The notes under the pieces were generated by a model. It had not been told where the DNA came from and did no database searches. It worked only from the letters and a program-made list of their open reading frames with translations. A DNA stretch of 64,000 nucleotides, from contig JBKBWQ010000001.1 of assembly GCA_046314355.1 (NCBI GenBank), positions 1,408,001 to 1,472,000 of the forward strand, given 5' to 3'. The stretch comes from Candidatus Altimarinota bacterium. GTDB lineage: Bacteria; Patescibacteriota; Gracilibacteria; 1-14-2-50-48-13. A program made the position numbers and the translations under genes. This document shows positions 1 to 64,000 of this stretch, in pieces. Each line of letters opens with the position of its first letter. Position 1 is the first letter of the stretch.

Positions 1-35
1 TATTGTTCCTTAACAAATCGAAGGAGGAAAAACAA

Positions 36-773
36 ATGTCTACTATTACATTGCATTCACTCACAAACATCCCTCTTGTAAAAAAGGGTGATAGTATTGC
101 ACAATTAATCATTGATAGCACCGTAAAAGATGGCGTTACTTTGGAAAATGGCGATATTATTGTTATTGCTCAGAAAGTTATTTCAAAAGCAGAAGGTGCA
201 ACCGTGAAATTATCAGATGTTCAAGTTTCAGAAGAAGCTAGAAAACTTGCAGAACAAACAGGTCGCGATGCACGTCTTTGTCAGCTATATCTTGATGAAG
301 CATCTGAAGTTATTGCTGTAAAAGGACGAATGGTTATTACTAGACATAAATTAGGTTATGTTGGTTCAAGTTCAGGTATCGATCGTTCTAATATGGCTCC
401 ACACTCAGAAGAAATTGTAGTTTTGCTTCCAAAAGATCCAGATAAAAGTGCTGCAAATATACGTGATGAGATCAAAAATCTCACAGGAATAACTGTCAGT
501 ATTATTATTAATGATTCTTGTGGTAGAGATCATCGCGATGGTTCAGTTGGTACAGCTATTGGAGTTGGAGGTATTAAAGCCTTACGTATTGATGAAAAGT
601 TAGATTTGTTTGGTAATCCATCTAATAGTAGAATTGCAGTTGCAGATGAAGTAGCAGCAGCAGCATCACTATTAATGGGGCAAGCAGATGAAGGAGTACC
701 GGCAGTAGTAGTAAAAGGAGTTGCTTACACATCATCCGAACAAGCTACTATTCAAGAATTTATTCACAAATAG
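36..773 (+). CDS. cofE: Coenzyme F420-0:gamma-glutamyl ligase family (CofE-like) amide ligase
   Basis: IPLVKKGD, GDIIVIAQKVISKAEG, GIDRSN, LLPKDPD, DEVAAAASLLMGQADEGVPAVVVKG motifs; AAGGAGG at 21-27 supports ATG 36. Confidence 0.85.
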   Translation: MSTITLHSLTNIPLVKKGDSIAQLIIDSTVKDGVTLENGDIIVIAQKVISKAEGATVKLSDVQVSEEARKLAEQTGRDARLCQLYLDEASEVIAVKGRMVITRHKLGYVGSSSGIDRSNMAPHSEEIVVLLPKDPDKSAANIRDEIKNLTGITVSIIINDSCGRDHRDGSVGTAIGVGGIKALRIDEKLDLFGNPSNSRIAVADEVAAAASLLMGQADEGVPAVVVKGVAYTSSEQATIQEFIHK

Positions 774-783
774 GAGGTTAAAA

Positions 784-1977
784 ATGGAAGGTTTGATGAT
801 AAGTCATAATTATCAAGATCCAGCATCAGGTGAGTTTGAAGTTGTAGAACGAAAAGGAGTAGGCCATCCTGATTCATTAGCAGATGCATTAGCTAATGAA
901 GTATCTATTGCATACTCAAAGTATTGTTTAGAGAATATTGGTGTTATACCTCATCATAATATAGACAAACTCTATATTGGTGCGGGACATTATAAGAATG
1001 ATTATGGAGTTTGTGAACGTCTTTCCCCTATAATAGTTAGAGTTAATGGTCGTATGTCTTCAGTATTTGGTAATGTCGATTTAGATATTCAACAGCTACA
1101 GTCATCTTCTATTCAAAACTATTTACGGCATGTTATGCCATCTATTACTAGTAATGACCTTATTATTGAAACAAATGCATCACAACACACCAAGGTTCCT
1201 TTTTGGTTTACACCAAGAGACCTAAATGATATACCTGATGCTACTAACCCAAAAGCTAATGATACTTCAGTTTGTATTGGTCATTGGCCACCTACATTGA
1301 CTGAATCATTAGCTTATAGGTTAGAAAGGTATTTTTGGAAAGATGTTTCAGGGTACGCTGTGCCAAGATTTGCTGAAATTGGTCAGGATATTAAGGTAAT
1401 GGTAGTAAGAAATGGAGAACATATAGAGGCAACTTTATGCGTTCCAACTATAAGCTTACATACTTCATCCTATAAAGTATATTCTGAACTAATAAAGCTG
1501 TATGAAGAAAATCTCCAAGGTCTTGCTGATGAATTTTTGGCGAGTTCTGGACTTCAATCATTTGTACGGATAAATCCATATCAAAAGCAATATATGCTTG
1601 GATTAGGGAGCTGTATCGAATGTGGTGAAGAGGGGGTTGTGGGAAGAGGTAATAACATTAATGGTATTATCTCAACTCACAGAATTCATACGCTTGAATC
1701 TTGGGCTGGTAAAAACCCAGTCTATCATACAGGTCGAGTATACGGCTATATAACTGCTAAATTTGCTCGAGCAATCGCAGCAAAATTTTCAGTTAAATGT
1801 ACTGTTATTGCAGTAACTCGTTGTGGTGATTCACTATTCCCACCATACCAACTTAAAGTTTCAACCGATAATATTGTCAATAAGTATGAACTTGAAAACT
1901 TTGTTGAACAATTAATATCCGAAACGGACTATATTCAAGAAATTCTTTCATTTAGACCATGGATTAATGACCTATAG
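784..1977 (+). CDS. Archaeal-type S-adenosylmethionine synthetase (MAT)
   Basis: VERKGVGHPDSLAD, HHNIDK, ANDTS, GQDIKVM, GRGN, AGKNPVYHTG motifs; SD AGGAGGT 772-778 before ATG 784. Confidence 0.85.
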   Translation: MEGLMISHNYQDPASGEFEVVERKGVGHPDSLADALANEVSIAYSKYCLENIGVIPHHNIDKLYIGAGHYKNDYGVCERLSPIIVRVNGRMSSVFGNVDLDIQQLQSSSIQNYLRHVMPSITSNDLIIETNASQHTKVPFWFTPRDLNDIPDATNPKANDTSVCIGHWPPTLTESLAYRLERYFWKDVSGYAVPRFAEIGQDIKVMVVRNGEHIEATLCVPTISLHTSSYKVYSELIKLYEENLQGLADEFLASSGLQSFVRINPYQKQYMLGLGSCIECGEEGVVGRGNNINGIISTHRIHTLESWAGKNPVYHTGRVYGYITAKFARAIAAKFSVKCTVIAVTRCGDSLFPPYQLKVSTDNIVNKYELENFVEQLISETDYIQEILSFRPWINDL

Positions 1978-1986
1978 GAGGTTTTA

Positions 1987-2913
1987 ATGTATAAATATAC
2001 AATATCATTAGATAATGAATCAGTTGGTATAGTATCAGATACAGATTTGATGACATTATTTAATCAATGGTCTGAGCTCTTACACCTTAAAGATGTGGCA
2101 GTTAGTTTAGAAGGTGAGAATGAATTTGTTGTAGAATATAGTAATTCTACTGATAATTACGTCTATTACTCAAATAAATGTGCTCATGTAAGAATTCCAT
2201 TAGCAAAGCTTCAGAGTGGTGAATTATTACTTTATGCAGCATTACCTTTTTTAGAGGTCCTGCAGCAAAGGAGATCAGTCATTACTGTGCATGCTGCTGC
2301 TGTAGAAATTCGAGGAAAGGCAGTTTTATTGTTAGGCAAAGTTGGAGCAGGGAAGACCAGTCTGATAATCTCACTTTGTCAAAACCATCAGGCTCAGCTT
2401 ATTGGTAATGATATTGTTAAGATTGAAATGGCTGAAGAAAAAATTATGGCATGTACAGGGTCTAAGTATTTTTTCTTGAGAGAAGAATCAATTAGAAGAA
2501 ATATCCCATCCCTACTTAGTTTGTTTCCCTATTCAGAGAAAGATTCATGGACTCATAAAATTTATTGTACTCCAAGTGAATTAGGTATTATTATAGGTAA
2601 GGGCTTTGTGCCAATTACGCGTAGTTACCTAGTTCATATTGATGAGACAATGGATAAATTACATTCTGTGAATGCTGATACAATGGATACAAGACTTTAT
2701 TTAAATGAAAATATGTCTCGTTATATTCGTGGTACGGCAATTGCTCTCTTTGAAGAAGGTAGAAAATTCTTAGGTTATGTTCCTTCTTTCGATACACCTG
2801 ACTTCTTTTCAATGAGAGTTAGGGTAACTGAACAGCTTATTTCTATGTCTAAGATTAAATATGTGGCAGGCAATCTTAAAGATACTTGTCAGCATATCAT
2901 TTCTGGAATATAG
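1987..2913 (+). CDS. HPr kinase-like P-loop kinase
   Basis: VHAAAVE..GKAVLLLGKVGAGKTS and LIGND, typical of HprK-related kinases. Confidence 0.7.
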   Translation: MYKYTISLDNESVGIVSDTDLMTLFNQWSELLHLKDVAVSLEGENEFVVEYSNSTDNYVYYSNKCAHVRIPLAKLQSGELLLYAALPFLEVLQQRRSVITVHAAAVEIRGKAVLLLGKVGAGKTSLIISLCQNHQAQLIGNDIVKIEMAEEKIMACTGSKYFFLREESIRRNIPSLLSLFPYSEKDSWTHKIYCTPSELGIIIGKGFVPITRSYLVHIDETMDKLHSVNADTMDTRLYLNENMSRYIRGTAIALFEEGRKFLGYVPSFDTPDFFSMRVRVTEQLISMSKIKYVAGNLKDTCQHIISGI

Positions 2914-2957
2914 ATTTTTGGACAGCTCGATTGAGCTGTCTTTTTTTAACTCAAATT

Positions 2958-3503
2958 ATGTTTACATTTAATAATGCTATTTCGCCAGAGTACAGTTTTG
3001 AAATTGAAAATGCTATTTCATATCTAGTTACTCATTTTAATAAATCGGGTCATAATCCAAAGCCGGTTATATTGCATTCTATTAGAATTGCCATGTTACT
3101 AATGGAGATGGGATATAGTAAAAAGATAATTATTAGCGCAGTACTACATGATATTATCGAGGACACAGATGTAAATAATGAAGATCTTGAAAAGAATTTT
3201 GGACAAGATATTCTTAACCTTGTTTTAGCTGTTAGTTATGATGAGTCAATATCTGATCCAGTAGAACAGTATAAAGATATGTTTAGGAGAGTAATAAAAT
3301 ATGGAAAGGAAGCAGTTGTACTTAAGGCAGTGGATATTGCAGTGAATAGCCTTTATATCCATCTTGTTCCAAGTATAGAAAAGCAAAGAGAATTAATTAA
3401 GAAAGGGACTTATTTTCTTAATTTGACAAAAGAATATGAAGAAGAGCCAGCATGGCAAATGCTAAAGCAGAGAAATCTTGAAGAAATTAAACGATTATCA
3501 TGA
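2958..3503 (+). CDS. HD-domain phosphohydrolase (Mesh1/SpoT-hydrolase-like)
   Basis: PVILHS, AVLHDIIEDT, KAVD; ATG 2958 chosen to avoid overlap with the upstream gene. Confidence 0.7.
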   Translation: MFTFNNAISPEYSFEIENAISYLVTHFNKSGHNPKPVILHSIRIAMLLMEMGYSKKIIISAVLHDIIEDTDVNNEDLEKNFGQDILNLVLAVSYDESISDPVEQYKDMFRRVIKYGKEAVVLKAVDIAVNSLYIHLVPSIEKQRELIKKGTYFLNLTKEYEEEPAWQMLKQRNLEEIKRLS

Positions 3504-4651
3504 AGATTGCAGTTTGTCTTCCAAGCTTAAATGAGGCTGCCAATATTGCTAGTATTACTCATATTGTTGACCAAGGGCTTTCTGAAATAATTTTGAAATA
3601 CCCATATGTTAATGCTGAGATTCTAAATTTTGATAGTAATAGTATAGATCAAACACCTCAGATATTTCAACAAACATACACTCATGCATTAAAACAATCT
3701 TTTATAGTTACAAATGGGTTAGGAAAAGGGAGAAATATCTTAGACTTCTGTGAGTATGTAATAAATAATGATATTGAGTACTGTCTGACTATCGATTCTG
3801 ATATTAAATCAGCTACTCCTGCATGGATAGTATCTTTACTAACACCTTTATTATCAGGCTATGCTGACTATGTTACTCCTGTGTATAAAAGAAGTAGATT
3901 TGAGGGCAGCTCTACTAACCACTTTGCTGTACCATTTATTTTTGCTATCACTGGACAATTAATACGGCAACCTATTGCTGGTGATTTTGGTTTTACTAAA
4001 AAGATAGCAAAAGTCTTTTTGCAAAATAAACTTCTATTTGATCCTATAATTGAACATTATGGTATTGATATTTTTATGTCAATTTCTGCAATAAATGCTA
4101 ATGCACGAATTGAACAAATTAATTTAGACAAAAAAATCCATGCACCAAGTTTTCATAAACTTGAGTATATGTTTCCACAAATTGCTAGTACTGCATTGCT
4201 TTGTAAAAAACAATTCAATAATCCCAAGAGCAAAATTGAGACTACAGAAAGCATAGAAATTAATATACTTGAAAATTTAGAATTTCTTCATAAGGATGAA
4301 GCAAATAAAATGAAAAAAAATGCTCTATCTATATTAAAAGAATTAAAAGATTATAAATGGTGTTCAGCTAATTTAATTGAAAATTATTTGCAAAGTTCCG
4401 CATTGGAAATTCCATCAGAGGTACAAATGTCTACACTATGGATAGATATACTTCAAGAATGGATTATCTATTATCAGGAGGTTTCTGATATTAATTCTAT
4501 ACAGAAAGCAGGAAATGAATTATTACCATTCTTCGTGCTAAGAGCAGTTAATTTTTGGATTTGGTCAGAGAGTGTTAGTATAGTACAAATAGAAAATGCA
4601 ATTCTTGAACAGGCTTATCAATTACGCAATATTCTTATAAATAAATTATGA
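3500..4651 (+). CDS. GT-A glycosyltransferase, glucosyl-3-phosphoglycerate/mannosylglycerate synthase-like
   Basis: LPSLNEA, GLGKG, IDSD, RQPIAGDFG, YGIDIF; ATGA overlap with upstream stop. Confidence 0.7.
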   Translation: MKIAVCLPSLNEAANIASITHIVDQGLSEIILKYPYVNAEILNFDSNSIDQTPQIFQQTYTHALKQSFIVTNGLGKGRNILDFCEYVINNDIEYCLTIDSDIKSATPAWIVSLLTPLLSGYADYVTPVYKRSRFEGSSTNHFAVPFIFAITGQLIRQPIAGDFGFTKKIAKVFLQNKLLFDPIIEHYGIDIFMSISAINANARIEQINLDKKIHAPSFHKLEYMFPQIASTALLCKKQFNNPKSKIETTESIEINILENLEFLHKDEANKMKKNALSILKELKDYKWCSANLIENYLQSSALEIPSEVQMSTLWIDILQEWIIYYQEVSDINSIQKAGNELLPFFVLRAVNFWIWSESVSIVQIENAILEQAYQLRNILINKL

Positions 4652-5493
4652 TTGTCACTGCACTTATTGGATCTCCAGTAGATCATAGTATTTCTCCGCA
4701 ACTATTTAAATTGTATGCAGACGAACATCAACTTGAGTATGCACATACTAAGTTTGATATAAAAGCAGAAGATTTAGAAAAAGTTATTACATCACTTTGT
4801 GCTTTTGGATTTGCTGGTGCAAACATTACGCTTCCTTATAAAACAGATGTAATGCGTTTTTTAGACTACATCTCTCCAGAAGCACGGGCAATTGGTGCTG
4901 TAAATACTATTAAAGTTAATAAAAATAAGCTTGAAGGATATAATACTGATGCTTATGGAGCCATTATGGCAATTGAGAAAGTTGCCTTGAGGAATATAGA
5001 TGCTAGTGACTCAGCTATTGTGCTTGGCACAGGTGGAGCTGCACGTGCAATTACATGGAGCTTACTTCAAAAAGGAGCTAAAGTAACAGTAATATATCGA
5101 GAACCAGAGTCACGACGTACTAATAAAATGAAAGAAGATTTTCATGGTATAGTTAAATTTTTAACTTATAAGGATGTAAATACACATATCTTAGAAAAGA
5201 TCACCTTAGTTTGTAACGCTACCTCTGCTGGCATGTATCCAAATATAAATGGAATGCCGGATACAATGAGAGTACTTGAGTATGTAGATCTACATGACGT
5301 AATAATTTTTGATGCAATATTTAATCCAAAAATAACTAAGTTTCAGGAATGGGCAAAAGAACGAGGCGGTATCTTGGCTTATGGTATTGATATGATGATA
5401 TACCAAGGTATAACTGCATTTGAATATTGGACTAATTATAAAGTTAGTGCTGATACAATAGAAAAGGCTGCTTTTACTTTAATGAAATTATAA
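4648..5493 (+). CDS. aroE: Shikimate dehydrogenase family
   Basis: GSPVDHSISP, GANITLPYK, GAVNT, GYNTD, GTGGAARA, NATSAGM, GIDMMIYQG. Confidence 0.88.
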   Translation: MIVTALIGSPVDHSISPQLFKLYADEHQLEYAHTKFDIKAEDLEKVITSLCAFGFAGANITLPYKTDVMRFLDYISPEARAIGAVNTIKVNKNKLEGYNTDAYGAIMAIEKVALRNIDASDSAIVLGTGGAARAITWSLLQKGAKVTVIYREPESRRTNKMKEDFHGIVKFLTYKDVNTHILEKITLVCNATSAGMYPNINGMPDTMRVLEYVDLHDVIIFDAIFNPKITKFQEWAKERGGILAYGIDMMIYQGITAFEYWTNYKVSADTIEKAAFTLMKL

Positions 5494-5498
5494 TATTT

Positions 5499-7343
5499 AT
5501 GCTTAAAGATATATTACATATAACTTTCAATCTTGATGAGATTGCTGATACTGTTTCTGAAGGAATTAGATTTTTAAAGGAACATGGTCTCCATTCGGCA
5601 GAAATTAGAACTATTGATGGTAGAAACATTGCTAAACTTTCGTTAGAAGAAACACTAAGTTTAAAAAAGATCCTGAGTGAAAATAGTATCAGTGTTGCTG
5701 CTATAGCATCACCACTTTTTAAATGGTATTCTGGAAGTCCTCAGACCGAACAAAAAGTTGATCTTTTTGGAATGAGTCCTTATTTATCAATAGATGAGAA
5801 AAAGGAAATGATTGTAAAGATCATTGAACAGGCGATCATACTTGAAACAAAAAATATTCGTATTTTTTCTGGATTAAAGTCTACTGAGGAATATGAACCT
5901 TTGCCAGAAGAAGAATCAGAATTATTACTTTTTGCATTAAAAATTGCAAAAGAAAAAGATGTAATTTTAATGTTAGAGAATGAACCTGTTTGTTACATTT
6001 CTCGCCTTGACGACTATATAAGTATGTTTACCTCAGGTAAGTATGAAGGACTACAATCATGGTTTGACATAGCAAATATATATCAAGAGGGAGAGCTTAT
6101 CACAGCAGAAGACCTAGAAATTCTCATTCCTTTTGTAAAGTATCTTCATATCAAAGATCCTATTGGGAGTAAGATGCACAAATACGTTCCGCTAGGAAAA
6201 GGTTATATTAACTATAAGAGAATTTTTGATATTTTAGAAAAATTAATTACTGAACCGGTTGCTTTAAGTATAGAAACACATGTAAAAAATGATAAATGGA
6301 ATGCTTCAAGTGAATCATTCTATTATTTAAAGAGATTACTCTCAACCAAACGAACTGCCTATGCTATTGTGGGAGTAGGAAGAATATCGCAGAAACACTT
6401 TACTGCATTAAAATCTAATGATAATTGTACATTAGTAGGTGTTTTCGACATTGATAGAACAAAAGCTCATTCTGCAATGCTAGAATATGACTGCGTAGAT
6501 TACTCTAGTTATGAAGAGTTATTGTTAGATAAACAAGTAGAGGTTATATCAATTTGCTGTCCGCATGATATTCACATACCTTATGCTACTCTTGCATTAA
6601 AAAATAATAAAAAAGTACTTTGTGAAAAACCACTTGCACTTAACTCAAATGAACTTTACAGATTTATTGAAAATACTGATAAGCCAGACAGTACTTATGT
6701 TGTTTTTCAAAATCGCTTTAATCCAGCTATAAAGGATTTTTACGAATTTGAAAAAAATAAACTAGGTACCACTCAGTATATCGCTATGACTCTCAGATGG
6801 TGGAGAGACGAATATTATTACAAAGACTGGCATGGTAGTAAAGAGATTTCAGGAGGTCCACTTATTACTCAAGCTATTCATTCCCTAGAACTGGTAACAC
6901 ATTTAACTAGAGGGGCTGGCATAAAAAAAATTAATGCAATTCAATTAAAAACTCGAGATTATATTACTTTATCAGATATTATTATTGCTACTATAGAATT
7001 TGAAAATGGAGTTATTTGCAATATTGAAGTTTGTCTTGCAACACATAATCAGAATTTAGAATCAAGTATTTTTGTTGTAGGTACGACAGGTTCAATGAAA
7101 ATATCTGGAGTTGCTTTATCTGAGTTTGTATATCCCGAGGTAGAGAAAACACTTAATAATGAATCGACTGAGCATTATTATGGTAATGGTCACATTGCAC
7201 TTTATAGAACACACTCAAACCATTATCTAAAATCTTTTGATCATGATGATAAGTTGCTTACAGCTCCCAAAGACCTTTTAGAAACTTTAAAGTTAATAGA
7301 AGCTATTGAAAATGCATTGTCTACATCTTCCAATATAAAGTAA
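5499..7343 (+). CDS. Fusion of xylose-isomerase-like TIM barrel (sugar phosphate isomerase/epimerase) and Gfo/Idh/MocA oxidoreductase
   Basis: N-half IRIFS, LENE, FDIAN, LHIKD, GKGYINY, SIETH; C-half GVGRIS, CEKP, QNRFNP, GGPLITQAIH. Confidence 0.8.
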   Translation: MLKDILHITFNLDEIADTVSEGIRFLKEHGLHSAEIRTIDGRNIAKLSLEETLSLKKILSENSISVAAIASPLFKWYSGSPQTEQKVDLFGMSPYLSIDEKKEMIVKIIEQAIILETKNIRIFSGLKSTEEYEPLPEEESELLLFALKIAKEKDVILMLENEPVCYISRLDDYISMFTSGKYEGLQSWFDIANIYQEGELITAEDLEILIPFVKYLHIKDPIGSKMHKYVPLGKGYINYKRIFDILEKLITEPVALSIETHVKNDKWNASSESFYYLKRLLSTKRTAYAIVGVGRISQKHFTALKSNDNCTLVGVFDIDRTKAHSAMLEYDCVDYSSYEELLLDKQVEVISICCPHDIHIPYATLALKNNKKVLCEKPLALNSNELYRFIENTDKPDSTYVVFQNRFNPAIKDFYEFEKNKLGTTQYIAMTLRWWRDEYYYKDWHGSKEISGGPLITQAIHSLELVTHLTRGAGIKKINAIQLKTRDYITLSDIIIATIEFENGVICNIEVCLATHNQNLESSIFVVGTTGSMKISGVALSEFVYPEVEKTLNNESTEHYYGNGHIALYRTHSNHYLKSFDHDDKLLTAPKDLLETLKLIEAIENALSTSSNIK

Positions 7344-7406
7344 ATATATATTTAATTGCATTATTTAGATCATTTATTGGCTATGTATATTTTTCGTATT
7401 TCCTCC

Positions 7407-7550
7407 AGCTTGGTGAGCCATGAACCACTCGGCTATCGCCTCGGGTACATGGCACGCCAATAAGCTCAAATCAATTCACGTACTAGATCCGAGTATGTGG
7501 TTCATGCAGTATACCTGACCCGCCGATTCGGCGTGGGAATGGTTTACTGC
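7407..7550. repeat. GC-rich palindromic/structured element (REP-like or ncRNA)
   Basis: CATGAACCAC 7419-7428 pairs with GTGGTTCATG 7497-7506; alternative hairpin 7407-7466; GCAGTATACC..CCCGCCGATTCGGCGTGGG..GGTTTACTGC hairpin 7506-7550. Confidence 0.5.
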
Positions 7551-7678
7551 CTTACTACGTCGTTAAACAATAGAAAGAGAACCTACGAGCCATTTCTGTT
7601 GTTTGCTAATTACAACACTAGATGCTTGAAGTACCTATTGAATAGAATATTATCTAGAATAATACTTCTTCTTTTTCT

Positions 7679-7947
7679 ATGAATTTTTATTATGTGTATG
7701 TGCTCAAAAGTCTAAAAGACAGTAAAAACTATATTGGTTTTACAAATAACTTATTACAAAGATATACAGAGCATGAACAAGGTAGAAATATATCTACAGC
7801 AAAACGTAGACCTCTGGAACTTATTTTTATGAAGCATTTAGAAATAAAGAAGATGCTCTACGTAGAGAAGCTTATTTCAAAACTACAAAAGGAAAAATTA
7901 TGTTGAAGATTATATTGAAGGAAGGCTTTAGTTTTTCGGCTCTGTGA
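7679..7947 (+). pseudogene. Small GIY-YIG nuclease, frameshifted
   Basis: YYVYVLKS..YIGFTNNL..R..EH; one T missing near 7824-7828; other frame continues YEAFRNKEDALRREAYFKTTKGK to TGA 7947. Confidence 0.75.
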
Positions 7948-8024
7948 GCAACAAAAAATCAAGAAATTAGTGTTTTACATTTAAAGTGATATATAATAAA
8001 AGTACAATTATTAATTAAAATATC

Positions 8025-8453
8025 ATGACGTTAAACACTTGGATAAATTTTAATGGAAATGCTGAAGAAGCATTTACTTTTTATAAATCCGTATTCGGTG
8101 GGGAGTTTTCAAAAGTGGTGCGTTTTAAAGATATGGCGAATCCTGGGGATGAGCATCCTGTAGATGAAAAAGAGGGTAACAAACTAATGCTTATTGCATT
8201 ACCTATTGGTAATGGTAGTAGTCTTATGGCGAACGATGTTCCTGAAGTTATGGGTCGTGTAAACGAGAATGAAAATAGAAGTAAGATTACGATAAACGCG
8301 GACAGCAAAGAGGAAGCTGAAAAATTATTCAATGGTCTTTCTGCTGGCGGACAAGTTGAGGTTCCAATGTGCGATGGTCCATGGGGGTCTTACTTTGGAA
8401 TGTTCAGAGATCAGTATGGTATTGAATGGGTAATTGAATTTTATTCTAAATAA
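8025..8453 (+). CDS. VOC family protein (PhnB-like)
   Basis: NFNGNAEEAFTFYKSVFGG, WGSYFGMFRDQYGIEW. Confidence 0.88.
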   Translation: MTLNTWINFNGNAEEAFTFYKSVFGGEFSKVVRFKDMANPGDEHPVDEKEGNKLMLIALPIGNGSSLMANDVPEVMGRVNENENRSKITINADSKEEAEKLFNGLSAGGQVEVPMCDGPWGSYFGMFRDQYGIEWVIEFYSK

Positions 8454-8531
8454 ATTGATATGGTAAATATGTGAAGAGTAAGTCTTAGCTTTTCACATAT
8501 TGAATCCGCATTTGATTATCTAGAATATTTG

Positions 8532-8566
8532 AAAAAAGCTGCCTAAATAACTAGGCAGCTTTTTTT
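8532..8566. terminator. Bidirectional intrinsic terminator
   Basis: AAAAAAGCTGCCTA-6nt-TAGGCAGCTTTTTT between convergent genes. Confidence 0.75.
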
Positions 8567-9377
8567 ACATAATATGACCAACACTCTGTGCCATGTCCAT
8601 GCTGGAAAGTGCCATCCAGATTGCCATTGCTATCATCACCAAGTTTTCTGTAAGAGAGATAAATCCCAAAGGAACATTGGTGCCCCCGCCAACACATGCA
8701 CATTTCAGTTCACGCTGATCGATATATGCAGCCTTGAAGACAGAAATAGCTCCGACTGTTCCGATGAATAATGCGATAGATGCTGATAACCAGGTGAAAA
8801 TCCCTGCGATCATAAGTACCCCTGCCAAACCTTCCGCAAAAGGATAGATATAAGAATAGGGGATCCAGCGTTTTGCCAGGAGATCATAGTTGAGGAACAT
8901 GGTAGAAAAACTCTCAATATTCTGGAGTTTCAAAAGTGCTAGGACGCTCATACTGAATGCTGCGAACCACTCGATTGTCTTGATGGTGAATATAGTACCA
9001 AACGCAGCAAAGCTTGCCGCAAGAGCCATCAGTAACGTCATGCTAAAGAGCGCAATGACCGGCTTGTAGCTAGTAGTATCAGGTGTAGGTAGAGCTTTGC
9101 CAAAGTACCGCCGCAAATCATCATATCCTCCGATTCTTTCTTCTCCAATGAACACTTGCGGGGTTGTTTTTACATTATGTGTAGCCTTGAAGGCTTCTAC
9201 TTCTTCACGTGAGGTGAGCAAGTGGTCTTCAATCTGGAAACCTTTACGCTCGAGAAGGTATTTTGCTTTTAATCCATAAGGACATGTATGGTTGTGCATC
9301 TGCATGCGGTAAATAGCTGCTTTTCTTATCGTAGAAGTAGTTTTCATATTTTTGATCTTGTTAGTATCTGAAATCAT
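8565..9377 (-). CDS. Glutaredoxin-MauE/DoxX membrane redox protein
   Basis: TCPYG, TTPQVFI..GGYDDL, CACVGG; start must lie downstream of the promoter (ATG 9377 or 9347). Confidence 0.8.
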   Translation of the reverse strand: MISDTNKIKNMKTTSTIRKAAIYRMQMHNHTCPYGLKAKYLLERKGFQIEDHLLTSREEVEAFKATHNVKTTPQVFIGEERIGGYDDLRRYFGKALPTPDTTSYKPVIALFSMTLLMALAASFAAFGTIFTIKTIEWFAAFSMSVLALLKLQNIESFSTMFLNYDLLAKRWIPYSYIYPFAEGLAGVLMIAGIFTWLSASIALFIGTVGAISVFKAAYIDQRELKCACVGGGTNVPLGFISLTENLVMIAMAIWMALSSMDMAQSVGHIM

Positions 9378-9381
9378 AGCT

Positions 9382-9413
9382 ATTATAAGTTCCGTACTAT
9401 AGTACGTAGTCAA
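9382..9413 (-). promoter_or_regulatory. MerR-type promoter/operator
   Basis: Minus-strand TTGACT-20nt-TATAAT enclosing palindrome CGTACTATAGTACG 9393-9406, resembling the mer operator. Confidence 0.8.
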
Positions 9414-9419
9414 GCACAT

Positions 9420-9797
9420 ATGTTATCAATTGGAAAGTTTGCAGCAGCTGGAGGAGTTGGAGTGGAGACCATTCGTTTTTATCAGGGGAAGGGGTTGCTT
9501 AGAATTCCCGCTCAAAATGGTGGAATCCGGTATTATGGTGAAGAAGATATCAGCAGACTCAAATTTATCCGTAATGCGCAGACTGCAGGATTTACTCTCG
9601 CAGAAATTAAGGAGCTTCTCTCTATGGATGCAAACAAAGACCGCGGCAAGGTCCAGAAACTGGCTAGTGCACGAATAGAGATGCTGAACATACAGATAGC
9701 AGAACTACAGCACGCGCGGGATGCTTTAAAACGCCTTGCAGTGCGGTGTGAAAAAGAAAATTCAGAAGCTTGTCCCATATTGGACTCATTCATATAA
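9420..9797 (+). CDS. MerR family regulator
   Basis: SIGKFAAAGGVGVETIRFY, GFTLAEIKELL, C-terminal C-x7-CPIL. Confidence 0.9.
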   Translation: MLSIGKFAAAGGVGVETIRFYQGKGLLRIPAQNGGIRYYGEEDISRLKFIRNAQTAGFTLAEIKELLSMDANKDRGKVQKLASARIEMLNIQIAELQHARDALKRLAVRCEKENSEACPILDSFI

Positions 9798-9897
9798 ACG
9801 TTAGTGTTTGCTACTAATTGGCAATGCAAAGAAAAGTACTTCTGTTACATCCAGGTTTTTTTGTTATAATGAAATATAAATTCTTAAGCCTTTTCAC

Positions 9898-10452
9898 ATG
9901 AGAAAAATAATCGCTGCAATGAATATGACTCTAGATGGGTTCTGCGATCATACGGCAGGGATTGTTGATGATGAGACACATCAGCATTATAATGACCTTT
10001 TGAAGAGTGCAGATACCTTGATATATGGACGGACAACCTATCAGCTTATGGAAAGTTATTGGCCGGAGCTTGTGAAAAACCCATCAGGTAACAAACAGGA
10101 AGATGATTTTGCAGTGCTGATTGATGCTATTCATAAGATTGTATATTCCCGCACAATGAAAGAGGTTGATTGGAAAAATTCTATATTGAAACACGAGATA
10201 ATTAGAAAAGAGATTGTAGATATGAAGCAGCAGGAGGGGAAGAATATTTTAGTGGGAAGTCCAAGTATGATCGTAGCTTTTACTAAGCTAGGCTTGATTG
10301 ATGAATATCAGATTAATGTAAATCCTGTTATTTTGGGTAAAGGATTGGTTTTATTTAAAAATATTGAGAAACAAATTGATCTCACTCTTTTGAAAACTAA
10401 GACATTTAAGGGCGGCGGAGTAGTACTCTATTACAAACCAGTGAAAGAATAA
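9898..10452 (+). CDS. Dihydrofolate reductase-like (RibD C-terminal) protein
   Basis: MTLDGF, GRTTYQ, GLIDEY..VNPVILGKG. Confidence 0.85.
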   Translation: MRKIIAAMNMTLDGFCDHTAGIVDDETHQHYNDLLKSADTLIYGRTTYQLMESYWPELVKNPSGNKQEDDFAVLIDAIHKIVYSRTMKEVDWKNSILKHEIIRKEIVDMKQQEGKNILVGSPSMIVAFTKLGLIDEYQINVNPVILGKGLVLFKNIEKQIDLTLLKTKTFKGGGVVLYYKPVKE

Positions 10453-10499
10453 TTACTACATAAATTTGTTTCTTAATTTCTAGATTATAACCTTTTATT

Positions 10500-10841
10500 A
10501 TGAAAAAATTTCTCGCAATTTTTTACGGAGGAGCCTCTGACGAGGAGAAATCAAAACCTTTGGATATGAAAGATCAGCAGGCGTTTATGGATGCCTGGGT
10601 ATCCTGGGCTACTACGAATCAAAAAGCTATCATAGATAACGGTGCTCCGCTGGGTAAGACAAAAACTGTGCAGGAAAACAGTATTTCTGACAGTAAAAAT
10701 GATATAATTGCATATGCAATTGTGGAGACAAACTCACATGAGGATGCAGCAGAAATCTTCAAAGCTCATCCTCACCTTACTCTCCATCCAAAAAACCGGA
10801 TAGAAGTGATAGAGATGCTGTCTATGGATATGCCTCAATAG
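10500..10841 (+). CDS. YciI/DGPF-like small protein
   Basis: W..W, DNGAPLG, YAIVE..SHEDA, HPH, IEVIE pattern. Confidence 0.55.
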   Translation: MKKFLAIFYGGASDEEKSKPLDMKDQQAFMDAWVSWATTNQKAIIDNGAPLGKTKTVQENSISDSKNDIIAYAIVETNSHEDAAEIFKAHPHLTLHPKNRIEVIEMLSMDMPQ

Positions 10842-10902
10842 CTTGGTATTTTGCGAAAGTAATCTTATTTAATGAATATATATCTTTAACTACTTGAACA
10901 CT

Positions 10903-11334
10903 ATGCAACACTCAATTCAAATCAATGCTTCAAAAGAAAAAGTGTGGGATGTGCTCTGGAGTGATAAGTCTTTTAGAGACTGGGCAAATATCATAGATGA
11001 AGGCACATACATAGACGGCGATCTGCAGGAAGGCAAAGAAGTAAATGTTATGTCTGCATCAGGGTATGGAGTGACAGTAAAAGTAGAAAAGCTTACCCCT
11101 TATCAATTCCTGTTGTTTAAGCAAGTGGCAGATATTAAGGTTGGTAAAGATGGTGCAGTTGAAAAAAGGGAAAAGGAATGGGAGGGGGGTAGTGAGAGTT
11201 ATGAGCTGAAAGAAAAAGAAGGAAAAGTGGAACTGATTATAACTGAAGATGTGCCTGAGAACCTTGTTGAATATTTTGATGAGAAACTTCCTGAAGTGTT
11301 GGAGCGTATAAAGGTGCTTGCAGAAGCCAAGTAG
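10903..11334 (+). CDS. SRPBCC domain protein
   Basis: SIQINASKEKVWDVLW; ends LERIKVLAE. Confidence 0.75.
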   Translation: MQHSIQINASKEKVWDVLWSDKSFRDWANIIDEGTYIDGDLQEGKEVNVMSASGYGVTVKVEKLTPYQFLLFKQVADIKVGKDGAVEKREKEWEGGSESYELKEKEGKVELIITEDVPENLVEYFDEKLPEVLERIKVLAEAK

Positions 11335-11344
11335 GTGCTATGAG

Positions 11345-11378
11345 AAAAAACCCACTAACAATTTCTGTCAGTGGGTTT
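11345..11378. terminator. Intrinsic terminator hairpin
   Basis: AAACCCACT...AGTGGGTTT between convergent genes. Confidence 0.55.
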
Positions 11379-11399
11379 GTAATAACTATTTTTTTGTTT

Positions 11400-13157
11400 T
11401 TAAACAGGTAAGAATGATCCGGACTGGATACCCCAGAAACGGGTATATCTGCCTTCTGCATTTTCAAGGAGTTCTCTATGTGAACCATCTTCTATGATGT
11501 GTCCTTTCTCAAGTACTATAATACGATCCATGTGGCGAATCGTAGATAGCCGGTGAGCAACAACGATGACGGTTTTCTTGGCCATGAGGTTTTTTAATGC
11601 CTCCTGGATATGAAATTCACTTTCGCTGTCGAGAGCAGAGGTTGCTTCATCCAACACAATAATCGGAGCATCAACTAGTATTGCTCGCGCAATTGCAATT
11701 CTCTGTCGTTCTCCTCCTGATAGTTTGATGCCTCTCTCGCCTACAAATGTCAGGTACCCAAGTTCCTTTTCCATGATGAAATCATGAGCATGGGCAAGCC
11801 TTGCAGCTTCTTCTACCTCAGCTTGTGTAGCATCTGGTTTTCCGTACGCGATGTTTTCAAAAAGACTTCTGTGAAACATCACAGGCTCTTGTGAAACATA
11901 CGCGATATTACTGCATAGGCTCTTTTGAGTCACTTCAGTAATTTTTTGTCCATCAACCTTGACTGCACCATTGCTCACATCTGTGAAGCGCATGAGCAGT
12001 TTTAACAATGTTGATTTGCCTGCACCAGATTCACCTACAAGAGCAACTTTTTCTCCTGCATTTACTGACAGTGAAAAATTATTGAATAAAGCATTTTCCC
12101 CAAACGAAAAATCTACATTATCCAGATGAATATGTCCTTTAGTAACTGTGAGTTGAGTATCAGTAGTATCCTGAATATCGTAAGGCTTATCGAAGATCTC
12201 TACCATTTCTACTGCCTGAGCAGCTTCCGAGAAGAGGTGACGTACCTGCCATCCAAAGTCCCACATCCTTGCTTTTAAAACATTATCTACTCCAAAGAGC
12301 AGGATCATGTCAGCCGGGCTTATGAGATGATGATAACATGCATATCCGTATACTACATACATAGCTGTTCCAAAAAAACTCATAAGGTTTTCCTGAACCA
12401 TTTTGATGTAGGTATCAAACCACCACAACTTTGCCGAACTCTTTTTAAATGTATCTACTACATCTGCGAAGTAAGCAGATTCACGGTCAATCGATGCAAA
12501 TGACTTTATATTGATCACATTGGTGAGTGTATCTGCTAATACACCTGAAACTTTTGTGTTCCAAAGTGTTGCATCAAGATCCAATGGTTTTTTCTTTATC
12601 AGTCCAAACATTGTGATGCCCATAAACAGCACCATGTAGACAGCCATCATAGTACCGAAATACAAATGAATACTGAACATGATCCATAGACTAATAACCA
12701 ATTCTAAGAAAAATGGTGCAAAAAAGAATAAAACTTTGTCTGCAATTGATTCAAATGCAAACACGTACCTATTGACCTTTTTCACCAACGATCCGACGAA
12801 CTCGTTTTGAAAAAAATCCATGGAATGACCATGAAGATTCACGAATACGTCTTGGAACATTTTTTTGATGATATCGAGCTGAAACTCAATATTCACCATG
12901 TCTCGAAACATTCGACACCACACTCCTATCTGGCTGGCTAAAAAAAGCAGAAGCAAGGTAGAAACAATTGCTGATGTCGATACTGCTTTGTCTAGAAATA
13001 AGTTCGTAAGATCTCGTAGGATATACGGGATCCACAACTTTTGCGCTGCGCCGATAACTGTCATGAGTGCCATAAGGGTCACTCTTTTCGGATAACAAGA
13101 AATGTATGCAGAATAGTTCCGCAGTACATGCATAATTGAGAAATTTTTTTGGTTCAT
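11400..13157 (-). CDS. Fused ABC exporter (permease + ATPase, MdlB/MsbA-like)
   Basis: TM N-half; GESGAGKST, LSGGERQR, VLDEATS, AHRLST; AAAGGAGG SD before ATG 13157. Confidence 0.9.
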   Translation of the reverse strand: MNQKNFSIMHVLRNYSAYISCYPKRVTLMALMTVIGAAQKLWIPYILRDLTNLFLDKAVSTSAIVSTLLLLFLASQIGVWCRMFRDMVNIEFQLDIIKKMFQDVFVNLHGHSMDFFQNEFVGSLVKKVNRYVFAFESIADKVLFFFAPFFLELVISLWIMFSIHLYFGTMMAVYMVLFMGITMFGLIKKKPLDLDATLWNTKVSGVLADTLTNVINIKSFASIDRESAYFADVVDTFKKSSAKLWWFDTYIKMVQENLMSFFGTAMYVVYGYACYHHLISPADMILLFGVDNVLKARMWDFGWQVRHLFSEAAQAVEMVEIFDKPYDIQDTTDTQLTVTKGHIHLDNVDFSFGENALFNNFSLSVNAGEKVALVGESGAGKSTLLKLLMRFTDVSNGAVKVDGQKITEVTQKSLCSNIAYVSQEPVMFHRSLFENIAYGKPDATQAEVEEAARLAHAHDFIMEKELGYLTFVGERGIKLSGGERQRIAIARAILVDAPIIVLDEATSALDSESEFHIQEALKNLMAKKTVIVVAHRLSTIRHMDRIIVLEKGHIIEDGSHRELLENAEGRYTRFWGIQSGSFLPV

Positions 13158-13195
13158 AATGAACCCTCCTTTCATTTATATATTCTTACCTGTTT
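11402..13195. repeat. 14-bp perfect inverted repeat pair flanking the ABC exporter
   Basis: AAACAGGTAAGAAT 11402-11415 and ATTCTTACCTGTTT 13182-13195. Confidence 0.7.
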
Positions 13196-13535
13196 TTCAA
13201 AGATCGATTACTCTCTAGTGAGAGCGAAGCAATTGCCTCTGTCACGAATCTTTTGGGTCATACTAGGGTGTTAAGAATAATACGACTAAGTATTTTTATA
13301 GTATTATTTTGGATATGTCAAATTTTGTTTATGAAAAAGGGTTACCGGGAGTGTAGAAACGTAGGCTTCATTCGTAACAAGAAATTGAGTATATCTGAGA
13401 TATAAATACAGGCATTACCTTTAAAATATATGTATCTCAAAAATGCTTTTTCTTGAAGATAAATCAGTATTAGTGTAGTATAGAAACTATTACTAATGAG
13501 CACTCCACCTTATTCTATTTCAATAAAAACCTCCT

Positions 13536-13907
13536 ATGAATAATGCAACACCAGGAAATCATCGAATATACGGTATGAGTTTTTTTAGCGTGTATGTATT
13601 GTATATACAGAAAGTCGAGAAAAAAGGACGGACTAAGGAGGAAGTAGACCGGGTAGTTACTTGGCTTACTGGATACACTCAAAAGCAGCTGGATGAACAA
13701 TTGGAAAAGAGAACTGATTTTACTAATTTTTTCAAAGATGCTCCAAAGCTGAATCCTGACCGTGCTCTGATCAAGGGGGTGGTCTGTGGAGTGAGGATTG
13801 AAGAGATTACTGAACCATTGATGAGAGAGATTCGCTACATGGATAAATTGATAGATGAGTTGGCAAAGGGGAAAGCTATGGAGAAGATCTTACGTAAACC
13901 GGCATAA
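13536..13907 (+). CDS. DUF2200 family protein
   Basis: [44 protein letters not shown]. Confidence 0.88.
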
Positions 13908-13976
13908 CTACCAATAAAGTGACAAGTAGTTATCTTTTTGTTATAGTAAGAGATCAAATTTCTTATTCAATTGATT

Positions 13977-14585
13977 ATGAGAAAAATAATTGCTCTTGAA
14001 TTTATCTCGCTCGACGGCGTGCTGCAGGCGCCAGGTGGTCCCGAGGAAGATACTTCCGGTGGATTTAAATTTGGAGGATGGACGGTACCTTTTTCTGATG
14101 AAGCTTCAAATAAGATCATGACTGAACAAATGAGTGGAGAGTTTGATCTGCTTTTGGGCAAGAAAACCTTTGATATCTGGGAACCGTACTGGCCGAATCA
14201 GGAGGAAGGTAATCCTGTGATGATAAAGTTTAATAAAGTGCAAAAATATGTGGTCACTCATCATGACTTTACGCCGAAATGGGAGGGGACAACTGTGCTC
14301 AGTGGGGATGATGTGGTAGAGCAAATCAAAAATTTGAAGAAGGAAGATGGTCCTGATTTGCAGATCTATGGAAGTGGAAATCTGGTACAGACTTTACTAA
14401 AGAATGATCTGGTAGATGAACTATGGCTGAAGATTTATCCGGTGCTTTTAGGAGCCGGGAAAAAGTTATTTGCCGAGGGGACTATTCCTGCTTCTTTGAA
14501 ATTGATGGATTCTCAAGTTACTCCGCTTGGAGTGATCTTTGCGAATTATAGGAGAAATGGCGAGGTGAAGACAGGGGAGTTTTGA
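13977..14585 (+). CDS. Dihydrofolate reductase-like (RibD C-terminal) protein
   Basis: SLDGVLQAPGGPEED, GSGNLVQTLL, PVLLGAGKKLF. Confidence 0.88.
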   Translation: MRKIIALEFISLDGVLQAPGGPEEDTSGGFKFGGWTVPFSDEASNKIMTEQMSGEFDLLLGKKTFDIWEPYWPNQEEGNPVMIKFNKVQKYVVTHHDFTPKWEGTTVLSGDDVVEQIKNLKKEDGPDLQIYGSGNLVQTLLKNDLVDELWLKIYPVLLGAGKKLFAEGTIPASLKLMDSQVTPLGVIFANYRRNGEVKTGEF

Positions 14586-14622
14586 TGAGAAAAGATAATC
14601 AATAAATCGTATTGAAAAAAAC

Positions 14623-14666
14623 AGATAGGTCGGATAATATAAATATATAAATTATCCGACCTATCT
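14623..14666. promoter_or_regulatory. 16-bp perfect inverted repeat, probable operator upstream of fic
   Basis: AGATAGGTCGGATAAT-12nt-ATTATCCGACCTATCT ending 5 nt before the ATG. Confidence 0.6.
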
Positions 14667-14671
14667 TAAGT

Positions 14672-15619
14672 ATGCTTCTCTCAAAAAAACTACAGGAACT
14701 CCTGGATGAAAAACTAGCAAAGCTCAATGCACTTCGGCCTATCTCTAAGGTCATGCTGATGAAGCTCCGTGAGAAGTTTGAAGTTGATATGACCTATAAT
14801 TCTAATGCTATTGAAGGAAATTCACTGACTTTAAAAGAAACCTTCTGGATTGTTCAGGAAGGACTGACTATCAAAGGAAGACCTATCAAAGACATTCTTG
14901 AGGCTAAGAGTCACAAGGATGCCCTGGATTTTCTGTATGATCTTATTGACCATTCAAAAAGAAATACTTTTTCAGAGCGAACGATCAAAGAACTGCATCA
15001 GTTGATTATGCAGCCTATAGAAGCGGAATATGCTGGCCGTTATCGAAATGTGAATGTGTTCATTTCCGGTTCTCCACATACACCACCCAGAGCTCTCCAA
15101 GTTCCTGGGGAAATGGAGAAATTTATTGATTGGACTGTCTCACAAAAAAAGAAAATGCATATCGTAGAATTTGCTGCGATTGCACATCATAAGTTTGTAA
15201 ACATCCATCCTTTTGCAGATGGAAATGGCCGTACAGGCAGACTACTTATGAATGTTTTTCTCATGCATCATGGGTTTCCGCTGACTATTATTCAGAAAAA
15301 TGATCGCAAGCAGTATTACCGCGTACTACAGGAAGCAGATGAGGGAAACTACCAATCTCTTATAGATTTTGTTGCACAAGCGACCTTAAGATCTCTGAAT
15401 ATTTATCTTGATGTACTCACTCCTGATGGAGAGAAAGAAGACTATATGTTACTTTCGGATGTTGTAGAGCAGACCCCTTATACACTTGAATACCTGAGCA
15501 AATTAGCACGACAGGGGAAACTTGATGCGCATAAGGTGCAGAGAAATTGGGTGACTACGTGTGAGGCTGTGGAGAGGTATGTGAGGAGTACTGAGCGTTC
15601 TTTTCATAAGAAGAAGTAA
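14672..15619 (+). CDS. Fic family protein (class II) with C-terminal HTH-like domain
   Basis: Catalytic HPFADGNGRTGR; inhibitory SNAIEGN; YLSKLARQGKLDAHKVQRNW tail. Confidence 0.9.
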   Translation: MLLSKKLQELLDEKLAKLNALRPISKVMLMKLREKFEVDMTYNSNAIEGNSLTLKETFWIVQEGLTIKGRPIKDILEAKSHKDALDFLYDLIDHSKRNTFSERTIKELHQLIMQPIEAEYAGRYRNVNVFISGSPHTPPRALQVPGEMEKFIDWTVSQKKKMHIVEFAAIAHHKFVNIHPFADGNGRTGRLLMNVFLMHHGFPLTIIQKNDRKQYYRVLQEADEGNYQSLIDFVAQATLRSLNIYLDVLTPDGEKEDYMLLSDVVEQTPYTLEYLSKLARQGKLDAHKVQRNWVTTCEAVERYVRSTERSFHKKK

Positions 15620-15647
15620 TTAAGTTAATATTTAGTATAATTTTCAT

Positions 15648-16430
15648 ATGACTTATAGTGGCAAAAAACTTGTTTTACCCAAAACGGCTTTTCAAAAGCT
15701 ATGGAGAAATGCTACACCTGAAGTTCAATGTACAATTATCAATATATCAAGAATAGTGATGTTGATAAGTTACTTTAGGTTTGCTCAAAGACAACTGACT
15801 ATTTTTAATAAAATAGATCAAAAAGAATTAACAGATACAAAGCTATTTCATAGTAGAGATATCGCCTTACGTATTGAATTTATGTATTCGCATTTCGCAG
15901 AAGTTTGTAATGCTTTTATCGTTAAAGACGGCATGATCAAAAGTGAAGTTGCAAGGTTACAAAGTAAGATTAACAAACAAAAGAAACAAGAAAAAATAGA
16001 TATTGAAGCATTAGTAGAAATAAAATTTAATATAGAAGCAGTTATCAATAACTACGAGAGTAAATATCAAACTTTTGTTAGAGCAACTATTGATATGAGA
16101 GATAAAATAGGATTTCATGTAGATAAAGAAACTATTCGAGGATTTTTTGATGATTTAGATAACTATACTGAAGAAGAGCTAGTAGTTATAATGAGAGATA
16201 GTACTTTTGCAACTCAACTATATCCTATGACATATGATATAGTTGAATTGCATTTAGAAAATTATTTTATGGCTGATATAGAAAAAAGTATTAGATCTAG
16301 AGAATTGTTGCTTAAAAGTTTCGATACAAACCTAACTCAAATGAAAGAAATAGTTGATGATATTGAAAAGGCTATTTGGGAGCTAATAGAATATATTAAT
16401 TTTTTAAGTTCTGAAATGGATAAAGAATAA
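15648..16430 (+). CDS. Hypothetical helical protein, possible HEPN RNase
   Basis: AT-rich 260-aa ORF with RDKIGFH (R-x5-H). Confidence 0.45.
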   Translation: MTYSGKKLVLPKTAFQKLWRNATPEVQCTIINISRIVMLISYFRFAQRQLTIFNKIDQKELTDTKLFHSRDIALRIEFMYSHFAEVCNAFIVKDGMIKSEVARLQSKINKQKKQEKIDIEALVEIKFNIEAVINNYESKYQTFVRATIDMRDKIGFHVDKETIRGFFDDLDNYTEEELVVIMRDSTFATQLYPMTYDIVELHLENYFMADIEKSIRSRELLLKSFDTNLTQMKEIVDDIEKAIWELIEYINFLSSEMDKE

Positions 16431-16448
16431 ATATGAGCCTTATTCAAT

Positions 16449-18242
16449 TTAAAACCCTCCCACATCCTCCGTCCTATAAACCGCCTGCAACCCTTCTGCC
16501 TCCAAAAACTCACTAAACGGCTTCAATCCCTCCGCCTCATACCTCTTCTTAAACTTCTCAATATCTTCTTTTTTATATACCTTCGGATCAAGAATAAGCT
16601 TCTCCACCGGTATGGGTCTTTCGCCTGATATCTTCGCATCGATAAGTACGGTAAATCCAGCTTTCCGATCCTTCTCCGCCTGATCAAAAATATCCTTCAA
16701 ATCCTCAATCTTTCTCGCTGTATAAGACTTCGCTCCCATCGCCTCTCCGATCTTCGCATAATCAACATCCATAAATTCCACTCCCAGATATCCTGTATTC
16801 GTATCCTCTTGCTCATCCTTGATAAAGCCGAACTGCTTATTGGCAAAGACTACATTTACGATAGGAAGTTTATACTGCACCTGTGTCGCAAGATCCTGCA
16901 TGACCATCTGAAAAGCTCCGTCTCCAGAAAGTGACCAGACTTGCCGGTCAGGGAAGTCGAGTTTTGCTGTGATTGCTCCCGGGATACCGATACCCATGGT
17001 TGCAAAGAGATTTGAAGTTCTCCACATCTGCTTCGGATTCATGTGGAGATGGCGGATGGATGTCTGTGTGACATCACCTACGTCCACTGAAAAAATTGCA
17101 TCTTCTTCCACATGCTTATTAATCTCATTAAATACCTGATAGAGCTGCAGATCTCCTGAGGGTTTTGTTTCAAGCATGTTTACGTACTCACGCCAGTTTT
17201 TGATATTGTTTATATTTGCTCTCCACCATGGAGTATCTTCCTTTTCTTTAACCATATCAATGAGTGCTCTGATCGCATCACCTGCATCCGCCAGGATAGT
17301 TACTCCGTTAGAATGTCTCTTTCCCAGATTTCCTACATTCACATCGATCTGAATGAAATTTTTCACATTCGCAAAAATATTGCTGACTTCACTAAAGGGA
17401 TAATTATTTCCTACAAAAATAACCGTATCTGCGTTTGGAAAAGCTTCATTTGTAGGTTTTGTCGCAACTCGATTTGCAGAACCTAAGAGTCCTTCGTAAT
17501 CATGTGGAAAGCTGTCATAGTTGATGGCAGTGATAGCGATTGGTGCTTTGATTTTCTTAGAAAGTTCTATGACATCCTCTCCACTTTTTCTCGTTCCGAT
17601 TCCTGCATAAATAATAGTTTTTTCGGAACTATTCAAGATCTTTGCTGCAGCTTCCAGGTCAGTAATATTCATCACCGGATTTGGATAGTTTCGATGAGCA
17701 CAGGCACTTGAGTAGAATTCTTTTGCTGGAATATCTTTCCATCCGAGATCCACAGGCAATTGTACTACAGCAACTCCTTTTTTTGAATATGCCTGCCGTA
17801 TAGCTTCATCAATCACATGAGGCAATTGTTCCGCATTCATTACTACGCGATTATAAACCGCCACATCGGCATAAATGGGGTTCTCATTTATTTCCTGAAA
17901 AGCATCCATGTTCATACCCGTCGTTGCAAACTGTCCGATAATAGCCAGAACTGGCATATGATCTTCACGTGCGTCATAGAGACCATTGAGCAGATGCGTT
18001 CCTCCTGGTCCGGCACTACCAAAGCAAACACCTATATGTCCCGTAAATTTTGCATGCATACTTGCTGCCATGGCTCCTACTTCTTCATGCCGTACTTGAA
18101 TATATTTGATTCTATCTTGTTCAGCTAAAAGAGCATCCATCAACGTGTTGATTGATCCTCCGGGAATACCGTAGATATGTTTTACTCCCCATTCTTCGAG
18201 GACTTTTACTGCTGCGATGCCGGATTTGATTTTTTCAGCCAT
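16449..18242 (-). CDS. spxB: Pyruvate oxidase (TPP/FAD; SpxB/Pox-type)
   Basis: YGIPGGSIN, QVRHEEVGA, GSAGPGGTHL, GDGAF..N, FIKDEQED. Confidence 0.88.
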   Translation of the reverse strand: MAEKIKSGIAAVKVLEEWGVKHIYGIPGGSINTLMDALLAEQDRIKYIQVRHEEVGAMAASMHAKFTGHIGVCFGSAGPGGTHLLNGLYDAREDHMPVLAIIGQFATTGMNMDAFQEINENPIYADVAVYNRVVMNAEQLPHVIDEAIRQAYSKKGVAVVQLPVDLGWKDIPAKEFYSSACAHRNYPNPVMNITDLEAAAKILNSSEKTIIYAGIGTRKSGEDVIELSKKIKAPIAITAINYDSFPHDYEGLLGSANRVATKPTNEAFPNADTVIFVGNNYPFSEVSNIFANVKNFIQIDVNVGNLGKRHSNGVTILADAGDAIRALIDMVKEKEDTPWWRANINNIKNWREYVNMLETKPSGDLQLYQVFNEINKHVEEDAIFSVDVGDVTQTSIRHLHMNPKQMWRTSNLFATMGIGIPGAITAKLDFPDRQVWSLSGDGAFQMVMQDLATQVQYKLPIVNVVFANKQFGFIKDEQEDTNTGYLGVEFMDVDYAKIGEAMGAKSYTARKIEDLKDIFDQAEKDRKAGFTVLIDAKISGERPIPVEKLILDPKVYKKEDIEKFKKRYEAEGLKPFSEFLEAEGLQAVYRTEDVGGF

Positions 18243-18310
18243 GGACTTTGTGTTTTTATATATGTGTATTCATACTATTTTACGCTATATAGGCTCAATT
18301 TACAATTTTT

Positions 18311-18649
18311 CTACTTTCCAAATTTCTTCATAATATCACTATTCAGCTTCTTCCCCCAATCATCCGTATATGTCTTCGCATTCCTCAAAAGCTCATCACA
18401 AAATGCTGCAACATCAGGGCCAGTGACCTCCAGTACCTTCTTACCATCCGCTGCACTGGATTCAAATAAATCGATCAATTCATAGTGGATCTTTAGCATG
18501 TCATAGCCGTTTCCAGCTGCGAAATTCCACATGTAAGCCTGAATCTTTTTATAGACAAACTGATAGTCTTCAGGAAGCTTTGCAACCTTTGCCATCATTT
18601 CTCTATACTCTTTCTTTTCACCGATCATTTTTTTGAAAATTTCAAACAT
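18311..18649 (-). CDS. DUF1048 family protein
   Basis: LPEDYQFVYKKIQ.YMW, LFESSAADGK.V.EVTG.DVAAFCDEL. Confidence 0.85.
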   Translation of the reverse strand: MFEIFKKMIGEKKEYREMMAKVAKLPEDYQFVYKKIQAYMWNFAAGNGYDMLKIHYELIDLFESSAADGKKVLEVTGPDVAAFCDELLRNAKTYTDDWGKKLNSDIMKKFGK

Positions 18650-18652
18650 AAT

Positions 18653-18979
18653 TTATTGTTTTAAGAGATTGATTTTTGATGCAATGAACTTCCATTTTTC
18701 CCAGAAGTTCTTGAGTTCTTCTCGTCCAGCATCATTGAGCGCAAAGAATTTACGAGGTGGTCCCATATCCGACGGTTTTTTTGTAATATCCACCAACTTG
18801 TTTTTTTCAAGCCTAACCAAAATGGTATAGACAGTTCCGTCTACTACATCAGTGAACCCAACAGCATTGAGTTTCCGGGTGATTTCATAACCATAGGTTT
18901 CCTGATGGCTGATGATCTCGAGGACGCAGCCTTCCAGAACTCCTTTCAGCATTTCTGTAATGTTATCTGTGATAGGCAT
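18653..18979 (-). CDS. PadR family regulator
   Basis: MLKGVLEGCVL, YGYEI, GTVYTILVRLE, GPPRKFF. Confidence 0.9.
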   Translation of the reverse strand: MPITDNITEMLKGVLEGCVLEIISHQETYGYEITRKLNAVGFTDVVDGTVYTILVRLEKNKLVDITKKPSDMGPPRKFFALNDAGREELKNFWEKWKFIASKINLLKQ

Positions 18980-19003
18980 CTGCTTTCTTTAAAAATAAAG
19001 TAT

Positions 19004-19044
19004 GTAGTAGTACTTACTACTGGTATATAGTACTACGTAGTAGT
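19004..19044. promoter_or_regulatory. Palindromic putative PadR operator
   Basis: GTAGTA-GTACT-TACTAC and ACTACGTAGT palindromes just upstream of padR. Confidence 0.45.
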
Positions 19045-19168
19045 GAAAGATCAAGAGAAAAGTTTTAATTTCTGGAAAACTGCAGTGAAATCCATACTGC
19101 CATTCATAAAATAGACAAATGAGTAGAGAGGGAGTACTATGGTATATTGATACTTTATTCATACACCT

Positions 19169-19466
19169 ATGAGAGCACTCTGGTCAGGCGCACTAAGTTT
19201 CGGACTCATCAATATTCCTGTGAAAATGTACAGCGGTTCCAAGGAAAGGGCACTGAAGTTTCACATGCTTGATCAAGCAGCTTACTAAACCTTTTAAAGC
19301 ATCTCATTTTGAGGACACATATACTGATAAACTTCTCTCTGTTATTAAGAAGAAGGCCAAAGGAAAGACGATTGAGATAAAGGAGGAAAAACCAGGTCAT
19401 GAGGATCATGATACTACGGACATCCTTGCAATGCTGAAAAAGAGTCTTGAATTGGACCCTAAATAA
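19169..19466 (+). pseudogene. ku: Ku (NHEJ) remnant with large internal deletion
   Basis: MRALWSGALSFGLINIPVKMY..FHMLD joined out of frame at 19269-19273 to C-terminal FEDTYTDKL..IKKKAKG..DILAMLKKSL. Confidence 0.85.
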
Positions 19467-19472
19467 TTTCTT

Positions 19473-21884
19473 ATGGCACTTGATCTCTATCAGTCAAAAA
19501 GAAACTTTAAGAAAACCTCTGAACCCAAGGGTAAAGAGAGAAAAACTGTAAGTAAGCTTTTGTTTGTAGTACAAAAACACGATGCTTCACATTTGCACTA
19601 CGATTTTCGCTTAGAACTTGATGGAGTACTGAAAAGCTGGGCGATTCCAAAGGGACCGTCACTAGATCCTGAAGATAAAAGGTTAGCTGTGGAAGTGGAA
19701 GATCATCCTTTCGAATACAGGAATTTTGAGGGACACATACCTAAGGGTAATTATGGTGCTGGAGATGTGATCGTGTGGGATACAGGAGTGTATCATTCTC
19801 CCGATGCGAAGACTCAGAAAGAGAATTATGAGATGCTCATGAAGGGCTATAAAAAGGGACATTTACAGTTTGTGCTTGAAGGCAAAAAACTCAAAGGATC
19901 CTATGATCTTTTTCGTATAAAAGATGGAAAAAACTGGCTTTTAGTAAAAAAGCATGATGAGTATGCATCGACCGAAAATATTTTAGTGAAGAAAGATTCA
20001 GTGCTTTCTGCAAAGAAGCTTCCATCTCCTAAAAAAGGTAAAGACCCAATGCCGTATCATATCAAACCTATGCTTGCGACCCTTACTGAAAAACCTTTTG
20101 ATGATAAGGACTGGATATTTGAAATAAAATGGGATGGGTACCGTGCTATTGCCGAGGTAAAAGATGGCAAGGTGGAACTGTACTCCCGGAATTATTTGAA
20201 TTTTAAAGAAAGGTATAGTGCAGTCACAGAAGCTTTAGAAAAACTTGGTCATGATGTAGTATTAGATGGGGAAGTCGTTGTCCTGGATCGCAAAGGGATA
20301 AGCAAATTTCAGCTTTTGCAGAAATACACGGAAGAAGGAGGAAATCTCACGTACCAAGTATTTGATATATTGTATCTGGATGGTACAGATCTGCGCAAAT
20401 ACCCTCTGATCGAACGAAAGAAACTCCTGGAACTTCTACTTCCTAAAAAAGGCATCCTCAAATATAGCGGACATATAGAAGAAAAAGGAGCAAGTATGTA
20501 TACAGAAGCTCAAAAAGCAGGACTGGAAGGTGTAATGGCAAAGAATAAAAATAGTGCTTATATACCTCAGAGAAGTGAGCAATGGCTGAAGTTGAAAACA
20601 GAAAAAAGACAGGAGGCAATTATTTGCGGATTTACAGAACCTCAGGGGACACGGGAGCATTTTGGTTCCCTGATATTGGGAGTGTATGTGGATAATAAAC
20701 TTACTTTTGTAGGGCATACGGGCAGCGGTTTCGATGGAAAAAAACTTAGGTCTTTACATACATTATTGCTTCGCCTCAAGACCAAGGACTCACCTTTCGA
20801 AAGAAAACCAAAAACAAATATGCCCGTCACATGGGTAAAACCTGAACTTCTCTGTGAAGTAAAATTCTCTGAATGGACTGATGATGGTATCATGAGGCAT
20901 CCTATTTTTATGGGACTGAGAGAAGACAAGGATCCTAAACTTGTTAAGAAAGAAATCCCGCAAAAAACTTCACATGAAGAAAAAACTGTACAGGGAAAAG
21001 TAGAACTTACGAATCCTAAAAAAGTATATTGGCCGGAACTTGGTCTTACTAAAAAAGATTTATTTTCCTATTATGAGAAAATTGCAGATACTATTCTTCC
21101 TTATCTAAAGGACCGTCCTGAGTCTCTGAATAGACATCCTAATGGGATTCACGGGACAAATTTCTATCAAAAGAATACAACTTACGATCTGCCTGATTTT
21201 ATAGAAACTACGACCATTTACTCTGAATCTGCAGAGAAAAATATTCATTATATTCTTTGTCAGAACAAGGAAACACTCTTATATATGGCAAACCTCGGCT
21301 GTATAGAAATCAACCCATGGAACTCTCGAGTTGGTAAGCTAGAATACCCTGACTATATGGTGATCGATCTCGATCCTGGCGAGAACACGATAAAAGAACT
21401 CGTACAAGTTGCTCAAGTGGTGCATGAGATACTTGATATGGCTTGTGAAAAAAGCTATGTAAAGACCTCAGGTAAAACGGGACTTCATATTTTTGTACCT
21501 TTGAGAGGGAAGTATCATTATGGCCAAGTACGTATTTTCTCTGAATATATTGCGACGCTTGTACATAAGGCATTACCAGATATTACAAGTATTGAAAGAA
21601 GTCCTTCCAAAAGAAAGGATAAGATCTACATAGATTTTCTGCAAAATCGTATTGGACAAACACTGGCGGCTCCCTACTGCCTACGGCCCGTTAAGGAAGC
21701 TACAGTCTCCACACCTCTTCTCTGGGAAGAAGTAAATGATAAACTCGATCTTACAAATTTCACTATGGATGTTATCTTCAAACGGCTGAAAAAATACGGA
21801 GATCTTTGGGAATCTTTACCGAATGAGACCGTTGACTTAAAGAAGTCTATTACATGTTTGGAAAATGCATTAAAGAGTAAATAA
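19473..21884 (+). CDS. ligD: DNA ligase D (phosphoesterase-ligase-polymerase)
   Basis: HDASHLHYDFRLE, EIKWDGYR, LTNPKKVYWP, DLDP, KTSGKTGLH. Confidence 0.95.
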   Translation: MALDLYQSKRNFKKTSEPKGKERKTVSKLLFVVQKHDASHLHYDFRLELDGVLKSWAIPKGPSLDPEDKRLAVEVEDHPFEYRNFEGHIPKGNYGAGDVIVWDTGVYHSPDAKTQKENYEMLMKGYKKGHLQFVLEGKKLKGSYDLFRIKDGKNWLLVKKHDEYASTENILVKKDSVLSAKKLPSPKKGKDPMPYHIKPMLATLTEKPFDDKDWIFEIKWDGYRAIAEVKDGKVELYSRNYLNFKERYSAVTEALEKLGHDVVLDGEVVVLDRKGISKFQLLQKYTEEGGNLTYQVFDILYLDGTDLRKYPLIERKKLLELLLPKKGILKYSGHIEEKGASMYTEAQKAGLEGVMAKNKNSAYIPQRSEQWLKLKTEKRQEAIICGFTEPQGTREHFGSLILGVYVDNKLTFVGHTGSGFDGKKLRSLHTLLLRLKTKDSPFERKPKTNMPVTWVKPELLCEVKFSEWTDDGIMRHPIFMGLREDKDPKLVKKEIPQKTSHEEKTVQGKVELTNPKKVYWPELGLTKKDLFSYYEKIADTILPYLKDRPESLNRHPNGIHGTNFYQKNTTYDLPDFIETTTIYSESAEKNIHYILCQNKETLLYMANLGCIEINPWNSRVGKLEYPDYMVIDLDPGENTIKELVQVAQVVHEILDMACEKSYVKTSGKTGLHIFVPLRGKYHYGQVRIFSEYIATLVHKALPDITSIERSPSKRKDKIYIDFLQNRIGQTLAAPYCLRPVKEATVSTPLLWEEVNDKLDLTNFTMDVIFKRLKKYGDLWESLPNETVDLKKSITCLENALKSK

Positions 21885-21901
21885 TTTCTATTTTATAAAA
21901 A

Positions 21902-21923
21902 TATGCAACAAAATAGTTGCATA
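21902..21923. promoter_or_regulatory. Putative ArsR operator
   Basis: TATGCAAC-6nt-GTTGCATA upstream of the SRPBCC-ArsR pair. Confidence 0.6.
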
Positions 21924-21976
21924 AAAATAAGAGATAAGGTATAGATAATAAGTCAGCATTTATTATCAACAAACTT

Positions 21977-22432
21977 ATGGAAAATACTGTACAAGATGTG
22001 ATTGAAAAAGAAGTAATAATTAATGGTTCAAAAGAACGTGTATTTCAGGCAATCAGTGATCCAGCTCAAATAACTTCATGGTTTCCTGAAGGGATAGAGG
22101 GCAGTCTTGCAGTAGGTGAAAAGCCAGTGTTTGATTTTGGAAAACATGGAAAAGTGCAGGTTGTGATCATCGCTAGTGAACCGAGTGATTATTTTGCATA
22201 TCGCTGGATACCTGGGAGTAATGTACATTCAGAAGAAGAAATATCTGAGACCCTGGATCATCCTAATACACTTGTGGAATTTCGATTGGAAGATATAGAA
22301 GGAAAGACAAAGGTAACAGTAAAAGAAACAGGCTTTGCTTCATTGCCGTCTGAAACATATGAAAAGATCTTAGGAGAAAATACAAAAGGATGGGAATTTA
22401 TGTTAGGGCGTTTAGAGAAATTCATAAACTAA
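21977..22432 (+). CDS. SRPBCC (AHA1-like) protein
   Basis: IEKEVII..ERVFQAISDP..WF, TLVEFRL, ETGF, GW. Confidence 0.85.
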   Translation: MENTVQDVIEKEVIINGSKERVFQAISDPAQITSWFPEGIEGSLAVGEKPVFDFGKHGKVQVVIIASEPSDYFAYRWIPGSNVHSEEEISETLDHPNTLVEFRLEDIEGKTKVTVKETGFASLPSETYEKILGENTKGWEFMLGRLEKFIN

Positions 22433-22437
22433 ATAAT

Positions 22438-22749
22438 ATGGAAGCTGCTGTATTTAAAGCTCTTGGGGATCCAATACGTCTAAGAATGATGAAAAGACTC
22501 TCATCAGGAAGCTCTTTTAACATTACTTCGATATCCTATGAGCTGGGTATTACAAGACAAGGTGCGCGAAAGCACCTGCAAGTTTTGATAGATGCTCAAG
22601 TTGTCCGAATGGAGCCTCAAGGAAGAGAAATGATTGTGCAGCTGAACCCTGATGTATTAGAAAAAGCAAAGAAATACATTGATATGCTTGGAAAGCAGTG
22701 GGAGCAGCGTTTGGGAGCATTGAAGGATTTTGTAGAAGGTGGGAAATAA
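22438..22749 (+). CDS. ArsR family regulator
   Basis: VFKALGDPIR, ITRQGARKHLQVL, GRE. Confidence 0.88.
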   Translation: MEAAVFKALGDPIRLRMMKRLSSGSSFNITSISYELGITRQGARKHLQVLIDAQVVRMEPQGREMIVQLNPDVLEKAKKYIDMLGKQWEQRLGALKDFVEGGK

Positions 22750-22827
22750 AACGAGAGTTAAAAAGGGTTATTTCTTACTCTCTCCAAATATGCTATATTC
22801 AGTGTACTACAAATTATTATAACGATT

Positions 22828-23376
22828 GTGAATAAGATCATTCTTATTGGCGGAATGCCTCGCTGCGGAAAAAGTTCTCTCGTAGACTTCTTAATGAAGG
22901 AATATAATATTCCATATTATTCTACAGATATACTTTGCCAGCTCATCAATGCTTCTTTTCCTGAGTCAGGCATAGATGTAGAGTTGCCCATTGAAGAGAA
23001 AATAAAGACTTTTCAGCCTATCTTACAAATGCTGGTGAAAACCTTAAGTTTCCAAAAGGGCACTATTGCCATCGAGGGCGATGTGATTACTCCGGGTTTT
23101 GCAAAGGAAATGGAAGCCATGTATAACACAAAATCTTGTTTTCTTGGCTCTACGAATGCTACTTTTGAAAACTACAAGATCCGCACTGGAGGAGGTTATG
23201 ACTGGATCTCTGAGAGATCAGACAGAGAAGTAAGTGAGACTGTTGAGTATGTGAGAAAGTATAGCCAACAGTATAAAAAAGAATGTAAGGAACTGGGATT
23301 ACTTTATTATGAACTTGAGATAGGGAACTTTGAAAAGGGATTACGAGAGCTCAGTGAGTATTTGTTAAAGCAGTAG
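22828..23376 (+). CDS. P-loop kinase (AAA_33/nucleotide kinase-like)
   Basis: GGMPRCGKS, STD, IEG. Confidence 0.65.
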   Translation: MNKIILIGGMPRCGKSSLVDFLMKEYNIPYYSTDILCQLINASFPESGIDVELPIEEKIKTFQPILQMLVKTLSFQKGTIAIEGDVITPGFAKEMEAMYNTKSCFLGSTNATFENYKIRTGGGYDWISERSDREVSETVEYVRKYSQQYKKECKELGLLYYELEIGNFEKGLRELSEYLLKQ

Positions 23377-23509
23377 ATTCCGTGCGTACGACATATTATG
23401 AGAATCCTTCTCGGATATCTGCATAGGTACATTCTTCATATCCGGATATTTTTATCCATTAGACAGGAATCCATCCATCAATATACTGAAGACATTCTAG
23501 CAATTTTTT

Positions 23510-24481
23510 ATGAAAAAATTTCTCTATACATTGTGCCTACTTGTTCTTCTCTTGATTGCGGCAGGAGCTTATCTTGTCTTTGTGCCAGCTTCCGCTCTGC
23601 AATCAAATACTAATTCTTTTTCTTATCCTACTTATGAGGCAGCGGTAGCTGACATAAAAAATTTTGATGAGCCAGAGAAAGATCAGATCCGTGAAGATTG
23701 TGGGAGCAGTATATACCATACAGGAAAAAAAGAAGCCCGATCTATCGTTCTATGGCACGGCTATACAAATTGTCCAAAACAGTTTGATGAGTTTGGGAGA
23801 CGTTTGGCTGAGAAAGGCTATAATGTATTGATCCCTCGTACTCCAGGTCATGGATATCAGGATCGTATGACTGAGGCACTAGGTAATGTCACTTTTGAAG
23901 ATTTTCAAACGTATATCCAGCGTTCCATTGCGATCGGAGATATGCTGGGAGATGATGTGACGGTAGTGGGACTTTCTGCGGGAGGAACATTTGCTCTTTG
24001 GGCTGCTGTGTATGAAGAGAAAGCAGACCGCATTATTACCATTGCTCCAGTGGCATATCCATGGGGATTTGAACCAATCCTGAGAGAGTTTGTAGTAAGA
24101 TATGCAGCATTCTTACCAAATGAGTTCAAGTGGTGGAGCGACGAACAGAAGGGAGATCTGCCTGGTCCGCCGCATGCGTATAGAAGATATTCTACTAGAT
24201 CTATGGGCATTGTGCTGCATATTGCATCCACTGTAGAACACATGCTGAGAGGAGGTAAGAGAATAGAAAAGCCTGTGACTTTTGTCATCAATGAAGCAGA
24301 TAAAGCTTTGCGTGATAAGGAGCTTATAGAAATGAGTAATCTTTTTGAAAAATCAGGCGCAAAAGTATCACGTTATTTCTTTGAGAAGAGTAAGGGATAT
24401 CCGCATGATTTGATCGATGAATATAATATCAAAGAGAATAAAGAGGATGTGTATAAAGTTCTTCTCGAATTAATTGGATAA
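23510..24481 (+). CDS. Membrane-anchored/secreted alpha/beta hydrolase
   Basis: N-terminal hydrophobic segment, HGYT, GHG, GLSAG nucleophile elbow. Confidence 0.82.
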   Translation: MKKFLYTLCLLVLLLIAAGAYLVFVPASALQSNTNSFSYPTYEAAVADIKNFDEPEKDQIREDCGSSIYHTGKKEARSIVLWHGYTNCPKQFDEFGRRLAEKGYNVLIPRTPGHGYQDRMTEALGNVTFEDFQTYIQRSIAIGDMLGDDVTVVGLSAGGTFALWAAVYEEKADRIITIAPVAYPWGFEPILREFVVRYAAFLPNEFKWWSDEQKGDLPGPPHAYRRYSTRSMGIVLHIASTVEHMLRGGKRIEKPVTFVINEADKALRDKELIEMSNLFEKSGAKVSRYFFEKSKGYPHDLIDEYNIKENKEDVYKVLLELIG

Positions 24482-24502
24482 AGATGTAGGTAGTACTTTC
24501 TT

Positions 24503-24537
24503 AATAAAAAACCTCACTGCATGTGAGGTTTTTTATT
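24503..24537. terminator. Bidirectional intrinsic terminator
   Basis: AATAAAAAACCTCAC-5nt-GTGAGGTTTTTTATT. Confidence 0.75.
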
Positions 24538-24548
24538 TTTTATCATAA

Positions 24549-25313
24549 TTAAGCTGTGAATTTTTTCTGATTTGTGAGAGATGCTTTTTGGAAAAGGAGT
24601 GCAGATGTAATCCACAATACCGTAAAGAATCCATTTATTACAAGTGTCATGCCAGGAATATCGAGTCTCATGACTAGTACAATAACAGCAACAAGCATCT
24701 GCGCTGAAGCAGTTGCAAATAAGGTCTTTGCCATTCCTTGTGGATCAAACCGGTTCATGAAAGATCCAAGGATGCCAATACCAAGTACTCCAATGTACAT
24801 CAGATTCGCAGGATTGTTTCCATCTCCTATTATTCCCACTGCAAGATTGCTCCAGATAAGGAAAAGTCCAGTAAATACTGCTAGTCCGACAGCAGCCTTA
24901 TAGGTAAAACTATTGGCTTTTCTTGATATGAGTTTATAGGTAAGACCTGAGCCGAAGAGCAGTGTACCGGCAATAATAAAATCAAATAAATCCCAGTGTA
25001 CTTCATCAGTAAACTGCATTGCAAAGAAAGGGATAAGCAGGAGAACTCCTGTAATAAGTGCAACGCGGATAAGGTGTTTGCTATTCATAATAAATGAGGT
25101 TAAATTTTCTTTAATAATGCTTGTAAGTGTTTCAGAAAAAATCCATACAATAAACCAGGGTATTCCTTTTTGAGCATTCTGATGCTCGTAGTACAGGTCA
25201 CTGAAGGTCTGCTCCATTCCTTCTCCAAACTGTTTCCTGTAGGATTTAGGATAGAAATAAAGAAGTCGTTTATACCACATCCTGTAAGACTCTATTGAGT
25301 ATTTATATGCCAT
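24549..25313 (-). CDS. PadR-associated multi-pass membrane protein
   Basis: YKRLLYFYPKSYRKQFGEGM.QTF N-terminus plus about 6 TM segments; overlaps padR stop. Confidence 0.65.
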   Translation of the reverse strand: MAYKYSIESYRMWYKRLLYFYPKSYRKQFGEGMEQTFSDLYYEHQNAQKGIPWFIVWIFSETLTSIIKENLTSFIMNSKHLIRVALITGVLLLIPFFAMQFTDEVHWDLFDFIIAGTLLFGSGLTYKLISRKANSFTYKAAVGLAVFTGLFLIWSNLAVGIIGDGNNPANLMYIGVLGIGILGSFMNRFDPQGMAKTLFATASAQMLVAVIVLVMRLDIPGMTLVINGFFTVLWITSALLFQKASLTNQKKFTA

Positions 25314-25665
25314 AAAAATAAGTATGTGGTAAAAGCCGTTTCTCTTTTGCAACCTCAATAACTTCACTGTATCTCTCTAATTCAGCTTCAAGGGATTTCT
25401 GACCGATTGCTGTAATTTTATAATAAATACGGCGCTCGTCACCCATCTTGGGATCTATTTTCTTTTCACTCTCAGAGATTAGTCCAGCACTTATCATACG
25501 GTTAAGTGATCCATAAAGAGTCCCAGGTCCCATCTTTACTTTTTCCTGTGAATCCAACTCCACTTGCTTCATGATCCCATACCCATGACGCTCCTCGATG
25601 GAGAGAGCAAGTAGGATGTGGAGCACAGCAGGGGTAAGAGGAGTATTTGTAGTGGTGTTTTTCAT
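25303..25665 (-). CDS. PadR family regulator
   Basis: LTPAVLHILLAL, RHGYGIM, GPGTLYGSL, RRIYY. Confidence 0.9.
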   Translation of the reverse strand: MKNTTTNTPLTPAVLHILLALSIEERHGYGIMKQVELDSQEKVKMGPGTLYGSLNRMISAGLISESEKKIDPKMGDERRIYYKITAIGQKSLEAELERYSEVIEVAKEKRLLPHTYFYGI

Positions 25666-25671
25666 GACTCG

Positions 25672-25700
25672 ATAATATATCCGTAACGGATATATGTCAA
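25672..25700 (-). promoter_or_regulatory. Sigma70 promoter with palindromic operator
   Basis: TTGACA-17nt-TATTAT enclosing ATATATCCGT-A-ACGGATATAT; ATG 6 nt after the -10 implies a near-leaderless transcript. Confidence 0.7.
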
Positions 25701-25876
25701 TAAAATTTAGACTTATAAAAATACCGAGTCCTTTAAAGCGATTCGGTATTTTCCTAGTTTAGTTTAAGACAAGAGTCTCTCTTTTACATAAATAAAGGAA
25801 TGATATCAAGTAGAAAGCTTTATTTGCATTGGAGTATCAGATCTTCTTTCCGATGCATAGATAAATTCTCAATTAC

Positions 25877-26017
25877 TTAATCTATTAAGAGCTGATTGGT
25901 ATTTATATTAATATTTGACGTATTCATATTGCCTGAAGGCATCTCATCCGTACATGCTGTAAACGCGACTAAAAAGAGAGCAAAAAGTACTAGGTGGAGT
26001 GGAATATTGTTTTTCAT
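25877..26017 (-). CDS. Small putative lipoprotein (46 aa), possibly truncated
   Basis: MKNNIPLHLVLFALFLVAFTAC-TDEMPSG; not in the ORF track. Confidence 0.4.
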   Translation of the reverse strand: MKNNIPLHLVLFALFLVAFTACTDEMPSGNMNTSNININTNQLLID

Positions 26018-26134
26018 AAATAATGGAAGTTATTTATAGAGATGGGCAAGTGTAACTCCTTTAAAAAAAAATGGCAAGATAGTGTGGATATTTTTATAGA
26101 TGTTCTCCATAAAAAGATAAAGTAGAACTTTATA

Positions 26135-26166
26135 AAAGAGAGCACATATTGGAATGTGCTCTCTTT
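26135..26166. terminator. Intrinsic terminator
   Basis: AAAGAGAGCACAT-6nt-ATGTGCTCTCTTT downstream of the GFA gene. Confidence 0.65.
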
Positions 26167-26197
26167 ATCTGAAAAATCAGCTTTGTACGTAACTTAT

Positions 26198-26602
26198 TTA
26201 TAGATAACTTGTAATTTCAGGAGGATTCATCCAGTTATTATGAAGTCCGTCACTATATCCTACTTTGAGATCTGCGAGTTCTTCAGGTGTAATATTATCG
26301 ATAGTTGAGATTTGGATTGTAGCAAAAGCTCCTCCCATTTCAGGAATATTTCCGCTGCCGTGAGTACGTACTCCGCAGGTATTGCAGAAGTAATTATGAA
26401 TAGTGTTTGATCCCCACTGATAATCAGTCTCATTTTCCTGACCTGTAAGAATAGTAAGATCATCGGGTTTCATTGAAATACTCCAATTACGTGTCTTAGA
26501 ACAGATGGTACAATTACACTTGCCTGTACCTGAGGAAAGATCTACTTCGGCGCTATAAGTAACTTTTCCACAATGACAGCTTCCAGTATAAGTCTTTTTC
26601 AT
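26198..26602 (-). CDS. GFA/CENP-V family protein
   Basis: GSCHCG, CNCTIC, FCNTCG. Confidence 0.9.
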   Translation of the reverse strand: MKKTYTGSCHCGKVTYSAEVDLSSGTGKCNCTICSKTRNWSISMKPDDLTILTGQENETDYQWGSNTIHNYFCNTCGVRTHGSGNIPEMGGAFATIQISTIDNITPEELADLKVGYSDGLHNNWMNPPEITSYL

Positions 26603-26923
26603 AGATAGTCTTATAAAATAGTATAGTGAGTATGAAGAAACTTCTGTTTTATTTCAATAATGAAAAATTTTTTTAACTGCCTATTCTTTCAACTCTACTC
26701 CTGCTTTTTTTTCTTGTCAAAGAAACGAAAATTTGAACTTTAGAGTGAATTTTCTTTATAAAATTTCTATCATTGCTTGGCACCACACTATTGACAAAAA
26801 TAGTATAGAGTAAATTTTACTAATCTAACAGTAAGAGATTTTCTGTAAATTGCGCTTTAATTGAGCAGTAGTATATTAAATACGAACATGTTCACTATCT
26901 TTAGATCTTTGACCCAATAAACT

Positions 26924-27127
26924 ATGGCAACTAATTCCAATGATCAGAATGCAGGTTATACTAATAAATCGGGAAATAATACTGATGATAAAAAGACAGG
27001 AAATGGATTTAACGCATTGAACAAGACACAGCAGAGCTATGACAATCAATCAAAGTCAGATGACACTATGGGGAATATCGGAGGTAAAAGAGATGCAGAA
27101 GAAGATATTGATAGTGTGAGCCGCTAA
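26924..27127 (+). CDS. Small hydrophilic low-complexity protein
   Basis: 67 aa, N/D/K/G-rich. Confidence 0.5.
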   Translation: MATNSNDQNAGYTNKSGNNTDDKKTGNGFNALNKTQQSYDNQSKSDDTMGNIGGKRDAEEDIDSVSR

Positions 27128-27178
27128 AGTGGAATAGAAATCGAGAGAGAAAGATTACTAGTTTTTAACCTTATGTTT

Positions 27179-27340
27179 ATGGCTACAAATAACAAATCTG
27201 GTAATGGATCACAGAGAAGTGCGAGAGGATTTGCTGCAATGGACCCTGCAAGACAAAGAGAGATAGCAAGTATGGGAGGAAAAGCCTCTCATAATGGAAA
27301 TAACGGTGGAGGAAAGGGAAGATCCTCCAACGGAAAATAA
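27179..27340 (+). CDS. KGG-motif general stress protein (53 aa)
   Basis: RGFAAMDPARQREIASMGGKASH; not in the ORF track. Confidence 0.85.
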   Translation: MATNNKSGNGSQRSARGFAAMDPARQREIASMGGKASHNGNNGGGKGRSSNGK

Positions 27341-27354
27341 GGATGTAAGGTAAG

Positions 27355-27400
27355 ATAAAAGAAAATACCTGTGGGTGAGCCTACAGGTATTTTCTTTTAT
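27355..27400 (+). terminator. Intrinsic terminator
   Basis: ATAAAAGAAAATACCTGT...ACAGGTATTTTCTTTTAT. Confidence 0.75.
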
Positions 27401-27574
27401 AAAAATTATCGCATAAAAATATAAGTAAAATATGTCTATGTGTGTTATAATTTTTTCAAATACATATACAAATACTACACCGATGAAAAATTCTGTCCTT
27501 CTTACATTTCTTTACGAAATATAAAGTGGGTTTTTGTATATTGTAAAAATTTTTCTATTTGTTGATTCCGATTT

Positions 27575-30500
27575 ATGAAAGTCCTTCTCAGGCTTCAAAC
27601 ACTTTTACTTTCAATGGTACTTATCGGGTGTGTGTCGGGAGTAGTGCCTCCAAGTGCGGAGGCAGCAGATTCTGAGAGCTTTGGGGTGCATCTTTCCCAG
27701 CCGTCATATAAAAATGGTGAGCAGATGGTAGTAAAAGCAGATTTATCTACATATGAACATATAAAGCAGGTCTATGCTGTTATAAAAGAAACTGATGTGA
27801 AATTTCCGCTTTTCTTAGATAAGGATGGGGAATGGAGAGGTACCTGGAGTGTACAGGGGCTAGAAGAATTAAAGTATACACTGTATGTGCATGCTTTTTT
27901 AAGTGACGGTACAGAGGTCCGCTCAAATCCGACTGAGTTCTCAGATCCAGTATTTGGAAATACCAGTCTTGGAAATACTGCATATCCGGAAGGAGGACTT
28001 GCAAAGTTATCTAATACTCTCGTAGAAGGAACTTTAAGCTTCTTTAGAGATACTCAATATGATGCTGATGATGGATTCGCATATACTTCATCTTATGGTC
28101 CAGCTCTTTCAAGAATACTTAAAATACGTACCTCAGATTTCAAGAATGTTGCACAGCTTGATCTGCCTAATCCAGACTGGGCAGGAGATATATTTATTGA
28201 TAAAGATGACGATCGTATTCTAATGATAAATTATGATTCCCCCTCTACTGTAACGAAGGTAAGGCTGTCAGACTTTTCATATCAGGGAACTTTTACGATA
28301 GATCTCAATGGTATATATCCAGGTATAATGAGCTTCGATAAGGAAAATGATATGATGTATATCCCCACAGATGATACGCCGTCAACGGTCTATAAGGTGG
28401 ATATGAATACAGAATTAGTCCTGACAAGTCTTACGCTTGATGCGGGGGAAGACTATATCTATAACTTTTATATAGATCCTGTCGCTCAGAAGGCTTATGC
28501 CACCACCTATACATCTCCTATCTCACTAGTGAAGATCGATCTTGCGACAATGACTAGAGAAGATGCTCTTGTGCTTTCATCTGACATGAATGATGCATGG
28601 CTTTCAGTACCAGATGATACATTTACGAAAATGTATGTGATTGCAGATACGACTCAGTCTTATATTGCACGTATTGATCTGGCAACCATGACGGAAGAAG
28701 ACGTAGTACCACTGGATGTGACAGATATATATCCAGGTTCAATGATATATAACCCGGATGATGATAAAATATACTTCTCTGTAAGTGACACTAATATTGG
28801 TGGAAGGATAGTAAGAGTTGATGCGGCTACACTTACTCGTGAGGCTGAATCCCAGCTGCTCATAGATGAACAATATATTAAAATTGAGTTCATAGACCCG
28901 GCATCTCAGTATATGTATGTAAGAATCAGTACTGATAAAGGAATCCTGACAAGAGTTGATCTCAATACTTTTACACGCCTGGACTCTATCCAGGTCAATG
29001 GAGACGGAAGCCGAGATCTCTCTGTAGCATCAGTGGCAGATACAGAGAACAGATTTGGATACTATGTGATGGGCAGCACGCCTGGTGCAGTAGTGAAAGT
29101 AAATCTTGATACTCAAAGAGAGCTAGATATCAAATCCTTTGGGACAGGGGAAGCGGGAGCAAAAGCAGTAATTATAGATAAACAGAATCAGTTTTTGTAT
29201 GTCGGTATTAATAGTACAACGGGTGGTATCAATGATAAGATTTTGAAATATAATTTATCCAACTTTACTCTCGCGGGTACTCTGGATCTGGGATCCAACG
29301 CCTATAACCTTATTTCTGCTTCCATTGATGAGGCCAATACACTTGGATATTTCGGTAGCGCTGGAGCACCGGGTAAAGTCCTTAAAGTGCATCTTCCATC
29401 CATGACGCTTGATACGGAGACAACGCTTACTACTTCACAGGACAATCCTACTGCTTCTCTAGTGCTGGGAGGTTATGTGTACTTGACGACTGAGAATTTA
29501 AGTAGAGATATTGCTATGATTGTACGTCTCGATAAAGATACTCTTGCAGTCGATAAAGTTCAGACTGTAAGAGTGTACGGTTATGGAGTAGAGAGTTTTA
29601 AGTCTATTTTCTATGATGCAAAAGTTGATAAAATCTATGCATTGGATTATCAGACACTCTACGTCATCTCGCCTGATAATTTTCAGATAGATAAAGAATA
29701 CGATCTCGTGAGTGCACATGGTGAGAGCAGACATTCTCCATTTTATTACGGCATGCCTGATATACCTACTACAGCGGTATTTGATGCAGAAGGTGGGAAT
29801 ATCTATGTCACATCCTATTATCCAACAGTTGTAGTAAAGATTAAGCCTCGTGAAGGCATCATTGCATGGCTTAAGTCACTTCCGACTGGGACCTTCGATG
29901 AGTACTCGACTAGTGTTCTTTTTGATGATAAGACAGGACAGCTGCTTATTGGTACGATGAATTATCCAAGCCGTATTATTACTTTCCGAGTAAGTCCGGA
30001 AGGGTATATCTCTGGTACAAAGATTACTTTGCCTGAAAATGCAGGAACAGTGGATAAGGTAAAATTCTACTCTCATCAGGTAGCAGGAAATGTGAGACTG
30101 GCACTCTATGATAATGCAAAAAATCTTGTTTGGCAGAGTGCAGATATCACCGTAACAAAAGAAAATGACTGGCAGGAAGTAGATATTTCTACTGGTTCTC
30201 CATCCACACTTGCTAATCTTCCGGCAGGTGAATACTGGGCTGCTTTCCAAACAAATAGCGGAGCAAGTACCATGAGTTTCTCTCAGGGAAACACGGATTC
30301 AGGATTTGAACTTGCATCTGCCTACGGCACGTTCCCAGCTGCGGTGACAGGTGAGACTTTGACTTCCGGAAACTGGTCTATAGCCTTTGTCTATAACACA
30401 GCAACTGCTCCTGCGGGAAATACTAATTATCCAAATGGAAACATGAAGAGAGTTGGAAATATCGACCTACCATCTTGGGGAGATGATGTACTTTCAAGTG

Positions 30501-33500
30501 TGATCGACCCTGTGAAAAATATTGCATATATTTCTACAGTGTACGGAGAGATCATGAAATATGATATTACAACAAGCAAGGTAACTTCACAGAAGCAGAT
30601 GGGAGCATTGGGAATCGGAATGAGTGTTTCAGTGCTGGATTCTACTGGAACTTATGGTTACTATATCGCAAGTGACGGCAGTCCGAGACGTCATGTAGTG
30701 ATGAAAATCCGTATGAGCGATCTAGAGATTATGGATACCGTTCGTCTTGAGTTAGGTACAAGTATCTTGCTTCATGGTATGATTCTTGATCCGGCAAATA
30801 CCTACGGGTACATTATGGATGATGCAAATAACCGTGTGATTAAAGTGCGTCTCAGTGATATGACTCTTCTGGATAGTCTTGCATTTACCAATCTTGAGAA
30901 CCCTCATGCTCATCCGATCATCGATAGTACTACAAATATGATGTATGTGAGCGTGGGATACGGTGATCCTGAGAGAAAAATAATTAAAATTGATCTTTCT
31001 ACATTTACCCGAGTTGGTGAACTCTATGGTCCATCAGGAGATATGTTCCTTTCACCTGATAAGCAGTATATTTACTCTCTTGTTCAGCAGAATCTAGCAT
31101 CAGGTACTGACATTAAACGAATCAAATTGAGTGATTTTAGCGTAGATGCTTCTGCCGTTCTTGCCACACAGCTTGGAGATCCGACCTTTGGATTTCTGGA
31201 TGCTACGGGAACCTTTGGATACTTCATGGATAGCTCTTCTGATCCAGTACCTTTTCTCAAAGTAAACCTCTCAACTCTTGCTCTTGATACTCAGCTTGCA
31301 CTTCCTCTAGGATTTGAAAATCCTCTGGATGTCCTCTACGACGCTGACAGCGGAAAAGCCTTTGCAGTGAATGAGGATTACCCAACCAAAGTAATACGGA
31401 TCGATGTTCCTACATTTAGTGTAGAGACTACGACAACTCTTCCTTATGAATATGGAGAATCCTATGTACTATCCTTCGATCCTGTTCATAGAAAGATGTA
31501 TTCCATGTCCTATTTCCAAGAGGGAAAGATCGGAGTATTTGACATAGATGGAAATGGATATCCGGTAGATGTGGAACTAGGCGGAGGTCGTGAAGTAGAT
31601 TATGAGAGAAAAGGATTCTTTGATCCGAGTTATTCATTCCTTTATTGGCCAAGCAGCAATCGTCAGAAGTATTATAAAATAAGTACGGCAACAAATACCT
31701 ATGATGGTGAGCTTACACTTCCTGCAGGTGATACATATGCAACTAGTGTATTCCATCCTGACGGCAGTACACTTTATACTGGTGTGACATCCGTCGCAGG
31801 TAGAAAAATACTAAAGATTGATCCGACTACTCTTGCAGTGACTCAAACTTCAGCGGCTCATTCAGATATTTCTGATCTGGTTTCCTTTGTCTATGATGAG
31901 CAGAATGATAAGATTATTGCTATGACTCGAGTAGGAGCAGGATTTAAAATTATCCGCTTTGATGCAACTACACTTGCAAGAGAGACTGAATTCTCAGTAC
32001 CGACGGTACCAGGATTTAAGATCCCGACAAGTACAATGTATAATCCAAATACAAGAAAGATTACGTATAGTTTCTCCTATAACAATGCTAATACTTTCTC
32101 TACTGTAAATCCTGATGTGCTCAATAGCTTTGATATAGATACGTTTGCTATTGATGCAAGTATGAATGCTCCGGAGAATGTAGGACTGGAAGTAGGTACT
32201 ATCGATATTGCTAAAAATCTTGCCTATTTTGTAGGATGGGGTGGAGATGAGGATATACATAATGTCACTCAGATAGATCTAACTACGATGAAAGTAAAGG
32301 GAGTGCTGCCCTTTGAGAATTCTGAAGGATATGGTGGAGATATCGAGTTTGATAACGTAAAAGGATATGTGTATCCGCTTGTATGGAACGGTCCAATGAG
32401 TGGAAGTAGAGTAATCAAGATTGCGACTTCACAAAAGGGACTTATCAACTCATTCAAGTATGTTCTTCCGACAAATGCAAGTGCCATAGACTACTTTAGA
32501 TTTTACTCAGAGACTGCCGGAGGAAATATCCGTATTGGTTTCTATGATGATAATAAAGAGCTTCTCTGGGAGTCAGGTTCGATCGCAAATACAGCCACAA
32601 AAGATTGGATTACTGTGCCTGTGTCTTCAGGTAGTCCCACAGCTCTTACTAATATCCCTGCTGGAGATTACTGGCTTACTTTCCAGACAGACTCTACTCT
32701 TGATATAGGTAGTTTCTCTCTAGGAAGTACACAGTCGAGTTTCATCAGTGAATGGCTCTTTGGTACATTCCCGGATGCTATAGAAAATATGGTAGCTGCC
32801 TTTGATGAATGGACCATGCAGACCATATACAATATAGCAGTACTATTAAATGAAACAGGAGGAAGTACGGCTGTCACAGAAGGAAGTGCAACTGATACCT
32901 ATACTATTGTCCTGCAGGCTGCTCCAGAGTCAGATGTTACAGTAAATATAACACCTCAGGATAGTCTGATTGCTGATAAAGCTTCTGTCACATTTACACC
33001 TGTAAACTGGAATACTCCTCAAACGGTTACTGTCTCTATTACAGATGATAGTACTCCAGGGATTGCCCGGAATGGAACTATTACCCATACTATTATAACT
33101 ACAGATACCTACTATACTGGTAAAACTGTACCTTCACTCACAGTAGCCATTACGGATGCGACGAGTATGGCTGTATCCAATCCTCCTTCCGCTCCATCAC
33201 TGCTTTTTGCAAATGAACAGACCATAGGTTCTCAGCTCGGAGCAAGTAATCCAATTACACTTGGAGATGGTGCACTTGTGTTCTCAGCACAATATAATGA
33301 TCCAAATGGAGCTGATACTGCAAATAAATATCAGATTCAGATCGCCACTGATTCAGGATTTACACAGATTGTGCATGATTCAGGTAATACTGGAGTAAGT
33401 ATGGCAAATGTGACACAAGGGGCTAGATCTGCAGACCTTACGGCTGCCAGTTTTACACCTACTGAAGGAGTCCGCTACTACTGGAGAATCAAGTTCTTTG

Positions 33501-34441
33501 ATCAGGATGGAAATGCAGGTGATTTCTCTACAGAATCCGCATTCTTTGAAAATCCCGCTCCTATTCCTCCTGTAGTTGTACCTCCTGCACCAAGTGTAGG
33601 CGGCGGAGGTGGAGGTTATACTTCAACTCCAAGTATGCCGGCACCAGTACTTCCTCCAGTAAATTCAAATACGAATAACTCACCAGCGCCAGTCGACACT
33701 CCGGTGAAGACTCCTGATGCTCCATCTAAGCCATCTGCGCCTACTGTGCCTACGACGCCAACAGTTCCTACTGTTCCAAGGACACCCCTTGATGCTGCAA
33801 GTGTCACTCGTTTACTAAGACTTAGCTCATCTATTCCTGCTGAAAAAAGTATATGTGCTATGAATTCTGCTTCTCCAGTTTACAAAGATGTTACGAGTGC
33901 TGATTTATCACTTTTCATTGATGCACTGCAGAAAAAGGGAGTAGTCTTTGATACTAGTGAAGGCAACTTCCACGCTGCAGATAAGATCAATCGTTCTGAG
34001 ATGCTTCGTATAGTAGTCCAGGGAAGCTGTGAGTTCTTTGAAAAGCTTAAATTATCTGAAGCTCCTTTCCCTGATGTGAAACTGGATCATAAAGATAGTC
34101 TCTATATTGGACTCGCGAAGTTACGAAAGATAGTGAATGGATATCTGCATGATGGATTATTTAAACCTGAGAAGAGTATTACTCGTGCCGAAGCTCTTAA
34201 GATTATTCTAGAAGTAGTCATCGGAGATGGTAAGAGATCATTTACAGGTACAGCAAAACCATATGATGATATTGCCTGGGATGATGAAAAGGTATGGTAT
34301 CGAGGGTATATCAGTTTCGCATATGAAAAGGGAATTATCGGAGCTTCCGTAGATAAGAAGTTCCTTCCTAATGATCTTGCATCAAGAGAGGATATTATCT
34401 GGATGTTTGCAGCTACTATCAAATATAGGCAGACATACTAA
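27575..34441 (+). CDS. Giant secreted surface protein: duplicated beta-propeller-like modules, Calx-beta/Ig-like domains, Pro-rich linker, C-terminal SLH domains
   Basis: Signal peptide ending AEA; repeated I.K.DL.T blades; FTPVNWNTPQTVTV; SLH-like INRSEML, FKPEKSITRAEALK. Confidence 0.75.
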   Translation: MKVLLRLQTLLLSMVLIGCVSGVVPPSAEAADSESFGVHLSQPSYKNGEQMVVKADLSTYEHIKQVYAVIKETDVKFPLFLDKDGEWRGTWSVQGLEELKYTLYVHAFLSDGTEVRSNPTEFSDPVFGNTSLGNTAYPEGGLAKLSNTLVEGTLSFFRDTQYDADDGFAYTSSYGPALSRILKIRTSDFKNVAQLDLPNPDWAGDIFIDKDDDRILMINYDSPSTVTKVRLSDFSYQGTFTIDLNGIYPGIMSFDKENDMMYIPTDDTPSTVYKVDMNTELVLTSLTLDAGEDYIYNFYIDPVAQKAYATTYTSPISLVKIDLATMTREDALVLSSDMNDAWLSVPDDTFTKMYVIADTTQSYIARIDLATMTEEDVVPLDVTDIYPGSMIYNPDDDKIYFSVSDTNIGGRIVRVDAATLTREAESQLLIDEQYIKIEFIDPASQYMYVRISTDKGILTRVDLNTFTRLDSIQVNGDGSRDLSVASVADTENRFGYYVMGSTPGAVVKVNLDTQRELDIKSFGTGEAGAKAVIIDKQNQFLYVGINSTTGGINDKILKYNLSNFTLAGTLDLGSNAYNLISASIDEANTLGYFGSAGAPGKVLKVHLPSMTLDTETTLTTSQDNPTASLVLGGYVYLTTENLSRDIAMIVRLDKDTLAVDKVQTVRVYGYGVESFKSIFYDAKVDKIYALDYQTLYVISPDNFQIDKEYDLVSAHGESRHSPFYYGMPDIPTTAVFDAEGGNIYVTSYYPTVVVKIKPREGIIAWLKSLPTGTFDEYSTSVLFDDKTGQLLIGTMNYPSRIITFRVSPEGYISGTKITLPENAGTVDKVKFYSHQVAGNVRLALYDNAKNLVWQSADITVTKENDWQEVDISTGSPSTLANLPAGEYWAAFQTNSGASTMSFSQGNTDSGFELASAYGTFPAAVTGETLTSGNWSIAFVYNTATAPAGNTNYPNGNMKRVGNIDLPSWGDDVLSSVIDPVKNIAYISTVYGEIMKYDITTSKVTSQKQMGALGIGMSVSVLDSTGTYGYYIASDGSPRRHVVMKIRMSDLEIMDTVRLELGTSILLHGMILDPANTYGYIMDDANNRVIKVRLSDMTLLDSLAFTNLENPHAHPIIDSTTNMMYVSVGYGDPERKIIKIDLSTFTRVGELYGPSGDMFLSPDKQYIYSLVQQNLASGTDIKRIKLSDFSVDASAVLATQLGDPTFGFLDATGTFGYFMDSSSDPVPFLKVNLSTLALDTQLALPLGFENPLDVLYDADSGKAFAVNEDYPTKVIRIDVPTFSVETTTTLPYEYGESYVLSFDPVHRKMYSMSYFQEGKIGVFDIDGNGYPVDVELGGGREVDYERKGFFDPSYSFLYWPSSNRQKYYKISTATNTYDGELTLPAGDTYATSVFHPDGSTLYTGVTSVAGRKILKIDPTTLAVTQTSAAHSDISDLVSFVYDEQNDKIIAMTRVGAGFKIIRFDATTLARETEFSVPTVPGFKIPTSTMYNPNTRKITYSFSYNNANTFSTVNPDVLNSFDIDTFAIDASMNAPENVGLEVGTIDIAKNLAYFVGWGGDEDIHNVTQIDLTTMKVKGVLPFENSEGYGGDIEFDNVKGYVYPLVWNGPMSGSRVIKIATSQKGLINSFKYVLPTNASAIDYFRFYSETAGGNIRIGFYDDNKELLWESGSIANTATKDWITVPVSSGSPTALTNIPAGDYWLTFQTDSTLDIGSFSLGSTQSSFISEWLFGTFPDAIENMVAAFDEWTMQTIYNIAVLLNETGGSTAVTEGSATDTYTIVLQAAPESDVTVNITPQDSLIADKASVTFTPVNWNTPQTVTVSITDDSTPGIARNGTITHTIITTDTYYTGKTVPSLTVAITDATSMAVSNPPSAPSLLFANEQTIGSQLGASNPITLGDGALVFSAQYNDPNGADTANKYQIQIATDSGFTQIVHDSGNTGVSMANVTQGARSADLTAASFTPTEGVRYYWRIKFFDQDGNAGDFSTESAFFENPAPIPPVVVPPAPSVGGGGGGYTSTPSMPAPVLPPVNSNTNNSPAPVDTPVKTPDAPSKPSAPTVPTTPTVPTVPRTPLDAASVTRLLRLSSSIPAEKSICAMNSASPVYKDVTSADLSLFIDALQKKGVVFDTSEGNFHAADKINRSEMLRIVVQGSCEFFEKLKLSEAPFPDVKLDHKDSLYIGLAKLRKIVNGYLHDGLFKPEKSITRAEALKIILEVVIGDGKRSFTGTAKPYDDIAWDDEKVWYRGYISFAYEKGIIGASVDKKFLPNDLASREDIIWMFAATIKYRQTY

Positions 34442-34468
34442 GCATAAGACTAATAAATTAGCATATAC

Positions 34469-34506
34469 AAAAAAGAATCTACTCCCTTGAGAGTAGATTC
34501 TTTTTT
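34469..34506. terminator. Bidirectional intrinsic terminator
   Basis: AAAAAAGAATCTACTC-6nt-GAGTAGATTCTTTTTT. Confidence 0.78.
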
Positions 34507-34510
34507 ACTA

Positions 34511-34705
34511 TTACTTAGAGTTGCCAGCTCTTCCTCCGTGTGAGTATCCCTTAGTATTATTGTGTATTCTGTTTCCTTTTTTCCCATCCTTATGAAAGGC
34601 AAGATTACTTTGAATAGCATTTGTACTTCCAGGATATGCAAACTTCATTGCAGGCTGTACGTACTTGTCGATTTTGTCATTGTGAGCTCCTGTTTTATGT
34701 GCCAT
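34511..34705 (-). CDS. Small basic hypothetical protein
   Basis: 64-aa ORF ending just before the terminator. Confidence 0.5.
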   Translation of the reverse strand: MAHKTGAHNDKIDKYVQPAMKFAYPGSTNAIQSNLAFHKDGKKGNRIHNNTKGYSHGGRAGNSK

Positions 34706-34812
34706 AAAGAATATTTATGAGATAAAAACTGTAAGTATCCTACCCCTAAAGCCTTTCTAGAGCAATTGTCTAAGCCGGCAGTTAATGTTAGAATAGGTCT
34801 TATAAGATGATT

Positions 34813-36168
34813 TTAATCTTTTAGTTGCTGAAAGAAATCCCACATATATTGTCCTGTACCTCTCGGCCATGTATGAGGAGTATACTGTCCTCCAGAGTAG
34901 GTATCAGTGGTATGAGGGCACCAGACCACAGGGGCAAATTCATTGCAGCCTTGATAAAGTATGCAGTTGCCTGAAGGAGGACTTGTAGGTACAGCGTTCA
35001 TACTACAGCTGTTTTGTTTTATATAGAGATTCCTGGAATTTTCTCCCTGTGAGAATGCGGTAAGATTATCTTGAGGGTTATGCCATACCATCGCTGCTAC
35101 AGGTCCATTACAGTTTTTCTCGGCTCTTCCTCCTGCTATAGTTGCAGCGCCTCGTATTACATTTCCGCGTACACAGGCAAGATTGTTGGCAAACCAAGCT
35201 CCAAGAGAATGTCCTACAATATGAATCTCATCTGTATTGATGCAGTATTTACTTGTGTATTCTGCAAGCATAGTATCAAAGAATGTATAGTCTTTACCTA
35301 GGGTCCAGTTATAACTAGAAGATCCAGCAGATGTACCTGCAGGATAGATAACGATTGCTTTTCCGCCTGAAGCTCTATCTAATCCTACATATCTCTGAAA
35401 GCTGGTATTTGATGTGGTTCTACCGTGAAAAGCAAAGATCAGAGACACTGGCACATTTTTATTGTATGAACTTGGTACATAGACCGCCGCTGAACGTGTC
35501 ACACCATTTACGTTAAATGTATTTGGTGCACCAGAAGGAGCGTTCAGTCCGCATCCTGAGGACTTCGCATTTCTTACGGATCCAAAATTTATTTTTCCTT
35601 CCTTATAGAGGAGTATGTTGTAGAGCAGGTGTGCTGTTTCTTCACGTGTAAAAGCTCTTCCTGGATCATAGGAGAACTTTGAAAAGATGTTATTATTATG
35701 GTAATAATCTACATATTGTTCAAACCACGCTTCACCAGGTTTCGCAGCGGCGACAGGCATTTGAAAAGCTTTCGTAGCGATTGAGAAAGCTTCTACTATA
35801 TTGATGGATTGACCCGGACGGAAAGTCTTATCGGGATATCCCTGGACTATACCCATCTGCACAGCCTTACAGATATATGGTGCAAACCATTGGTTCGTAA
35901 CATCAGAGAAACAGTTTCCAATCCCTGAAGGTGCAGCAGTATTATTGCCGCTCATGATAAGCTTGAGAAATTCAGCCCGGTTGATTGCCTGATAAGGACG
36001 AAAAGTCCCGTCTGAGTATCCTTCTATAAGTTTACGGTCAGCGAGATTCTGTACCTCAGAGGCATAAGAACTCCCTGTGAGATCTTTAAAAGAGGCATCT
36101 GCAATAGGAGCAAAAGTCAGGTTTATTATAATAAGAAGAGACAGACACGTTTTTATGAGATTTTTCAT
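34813..36168 (-). CDS. SLH-domain protein with C-terminal LpqC/PHB-depolymerase-like esterase
   Basis: Signal peptide; GYSDGTFRP..INRAEF; SSGCG, AFHG, GHSLG, WCPH..HTWP. Confidence 0.82.
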   Translation of the reverse strand: MKNLIKTCLSLLIIINLTFAPIADASFKDLTGSSYASEVQNLADRKLIEGYSDGTFRPYQAINRAEFLKLIMSGNNTAAPSGIGNCFSDVTNQWFAPYICKAVQMGIVQGYPDKTFRPGQSINIVEAFSIATKAFQMPVAAAKPGEAWFEQYVDYYHNNNIFSKFSYDPGRAFTREETAHLLYNILLYKEGKINFGSVRNAKSSGCGLNAPSGAPNTFNVNGVTRSAAVYVPSSYNKNVPVSLIFAFHGRTTSNTSFQRYVGLDRASGGKAIVIYPAGTSAGSSSYNWTLGKDYTFFDTMLAEYTSKYCINTDEIHIVGHSLGAWFANNLACVRGNVIRGAATIAGGRAEKNCNGPVAAMVWHNPQDNLTAFSQGENSRNLYIKQNSCSMNAVPTSPPSGNCILYQGCNEFAPVVWCPHTTDTYSGGQYTPHTWPRGTGQYMWDFFQQLKD

Positions 36169-36386
36169 GGTGTATTGCTCTTAGAAAATATTTATGAGAG
36201 TTTTTCAGCTTATAGTATACTCTAAAAATGAATTTATGATACTCCAAAATACTGTGGAGTTATAAAGCCTCATTGCTCAATCTATATTGTTTCCTTAAAT
36301 TACTCAATTACTCAATTACTTATTTTACTTATTTACTCCTCATACCTTTTTCCGGTATACTCATCTATGCATATTCATCTTCGATC

Positions 36387-36935
36387 ATGACTAAAAACCA
36401 ATCTATAAAATACCTCGCCTTTCTCCGGGGAATAAATGTGGGGGGTCATCATAAAGTAAAAATGGACGATCTCAAGAAAATATTTGTAGATCTTGGATTT
36501 CTAAATGTGAAAACCGTCATTGCAAGCGGAAATGTGTATTTTGAAAGTACTGAGAGTGATGCCGTCCTGTTAAGAAACCATATAGAAGAAGCACTGCTGC
36601 AAACCTTCAGTTTTGCTATTCCTACCATTATTAGGACGCAGAAAGAAATCCAGGATCTTGTCATATCTGACCCTTACAAAGGGAAAGAGGTTACAAAAAA
36701 TACAAGACTCTATATCACATTTCTGGGAGCCAGACATAATAGTATGCTGAAAGCTCCCTATATGGCACCGGCGAAGGATTATGAGATTCTCCAAATTACG
36801 GATAAGGAAGTGGTGAGCATTCTTGAACTTAATCCGGAACATAAGACTCTGGATAGCATGAATGTTCTAGGGCAGTTCGGGAATAACGTCACGACCCGCA
36901 ACTGGAATACGGTAATGAAAATGGCAGCTTTATAA
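36387..36935 (+). CDS. DUF1697 family protein
   Basis: YLAFLRGINVGG, TVIASGNV, TTRNWNTV. Confidence 0.9.
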   Translation: MTKNQSIKYLAFLRGINVGGHHKVKMDDLKKIFVDLGFLNVKTVIASGNVYFESTESDAVLLRNHIEEALLQTFSFAIPTIIRTQKEIQDLVISDPYKGKEVTKNTRLYITFLGARHNSMLKAPYMAPAKDYEILQITDKEVVSILELNPEHKTLDSMNVLGQFGNNVTTRNWNTVMKMAAL

Positions 36936-36951
36936 TTTTACAATAATTGTT

Positions 36952-37320
36952 ATGGAAAAAATCACAGGACTAGGTGGAGTATTCTTCAGAGCAAAGGATC
37001 CTAAAGCACTAGGGGAATGGTATGAGAAAAACTTTGGTATCACTGCTATGTCTGAGTCAGCAGCTGAAGTCTGGACACAGGAAAAAGGTCCTACTGTTTT
37101 TGCACCTTTTTCTGCAAATACCACATATTATCCTGCATCTCAGCAATGCATGTTCAATTTTCGCGTAAATAATATGGACGCGATGCTCTCTCAGCTTGAG
37201 GCTAATGGAGTGAAAATAGAAGAAGAAAAAATGAATGATGAGATAGGTAAGTTTGCTTGGGTATGGGATCTGGAGGGAAATAAAATTGAACTCTGGGAGC
37301 CTGCGCCTGGATCGAAATAA
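36952..37320 (+). CDS. VOC/glyoxalase family protein
   Basis: ITGLGGVFF, NFRV, GKFAW.WDLEGNKIELWEP. Confidence 0.9.
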   Translation: MEKITGLGGVFFRAKDPKALGEWYEKNFGITAMSESAAEVWTQEKGPTVFAPFSANTTYYPASQQCMFNFRVNNMDAMLSQLEANGVKIEEEKMNDEIGKFAWVWDLEGNKIELWEPAPGSK

Positions 37321-37343
37321 TCTATCTATTTACTATCATTTTT

Positions 37344-37727
37344 ATGGAAAAATCATATATACCTGAAGGATTCATGGAAGTGACTCCATGTATTTCAGTA
37401 AAGGATGCAGATAAATGTATCGAATTCTTAGTGGATGTGCTGGAAGGAAAACTGATCGCACGCTACGCAGATGAGAATGACCGCATTATGAACGCTATAG
37501 TCCGCATCGGTGCTTCTACTATTGAACTCTCCGATGCAAATGAACAATGGCCGGCAAGACCCGCCGCATGCCATGTGTATGTGCCTGATGTAGATGCTGC
37601 CTATGAAAGAGCATTAAAAGCAGGAGCAAAATCTCTTGGGGCACCTACGGATAAACATTATGGAGAAAGAGGAGCTGAGCTGGAAGATGAGTTTGGCAAT
37701 CACTGGTATATAGCTACAGTAAAGTAA
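37344..37727 (+). CDS. VOC family protein
   Basis: VYVPDVDAAYERALKAGA, YGER, DEFGNHWYIAT. Confidence 0.9.
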   Translation: MEKSYIPEGFMEVTPCISVKDADKCIEFLVDVLEGKLIARYADENDRIMNAIVRIGASTIELSDANEQWPARPAACHVYVPDVDAAYERALKAGAKSLGAPTDKHYGERGAELEDEFGNHWYIATVK

Positions 37728-37753
37728 AATTCATATTTTGAAGTAAAAATATA

Positions 37754-37786
37754 TAAAAGTAATATTATTGTCTAATATTACTTTTA
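37754..37786. promoter_or_regulatory. 14-bp inverted repeat (operator or terminator)
   Basis: TAAAAGTAATATTA-TTGTC-TAATATTACTTTTA followed by TTGACG. Confidence 0.45.
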
Positions 37787-37864
37787 GTATTGACGGAAAA
37801 AAGAAAGAGAGTAGTTTTGTTCGGTAAATAAAAATAAGTAAAAATAGAGTAAAAGGAGTCTGAA

Positions 37865-39028
37865 ATGATCATTAACAAAAAAGGAAACGCATTAGAGGAG
37901 ATTTCTAAATACTCTAACGAAAAAAGAGTATATGATAAAAAAATTGCTACTATTCTCGAAGAGCTCGAGAAAAAAACATTATTACCGTATCAGAGAAATG
38001 AGTTGAGAAATCAGCTCTACTCATACTCTAAAAATCCTATTTTGTCTTTTCAAGATAAGTTAGGGTACATAAAAGAGTGTTTTCATTCGAAGCACTTGAT
38101 AAATGCTTTTACAAAGAGTCGCGGCATTTGCAGCTGTGTAGATGAAGGGGTCTATGCTGACATAAATATCACAGGTGGTGGTATGAATGAAGGCAGGGCA
38201 AGATATGGTCTTGTCTATGAAAGTGTTTTTCTGCCCATAAGGCACGCATTTGAAGGACTGAAGCTTAAATTTATTTGGGCAAATTCAAATGATATTTTGC
38301 TCCCAAGAGAGTATTGTGTCAAACTTTGGCGCAAGATGGCTCTAAAATCTATAATCAGAGTTTATCATTCTCATAGAGGATGTGGGGCTGCTAAGGTAGA
38401 TTTGCTGAGAATAATCAGGATAAATCTTGAAGAAAACAGTGAATTTGCTCTTAGGAGAGCAATGAAGCAATTTCTTGTAAGTTATATTAACAAAGCTGAG
38501 GCTGTTAAATATATTTTATCGGTCATTGCAGGCATGATTACATCAGAAATGGTAGACGCTCATGCAAAAAACTACATAAAAAAAATAAGTGAGGAAGTAG
38601 GAGTCCCTCACGAGCATATAGATATGCTCGATAGACCCGCAATCTATCATCCGGGTGAAATACTGTATTTTGACTTCAGGCAGGACTTAACCTATTCTTT
38701 TCATCCTGAAAAAATAGGAATGCCGCAGGGATATACTCTGCAGGCGGCCGCGACTAAATTTAATAAAAGTATCAAGCGCGCAGCGCTGGTTACTGATATA
38801 GTCTTTGGTCCATCCGGTGCTGGCGGACATGGGTTCGTCAATCCTGATAATAAATTTTTAGTTATTATGCTACATGATCCTGGATATCGGGATAGTGTAG
38901 ACATTGCTAAAAATTCCTTACTAAAGGCAATAAACCACCCTCAGGATTCAATTCATATTGAAAGCTTTCAACCTTACAAAGGAAAAGTTTTGGAATTTGA
39001 AAAGAAACTGAAAGTAGTTTGTGGTTAG
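37865..39028 (+). CDS. Hypothetical protein with carbonic-anhydrase-like metal ligands
   Basis: CSCVDEG and HSHRGCGAA; AAGGAG SD; terminator at 39039-39066. Confidence 0.45.
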   Translation: MIINKKGNALEEISKYSNEKRVYDKKIATILEELEKKTLLPYQRNELRNQLYSYSKNPILSFQDKLGYIKECFHSKHLINAFTKSRGICSCVDEGVYADINITGGGMNEGRARYGLVYESVFLPIRHAFEGLKLKFIWANSNDILLPREYCVKLWRKMALKSIIRVYHSHRGCGAAKVDLLRIIRINLEENSEFALRRAMKQFLVSYINKAEAVKYILSVIAGMITSEMVDAHAKNYIKKISEEVGVPHEHIDMLDRPAIYHPGEILYFDFRQDLTYSFHPEKIGMPQGYTLQAAATKFNKSIKRAALVTDIVFGPSGAGGHGFVNPDNKFLVIMLHDPGYRDSVDIAKNSLLKAINHPQDSIHIESFQPYKGKVLEFEKKLKVVCG

Positions 39029-39132
39029 TAACCAACTTAAAGAGATGTGTGAGCATCTCTTTTTTTCTATCTTGATAAAAAGCTCTCAAAAGTTCATACT
39101 GGAGAGTAACCATTATTATTAACTATTCTACT

Positions 39133-39354
39133 ATGGCAGATGATAATTTTAATCTTATGGAAGAGGAAGATGATGTGGATAATGTCCCAGCTACAGAAAA
39201 GGGGAAACTCTATAGACCAAATCAGGGTGGACTTGATGCGGACGGAGACAGCCTGCCTGCTAGCGGAGATATGAATGAGCAATATGAGCAGGAGGATGAC
39301 GAACAGGAGAATAAAGAGAGCCTCGATGAGTACGAGGATGAGATGAATAATTAA
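39133..39354 (+). CDS. Small highly acidic protein
   Basis: 73 aa, D/E-rich; followed by terminator. Confidence 0.55.
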   Translation: MADDNFNLMEEEDDVDNVPATEKGKLYRPNQGGLDADGDSLPASGDMNEQYEQEDDEQENKESLDEYEDEMNN

Positions 39355-39363
39355 TCTTTACAT

Positions 39364-39403
39364 TAAAAAAACGCTTCGCATTTTACTGCGAAGCGTTTTT
39401 TTA
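39364..39403. terminator. Bidirectional intrinsic terminator
   Basis: AAAAAAACGCTTCGCA-6nt-TGCGAAGCGTTTTTTT. Confidence 0.8.
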
Positions 39404-39408
39404 TGCAA

Positions 39409-39648
39409 TTATGCATTCATATCTTCATCATGTGAAGACTGAGAGTTGTTCTCTCGTACGAGCTCAACGTTTACAGCGTTGATTCCTCGATCAGACTCCT
39501 GCTCGTCATAGCTAAGACGATCTCCAGTTCGAAGATCATCAAACATAACTCCTCGAAGCTGCTTAGCGTGGAAGAATATATCAGGACCCTTTTCATCAGG
39601 AGTGATAAATCCGAATCCAGCTTTTAAAGTTTTGATTACACCAGTCAT
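39409..39648 (-). CDS. Cold-shock domain protein
   Basis: GFGFITPD, DIFFH, G..A.NV; start MTGVIK at 39648. Confidence 0.88.
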   Translation of the reverse strand: MTGVIKTLKAGFGFITPDEKGPDIFFHAKQLRGVMFDDLRTGDRLSYDEQESDRGINAVNVELVRENNSQSSHDEDMNA

Positions 39649-39761
39649 AATTTGAGGTGTGAAAGAATAAAGTACAAATGACGTGATGTAGACAAGATGT
39701 ACCTTATAACAACAACAACCCCTTTTGATTGATGTAACGATACACGATAAAAAAAGTTTTG

Positions 39762-40466
39762 TCAAACTTTATCTTCATTTAAATATATTTCTTTGAAGAT
39801 TTCGTTATCTTTTACATATTCTTCATTACTTTCGTTTGAGCTATCCTGCAGATACTGCCAGTTCCAGCAAAGCTGATCTTTTACCTGAAATCCAAAGTAA
39901 GAGAGTACTTCTTTTTCTGTTTCCAGGACTTCTTTACCTCTCCAGTTGTGACCCGTAACAATAATACCCGCATCAATATGACCAAGAATATTATCTTCCT
40001 TCAAAGTAGAATGTCTATTCTCAAGCCATGTGAGACGCTCAATAAGTTTTTGATACATGCTATTAGTCTGTCCCCAGCGTACAGATGTGAAAAATACTAC
40101 TGCCTCAGACATAAGTAACGCCTTGCTTACTTTCCAAAGTTCATCTGATGGATTATTAATACTTGCCCAGCATCTATGATTTCCCGAAGGATTCTTTTCT
40201 TTGTCTGCGAGGAGGGCATCCTTTAGACCGCAGGTATTACCTCTTGCAGTAGAGACGTTACCTTCACAGGGAAAAATATTCAGTGAGGGAATATCAATGA
40301 GAGTCACTTTTTCTTTTCCTACAATCTGGGCGAGATGATGTGCAAGCTGAGTACTTTTAGGCTGTTCTCCTCCGTGCTCGTCCTTCCATCTATTTGAAGT
40401 GGTGAGGAAAAGTATACGTTTTTTATTTTTCAGCGCTGATATCGTAGAGAAAAGATGAGACTCCAT
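39762..40466 (-). CDS. Flavodoxin/NADPH-dependent FMN reductase-like protein
   Basis: TTSNR, PKST.LA, CEGNVS, HRCWAS, SVRWG. Confidence 0.7.
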   Translation of the reverse strand: MESHLFSTISALKNKKRILFLTTSNRWKDEHGGEQPKSTQLAHHLAQIVGKEKVTLIDIPSLNIFPCEGNVSTARGNTCGLKDALLADKEKNPSGNHRCWASINNPSDELWKVSKALLMSEAVVFFTSVRWGQTNSMYQKLIERLTWLENRHSTLKEDNILGHIDAGIIVTGHNWRGKEVLETEKEVLSYFGFQVKDQLCWNWQYLQDSSNESNEEYVKDNEIFKEIYLNEDKV

Positions 40467-40591
40467 AGAGAAAAAGGAAATATTTATTTAAGTATAACAT
40501 GAAGCAGCTACACTGCTTAGATAATATTTTCTTGCAACTAAAACATGAAAAAGCATATAATTACTATATATAATAATTATGACAATATATA

Positions 40592-41251
40592 ATGGAACAT
40601 TACAGAGACAATAATTTGGAGCACGGAGAAAAAAATGAAGTAAGTGAAATGTTAAATAATCTAAAAGACAATTTATATCTCCCAACACCAGAGCAGTTTG
40701 AAAAACTAGAAAGTGCAGCAGATGAAGATATTGAGAAAATCATCATTTTCTTTAACAATATGTATAATCTATTTCCAGTGAATACTGCATGGGAAAATAA
40801 TATGAACCAGACAAGAACCCGTGCAGCAGAAATCTATCATAGTATTTTATCTGTAAAGAGTGCAGTAGGGAAGATTCTTGCCGAAAACAAGAGCGATGAA
40901 GATAAAAAGATAGACCTTGCAAACACGTTTCCTAAAGAGCAGAAGATTCCGCTCACAGCTCGCAAAGTAGTAGATGAGGTATTGTCAGAAAACTTAACTG
41001 ATGAATACAAGGATTCATTTGATCAACATACAGATGCTGTCTTGCAGAAATATTCTGATATGATGAATGAAAAACCACTTCGGAAAGAAGCGCGGGAGAT
41101 TTTCGAAAGATTAGCTCAGAATAGTTCAGTCTTTGTCCCCACTGAAGAGGACTTTAGATTACGAAATAATATGAAACTACTTCCTTTCTATACAAGCTTT
41201 TATATTGAAATGCGTAAAAAAGGTTTTGAACATGGTTCACTGCGAGCTTAG
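40592..41251 (+). CDS. Hypothetical protein
   Basis: 219-aa ORF, no recognised motif. Confidence 0.5.
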   Translation: MEHYRDNNLEHGEKNEVSEMLNNLKDNLYLPTPEQFEKLESAADEDIEKIIIFFNNMYNLFPVNTAWENNMNQTRTRAAEIYHSILSVKSAVGKILAENKSDEDKKIDLANTFPKEQKIPLTARKVVDEVLSENLTDEYKDSFDQHTDAVLQKYSDMMNEKPLRKEAREIFERLAQNSSVFVPTEEDFRLRNNMKLLPFYTSFYIEMRKKGFEHGSLRA

Positions 41252-41655
41252 TTAACGGTTCTTTTCTTTAAACTTTTTTCTATCTTTCTCTCCATCGTAA
41301 ACTCCTCCTCCATATCTTTGAGTTCTCTTGTGAGAAATATACTCAGAATTGTTCTGATGACGATGATAGCTCCAAGTTTGCCGAGATCATCCCAGGAAGG
41401 ATCAATAATAGTATCTACGATATCCTTACCAATCAAAAACTCCAGACCAAGTGCAAGGTGCTGACCGAGTTCTATACGTATCTGCATAAGCAGGTTCTCT
41501 TTTCTAAAGAACTGCAGTGCGAAGAGGTAGATACCCTTTATGACTCCCATACTTATCACTAGTATACCTATAAACCCAAAGGTGCCTGCAAGAAAATCTC
41601 TTAAAACATCTAGATTGAGTAGAGATAGGATAGTTTCTGAAGAACTATGAAACAT
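41248..41655 (-). CDS. DUF1622 membrane protein
   Basis: LGLEFLIGKDI, PSWDDLGKLGAIIVIRTILS.FL. Confidence 0.85.
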   Translation of the reverse strand: MFHSSSETILSLLNLDVLRDFLAGTFGFIGILVISMGVIKGIYLFALQFFRKENLLMQIRIELGQHLALGLEFLIGKDIVDTIIDPSWDDLGKLGAIIVIRTILSIFLTRELKDMEEEFTMERKIEKSLKKRTVN

Positions 41656-41782
41656 AGAATAAGATTGGATATATCATCTTATTGTACTACGCTTGAGTGA
41701 AACTGCGCAAGTGGCTGCACAAATAAATTGAAATCCTTATCGGATATGATAGGATCCATACACTATATGTATTTTTTCCCTT

Positions 41783-42328
41783 ATGAAATTTATCTTTGAA
41801 CCGCAAAATATCCCTGAAGTTATACTTATTACTCCTACGAGATTTCAGGATGAACGTGGATTTTTTATGGAGAGTTATCATAAAGAGGCATTTGCGGAAG
41901 GCGGCATCAATGTTGAATTTGTACAGGATAATCATTCCAGATCCAGCAAAGGCGTATTGAGAGGTATGCATTTTCAGAAAGGAGCTCATGCTCAGGGAAA
42001 GCTTGTACGTGCAACTCAGGGAGAAATATTTGATGTCGCAGTGGATATCAGAAAAGATTCTCCAACATACGGCAATTGGGTAGGAGTTTTACTTTCAGTT
42101 GAGAATGCCCAGATGCTCTACGTCCCTGCAGGATTTGCTCACGGATTTATGGTTACGAGTGAATGGGCAGAGGTACAGTATAAAGCGACAAATTTTTATC
42201 ATCCTGAGTCAGAAGGAGGCCTGCTTTGGAATGATCCTGAAGTAGGAGTGATATGGCCTGCTATTGAAAATCCGACCATTGCTCCAAGGGATGCTGCATG
42301 GCCGGTACTCAAAGATATCACTGAGTAA
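41783..42328 (+). CDS. rmlC: dTDP-4-dehydrorhamnose 3,5-epimerase
   Basis: DERGFF, QDNHS.S..GVLRGMHFQ, GFAHGF. Confidence 0.95.
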   Translation: MKFIFEPQNIPEVILITPTRFQDERGFFMESYHKEAFAEGGINVEFVQDNHSRSSKGVLRGMHFQKGAHAQGKLVRATQGEIFDVAVDIRKDSPTYGNWVGVLLSVENAQMLYVPAGFAHGFMVTSEWAEVQYKATNFYHPESEGGLLWNDPEVGVIWPAIENPTIAPRDAAWPVLKDITE

Positions 42329-42331
42329 GAA

Positions 42332-43171
42332 TTATTTTCTTGAAAGAAAATCAAATAGCTCATCCCTCCAGTCGGGTATCTCGATTTGGAGGTCATGAGC
42401 TATTTTTGAATTATCCATAGCTGAGAATGTTGGTCTTTTGGCAGGCAGATTCCAGGTAGTGATTGAGACTTCTTCAATGCTTTTCTTCATACCTTTTATC
42501 TTTAGAATCTCTCTTGCCCAGTCTGCTCTTGAGCAATATCCAGAGTTTACTACGTGATAAAGACCCGAAAGGTCTTTATCGAGAGCTTTTAAAGTAAGCT
42601 CCACTAGTAGTCTCGTGGATGTGGGTACGGATATCTCATCAAAGGTGCCGGGAAGTATGTCCTTCTGCTCAGCATTTTTTAAAAATTTGAAGATGAAATT
42701 CTGTTCTCCATCTCCGTACACCCAGCTGGTTCTTAGTACAAGATGTTCTGGGTAGACAAGAACCTCCTGCTCACCGTGAGCTTTGCTTTTGCCATATTCA
42801 TTGAGAGGCTGCTGAGGATCTTCTTCGGTATAGAGCGTCTTTTTATTGCCGTCGAATACGTAATCACTTCCATAATGTACAAGTTTTGCACCGTATTCAT
42901 GGGCAAACTGTGCAAGCTTCTTAAGCGCTTCACTATTTGTTTTGTAGGAATCTATTTTTCCTTCATTTTCAGCCTTATCTACAAGGTTATATGCAGATGT
43001 ATTGATGATGTGAGTGGGCTTTACTGATAATATTAGTTTTTCCAACGCAGATGTGTCTGTGATGTCACACTCGCTATGCCCAACTGCGGTATAAGAAATA
43101 TTTCGTTCAATAAGCTCTTTTTCAAATGCTTTTCCAAGCTGCCCGTTTTTACCGATGAGAAGGATATTCAT
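42332..43171 (-). CDS. rmlD: dTDP-4-dehydrorhamnose reductase
   Basis: GKNGQLG, SDYVFDG, YGKSK, LRTSWVY, AKRP. Confidence 0.93.
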   Translation of the reverse strand: MNILLIGKNGQLGKAFEKELIERNISYTAVGHSECDITDTSALEKLILSVKPTHIINTSAYNLVDKAENEGKIDSYKTNSEALKKLAQFAHEYGAKLVHYGSDYVFDGNKKTLYTEEDPQQPLNEYGKSKAHGEQEVLVYPEHLVLRTSWVYGDGEQNFIFKFLKNAEQKDILPGTFDEISVPTSTRLLVELTLKALDKDLSGLYHVVNSGYCSRADWAREILKIKGMKKSIEEVSITTWNLPAKRPTFSAMDNSKIAHDLQIEIPDWRDELFDFLSRK

Positions 43172-43175
43172 AACG

Positions 43176-43823
43176 TTATGAAATGGATAAATTCTGTAAT
43201 TCTTTTATGCGTGCCTTAAATGGTTTTGTAATTATCGCGTGTGCTTTGATATAAACGATAATATCCTTCATATGCTGTACCATTTTTGGGTACTTTTCTT
43301 CAAGCATAGGGTAAAAAAACTCTTCTGTTCCTTTTATCATTCTCTGCTTCTTACTTCTCTTCGGCTGTACATAGGTAGAGTAGAGATTTGCGATGCGGTC
43401 GCAGGACTTGTGAAAGAGACATGCAGGACGTGCCAGAAGACGTTTCTGGTAATCTTCGACGCTCATCCTCGCACCTCCCTCAGTATGAGAAAGTGCCCGT
43501 ACATTATCAGCTACCTCGGTACCGAATAATTCTGCAATCTCATCGTAAGAGGTCTCCGTATCTTCAATAGTATCATGCAGCAGGAGAGTTACTATATCAT
43601 CTGCATTGCCTTTATTCTCATAAGCAATCAGGGCTGCGAGTACGCAGTGAGAAATGTAAGGAGTTCCTTCGTCCCGCTGCTGCGCATGATGTTTCTTTGT
43701 AGCAAAGGTGAGCGCTTTCTCTATGGTTTTCTGTTCTTTTTTTGAAAAAGAGACGATCGCTTCCTTGAGCTTCTCTTCTATTTTTTCCGGATATAATACT
43801 ATCTTAAAATACTCTGAATTCAT
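43176..43823 (-). CDS. HD-domain (p)ppGpp hydrolase-like protein
   Basis: H..Q.R..GTPYISH, LLHDTIEDT, K..DR..NL. Confidence 0.8.
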   Translation of the reverse strand: MNSEYFKIVLYPEKIEEKLKEAIVSFSKKEQKTIEKALTFATKKHHAQQRDEGTPYISHCVLAALIAYENKGNADDIVTLLLHDTIEDTETSYDEIAELFGTEVADNVRALSHTEGGARMSVEDYQKRLLARPACLFHKSCDRIANLYSTYVQPKRSKKQRMIKGTEEFFYPMLEEKYPKMVQHMKDIIVYIKAHAIITKPFKARIKELQNLSIS

Positions 43824-43913
43824 AAATCTGCTCGAAATCTAATATATAAAGTCTTTGAAAATACGTACTTTATCATACAGTTCTAGTTGTTGAGATCAAT
43901 CTCATTATTTGGA

Positions 43914-44798
43914 TTATCCGTGTTGGATGACTAGTGTTTTGTGAGAAGATTCTATTTTTTCTGAAAGGAGCTCTTCTACAGTGACAAATGTGTAGCCTTG
44001 TTCTTTAAGGATGGGAATGAGAGTAGAAACTGTATCAACGCTTGTGGCATGTATGTCGTGGAGTAGAATGATATCTCTATCTTTTACGTGTTTGAGAATA
44101 TACTCCTGAATATAGGTACTGTCATGGTGCTGCCAGTCTTTTGTGTCGATGCTCCAGAGAACAAGATCATATGTGCTCCATTGTTCTAGGGCTTTATTCA
44201 GGGTACCGTAAGGGGGTCTCAAAAATAGAGGTATTCGCTTTGTAAGGCGCTCTATAACTTCATCGGTTTGTCGAATCTCTTTTAATAACTGCTCTTGAGA
44301 GAGTTTAGTAAGGTCTTTATGATCCCAGGAATGATTTTCGATTTCATGACCTTCTGCAAAGGCTCTTTTTATAATCTCGGGATGGGCTTCTGCATTTTTA
44401 CCAAGGACAAAAAAGGTAGCTTTTACACGCTCTGTTTTGAGAATATCTAAAAGACGAGGTGTTTCTTTTTTGCTTGGACCATCATCAAATGTCAGCGCAA
44501 TGAGCTTCGTACCTGTAGAAGTAAGAGTGGGTGCAGAGGTATGGAAAATCCGCATATTTGGTCTAAACCGGGGCTCCACAGGAATATTTACGTAAAAAAG
44601 CGGTGCTTGTTTTTTAGGGGCAGTGGTATTTGCGGGGAGCTCTGCTGGAAGAGAATAAAAGTATCTAGCAGCTTCCACATACTCATGCATATGTTCACTA
44701 TGCTGATTCCCTAGAAGAAAAAGAGCTGCAATACTAAGAAAAAGGGACATACGGAGAGGAAAATTAGATCTTCCTATAAGTATATCCCTTAGTCTCAC
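43914..44798 (-). CDS. Polysaccharide deacetylase (CE4)
   Basis: LTFDDGP, NHSWDH, RPPYG, LLHD; start uncertain. Confidence 0.9.
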   Translation of the reverse strand: MRLRDILIGRSNFPLRMSLFLSIAALFLLGNQHSEHMHEYVEAARYFYSLPAELPANTTAPKKQAPLFYVNIPVEPRFRPNMRIFHTSAPTLTSTGTKLIALTFDDGPSKKETPRLLDILKTERVKATFFVLGKNAEAHPEIIKRAFAEGHEIENHSWDHKDLTKLSQEQLLKEIRQTDEVIERLTKRIPLFLRPPYGTLNKALEQWSTYDLVLWSIDTKDWQHHDSTYIQEYILKHVKDRDIILLHDIHATSVDTVSTLIPILKEQGYTFVTVEELLSEKIESSHKTLVIQHG

Positions 44799-44850
44799 TT
44801 TCTCTCAATAGTCTCTTATTGCGGAAATATGAGACTAGTATGGAGTGTTA

Positions 44851-45483
44851 TTAGTTGATTTCAACTACAACATCTTCTTTTGGATAGCGCATTTTTGCTC
44901 GAAGAGCTGAGTGATCTTCGTCACTTCTGTAGCCTACTGGACAAATTGCGCGGATTTTGTATCCGTCTACTACAGATCCTAATATTCTCTCAAACTCTTC
45001 TTTATTGAATCCTTCCATAGGACAAGCATCGATTTCCTTAAGAGCAGCTACTGTTAAAAGGTTGCCAAGTGCAATATAGATCTGATTTGCGTTCCAGAGT
45101 TCTACCTGCTCAGGAGTCATTCTATCCCGAGCACCTGTTACTACACTTTTTAGACCTTCAAGCACTGCACTTTCTATACCCTGTGCCTGTGCCGTACTCT
45201 CAATAAACTTTATAATGTCAGCATCGCTGATTTCTTTCTTACTTGCAAGAACGATGAGGTGAGAAGCGTCAGTAACCTGAGACTGTCCCCATGCATGTTC
45301 TCTGAGCTGCTGGCGGATCTCAGGATTGCGTACCACTATAAATTTCCATGGCTGTAGACCGAAAGATGATGCTGTAAGGCGTAGTGCTTCAAGAAGTTCA
45401 TTGAAATCCTCCTCAGAAAGTTTTTTTGACGGATCAAAGGTTTTTGTCGCATATCTCCATTCAAGACTTTTAATTATGTTCAT
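44851..45483 (-). CDS. Nitroreductase (NfsB-like)
   Basis: WRYATK.FD, SSFGLQPW, DACPMEGF. Confidence 0.9.
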   Translation of the reverse strand: MNIIKSLEWRYATKTFDPSKKLSEEDFNELLEALRLTASSFGLQPWKFIVVRNPEIRQQLREHAWGQSQVTDASHLIVLASKKEISDADIIKFIESTAQAQGIESAVLEGLKSVVTGARDRMTPEQVELWNANQIYIALGNLLTVAALKEIDACPMEGFNKEEFERILGSVVDGYKIRAICPVGYRSDEDHSALRAKMRYPKEDVVVEIN

Positions 45484-45547
45484 ATTCCAAATTAATAAAT
45501 AGTTACTTACATATAGTAAGTAAATTGAAAGGAGATGTAAAGAGCTT

Positions 45548-46018
45548 TTAAGAAAGAATATTTACTGAATCTTTTGTGCTACTCAGTGCTGTCTTTATCT
45601 TTTCTTTTATCTCAACCTTTGTATTGTCTGCAGTAGCATTGATTTTTGCAAGGTACACATGAAGACCATGGTATGTCAGAATCTCCTTAGGTTCCTTGTG
45701 GGGGACACGTTTATCATGAAAAGCTACAGCATTGATGGTGTTATGTTCTTGAAGAGTACGACCGATATATGCGCTTTCATACTTTTTCTTATCCTGATTG
45801 TAGATACATATAAGGCTGCCTACGGCATCTTCAAGCTTTAGTTTTGTCAGATCAAATCTATAGGATGGCATTCCTGTATTATCAGGATCATCTATTTCAG
45901 TAATGGGATCATTCTCATGCAGAGCTAGGAAATATTCCTGTTGGTGCATACTCATTTTTTCCACCATATCAGATAGCTCAAAATCTGCGGAGGATGAATT
46001 ATTGATTCGGTTGTTCAT
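45548..46018 (-). CDS. Hypothetical protein
   Basis: 156-aa ORF. Confidence 0.45.
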   Translation of the reverse strand: MNNRINNSSSADFELSDMVEKMSMHQQEYFLALHENDPITEIDDPDNTGMPSYRFDLTKLKLEDAVGSLICIYNQDKKKYESAYIGRTLQEHNTINAVAFHDKRVPHKEPKEILTYHGLHVYLAKINATADNTKVEIKEKIKTALSSTKDSVNILS

Positions 46019-46148
46019 AAAAATCGTCTAAAAAATAGCGTGAACACATTAGTGGTCTGTAAGTTTTTTGCAAGATAACATTATTAAGATTGTCTTCTCT
46101 CAAAGAATTCTCTACAATAGCCTTTGTTTATACTGATTGATCGTAAGC

Positions 46149-47681
46149 ATGGTAACTACCAGAAAAATCCTTTCCAATACCTTTGCGCAGATTGTAGGAA
46201 AAGTGGGACTATCACTGCTTGGATTTCTCTCAGCAAAATTGGTCGCAGTCTACCTTACTCTCCCTGAGAGAGGTCATTATGAGTATGCATTCAATTTTCT
46301 CGCACTAGCAGGTACCTTTGCAGATATGGGACTGTATACTATTGCAATACGCGAGTATTCAAAAAAAGAAGAGCCAGCTGAAAAGGTTTTAGGAAATATT
46401 CTTTCCATACGAAATGCTTTAAGTATTTTAGTACTCACAATTGCTTTGATACTGTTATTGATCGTTCCTTCTTTTAGAGAGCGGGGACCGACATTTATAG
46501 TAGCAGTGCTTCTTGCTGGAGGGGCAATGATGCTCTCACTTTTGAATGGAACTATCACTGGTGTACTGCAGGCCGAGTACAAGATGAAACAAGCATCATT
46601 TTCTCAAGTATTGGGGAAGATACTCAATATTCTACTCATGGCGCTGGGTATTTTTGCGTTATTTCCTAAAAATTCTCCTGGAGAGCCTGTAAGTTTCTGG
46701 GGATTTGAGTGGCTCTATTTTGCTGCTCTGTTAGGGAATCTGGCAATGTATATGTATACACGTCACCAGGTAAAAAAGATTTTGCCCATCAAATACAGAT
46801 TTGACTGGGATTACTGGAAAAAGCTTTTTAAGGATGCTTTTCCATATGGACTTGCACTGACACTCGGACTTTTCTATTTTAAAATCGATGTCCTTCTGAT
46901 TCCAGCCTTTATGTCCAAGGAGCTTGCAGATCAGCAGATCGCGATTTATGTGGGTGCCGTGAAGATTCTTGAAAATGTAAGCATCATTCCTCTTTTCTTT
47001 CTGAATGCACTGCTACCTCTGATGCTTAGTCTTATAAAAGAGAAAAACTATGAGAAACTGAGAGCTGTGATCCAGTCCTCATTTGATCTGCTTTTCATGA
47101 TGTCGGCTCCTCTTGTGATCGCAACATATATCTTGGCATATCCGATTATTTTTGTGACAAATAAAGGAGACTATCTTTCCAATCTTTCAGCAGGATTTTT
47201 CGGATCGGATATCATTCTTCAGATTGTTATCTTTTCAGTGTTTTTCTCATATCTGAATCTTCTATTCAACTTTCTTCTTGTCGCTCAGGGGTCACAAAAG
47301 AGACTTATCTATATCAATGGTCTCACGCTTTTATTTAATTTGGTGAGTAATATCCTATTTATACCAAAGTTTGGAATCGTTGCGTGTGCTGTGAATACTG
47401 TTATTTGTGAATTTATTGTCCTTGTGTGTACATATCATTTCTCAAAGCAGGGAATAGAGTTCCGTATAGGAATGAGTAGAGTAATCAGGATACTTATTGC
47501 TGCCTTATTTATGGGTGGAGTGCTTATGATGACAAAGGAATGGTTTGTGGTGAATTTTGGATCACTGATTGGACTAGCACTACTATTTATACAGGCATGT
47601 ATGGTGTATGGTATTATATTGATAGCACTGAAAGTCATCAATAAAGATATTATGCGTCTTCTAAAAAGGACTGAAGATTAA
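46149..47681 (+). CDS. Polysaccharide flippase (Wzx/MurJ-like)
   Basis: 12-14 hydrophobic segments, NTFAQIVGK, DMGL, YFKID, FIPKFG. Confidence 0.85.
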   Translation: MVTTRKILSNTFAQIVGKVGLSLLGFLSAKLVAVYLTLPERGHYEYAFNFLALAGTFADMGLYTIAIREYSKKEEPAEKVLGNILSIRNALSILVLTIALILLLIVPSFRERGPTFIVAVLLAGGAMMLSLLNGTITGVLQAEYKMKQASFSQVLGKILNILLMALGIFALFPKNSPGEPVSFWGFEWLYFAALLGNLAMYMYTRHQVKKILPIKYRFDWDYWKKLFKDAFPYGLALTLGLFYFKIDVLLIPAFMSKELADQQIAIYVGAVKILENVSIIPLFFLNALLPLMLSLIKEKNYEKLRAVIQSSFDLLFMMSAPLVIATYILAYPIIFVTNKGDYLSNLSAGFFGSDIILQIVIFSVFFSYLNLLFNFLLVAQGSQKRLIYINGLTLLFNLVSNILFIPKFGIVACAVNTVICEFIVLVCTYHFSKQGIEFRIGMSRVIRILIAALFMGGVLMMTKEWFVVNFGSLIGLALLFIQACMVYGIILIALKVINKDIMRLLKRTED

Positions 47682-47691
47682 TCTGATTACT

Positions 47692-48534
47692 ATGTTTCCT
47701 CTCAAAAAAATATTCAAGTTTCTCACCACTGCTTTTAACCGGTGGAATGAGCATGAAGCCACTTCTATGGCTGCATCTCTTTCCTATTTTGCCATATTTT
47801 CCATCGCGCCGCTGCTGGTCATGATGCTGGGTATTGCAGGGTTAGTATTTGATCAGGCATATGTGCAGACGCAGATTCTCGCATACCTTGCAGCACTCCT
47901 TGGTGCTCAGGCATCTACACTTATTGGAGATCTGCTGCTTACACAGCTCAATCCAACCACGAGCTACTTTGCCCTCATCTTTGGTATCGTCACTTTGATA
48001 TTGGGTGCTACTGGTATTGTGGGACAGCTCCAGAATATTCTCAATAAAATCTGGGAAATCCCGGGAAACAAGCGAAGCGGTGTAGGGTATCTCATTAAAA
48101 GTAAGATTGCTGCAGTGATTCTTGTCTTTGTACTCGCTGTGCTTTTGATTGTATCCATACTACTGAGCACATTTGTCTCATATCTCAATAGCTATCTGCC
48201 CCTCTATATGGCAGTGGTTCCTCTTTCTGATACTTTACTGACATTGTTTTTTCTGACATTATTCTTTATTATAGTATTTGGATATCTTCCGCATCGAAAG
48301 CCAAATCTGCTGAAAGTATTACCTGGTGCTCTAATAACTGCGATCCTTATTTTCTTAGGGAAGTATGCAGTCAGTATCTATCTCTCATCGAGTAAATCTA
48401 TTTCCGCCTTTGGAGCAGCAAGTGCTCTTGTGATCTTGCTTCTATGGATCTACTTTATGAGTCTTCTCATCCTCTTTGGAGCTGAGATTACACGTATGCT
48501 GGAGGAAAGAAGCACTACGCCCGCAACTACATAA
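47692..48534 (+). CDS. YihY/BrkB family membrane protein
   Basis: AASLSYFAIFSIAP, LNKIW, FGAA...LLWIY..LFGAE. Confidence 0.9.
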   Translation: MFPLKKIFKFLTTAFNRWNEHEATSMAASLSYFAIFSIAPLLVMMLGIAGLVFDQAYVQTQILAYLAALLGAQASTLIGDLLLTQLNPTTSYFALIFGIVTLILGATGIVGQLQNILNKIWEIPGNKRSGVGYLIKSKIAAVILVFVLAVLLIVSILLSTFVSYLNSYLPLYMAVVPLSDTLLTLFFLTLFFIIVFGYLPHRKPNLLKVLPGALITAILIFLGKYAVSIYLSSSKSISAFGAASALVILLLWIYFMSLLILFGAEITRMLEERSTTPATT

Positions 48535-48556
48535 TTTATTCTTCTTATAAGACTCT

Positions 48557-49282
48557 ATGACTTACTTCCGAACAATAATTACTCCGCTGTTACTACTTAC
48601 TCTCATGGTATCATGTGGTGTAAACGGCGATAATCTGCAGTCATCAGTGAGCGGGAATAAAGTAGCGCAAACACCTGCCAAGGTCCAAACCTATGATACC
48701 CTTACTGTATTTTTCTCAAAAAAATCAGCTGTTGCTAATGCAAATGACTGTAGTGCCGTAGTAAGTGTCTCGGAAAGAGTATTAGATAAGGCGACACCAC
48801 AGCGCGCATTATTAAAGCTTCTGCAGGGACCTACTGCAGCACAGCAGGATGCTACATCTTTTTTCTCAGTTAAAACAGCAGGACTCTTAAAGTCAGTGAA
48901 AATAGATAAAGATACAGTCTACGTAGACTTTAGAGATATGAGAAATATTATTCCAAATGCAAGTACAAGCTGCGGAAGCCAGTCACTTCTTGCTCAGCTT
49001 GATACGACTTTGAAGAATTTTCCAAATGTGAAGAAAACCATTTATGCGATTGAGGGTAGTCCAACAACGTTTTATGAGTGGCTTCAGATAGGATGTACAG
49101 CTGAAAATAACAATTGTGATGCTAGTGCTTTTAAGCCTGCTGCAAATCAGAACAGCAATAAAAAAGGAGGCATCTGTATCGACAAATGCGGAGATAACAA
49201 GTGCCAGGAAGTAGTATGTACTGGATCTGGATGTCCTTGTCCCGAGAGTGCAAAGAGCTGTGCTATGGATTGTAAAGGATAG
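48557..49282 (+). CDS. GerMN-domain lipoprotein with Cys-rich tail
   Basis: Lipobox MVSC; LLQGPT, VYVDF, QLDTTL..F; C-terminal CIDKCGDNKCQ..CPCPE..C..DC. Confidence 0.75.
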   Translation: MTYFRTIITPLLLLTLMVSCGVNGDNLQSSVSGNKVAQTPAKVQTYDTLTVFFSKKSAVANANDCSAVVSVSERVLDKATPQRALLKLLQGPTAAQQDATSFFSVKTAGLLKSVKIDKDTVYVDFRDMRNIIPNASTSCGSQSLLAQLDTTLKNFPNVKKTIYAIEGSPTTFYEWLQIGCTAENNNCDASAFKPAANQNSNKKGGICIDKCGDNKCQEVVCTGSGCPCPESAKSCAMDCKG

Positions 49283-49295
49283 CAGAGGAATAAAA

Positions 49296-49330
49296 AAGAA
49301 GCGTCAGACAAATTGTCTGACGCTTTTCTT
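49296..49330. terminator. Intrinsic terminator
   Basis: AAGCGTCAGACAA-A-TTGTCTGACGCTT between convergent genes. Confidence 0.7.
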
Positions 49331-49341
49331 GAAAGAGAGAG

Positions 49342-49953
49342 TTAGAATTTCCTCTCCAGCACGATCCGCGCATCTTGATAAATCGTATTATGATCAATCG
49401 ACAATGCATCAGAGGCTTTTATCTCTCCAATGGCATAGAGAGGAAACATTATTTCCGGACCAAGTTCAAAGGAAGTAAGATTCCTTATTACTAAGTGTAT
49501 TCCTAAGAAAAGTTCTTCAGCACTTGGATGGTTAAATAAAAATTCAAACCTCGTGGCATTTTTTACGAGCAGTGGAAAATATTCCATCTCTACTTCTGTA
49601 AAAAAATTCTGATCTCGGGATGAGAATTTGCTTTTTCCTTCCAGGAGAAGTAAAGGGGATACAGAGGAAACAGGAAAACCTATTTCTCCAGCTCCGATTC
49701 CTAAACTTAGGTAGAGATGTTCAGTTGGATGCCAACCGAAACCAATACTTCCATAGGTGAGGTTCTCTTTAGGTGAGCCGGTCATTTCATATGATAACTC
49801 CATATCCAGTTCGAATGGAGTGTTTTCTAACTCTTTTTCAAGGACTATCCGGGATGTGAGTCCCGAAGATTCTGTTTTGTTCTCTTCTGCATATGCTGGG
49901 CTTGATGCCCACACAGCAAATAGTGAAGCAAGCACAATAATAATTCTATACAT
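49342..49953 (-). CDS. Secreted beta-strand-rich hypothetical protein
   Basis: Signal peptide ending AYA; alternating hydrophobic strands; C-terminal Phe. Confidence 0.5.
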   Translation of the reverse strand: MYRIIIVLASLFAVWASSPAYAEENKTESSGLTSRIVLEKELENTPFELDMELSYEMTGSPKENLTYGSIGFGWHPTEHLYLSLGIGAGEIGFPVSSVSPLLLLEGKSKFSSRDQNFFTEVEMEYFPLLVKNATRFEFLFNHPSAEELFLGIHLVIRNLTSFELGPEIMFPLYAIGEIKASDALSIDHNTIYQDARIVLERKF

Positions 49954-50000
49954 GTTTTTATTTTTCCTTTCTAACGTATTTTTATGTGCACTCGCATTCT

Positions 50001-50038
50001 AAAAAACCCGCTGGAAAAAGCAATTCCTAGCGGGTTTT
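50001..50038 (-). terminator. Intrinsic terminator of hflX
   Basis: AAAACCCGCT...AGCGGGTTTT. Confidence 0.65.
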
Positions 50039-50058
50039 CAGGTTTACATAACTCTATA

Positions 50059-51156
50059 TTAGAGTCTCTCCTCTATCTTTTTCTTCAATTCTTCTATTCC
50101 ATCCTTTGAATAAGTGGAGATGAAAATAGGATTGAGATCAGCAAATTCGTCCTCAAGCTCCTGTCTTCGCTCTGCTGAAATGAGATCAATCTTGTTGAAT
50201 ACATAGAGCATCGGCTTATCAAAGATTTCGATTTGACCAAGGACATCATGTACTACTGCCATTTTCTCTACAATCTTTGGATCGCTGCAGTCAAGGACGT
50301 GCAGGAGAAAATCAGCATGTATTGTCTCTTCAAGTGTAGATCTGAAGGAATTGATAAGCGTAGTGGGGAGGTCCTGTATAAACCCAATCGTATCTGAGAC
50401 AAGAATCTCTTTGCCGGATCCCTGGAAATAGATCTTACCGACACGGGTATCAAGTGTTGCAAAGAGTTTGTCAGCCACATAGGCACCCTTCTTTGTAAGC
50501 GTATTGATGAGACTGCTCTTTCCAGCATTCGTGTAGCCGATTATGCCAACTGTCTGGAGACCTTTGCGTTTCCGTGCATTCATCTGAAGCTCCCGATGCC
50601 GTTTGCATTCTTCCAGATCCTGCATGACTTTCCGTTCCTGCTCCTTTAGATGACGTTTCATCACCTCCGTATTTGTCTCTCCCTGACCTCGGGAAGTACC
50701 TACACCACCCTGCTGTGAGAGTTCCATACCCATTCGAAAGATTCGTGGTCCCATGTGCTTCAGAGAGGCGAGACGTATTTCTAGCTGAGCTTCTTTGGTA
50801 GAGGCATGCTTCTGAAATATTTTTAGAATGAGATCTATTCTGTCCCATACCTGCATCTCAGATTCACCCTTGCGGAGCACTTCGCTTACATTCCAGATCT
50901 GCTGAGGCTTCATCTCGTTGTTGATGATGAGGATATTTGCACCAAGTGCCTTTCCTTCATACATGAGCTCGTCGAGTTTACCAGTCCCGATATAGGTCTG
51001 ATAATTTGGTATCAGCTTCCTCTGGATGGATTTGAGGATCACAAGTCCTCCATATGTCGAGACAAGGCTTTCAGCCTCGCTCAATCTAAATGCTGCGTCC
51101 TCCTTGGACATATCCGGAGGAATACAGTCTATAAGTATTGCTTTTAATTCTTGCAT
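50059..51156 (-). CDS. hflX: GTPase HflX
   Basis: GYTNAGKSS, DKLFATLD, DTIGFI, NKID. Confidence 0.95.
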   Translation of the reverse strand: MQELKAILIDCIPPDMSKEDAAFRLSEAESLVSTYGGLVILKSIQRKLIPNYQTYIGTGKLDELMYEGKALGANILIINNEMKPQQIWNVSEVLRKGESEMQVWDRIDLILKIFQKHASTKEAQLEIRLASLKHMGPRIFRMGMELSQQGGVGTSRGQGETNTEVMKRHLKEQERKVMQDLEECKRHRELQMNARKRKGLQTVGIIGYTNAGKSSLINTLTKKGAYVADKLFATLDTRVGKIYFQGSGKEILVSDTIGFIQDLPTTLINSFRSTLEETIHADFLLHVLDCSDPKIVEKMAVVHDVLGQIEIFDKPMLYVFNKIDLISAERRQELEDEFADLNPIFISTYSKDGIEELKKKIEERL

Positions 51157-51356
51157 ATAGTCGTTTTAATAATCAAAATATTTTGTACGTCTCTTAATTC
51201 TTCATGATCGTGGAAAAAATCTAAACAGTAAGAATTGTAGAGGAGAAATTGAGATTTGTATAGAAAAAAGGAGTGGGTCTACAATAGAGAGATGTCTTCT
51301 AGTTGTATAAGAGATGAGAGTGTTGTAAAATGATAGTAAATTACTTATTAGACATT

Positions 51357-52055
51357 ATGAATAATCAAATAGATAAGCTTCACGTATATAGAACTGACTT
51401 AAATGCCAAAGAGCCTATAGAAAAAAATAAGCCTTACACAAAAGCACCGCTTGAGATTGCAGTCCTAGGTCATTTTAAAAAAGCACTTCAGCCGGAGAGG
51501 CTTTTTGTATCAAAGGAAAATCCTCTTGATTATGGTGTAATGCCTTATGCTCCAAATGTAGACGTACATCCTCTAGAGACAGCTGAAGCAGCGGCGAGAT
51601 ACCATAGAGAAGGATTTCCTGTGTTTGTAGAGAATACTTACAAGGAAGATTTTGAAAAAGCTTTAGATGACATGACACCTCAACATCAGAATATTGAAGA
51701 TAAAATCTCAGAATTGGGTCATACAGACGATCTAGGAATAGATCTTGCACGCCGGGCAGTACAAAAAGATCCTTCTTTATCTCAGGTTCTGCATTCTTCA
51801 AAGGACGCAATAAAAGTGAAGGACGTGATATATTTTGATATGGATCAGGAAGCTCAAAGTATTGATGATGTCCTAGAAGCAGCCTCTGAGCGGGTACTCA
51901 ATCTCTTAAAAAAGGAAAATAGTCTTACTCTTGAAAATATGCTTATCCCAAAGCCTAAATTTGTATCTATGAAGGAGAAGCGTGAAATGCATGATGAAAA
52001 AAAACTTTCTCACAAGTTTGTAAAATGGGTAAAAAAAACCTTTAAAAAAGCTTAG
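51357..52055 (+). CDS. Hypothetical protein
   Basis: Long ORF, start uncertain. Confidence 0.5.
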   Translation: MNNQIDKLHVYRTDLNAKEPIEKNKPYTKAPLEIAVLGHFKKALQPERLFVSKENPLDYGVMPYAPNVDVHPLETAEAAARYHREGFPVFVENTYKEDFEKALDDMTPQHQNIEDKISELGHTDDLGIDLARRAVQKDPSLSQVLHSSKDAIKVKDVIYFDMDQEAQSIDDVLEAASERVLNLLKKENSLTLENMLIPKPKFVSMKEKREMHDEKKLSHKFVKWVKKTFKKA

Positions 52056-52065
52056 TACGAAGTCT

Positions 52066-52458
52066 CTATGACTTATAATGACGCGGCAGGATAAGTTGCC
52101 TATCCATCGGATTATCCTGCTTTGCCAGTTCCACAAAAAGCCTATCTGTATAGGAGGTTCTTATATAGTTGAGCTCTTCCAGATTAAAGGATGCCGGTAG
52201 TCTTTTTTGGATGTGAAGTTTTTCTATACGCCTCTTAGCGTCTGCTTCTATCGCATGATAGAGTGTCGGATCTAGAAGTACTGCGTAATGAATATGCTTA
52301 GGATCAATGATTTGCGTAATAGAATTGTGTGTAGCTCTAATTAATAACCCAAAAAAGTAATGTACTTCATTTTCAGGAATGCTTGCAATTAGATCAGGTA
52401 TCTCTGAAATATCGGGAATTTTATACGCGAAGAGTTGAGGAGCGAAGGAAGATTTCAT
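52066..52458 (-). CDS. Hypothetical protein
   Basis: 130-aa ORF. Confidence 0.4.
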   Translation of the reverse strand: MKSSFAPQLFAYKIPDISEIPDLIASIPENEVHYFFGLLIRATHNSITQIIDPKHIHYAVLLDPTLYHAIEADAKRRIEKLHIQKRLPASFNLEELNYIRTSYTDRLFVELAKQDNPMDRQLILPRHYKS

Positions 52459-52564
52459 TTTGAAGCGATTATGACGCTTCTACAGTAGATTTATGTAGCT
52501 GCTCCCGCAAGTAAATTCATCAAATATTATAGACAAATAAATGAAATAAGGTGACTTAAGGTTT

Positions 52565-53353
52565 TTATCCTCCTTCGTATCTTCTAAGACCGAAATGCCA
52601 AATCAAGGAACTGATACTTAAAAAACATACATAAAATAGTACGTAAAAGAACACATATTGCAGAGTAAGTTCATCTTTAAAAACTCTATAAAGCGGATCT
52701 GAGACCATAAAATATGGAATGCAAAAAGTGAATAATATACCGATCCATGAGGGAAAAAGATCCTTTGGATATTGAACGAGGTCGGAAAAATTACCGGCAG
52801 TTTTGTAGAATCCCCAGAAACCCTTTAAGTAGAAAAGCACAGATATACAGATCACATAAGTGGCATGTAAAAGTATCCAGCTGCTGATAATAAGTACAAA
52901 AGAGAAAGGGAAGAACCATAATGATACTTTTGGTATTCCTATAAAAAAGAAGAGACAAACAAGTACAGCCTGTATAAAGAACATCGGCATAAAACTATTT
53001 ACAAATAGTTTAGGAAGCTGAAGAATGATAGCTGTATGAAAAGGCTTGATGAGCTGGAGATCAATATTTCCTTGCTCAATGTCCTTTCCTAATCGCTGCA
53101 GATTCCCCCAGCTATAAAGGAAGAAGAGAGCAATAGAACACTGTGAAATAAAGAAGACTGTATAAAACTGCTGGAAGGTGTATCCGCTTAAAACGTTCTT
53201 TCCAGAGGTGAAGAGAAAATAGAAAAATGCCAGCTGCATAAAGGTATACACGACACTTCCGATGCCGGATGCGAAGATATCCTGAGGATACTGCATCCAT
53301 GTCAGGAAGGACATTTTTGTGATACGCCTGAAATAGAGAAATAGCTTTTTCAT
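52565..53353 (-). CDS. ABC-2 family permease (DUF990-like)
   Basis: GNIDLQLIKP, YPKDLFP, WHFGLRRYEGG. Confidence 0.8.
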   Translation of the reverse strand: MKKLFLYFRRITKMSFLTWMQYPQDIFASGIGSVVYTFMQLAFFYFLFTSGKNVLSGYTFQQFYTVFFISQCSIALFFLYSWGNLQRLGKDIEQGNIDLQLIKPFHTAIILQLPKLFVNSFMPMFFIQAVLVCLFFFIGIPKVSLWFFPFSFVLIISSWILLHATYVICISVLFYLKGFWGFYKTAGNFSDLVQYPKDLFPSWIGILFTFCIPYFMVSDPLYRVFKDELTLQYVFFYVLFYVCFLSISSLIWHFGLRRYEGG

Positions 53354-53447
53354 AAACACAAAAGAATATAGATCATATAGTATAGATATTTTTACGGATG
53401 GGAATACAAGACTACGAAAAATTGACTAATGTAAATCTCAGAGTATT

Positions 53448-54074
53448 ATGCACAAAATTTATAACAGTGATGATATGCAGGAATCGGGTGAATACTATAA
53501 TAAGAAAGATGAAACTGAAATACAGGCGATACCAGCTAAAAAGGAGATTGATCTGTTAAAGAAGAAAATTGCAAAAAAAACTCAGGAGCTCATACATATG
53601 CAGAAACAGCTCGCTGAACTTGAAGAGAAGCTATACTATAGTGAGAGTGAATTTTTGGAAAGAATAGATGAAAGAATGGGGATTTTATCAGGAAGCGTAT
53701 TTGAATGGACTAATAAAGATTATTTTGCTCAAAAAGGATTCAGCTTTACTCAGCTTTGTGTTTTCTTTGATATAAAATGGGAGAATACCTTTGTGGATAT
53801 ACTGAACAAGATTCATAGTAAAGTAAAAGAAAGATCTCTCACTATGGAGCAGACTGTACTGCTGTTCATGGATCTCTGGGTACATATAAAGAATACACCT
53901 CTGACCGAAGTACCTGAAAAACTTGCAAAAAATATTGCTGTATTTACTGCTGATTTTTTCAGAGCAGATCGCAAGAAACTCTCAGAGGAACTGAGTATTC
54001 CTGAGTTAGTGTTGGAAAGAGTGAAGAAAACTGTGAAGAGAAATTTTAAGGATGGGTTTGAAAAAAAGATCTAG
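53448..54074 (+). CDS. Hypothetical protein with N-terminal coiled coil
   Basis: 208-aa ORF antisense to and between permease genes. Confidence 0.5.
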   Translation: MHKIYNSDDMQESGEYYNKKDETEIQAIPAKKEIDLLKKKIAKKTQELIHMQKQLAELEEKLYYSESEFLERIDERMGILSGSVFEWTNKDYFAQKGFSFTQLCVFFDIKWENTFVDILNKIHSKVKERSLTMEQTVLLFMDLWVHIKNTPLTEVPEKLAKNIAVFTADFFRADRKKLSEELSIPELVLERVKKTVKRNFKDGFEKKI

Positions 54075-54098
54075 ATTAGAAAATTTTTAATGAAAAAT

Positions 54099-54887
54099 CT
54101 AATTGGCTGATTCATAAGCATTTTTTCCTTCAGTCCAAAAGTACCATGCAATCAATATCCACAAAAAAGTTATTACAAATGCCGTAATCACATGTGTAAA
54201 TGAGTATTCATTTTTTAGAATCAGATACACTGGATTTACCAGGAGAAAAATAGGAAGGATATAGGTAAATATAAATCTCATCATCGCTGGGTAAACTGCT
54301 GCAGGATAATATGTGGTTTGATCAATCGTATCATAAAGTACATTTCCCATATCAAGGTTTGCAAATCTAAATGAAAGACTCTCTGCTGCGATGAAAAGCG
54401 CATAATAAAGTATAAGTGAAGTGGCCAGTACATAAAGAATTTGAAAAACCTGTAGGATACTCAAGGTTAATTTACCAAAATAGAGAACACAGATAAGAAT
54501 AATGATTCTGACAAAAATCTGGAGAAATCTTTTGATATAAAATTTTTGTCCGATGACTGCGATAGAGAAAGGCAGCGGTTTTAAAAGAAACATATCAATA
54601 TGTCCGCTGTTAATCTGTCTCACTATAAGCCCTGCGCCGATAGCACTGAGAGAAGTAAACATCCATGTGAGGGCAGCAAGAGATGATACAAATACGAATT
54701 CAACAAAGGTAAATCCCGCGATCCTTTCCAGATTGCCGGCGGCGAAAAGAAAGTAGATTCCTAAAAGCTCTGATGCGAGAAAGACAGGCATCATGATAAC
54801 AAACCAGATGAAATCCATCCGGTAAGCTGCATTAAGCAGAAATGACATATGAAGTGTACGGCTGAGATAACGGAGTATCTTTTTCAT
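54099..54887 (-). CDS. ABC-2 family permease (DUF990-like)
   Basis: GHIDMFLLKP, YPAAVYP, YESAN. Confidence 0.8.
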   Translation of the reverse strand: MKKILRYLSRTLHMSFLLNAAYRMDFIWFVIMMPVFLASELLGIYFLFAAGNLERIAGFTFVEFVFVSSLAALTWMFTSLSAIGAGLIVRQINSGHIDMFLLKPLPFSIAVIGQKFYIKRFLQIFVRIIILICVLYFGKLTLSILQVFQILYVLATSLILYYALFIAAESLSFRFANLDMGNVLYDTIDQTTYYPAAVYPAMMRFIFTYILPIFLLVNPVYLILKNEYSFTHVITAFVITFLWILIAWYFWTEGKNAYESAN

Positions 54888-54888
54888 A

Positions 54889-55671
54889 TTAGTTTGCAGA
54901 GGAATAATGACGTAGTCCCTGATTCCAAATATATAAAGAAATCAGAAGTGTAGCTATCGTCATAAACAGCTGCAGAAGTACGTCATTGAATGTATATGTA
55001 TGTCTTAAAAGTGAAAAGACAGGAGTTGCTACAAAGAAAATCGGAAAAAATATCCACTGAAACACTTCAGGATAGATATCTTTTGGATATCTGCAAATCT
55101 GAGATGCCTGATCTTTAAACCAGTTTGGACCTTTGAGAAATCCCTCAAAGTAAAAGCAGCAGGAACTAAACATAAGGTTCAGAGAAGACATGATAATGCA
55201 GGAGCTTATAAATATTCCCAACAGTGCCATCCATTCGAGGATAGTGAAAGAATTGTAGTACCATGTAAGTCCTATAAGTAGTATCGCTGAATAGAACATA
55301 TCACGCGCTGAGGTGGGGTAGATTTCCTGGAGTAAGATATTCCATACTGATGAGCACGGACGGATCAGTTTGTTATCCAGCTGTCCTCGATGGATCTGCA
55401 GTACCAGTTCAGGTGAGTTGTAAAAAAATATTCCTAAAAAATAGAAACATGTCTGGAAAAGGAGAAATGCAATGAGTGTATCCGAAAAAGTTGCTCCTGT
55501 AATAGTAGAACCTTCAGGCAGCACTAGGTATGCAAAATATATGACCCCGATACCTGAGAGGGCATATGCAATTCTTGTGAGTGAATTTATAAATGCATTT
55601 ATGGGATAGGCATATAATTTCATATATGTCATTTTGTAGACTCTGTGAAGATAGCGGAGTGTTTTTTTCAT
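54889..55671 (-). CDS. ABC-2 family permease (DUF990-like)
   Basis: GQLDNKLIRP, YPKDIYP, GLRHYSSAN. Confidence 0.8.
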   Translation of the reverse strand: MKKTLRYLHRVYKMTYMKLYAYPINAFINSLTRIAYALSGIGVIYFAYLVLPEGSTITGATFSDTLIAFLLFQTCFYFLGIFFYNSPELVLQIHRGQLDNKLIRPCSSVWNILLQEIYPTSARDMFYSAILLIGLTWYYNSFTILEWMALLGIFISSCIIMSSLNLMFSSCCFYFEGFLKGPNWFKDQASQICRYPKDIYPEVFQWIFFPIFFVATPVFSLLRHTYTFNDVLLQLFMTIATLLISLYIWNQGLRHYSSAN

Positions 55672-55672
55672 G

Positions 55673-56464
55673 TTAATTTCCAACTAATTCAAGCCTCTTC
55701 AACCCCTTATTCCACACAAAAACTAAAACAACATATAGTACCATTAGCCACATACCCTGCACACAGAAGTGAAATACAAGATCCATCCCGTGTATTTTCC
55801 CAAGATAGATAGACGCTGGCAGATTAAAGAGTGATACAAAAGGAGTAAGATTAATGACATTTCTGATAATTGGAGGGAGAAACTGAACTGGGATGAGCTT
55901 TCCTGCGAGAAGCATTACGATAAAGTTGAAAGCCCAGATAATATTTCCAGTCTCCACAGTCCAGAACGCAACACTGCCAAAAAGTGTAAAAAGAAAAAGA
56001 GACATAAAGATGGCAATAATCGTCATCAATACTGCTAATCCAAAATGCATCAAACTTGCCGGTCCCACAAAGAAATTTACAAAGACGATCAGCAGGATAA
56101 CGGGAATGACGAAAATGAAGAAAGTATTCACTGACCTTGCTAATGTCCGCGCAAAATAAATGTAGAGACTCTTTACTGGCAGCAAGAGATAGTTTGCAAT
56201 CTTTCCGTCTCTTACTTCATCTCTGATCTCGTTAAAGGTCTTTGCTTCAAGAAGGTTTCTAAGAAGCTCTGTCAGAAGGAAATAAGTAAGAAGTTCATTA
56301 AATGTAAACCCCTGGATATTTCCGGACTGTGCATACACTGCTTTCCAGAGATAAACGATCACAAAGAACCCAAGTGCACGGGAGAAAATCTCAAACATAA
56401 AGTTGGCACGGTATGCGAGTACTGCTTGAGCTGCATTACTAAATATTCGTTTATATTTTTTCAT
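55673..56464 (-). CDS. ABC-2 family permease (DUF990-like)
   Basis: YRANF, GKIANYLLLP, AGKLIP..FLP, PASIYLG. Confidence 0.82.
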   Translation of the reverse strand: MKKYKRIFSNAAQAVLAYRANFMFEIFSRALGFFVIVYLWKAVYAQSGNIQGFTFNELLTYFLLTELLRNLLEAKTFNEIRDEVRDGKIANYLLLPVKSLYIYFARTLARSVNTFFIFVIPVILLIVFVNFFVGPASLMHFGLAVLMTIIAIFMSLFLFTLFGSVAFWTVETGNIIWAFNFIVMLLAGKLIPVQFLPPIIRNVINLTPFVSLFNLPASIYLGKIHGMDLVFHFCVQGMWLMVLYVVLVFVWNKGLKRLELVGN

Positions 56465-57443
56465 GCTTTTTCGCATTAGTAAATATGTCAGCTACGACTT
56501 CACTTGCCTCCATTTCTTTTACGGAAATATCTGCAAGTGTAAAACTACTTACTGCCTTTGCTAGAATCTCTGAAGCTTTTTCCCGAGGTACTGAAAGAAT
56601 TACTCCTGTGTCAGACCATGATTTTACATATCCCAATTCCTCCACTTCTTTCTTTGGTATATCACCGTCAAAGGTAAGCTCTATAAGCTTGTCCTGTACA
56701 TATTCTTTTACAAGATCATTATAAGATCCATCATAAATCTTTTCTCCTTCGTTGATGATAATTACTCGTGGACAGAGCTGCTTGATATCCTCCATATAAT
56801 GACTCGTGAGGATGATGGTTGCTTTCTTTTCCTTATTATATTTCTGCAGAAAATCTCTCATATTTCTCTGACTATTTACGTCGAGACCAATGGTAGGTTC
56901 ATCCAGAAATACTACTTTAGGATCATGAAGAAGAGCTGCGATCAGCTCACATTTCATACGCTGTCCAAGAGATAGTTTTCGTACAGGTACATCTAGGATA
57001 TCTCCTGCATCAAGTGTTTCAGAAAGGTATTTGAGATTCTTTTGAAATCTTTCCTCTTCTATCTCATAAATATCCTGATTAAGTCTAAAGGTCTCTATGG
57101 GAGGCAGATCCCACCAAAGCTGGGATTTTTGTCCCATCACCATAGCAATCTGCATCTTATATTCTTCCTTTCGCTTCCAAGGTATAAAGCCTAATACGGA
57201 TGCTTCTCCTGCAGTAGGATAAAGAATACCTGAGAGCATTTTCAGAGTAGTGGTTTTTCCAGCCCCATTTGGTCCTAGGAATCCTACGAATTCTCCTTCC
57301 TCAATATCAAAGGAAACATCTTTGACTGCGTGCTTATAGATTTTTTCTCTTTTAAACAGAGATTTGAGAGATGCTTTAAAACCTTCTGCCTTTTTCGTCA
57401 GTTCAAAGGTCTTGGAAAGACCGGACACATGGATAAGTGACAT
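56451..57443 (-). CDS. ABC transporter ATP-binding protein
   Basis: GPNGAGKTT, LSLGQRM, FLDEPTIGLD, TSH. Confidence 0.92.
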   Translation of the reverse strand: MSLIHVSGLSKTFELTKKAEGFKASLKSLFKREKIYKHAVKDVSFDIEEGEFVGFLGPNGAGKTTTLKMLSGILYPTAGEASVLGFIPWKRKEEYKMQIAMVMGQKSQLWWDLPPIETFRLNQDIYEIEEERFQKNLKYLSETLDAGDILDVPVRKLSLGQRMKCELIAALLHDPKVVFLDEPTIGLDVNSQRNMRDFLQKYNKEKKATIILTSHYMEDIKQLCPRVIIINEGEKIYDGSYNDLVKEYVQDKLIELTFDGDIPKKEVEELGYVKSWSDTGVILSVPREKASEILAKAVSSFTLADISVKEMEASEVVADIFTNAKKHEKI

Positions 57444-57611
57444 AGTTTTTTGGGGTAAATTAGAGAAAGTATAACAGGAAATGAAGCAGAGAAAAGAGAA
57501 AATGCAGTATAAACCATAATTATATTAATATGTCTATCGACTTCTAGAACTCGATTCTTGACTTTATCTTATTCTCTTATAGTTTTGGTCAGCATTATTT
57601 TATGAATATAT

Positions 57612-59360
57612 ATGGAGGATAATAACAAGATCGTATCGTTTACAGGAAAAAACAAGCCCCTCTCAAATGATCTACAGTGTAAAGAAGCAGAACTACTTGG
57701 AGGAAAGTTTGCGGATGAGATCAAAGAGACATTAGAGATGATAGAAAACAGCGGGATTGTGGAACAGGATGATACTCTTACGAGAGCTTTGACAAGCGGT
57801 GAGAGTACATTGCAGAGAAAACTTCGTGCTGCTGTTCCTGATCACACTGCGAGGTATACTGAACATACTCAAGGGTTCGATAAAGAGATCCAGGCATTAT
57901 TTGAAGACTATTTAGTAAATCGAAATTTTGAGGGGTTAGCTGTCTCAGAACATGCTCTGCAGAGAACAAAACAAGGTGATATGTTTCCACTTCACTTGGT
58001 GCTTTCAAAAAAAAACTCGAATGATATAGAATTTGCTGAAGTGGTGACCCAGCTTCAAGAGATAGATGAACAGATCATAGCAGGAAATAGTGTGCCAATG
58101 TCTGAGGAAAATGCTGCTCTCTATTGGTACGGTATATTCTCGTTTTTGTTTACCATGGCAAAGGATAAGAGATTCGCAAACCATGGAACTGCTGCGATGT
58201 ACTTTCAGAGAATCGCTGTTCTCCGACGTGACCCTGATGTCCTAGATGCATTAAAAAATATTGTGGAACAGGATCGGGATATTCAGAAAAAAACCTCTGA
58301 GTTATTTAAGGAACATGCTCGAAGTATTGAACTGCCGCTTAATCTTGAGAAAGAAAAGATGTATCAAACATTTAAGAATAGTTCTCTGCATGCTTTTCAA
58401 CTTCTCTTTACTACCCTCGTTGGGTGTGGCGTATTGAAAGCAGAAGCTCTCTCTCAATTTTTACTGCAGGTAAAGGATGTAAAAAGCTCTCCGGTATTTA
58501 TGCAGAGTGCAGATAAGATCACGGAAGTACTGCATACATTATTTCAGCAGGCAGAAGTAGACGTAGAAAAAAGACAAGCAATTGCAGATCAAACAAAGGT
58601 GCTTGAAATACAAACTCCGCAGGAAATAAATCTAAAAAACGAAGTATACTTGCGGATTCATAGTGCTGCAGAAAAAAATAAAAATCTGATGAAAGGGATT
58701 ATAAAAGATAATTATGAAGACTTTATTAATAGTTATAAAGAGAACAGTATTAAGTTTCCAGACTACTGGCAGGAGGCAAAAATTCTTGAGAAAGAACATC
58801 AGCTTGTGGATAATAAAATCAGTACTGTAACGGAAATTCAGAGAATGAAAACTAACCTCTGGGAGGAAAAGCTAAAAGAATTCCTGAAAAATTTTGAATT
58901 TAATGGCAGAGAAAAAAATAACCTAAGCTTTTTGATTGCGATGGGAGAGAAGATGAATGTATTAGAGCAGACTTATGGACATCCTCCTGAGAGAAAGAAA
59001 AATTTTGAAGAATTTAATAAGCAGAAAATCGTTTCAAGTATCTGTAGTGCTGTAAGTGAGATATTTGGGAATGTGGTATATGATGAATCGAATAAAGGCT
59101 TTGCTCTTCAGCCTTGGGAACAAGTCGTGCGAACTATGAATATATGGAATTTATTAAAGCAGATTGCGAAAAGCTGGGGGTATACTGATGATTTAGAAAG
59201 TACTTTTAACCGTGCTCTACAGCCAAACTTTGTTGCTAGGCAGTATCAAGGGAGAACAATAAATATAACTGAATTGGAAAAGGCATATAACGGGGAAGTG
59301 GAAAGACTAGAGAATGTAAAAAAAGCACCTAAAAAGAAAAAAGGATTTTTTAAGAGATAA
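57612..59360 (+). CDS. Hypothetical helical protein
   Basis: 582-aa ORF ending KKKKGFFKR. Confidence 0.55.
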   Translation: MEDNNKIVSFTGKNKPLSNDLQCKEAELLGGKFADEIKETLEMIENSGIVEQDDTLTRALTSGESTLQRKLRAAVPDHTARYTEHTQGFDKEIQALFEDYLVNRNFEGLAVSEHALQRTKQGDMFPLHLVLSKKNSNDIEFAEVVTQLQEIDEQIIAGNSVPMSEENAALYWYGIFSFLFTMAKDKRFANHGTAAMYFQRIAVLRRDPDVLDALKNIVEQDRDIQKKTSELFKEHARSIELPLNLEKEKMYQTFKNSSLHAFQLLFTTLVGCGVLKAEALSQFLLQVKDVKSSPVFMQSADKITEVLHTLFQQAEVDVEKRQAIADQTKVLEIQTPQEINLKNEVYLRIHSAAEKNKNLMKGIIKDNYEDFINSYKENSIKFPDYWQEAKILEKEHQLVDNKISTVTEIQRMKTNLWEEKLKEFLKNFEFNGREKNNLSFLIAMGEKMNVLEQTYGHPPERKKNFEEFNKQKIVSSICSAVSEIFGNVVYDESNKGFALQPWEQVVRTMNIWNLLKQIAKSWGYTDDLESTFNRALQPNFVARQYQGRTINITELEKAYNGEVERLENVKKAPKKKKGFFKR

Positions 59361-59365
59361 TTTCT

Positions 59366-60103
59366 ATGACTTATTATAAAGAAAATACTATATTGGCCGC
59401 AAATGCTGGAAATAATGCATTTTCTTATGATGACCGGGAAAAAATAATAGGCAGAAAGCCATCACTTATTGTCCCGTCTATCATGAATGGCACGATAAAT
59501 GATGTATGTGTTGGTGAAGATATTGTTTTTGAAGAAGTAGAGGAGGGAATTTTGAAATCCTGTAGAGGCTTGCGAAAATTTGTAAGAATTAAGGATAAGG
59601 AGCAGGATGGGGGAAGAGAAATCATTATCTTCGACAACCACAACCACGCATACTATTTTTGGGCTGAGGCTAGAAGTAGAGGACTGATAAGAGACGGCGC
59701 GACGCTTATCCATATCGATCAGCATAAGGACATGAGAGACCCAGAAATTTACCAAAAAAATGAAGATCTCAATGACCTGGGAAAAGTCGCAACTTATACA
59801 AATGAGGTCCTCAATGTGGGTAACTTTATTATTCCTGCCCGGGAAGCCGGTATGATAAAAGATATTTTTCTCCTGGATGCGGAGCAGCACTTTGATCAGG
59901 ATTTTTCTCAGATCTCAGGAAATCTTATCGTAGATATTGACCTAGATATGTTTGCTCCAGAGCTTGATTTTATGGATCAGAAAATGATCTTGGAAAAGAC
60001 GAGAGAATTGGTAGCAAAGGCGAGCTTTGTGACGATGGCGACTAGTCCGTTTTTTATAGAGCAGGAGGAGGCGATAGAGTGGGCGAGAAAGATATTTTTA
60101 TAA
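59366..60103 (+). CDS. UPF0489 family protein (arginase/deacetylase-like fold)
   Basis: DNHNHA, HIDQHKD, NVGNFI.PA, DIDLD.F, ATSPFF. Confidence 0.8.
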   Translation: MTYYKENTILAANAGNNAFSYDDREKIIGRKPSLIVPSIMNGTINDVCVGEDIVFEEVEEGILKSCRGLRKFVRIKDKEQDGGREIIIFDNHNHAYYFWAEARSRGLIRDGATLIHIDQHKDMRDPEIYQKNEDLNDLGKVATYTNEVLNVGNFIIPAREAGMIKDIFLLDAEQHFDQDFSQISGNLIVDIDLDMFAPELDFMDQKMILEKTRELVAKASFVTMATSPFFIEQEEAIEWARKIFL

Positions 60104-61189
60104 ATCCTGATACCAGTGATCAAGCTCATTCTGCTTTAGTATATAGGAGAGAAAGTATGCTGCTTTTTCACGCGTCAGTGCTATGTCCCGATTGATGTGA
60201 GTATAAGGAATGATAAGGGAAGAGAAGTAAAGTGCCTCTTTGAAATCTTCATTTAGAGAATGAAACCATTCTAGGTAAAGCTGCCCATTGGGAATGTAAA
60301 ATGGTGAGGCTTCTGAATTTGTTTCTGCATCTGAGTCTTCTGACTGAATCTTTATGATCAGCATATTGAAAACTAGTTTTAGAAATTCCTGGTCAGATAT
60401 ATTAGCACTAGGTTCAAACATCGTAGGTGATCTTCCTTTAATGAGGTTATGTTCTTTCGCATAAACCACATAACCCTGGTACCATTCATGGATACTTACA
60501 TCTTTGAAGTATGCATAGGTGTAGGTCGGATGTTGGACTTTAAAATTAGTCGCATGGTTTTCCCAGTTTTCTTTTGGGAAAAAAGTACGCAGTAGTAATG
60601 CTAATGCTTCAGCTCGTGGAATATATGCACCAGGTACGTATGCTTCCGGAGTTCTTCCTTTGATGATTTGTTTGTCATAGAGATATTCAATACTATCTCT
60701 ATAGCCGCTAAATTCTATATCTGTAAAAGAAGATGCACTATCTTGATGGGAATGTGGAGGAATGTAAGCTGTATTGCTAAAAGCATTTGGATGATTCTTT
60801 GAGAAATATTCAAGATATATAGTCCCTCCTTTTTCTCTCAGATCACGGTGGATACCTGTATTGAAAAGTAATAATCCGGAACCGCTCGCAGTATTGAAGA
60901 TTGAGCCAGTACAGTCTTTATAGATATTGCATATTTTTTCTTCTCCTACAGCTTTTTTCTGACGAATATTTTCTGATGATAAGACTTCTCCAGTATAAAA
61001 ACGAATACTATATGAAAGATCTGGAAGTGGAGCTGACCAGGTAAAAACATCATCTTTAAAACGTTCCTGAATATGCTGAAAATCTGTAATTGCATAATCT
61101 TTGCTTTCTAGAGCATAAACGTGAGTTTGTAGATGCACGAAAACTAGTACCGAAAAAAATACTGTGAGAGCAAGGAAAGATTTTCTCAT
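60098..61189 (-). CDS. Secreted SLH-domain protein
   Basis: Signal peptide; FTDI..IKG..RAEAL; FKDV..WY..IKG..FEP. Confidence 0.78.
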   Translation of the reverse strand: MRKSFLALTVFFSVLVFVHLQTHVYALESKDYAITDFQHIQERFKDDVFTWSAPLPDLSYSIRFYTGEVLSSENIRQKKAVGEEKICNIYKDCTGSIFNTASGSGLLLFNTGIHRDLREKGGTIYLEYFSKNHPNAFSNTAYIPPHSHQDSASSFTDIEFSGYRDSIEYLYDKQIIKGRTPEAYVPGAYIPRAEALALLLRTFFPKENWENHATNFKVQHPTYTYAYFKDVSIHEWYQGYVVYAKEHNLIKGRSPTMFEPSANISDQEFLKLVFNMLIIKIQSEDSDAETNSEASPFYIPNGQLYLEWFHSLNEDFKEALYFSSLIIPYTHINRDIALTREKAAYFLSYILKQNELDHWYQDL

Positions 61190-61322
61190 CTGAGGGTGTA
61201 AGAAATATGTAACTAAAATATATGGTTGAGACGACTTCTTTTCAAGAGTTTATTTTTGCTATCAATACTTTTACTAAAAATATGCTATACTAACTATAGA
61301 TTCATATCTTTCCTCCATTACT

Positions 61323-63680
61323 ATGAAATTACCGATCAAACTCTTAGGCGTATGCGCTTTCGTGCTCGCTGTATCTTGTACTCAGACACCTAGTACTCCT
61401 ACTGAAAATCTCAATGGGAATCTTTCAGGCGCTATCATTCCAACTATTGAAGTACCAACTTCTTCTGGTGCGGAGCTGCCTCTTACGTCTTCCGGTGTAC
61501 TTGCAAATCAGGCACAGATAAAAAAGTTTGGATCCTATGATGAATTAAAAGAGTATCTCGAAAACAATCCTTCTACAAACACTTATGGACGCGGAGGCGG
61601 TATCATGAGTCTTGAGAGCTCAAGTTCTGTAGGAAAAAGTGTAGACGCCGTAGCTCCCACTGCGATGCCTGCAACAGATAGAGATTTTTCCGCAAATGGA
61701 GGTTCAGATGATTATTCGAAGACAAATGTACAGGTGGAAGGTGTAGATGAGGGAGATATCGTAAAAACTGATGGAAAGTACCTCTATAGTATTTCAGGTC
61801 AGGATCTCTATATCACAGATGCATATCCTGCTGATAAAGCCTCAGTACTTTCAAAGGTAGCCTTCAAATCTCAGCCTGAAGGACTGTATCTTGATGGTAA
61901 TACACTAGTGATCTATGGAAGAAATAATACTATTTCTACTTATCCGATTTATTCCACCTTCAGAAGATATTCTGACTATATGTTCGTAAAGGTCTTTGAT
62001 GTAAGCGATAAAAAGAATCCAAAGCAGATCAGAAACCTTGATTTTGAAGGTAGTCTCATGACTTCACGGATGACGGGAGACCGTCTCTATCTTGTGACAA
62101 ATACCTACGGCATATATCAGCCAGGTGAACCAGTCGTACCTAGAGTGCTTGAAAATGGAACGATGCTTTCCAATGATGTAAAATCCCCTGATTGTCTCTG
62201 TCCAAATATCTACTACTTTGATATGCCGTACCGTAACTATGGGATGACAAGTGTAGCATCGATCAACTTAAAAAATCCTGCAGAGAAGATTCAAAACACC
62301 TTGTTCCTAATGGATGGAGCGCAGAATGTATTTATGTCTCAAGATAATCTGTATCTTGCCTATACAAAATATATCAATGAAGAGGATCTGACTGCCGAAG
62401 TGCTCAAGGATATTGTATTCCCAAAGCTTGATATAAAGACTCAGACAAAGATCAATAAGATTCTGGATGCAGATGATGTAGTCCTTTCAAGACAGGAAAA
62501 ACTTCAGAAAGTACGGCAGATCATGGAAGGATATGTTTATTCACTTGCTGAGAGTGAACGGAATACTCTTGAGACGCTTTTGAAACAAAGAGTACAGGCA
62601 AAATATGCAGATATCTCAAAGGAACTTGAAAAGACTGTAGTACAAAAACTAGGCATAAGTAATGGAGCTCTTTCCTATAAAGGTTACGGTGAAGTAACTG
62701 GTCAGGTACTCAATCAGTTTTCCATGGATGAGCAGAATGGATACTTTAGAATAGCGACTACAAAGAATCAGTCGTGGTCCAATCTTGCTCCGGAGAACAT
62801 GCGTGAATCCTACAATAACCTCTACGTTCTTGATCCTTCTATGAAGATTGCGGGACAGATCGAGGATATTGCCCAGGGTGAGAGGATTTATTCAGTGAGA
62901 TTTATGCAGAACAGAGCATACATGGTGACCTTCAAACAGACAGATCCACTCTTTGTGATAGATCTCGCAACACCTGCAAACCCAAAGATCCTCGGACAGC
63001 TTAAGATCCCGGGTTATTCCAACTATCTTCATCCGTATGATGACAATACTCTTATCGGATTCGGAAGACAGACACAGGAGCTCGAAGGCGGAAGAGTACT
63101 CAATAAAGGTCTTAAACTTTCTCTCTTTGATGTCACAAATGTAGCAGCTCCTAAGGAAGCTGCGACCTATGAGTTCGGAGATGCTGCGAGTACGTCACAG
63201 GCACTTTATGATCATCATGCATTCTACTTTTCTAAGGAAAAAGGACTTCTTGCGCTTCCAGTAGAATTAAATGAGAACCCAAATATACCACTTCCAAATG
63301 CGGCTACTACACCTCGTACTGGAGCTGCTACGTCACCTGCAATAGGTATCGTACCTCCAATGCCTCCTGAAAAATCCATCTGGAGAGCGCCAAACTTTAC
63401 GGGAGCCTATGTCTTTGGTATTGCAAAGGATTCGATTACTTTGAAAGGAAAGGTAAGCCATACTGATCCAAACCTTACGCAAAGTGACGTAAATTATAAT
63501 TATGGAACTTCATACTATACGACTACCGTGAAGAGAATGCTCAATATTGGGGAGACTCTCTACTCACTTTCTGATAAGTATTTGAAGATGCATACTATTG
63601 CGGATTTGAAGCTTGTGAATACTCTTGAGCTGAAGAAGATGAAGGAGGGAGCAAATAATGACTTTGAAATAGTAAATTAA
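61323..63680 (+). CDS. Secreted beta-propeller domain lipoprotein
   Basis: Lipobox AVSC; SKTNVQVEGVDEGDIVKTDG, LNQFSMDE, GERIYSVRF, LKIPGYSNYLHP. Confidence 0.88.
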   Translation: MKLPIKLLGVCAFVLAVSCTQTPSTPTENLNGNLSGAIIPTIEVPTSSGAELPLTSSGVLANQAQIKKFGSYDELKEYLENNPSTNTYGRGGGIMSLESSSSVGKSVDAVAPTAMPATDRDFSANGGSDDYSKTNVQVEGVDEGDIVKTDGKYLYSISGQDLYITDAYPADKASVLSKVAFKSQPEGLYLDGNTLVIYGRNNTISTYPIYSTFRRYSDYMFVKVFDVSDKKNPKQIRNLDFEGSLMTSRMTGDRLYLVTNTYGIYQPGEPVVPRVLENGTMLSNDVKSPDCLCPNIYYFDMPYRNYGMTSVASINLKNPAEKIQNTLFLMDGAQNVFMSQDNLYLAYTKYINEEDLTAEVLKDIVFPKLDIKTQTKINKILDADDVVLSRQEKLQKVRQIMEGYVYSLAESERNTLETLLKQRVQAKYADISKELEKTVVQKLGISNGALSYKGYGEVTGQVLNQFSMDEQNGYFRIATTKNQSWSNLAPENMRESYNNLYVLDPSMKIAGQIEDIAQGERIYSVRFMQNRAYMVTFKQTDPLFVIDLATPANPKILGQLKIPGYSNYLHPYDDNTLIGFGRQTQELEGGRVLNKGLKLSLFDVTNVAAPKEAATYEFGDAASTSQALYDHHAFYFSKEKGLLALPVELNENPNIPLPNAATTPRTGAATSPAIGIVPPMPPEKSIWRAPNFTGAYVFGIAKDSITLKGKVSHTDPNLTQSDVNYNYGTSYYTTTVKRMLNIGETLYSLSDKYLKMHTIADLKLVNTLELKKMKEGANNDFEIVN

Positions 63681-63703
63681 ATTCTGGGGCAAGAGATTCA
63701 AAA

Positions 63704-63740
63704 AAGAAAAGAGCTTATCATCTGATAAGTTCTTTTTCTT
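63704..63740 (+). terminator. Intrinsic terminator
   Basis: AAAAGAGCTTATCA-TC-TGATAAGTTCTTTT. Confidence 0.65.
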
Positions 63741-63802
63741 GTTAAGGCTGAATTTATTTATATCTAGGATAAAATAAAACATTGAAAGTTAGGAGGAATA
63801 CT

Positions 63803-64000
63803 ATGAAAAATGCATTTACTGAAAAATATTTTGGGGTGATTACTTCTATAAATTTTGGTTCCCAAATGGAACTAAAGTGATAATTCAACATCAAACCTGG
63901 CGTTCAGGAGAGCTAAAGCTGAAGCTGAAGCGCGTAATGATAGTATTCAGTTCACTATTTATGGATTAGGTGGCGAAAAAACCATAATAGAAAAACATGT
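63803..64000 (+). pseudogene. Possible frameshifted ORF running off the window end
   Basis: AGGAGG SD and ATG 63803; stop at 63880, but an alternative frame stays open (NSTSNLAFRR...) to the end. Confidence 0.3.

What the first reader, a model, noticed from the sequence alone, without database searches (positions are those of the whole stretch)
1..7343. Candidate undescribed biosynthetic operon: CofE ligase + archaeal SAM synthetase + HprK-like kinase + HD hydrolase + GT + AroE + TIM/Gfo fusion
Seen: seven co-oriented genes with gaps of 44 nt or less, two of them ATGA-coupled. Known: CofE is a GTP-dependent amide ligase, and AroE, Gfo/Idh/MocA and IolE/AsbF-like TIM barrels process cyclitols or sugars. 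GpgS-like GTs glycosylate phosphorylated acceptors. No other F420 or aro genes lie in the window, and I do not recognise this combination as a described pathway. Inference: a dedicated pathway makes a glycosylated, aminoacylated cyclitol/sugar or nucleotide-derived compound using kinase/phosphatase steps and its own SAM supply. That would be striking in a biosynthetically reduced CPR-like genome. The operon probably extends upstream of base 1.
Basis: partly seen in the sequence, partly recalled or inferred. Interest (0 to 1): 0.85.

Follow-up and report, generated by a model that had tools for sequence, protein, structure and literature searches.

The report
Conserved mobile glycoside-pathway gene cluster in CPR
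Seven tightly packed genes in a tiny-genome bacterium form a real gene cluster, conserved in related bacteria and probably horizontally acquired, that most likely builds an unknown sugar-linked, glutamate-capped small molecule and carries the cell's only detected enzyme for making S-adenosylmethionine.

Summary
Seven + strand genes lie at 36-7343 with gaps of 10, 9, 44, -4, -4 and 5 nt, and every domain call is confirmed.

The cluster is conserved. The same gene order recurs in relatives' genomes and metagenome contigs. The archaeal-type MAT and the HprK/PEPCK-fold kinase are adjacent in 20 of 20 related loci.

It is not F420 or shikimate metabolism. The genome shows no CofC, CofD, CofG, AroA, AroB, AroC, AroK or HPr.

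- The cluster starts at CofE. Upstream lie a divergent GT2 and a tRNA-Gln.
- A covarying terminator hairpin after the kinase, conserved in relatives, splits it into two units: CofE-MAT-kinase and HD-GT-AroE-TIM/Gfo.

Low GC (lowest 0.7% of windows), patchy distribution (10 of 401 phylum genomes) and cluster proteins more alike than SerRS point to horizontal transfer.

Best reading, inferred: a cytoplasmic kinase, then glycosyltransferase, then phosphatase route to a glycosylated hydroxy-acid. CofE glutamylates it, AroE and TIM/Gfo tailor a ring, and the genome's only detected MAT supplies SAM. The product is unknown. I found no description in print.

The parts
36..773 (+). CofE-family GTP/ATP-dependent gamma-glutamyl (amide) ligase, 245 aa; first gene of unit A
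   Evidence: PF01996 215.5 bits; TIGR01916 225.6 bits (cut-off 180.65). It is 74-80% identical in syntenic loci, but only 26-37% identical to the CofE-like genes found in other contexts in the phylum.
784..1977 (+). Archaeal-type methionine adenosyltransferase (MAT), 397 aa; the only MAT detected in the genome
   Evidence: PF01941 227 bits; NF003362 344.5 bits, below the cut-off of 481. PDB archaeal MATs match at E 5e-46. The motifs GHPD, HHN(I/V)D, ANDTS, GQDIK and GxEG-VGRGN are kept (residue roles from PMC3853416). No PF02773 MetK in the genome. 397-aa homologues cover 100% of the query.
1987..2913 (+). P-loop kinase of the HprK/P-PEPCK fold (ScmC-like family), 308 aa; always adjacent to the MAT
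   Evidence: PF07475 26.7 bits, below the cut-off. AF2 model pLDDT 93.5. Foldseek puts PEPCKs first (E 1e-9) and VIA gives HprK/P Z 12.4 and PEPCK Z 11.8. Invariant residues include G117, G120, G122, K123, T124 and D142. Family size: 208 representatives at E<=1e-30. No HPr in the genome.
2920..2947 (+). Intrinsic-terminator-like hairpin (9-bp stem, GATT loop) plus T-run, between the kinase stop and the HD start; splits the cluster into two units
   Evidence: Found by the scan and read directly. A hairpin is present in 9 of 9 loci folded. On 8 aligned loci, 96.3% of 80 cells pair, 7 of 10 pairs carry compensatory changes, 0 of 500 shuffles reach this, and slid controls pair at 29-52%.
2958..3503 (+). 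HD_4 (RelA/SpoT-hydrolase-type) phosphohydrolase, 181 aa; first gene of unit B
   Evidence: PF13328 41.4 bits (cut-off 27.2); TIGR00691 60.7 bits over the hydrolase region. Variant clusters carry a HAD-IA phosphatase in this slot.
3500..4651 (+). GT-A glycosyltransferase of the GpgS / mannosylglycerate-synthase-like group, 383 aa
   Evidence: PF00535 26.6 bits; NF010496 GpgS 54 bits, below 262. Atlas look-alikes carry MGS_GT, MGS_C or a GpgS family name, scores 0.97-0.99. No PDB sequence match at E<=0.01. ATGA overlap with HD.
4648..5493 (+). AroE-family NAD(P)-dependent shikimate/quinate-type dehydrogenase, 281 aa; an orphan with no other aro genes in the genome
   Evidence: TIGR00507 208.7 bits (cut-off 200.2); PF08501 88 bits. 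ATGA overlap with the GT. No AroA, AroB, AroC or AroK found.
5499..7343 (+). Fusion protein, 614 aa: xylose-isomerase-like TIM barrel (5499-6353) plus Gfo/Idh/MocA oxidoreductase (6354-7343)
   Evidence: PF01261 60.7 bits; PF01408 81 bits. Gfo half: IolG 103 bits, UDP-GlcNAc 3-dehydrogenase 73.8 bits; PDB 3q2i and 3q2k at E 1e-27, also DgpA and WbpB. The TIM model (pLDDT 86.5) matches Art22, AsbF, UlaE, IolI, AtHYD and YcjR about equally, E 1e-12 to 1e-10. L020 has the two halves as separate genes.
7679..7906 (+). Small GIY-YIG nuclease-domain gene at the far end of the low-GC stretch; a possible mobility remnant, not part of the pathway
   Evidence: PF01541 40.6 bits. GC returns to about 0.39-0.41 from 8001 on.

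Best explanation
This is a horizontally mobile accessory gene cluster of CPR/Patescibacteria-type bacteria. It consists of two co-oriented transcription units separated by a conserved terminator hairpin. Unit A is CofE-type ligase, archaeal-type MAT and an HprK/PEPCK-fold kinase. Unit B is HD phosphohydrolase, GpgS/MGS-like glycosyltransferase, AroE-type dehydrogenase and a TIM-barrel/Gfo fusion. All eight proteins (including the divergent GT2) lack membrane segments, so the chemistry is cytoplasmic.

Most likely mechanism (inferred, not shown), which follows the logic of glucosylglycerate, mannosylglycerate, mycothiol and bacillithiol synthesis:
1. The dedicated kinase phosphorylates a carboxylated hydroxy compound. 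This would be a glycerate-, malate- or shikimate/quinate-like acid that the cell does not otherwise have in phosphorylated form.
2. The GpgS/MGS-like GT puts a sugar on it.
3. The HD phosphohydrolase removes the phosphate. In variant clusters a HAD enzyme takes this place.
4. The CofE-type ligase caps the free carboxylate with one or more glutamates, as CofE does on the lactyl carboxylate of F420-0.
5. The Gfo domain oxidises a ring hydroxyl. The TIM barrel isomerises, epimerises or dehydrates the keto intermediate. AroE reduces a ring ketone. Together they tailor the sugar or carbocyclic acid.
6. The MAT is a working SAM synthetase. It supplies SAM to the pathway (methyltransferases and a SAM decarboxylase sit in sister clusters) and, in these MetK-less genomes, to the whole cell.

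The end product would be a small anionic glycoside: a solute, cofactor-like molecule or glycan primer.
For: SHOWN
- Gene content and spacing.
- Synteny. All eight genes, including the divergent GT2, are in the same order in G092 at 47-74% identity. G173 has the same start, then the contig ends. Of 10 close metagenome loci, 4 carry the complete seven genes in order (L038, L040, L041, L043). L039 and L045 run in order to the contig end. L046 carries a GT28-like gene instead of AroE. L040 and L041 give identical values and may be one organism.
- MAT is adjacent to the kinase in 10 of 10 genome loci and 10 of 10 close metagenome loci.
- The slots are kept while the families change: HD becomes HAD-IA, and the GpgS-like GT becomes a GT4 whose best models are MshA (115 bits) and BshA (110 bits), both below their cut-offs.
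- SAM-using genes lie beside sister clusters: FkbM methyltransferase (L041, L043), sugar C-methyltransferase plus SAM decarboxylase (TIGR03330 76.2 bits against 75.65) in L018, and a methyltransferase in L016.
- The MAT keeps the catalytic and methionine-binding motifs (PMC3853416 passages).
- Bacterial MetK is found in 0 of 10 cluster-bearing CPR genomes, against 58 of 151 in the phylum sample.
- G401 and G033 hold a second, ordinary MAT as well, so the cluster copy travels with the pathway.
- GT look-alikes are of MGS/GpgS type.
- Gfo plus TIM is a known working pair in the families matched: IolG, glycoside 3-dehydrogenases, DgpA, YcjR, AtHYD, IolI.
- No segment reaches KD19 of 1.6 in seven proteins; HD has one borderline window.
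- The terminator hairpin is conserved and covaries.
- Signs of transfer: GC 0.328, the lowest 0.7% of 7.3-kb windows; a tRNA-Gln at the edge; 10 of 401 genomes; SerRS is 46% identical to G092 while the cluster proteins are 47-74%.

INFERRED: the order of steps, the acceptor, glutamate as the added residue, and the role of SAM.
Against: - No substrate or product is known for any of the seven proteins.
- The window's own cluster holds no methyltransferase or other recognisable SAM user. The strict coupling of MAT and kinase is therefore not explained by 'SAM supply'.
- GpgS-type enzymes use 3-phosphoglycerate, a glycolytic intermediate that needs no dedicated kinase.
- The phosphohydrolases found in this slot are HD_4, nucleotidase-like HAD-IA, and a NUDIX protein near L016. 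These are families that typically act on nucleotides, which fits a nucleotide-like intermediate better.
- The HprK family's known members phosphorylate proteins or peptides (recalled).
- AroE keeps a full AroE signature (above the TIGR00507 cut-off), which argues for a shikimate/quinate-type substrate rather than a keto-sugar.
- The TIM fold search does not separate dehydratase, epimerase and isomerase.
- Neighbouring GT2, GT4, GT28 and FkbM genes would also fit a glycan pathway.
- CofE and AroE are missing from some variants, so they are not core.
Confidence: 0.4

Rival explanations
1. The core makes a new SAM-derived nucleoside. The MAT makes SAM (or a close analogue). The coupled kinase phosphorylates its ribose. 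The GT glycosylates it. The nucleotide-type phosphohydrolase removes the phosphate. CofE adds glutamate to the methionine carboxylate. The result is a glycosylated, glutamylated sulfonium nucleoside used as a cofactor or donor.
For: - MAT and kinase are adjacent in 20 of 20 related loci and are interleaved with the GT and phosphatase genes.
- This is the only reading that places all four core enzymes on one line.
- The phosphatase slot is filled by HD_4 (RelA/SpoT-hydrolase type, acting on ribose 3'-pyrophosphates; recalled), by HAD-IA whose best models are nucleotidases, and, near L016, by a NUDIX gene.
- The residue matching TkMAT Asp283, which touches the ribose hydroxyls and the methionine amino group (PMC3853416), is Glu in all CofE/GpgS-type clusters.
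Against: - No precedent is known to me.
- GpgS/MGS-like GTs are known for hydroxy-acid acceptors, not ribose (recalled).
- The methionine-carboxylate contacts of the MAT are conserved, so nothing points to an unusual MAT product.
- It leaves AroE and TIM/Gfo unexplained.
Confidence: 0.13
2. The cluster tailors a nucleotide-sugar or primes a cell-surface or storage glycan. An example would be a glycerate-primed, methylated oligosaccharide like mycobacterial MGLP. The neighbouring GT2, GT4, GT28 and FkbM genes would extend and methylate it, with the MAT feeding the methylations.
For: - The divergent GT2 is EpsD-like (91 bits, below the cut-off) in the window, L013, L015 and L042. An FkbM methyltransferase sits at the same place in L041 and L043.
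- GT4 and GT28-like genes occur in variants.
- The Gfo half is nearest to sugar-nucleotide/glycoside 3-dehydrogenases: WbpB, UDP-GlcNAc 3-dehydrogenase, DgpA.
- GpgS starts MGLP synthesis in mycobacteria (PMC3240985 and PMC2581804; search listing and abstract starts only).
Against: - There is no flippase, polymerase, lipid-carrier transferase or transporter in the island.
- There are no membrane segments in any of the eight proteins.
- The island is only about 9 kb and is not part of a larger glycan locus.
- This reading explains neither CofE nor the kinase.
Confidence: 0.2
3. MAT plus kinase is a self-contained SAM-supply module. The HprK-like protein would be a regulatory kinase/phosphorylase acting on the MAT, as HprK/P acts on HPr. 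The module merely rides next to unrelated sugar genes.
For: - This is the only MAT in G000, and no MetK is found in any of the 10 CPR carriers.
- The kinase's C-terminal domain matches HprK/P best (Z 12.4).
- A terminator closes unit A right after the kinase.
Against: - MAT and kinase are interleaved with HAD and GT genes in L017, L019 and L021, and with the GT and CofE in L016 and L018.
- A GT is present in every locus that extends far enough.
- G401 and G033 already have another MAT.
- The whole model aligns to PEPCK, a small-molecule kinase, over 264 residues.
Confidence: 0.1
4. It is a catabolic or salvage route. AroE plus the TIM barrel would act as a quinate/shikimate dehydrogenase and dehydroshikimate dehydratase (QsuD/QsuB- or AsbF-like). 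Alternatively Gfo plus TIM would act as an oxidative glycoside-cleaving pair. Either would use host- or environment-derived compounds.
For: - AsbF is among the top fold matches of the TIM domain (E 1.1e-12).
- DgpA, DgpB-C, AtHYD, levoglucosan dehydrogenase and BT_2158/2159 models are matched.
- AroE is an orphan with an intact signature.
Against: - No transporter and no downstream ring-cleavage genes are present.
- A ligase, a synthase-type GT, a kinase/phosphatase pair and a MAT are biosynthetic, not catabolic.
- AroE and TIM/Gfo are the dispensable parts of the cluster.
Confidence: 0.07
5. It is ordinary F420 tailing and shikimate-pathway metabolism, with the partner genes lying elsewhere in the genome.
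For: CofE and AroE both score above their NCBIfam equivalog cut-offs.
Against: No CofD, CofC or CofG (best CofG hit 18.8 bits against 213), and no chorismate synthase, DHQ synthase or shikimate kinase. The single EPSP-family hit is MurA. The genome is 98.3% complete.
Confidence: 0.02

Closest known systems
Two-step glucosylglycerate / mannosylglycerate synthesis (GpgS or MpgS plus a phosphatase; single-step MGS)
   Same: The GT-A glycosyltransferase is of the GpgS/MGS-like group and sits next to a phosphohydrolase gene. The expected product is an anionic glycoside of a hydroxy-acid. The soluble, cytoplasmic character matches.
   Different: - The GT scores far below the GpgS cut-off (54 against 262 bits) and has no PDB sequence match.
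- The phosphatase is HD_4 or HAD, not the known GpgP types.
- The cluster adds a dedicated kinase, a CofE ligase, a MAT and redox enzymes that those pathways do not have.
Mycothiol / bacillithiol synthesis (MshA or BshA GT4 acting on inositol phosphate or malate, then dephosphorylation and amide ligation of an amino acid)
   Same: The logic matches: glycosylation of a phosphorylated or carboxylated acceptor, phosphatase, then an amino-acid ligase. In the variant clusters the GT4's best models are MshA and BshA. A sulfur-amino-acid enzyme (the MAT) is in the cluster.
   Different: - There is no deacetylase and no CysRS-like or BshC-like ligase.
- The ligase here is CofE-type.
- The GT4 scores lie below the cut-offs (115 against 462; 110 against 274).
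- No thiol-forming step is evident.
CofE (F420-0:L-glutamate ligase) of coenzyme F420 synthesis
   Same: Family member above the equivalog cut-off (TIGR01916 225.6 against 180.65). It presumably forms an amide between a carboxylate next to an O-substituted carbon and glutamate.
   Different: The genome has no CofC, CofD or CofG, so F420-0 cannot be the substrate. This CofE forms a subfamily apart from the CofE-like genes spread through the phylum (26-37% identity).
Archaeal methionine adenosyltransferase (e.g. T. kodakarensis, M. jannaschii, S. solfataricus MAT)
   Same: PF01941 member. E 5e-46 to solved archaeal MATs. The catalytic His, the HHN carboxylate contacts, ANDTS, the ribose Asp and the stacking Tyr are kept.
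   Different: - It lies below all NCBIfam MAT equivalog cut-offs (best 344.5 against 481).
- The gating-loop region is rebuilt (WF-PR-D-IP motif).
- The Asp283 equivalent is Glu.
- It is always paired with an HprK/PEPCK-fold kinase, and it is found in bacteria.
HPr kinase/phosphorylase and PEP carboxykinase (P-loop, PEPCK-like fold); ScmC (PF27840) family
   Same: Same fold (Z 12.4 and 11.8; Foldseek E 1e-9) with a Walker A loop and an Asp after strand 2. Precomputed Pfam tags PF07475 and PF27840 appear on relatives. The Atlas names PF27840 as ScmC.
   Different: - It scores below the PF07475 and TIGR00679 cut-offs.
- There is no HPr in the genome.
- At 308 aa it has a PEPCK-like N-domain rather than the HprK N-domain.
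- The substrate is unknown.
Gfo/Idh/MocA dehydrogenase plus xylose-isomerase-like TIM-barrel pairs (IolG/IolE, YcjS/YcjR, DgpA/DgpBC, levoglucosan LgdA/LgdB); AroE-family plus TIM pairs of quinate/shikimate use (QsuD/QsuB, recalled)
   Same: Both domains fall in these families. The shared chemistry would be oxidation of a ring hydroxyl, then isomerisation, epimerisation or elimination at the keto intermediate.
   Different: - Here the two are fused (separate genes in L020).
- They are set in a biosynthetic cluster.
- They are joined by an AroE-type reductase.
- No family cut-off is reached (IolG 103 against 355), and the fold search does not pick one subfamily.

Membership tests
Coenzyme F420 biosynthesis (CofE step) | Protein belongs to the CofE family above the curated cut-off | tested here: met
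   TIGR01916 225.6 bits against 180.65; PF01996 215.5 bits.
Coenzyme F420 biosynthesis (CofE step) | The genome makes the substrate F420-0 (CofC/FbiD, CofD/FbiA, FO synthase CofG/H) | tested here: not met
   PF01983 gave 0 hits and PF01933 gave 0 hits. The best TIGR03550 hit is 18.8 bits against 213.35. The genome is 98.3% complete. CofH was not searched separately.
Shikimate pathway (AroE) | AroE-family protein above the curated cut-off | tested here: met
   TIGR00507 208.7 bits against 200.2; the other AroE equivalog models fall below their cut-offs.
Shikimate pathway (AroE) | The neighbouring pathway steps are present in the genome (AroB, AroK, AroA, AroC) | tested here: not met
   PF01761, PF01202 and PF01264 each gave 0 hits. 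The one PF00275 hit is MurA (TIGR01072 459.6 bits; aroA 116.6 against 287). The dehydroquinases were not searched.
Archaeal-type methionine adenosyltransferase | PF01941 membership and similarity to solved archaeal MATs | tested here: met
   PF01941 227.1 bits against 27; 7p82 at E 5.1e-46.
Archaeal-type methionine adenosyltransferase | Curated equivalog score (NCBIfam MAT models) | tested here: not met
   The best is NF003362 at 344.5 bits against 481; the others score 173-201 against 435-577.
Archaeal-type methionine adenosyltransferase | Catalytic and substrate-binding residues named for TkMAT (His33, His62/Asn64, Asn161, Asp201, Tyr271, Asp283, Asp144/Leu145) | tested here: inconclusive
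   GHPD, HHNID, ANDTS, GQDIK and the Tyr are kept. The Asp283 position is Glu. The gating loop is rebuilt, with a possible D-L at RDL. This rests on an alignment with canonical-type CPR MATs as stand-ins, not on a structure.
HPr kinase/phosphorylase | Family score above the curated cut-off | tested here: not met
   PF07475 26.7 bits against 33.3; TIGR00679 31.1 against 240.
HPr kinase/phosphorylase | Fold of the catalytic domain with a P-loop | tested here: met
   VIA Z 12.4 (rmsd 2.6, 130 aligned) to 1knx; the Walker A residues are invariant.
HPr kinase/phosphorylase | The substrate protein HPr is encoded in the genome | tested here: not met
   PF00381 gave 0 hits in G000.
Glucosyl-3-phosphoglycerate synthase / mannosylglycerate synthase group | Curated family score | tested here: not met
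   NF010496 54 bits against 262. PF21969 and PF21967 gave no match in the Pfam scan at E<=0.01. The only link is through Atlas look-alike clusters that carry them.
Glucosyl-3-phosphoglycerate synthase / mannosylglycerate synthase group | Acceptor is D-glycerate or 3-phosphoglycerate | not testable with these tools
   This needs an enzyme assay or a liganded structure.
RelA/SpoT-type (HD_4) hydrolase | HD_4 domain above the cut-off | tested here: met
   PF13328 41.4 bits against 27.2; TIGR00691 60.7 bits over positions 17-131 of the model. The (p)ppGpp substrate was not tested.
Single operon (one transcript) | No terminator between the genes | tested here: not met
   A conserved, covarying hairpin plus T-run lies between genes 3 and 4. 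Read-through cannot be judged without RNA data.

The most novel reading that the evidence does not exclude
The strictly coupled pair of MAT and HprK/PEPCK-fold kinase, with its GT and nucleotide-type phosphohydrolase, makes a previously unseen SAM-derived metabolite. This would be a ribose-phosphorylated, then glycosylated (and in this cluster glutamylated) sulfonium nucleoside. It would serve CPR bacteria as a private cofactor or group donor.
Probability: 0.12. Interest if true: 0.9.

Novelty: new variant of a known kind. Interest (0 to 1): 0.62.

Why it matters
CPR/Patescibacteria are thought to make almost nothing themselves. This cluster is a conserved, transferable set of seven biosynthetic enzymes, so it is a rare candidate for a metabolite these cells do make.

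- It brings the only SAM synthetase detected in ten MetK-less genomes. Gaining the island may therefore decide whether such a cell can make SAM or must take it from a host.
- It defines a family of HprK/PEPCK-fold kinases that always travel with one MAT subfamily. There are 208 representatives at E<=1e-30. Current knowledge of either family does not explain this pairing.
- It shows CofE- and AroE-family enzymes working outside F420 and aromatic amino-acid synthesis.
- The cluster is small enough (7.3 kb) to express in a laboratory host, which makes the question directly testable.

Tried and rejected
1. Ordinary F420 or shikimate metabolism: rejected by whole-genome family searches.

2. True HPr kinase: rejected. 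There is no HPr and the scores lie below the cut-offs.

3. Upstream extension of the operon: rejected.

4. Binding of MAT to the kinase: complex prediction gave 'no answer' with a score of 0.00. This counts neither for nor against.

5. Fused forms of the kinase (Rosetta-stone clue): none found among proteins of 600-2000 aa. The tool itself calls this weak evidence.

6. Riboswitch or other known RNA around the start of the cluster: only the tRNA matched, searching L001 15000-20000 at E<=1. The rest of the window was not scanned against Rfam.

7. att-type direct repeat of the tRNA-Gln 3' end at the far side of the island: only a 10-mer was found, so there is no support.

8. Expression: no RNA holder is listed. 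The only run holding the stretch is a DNA run that may be the source sample, labelled hot springs metagenome.

9. Promoter scan: 41 sites against 40.6 expected, uninformative. Terminator scan overall: 5 against 3.1 +/- 1.6. Only the site at 2920-2941 was followed up.

10. TIM-domain subfamily: Foldseek ranks the isomerase Art22, the dehydratase AsbF, the epimerases UlaE and YcjR, IolI and the hydratase AtHYD within two orders of E-value. No assignment was possible.

11. First genome-contig scan with the single kinase sequence: no relative. With alignment A1, one locus (L002) was found.

12. A sample of 401 genomes of L002's phylum: only L002's own genome holds a strong match.

13. Literature. 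Four searches were made: MAT/HPr kinase/CofE, CPR/F420/CofE, CPR with glucosyl- or mannosylglycerate terms, and 2-phospho-L-lactate kinase. None listed a paper describing this gene combination. That is the basis for 'not found in print'. Subscription journals and supplements were not visible.
   - The PDB codes 3Q2I and 3Q2K did not occur in the library. Their identity as WlbA (UDP-GlcNAcA 3-dehydrogenase) is recalled, not checked.
   - The YcjQRS functions are also recalled (one search was a search listing only).

14. Papers seen.
   - Passages by 'find': PMC3853416, PMC12960796, PMC8498797, PMC12455944.
   - All other papers: search listings and abstract starts only.

As a result the organisms and names behind most kinase relatives, and their wider gene contexts, could not be seen.

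Full report
WHAT IS THERE

The window is G000:C1:1408001-1472000 of a 1.69-Mb, 98.3%-complete genome. Its phylum, as sampled, consists of genomes of 0.5-2 Mb. Database records of relatives are named Patescibacteria, Parcubacteria, Kaiserbacteria and Nomurabacteria. So 'CPR-like' is right.

Searches show seven + strand ORFs in 1-7343. Starts were refined from homologues and read in the DNA. The genes are:
- CofE: 36-773
- MAT: 784-1977
- HprK-like kinase: 1987-2913
- HD: 2958-3503
- GT: 3500-4651
- AroE: 4648-5493
- TIM+Gfo: 5499-7343

The gaps are 10, 9, 44, -4 (ATGA), -4 (ATGA) and 5 nt. CofE (TIGR01916) and AroE (TIGR00507) even exceed their equivalog cut-offs. The MAT, the kinase and the GT fall below theirs.

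EDGES

Upstream of CofE lies a divergently transcribed, soluble GT2 (G000:C1:1406934-1407902). A tRNA-Gln lies 95 nt beyond it.

Downstream come a 61-aa ORF and a 75-aa GIY-YIG gene, then ordinary genes.

The seven genes have 32.8% G+C against a genome mean of 38.2% (sd 1.7% for 7.3-kb windows). That is the lowest 0.7% of such windows. No att-like repeat of the tRNA end was found.

INTERNAL STRUCTURE

The 44-nt gap after the kinase holds a 9-bp G+C-rich hairpin followed by seven T.

The same place in eight syntenic relatives also folds into a G+C-rich hairpin with a T-run. On an alignment of eight loci:
- 96.3% of 80 cells pair.
- 7 of 10 pairs show changes on both sides.
- 0 of 500 shuffles reach this.
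- Partners slid by 1-3 columns pair at only 29-52%.

In 7 of the 8, a TATAAT or TATCAT box follows the T-run. The window's own copy lacks it.

The 'operon' is therefore two units:
- Unit A: CofE-MAT-kinase.
- Unit B: HD-GT-AroE-TIM/Gfo.

They are joined by a terminator or attenuator. How much read-through occurs cannot be told without RNA data. None is on hand.

CONSERVATION

The kinase was used as anchor because it is the least common part. It occurs in 10 of 401 sampled genomes of the phylum, G000 included. It also occurs in one 'uncultured Clostridium sp.' assembly (L002).

G092 holds all eight genes, the divergent GT2 included, in the same order at 47-74% identity. G173, of the same genus, starts the same way before its contig ends.

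A metagenome scan gave 10 close loci with kinases 56-65% identical:
- Seven genes complete and in order: L038, L040, L041, L043.
- In order up to the contig end: L039, L045, L042, L044, L047.
- L046 has a GT28-like gene in place of AroE.
- L040 and L041 give identical figures and may be one organism.
- An eleventh locus, L048, is a weak partial match (34% over 86 residues) with none of the other genes. I do not count it.

More distant genomes keep a core and swap parts:
- MAT is adjacent to the kinase in 10 of 10 genome loci and 10 of 10 metagenome loci.
- A glycosyltransferase is present wherever the contig reaches. It is GpgS-like in six genome loci. It is a GT4, with best models MshA and BshA, in L017, L019 and L021.
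- The phosphohydrolase is HD in the window type and HAD-IA in L017, L019, L020 and L021.
- CofE is present in 6 of 10 genome loci and AroE in 4 of 10.
- TIM and Gfo are separate genes in L020.
- SAM-using genes sit in or beside sister clusters: FkbM methyltransferases (L041, L043), a methyltransferase (L016), and a sugar C-methyltransferase plus a SAM decarboxylase above its equivalog cut-off (L018).

NOT F420, NOT SHIKIMATE, NOT HprK

G000 gave no hit for CofD, CofC, chorismate synthase, DHQ synthase or shikimate kinase. The best CofG hit is 18.8 bits against a cut-off of 213. The single EPSP-synthase-family gene is MurA. No HPr is encoded. CofE, AroE and the kinase therefore work on other substrates than their namesakes.

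CofE-family genes are common in the phylum, in 100 of 401 genomes. Twelve of those I looked at lie in other contexts. They are only 26-37% identical to the cluster's CofE, apart from two copies in G104 at 44-46%.

THE MAT

This is the only SAM synthetase found in G000.

None of the nine other cluster-bearing CPR genomes has a bacterial MetK. In a sample of the phylum, 58 of 151 do. These genomes are kin, so no test is attached to that contrast.

G033 and the Clostridium-like G401 have an ordinary MAT as well. The cluster copy therefore belongs to the cluster.

PF01941 occurs in 21 of 401 genomes. The copies outside kinase clusters are other subfamilies, 27-34% identical, in other contexts.

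The residues named for the T. kodakarensis enzyme were read from passages of PMC3853416. Against them, the cluster MATs keep:
- the catalytic His (GHPD);
- the carboxylate contacts (HHN, ANDTS);
- the ribose Asp (GQDIK);
- the stacking Tyr.

The Asp that touches the ribose and the methionine amino group is Glu in the CofE/GpgS-type clusters and Asp in the GT4/HAD type. The gating loop is rebuilt. I read this as a working adenosyltransferase that most likely still uses methionine. That is inference.

THE KINASE

The kinase has an invariant Walker A (G117, G120, G122, K123, T124) and an invariant D142. The model is confident, with pLDDT 93.5.

Foldseek ranks ATP-dependent PEP carboxykinases first, over the whole length (E 1e-9, TM about 0.5). 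HprK/P comes next. VIA-align gives HprK/P Z 12.4 over the C-terminal 125-130 residues and PEPCK Z 11.8 over 264 residues.

Relatives carry the tag PF27840, which the Atlas names ScmC. That ScmC comes from the 'SynChlorMet' peptide-maturation cassette is my recollection.

The family has 208 representatives at E<=1e-30 among 1.84 billion. No fused forms were found, which is weak evidence.

THE OTHER ENZYMES

- GT. Its look-alikes carry the mannosylglycerate-synthase domains or the GpgS name. The known members glycosylate glycerate-type hydroxy-acids (recalled).
- Gfo half. It is nearest to PDB 3q2i and 3q2k (E 1e-27), DgpA and WbpB. Among NCBIfam models it is nearest to IolG, UDP-GlcNAc 3-dehydrogenase, levoglucosan dehydrogenase and glycoside 3-dehydrogenases.
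- TIM model. It matches isomerases, epimerases, a hydratase and the dehydroshikimate dehydratase AsbF about equally.
- None of the eight proteins has a membrane segment.

HORIZONTAL TRANSFER

Several observations point to transfer of the cluster as a unit:
- Low G+C and the tRNA edge.
- The patchy spread, 10 of 401 genomes across at least eight families.
- An IS200-type transposase beside the cluster in L014.
- SerRS of G000 is 46% identical to that of G092 and 45% to that of G145. The cluster proteins are 47-74% identical to G092 but only 32-54% to G145. This rests on one marker only.

HOW IT MOST LIKELY WORKS

The recurring set is kinase, glycosyltransferase, phosphohydrolase and MAT, with CofE and redox enzymes as frequent additions. 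The families in the GT and phosphatase slots change while the slots stay. This is the pattern of pathways in which a phosphorylated acceptor is glycosylated and then dephosphorylated: GpgS/GpgP, MpgS/MpgP, MshA with its phosphatase, and sucrose-phosphate synthase with its phosphatase (established knowledge).

I therefore propose the following steps:
1. The kinase makes the phosphorylated acceptor. The acceptor is a carboxylated hydroxy compound.
2. The GT glycosylates it.
3. HD (or HAD) removes the phosphate.
4. CofE caps the carboxylate with glutamate.
5. Gfo, TIM and AroE carry out an oxidise, rearrange, reduce sequence on the sugar or on a shikimate/quinate-like ring.
6. The MAT supplies SAM.

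All of this is inference from family membership and gene order. I give it 0.4.

The weak point is the unexplained strict pairing of MAT and kinase. A second weak point is that the phosphohydrolase families are ones that usually act on nucleotides. Both facts keep alive the bolder reading that SAM itself is the acceptor (0.12-0.13). Other rivals:
- a glycan-priming or nucleotide-sugar route (0.2);
- a self-contained SAM module with a regulatory kinase (0.1);
- catabolism (0.07);
- ordinary F420 or shikimate metabolism (0.02).

NOVELTY

Four literature searches, plus passages of a CPR gene-transfer paper and of an F420 review, gave no description of this gene set. Supplements and subscription journals were not visible.

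The parts are known enzyme families and the logic has precedents. I therefore rate it a new variant of a known kind, with an open chance of something new in kind.

Noticed in passing
G000:C1:1406766-1407902 (L001:16766-17902), just upstream of the window: A tRNA-Gln(CTG) is followed after 95 nt by a divergent, soluble EpsD-like GT2 that is syntenic with the cluster in G092, G173 and L042. Together with the GIY-YIG gene at window 7679-7906, these bound a low-GC stretch of about 9 kb. No att-like repeat was found.
   Followed up: partly
L023, L025-L029 (genomes G160, G061, G351, G187, G179, G261): Other MAT-like subfamilies of the phylum (27-34% identical) lie without the kinase. Their neighbours include a myo-inositol-1-phosphate-synthase-like gene (L023), Peptidase_S51 genes (L023, L026), a HAD (L027), a radical SAM gene (L025) and aminoacyl-tRNA-synthetase genes. 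In L026, L028 and L029 the HHN methionine-carboxylate motif reads RHM, so these may not be SAM synthetases.
   Followed up: partly
phylum sample; loci L050-L061: CofE-family genes occur in 100 of 401 genomes of this phylum, which is not known for F420. Most are 26-37% identical to the cluster's CofE and sit in a different context that recurs within one family (f2). About seven are 395-428-aa open frames, possibly fusions. Their role is unexplained. Folate-type glutamylation is one idea (recalled from Chlamydia work).
   Followed up: partly
L018:5141-10333 (G387): A sister cluster carries a SAM decarboxylase (TIGR03330, just above the cut-off) and a sugar C-methyltransferase between the GpgS-like GT and the MAT. 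A pyruvate kinase gene lies upstream.
   Followed up: partly
L002:3334-4200 (uncultured Clostridium sp. assembly): The AroE homologue is split into two adjacent frames (183 and 105 aa), either a frameshift or an assembly error. This cluster also holds a metallo-beta-lactamase-fold gene and an APH-type kinase, and its genome has an ordinary MetK too.
   Followed up: no
L014:6851-7489 (G145): An IS200-like (Y1 transposase) gene lies beside the cluster, and a UbiA-family prenyltransferase gene lies on the other side.
   Followed up: no
L052 (G104:C1:20835-26851): G104's kinase cluster lacks CofE. The genome has two CofE genes of the cluster's subfamily (44-46% identical) about 5 kb apart on another contig. 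This may be a split version of the pathway.
   Followed up: no
window 27575-34441 (+): A 2288-aa open reading frame, by far the largest in the window. It was not examined.
   Followed up: no
window 9898-10452 and 13971-14585 (+): Two RibD_C-domain (dihydrofolate-reductase-like) genes lie within 4 kb of each other, near a MerR regulator and a MauE/glutaredoxin gene.
   Followed up: no
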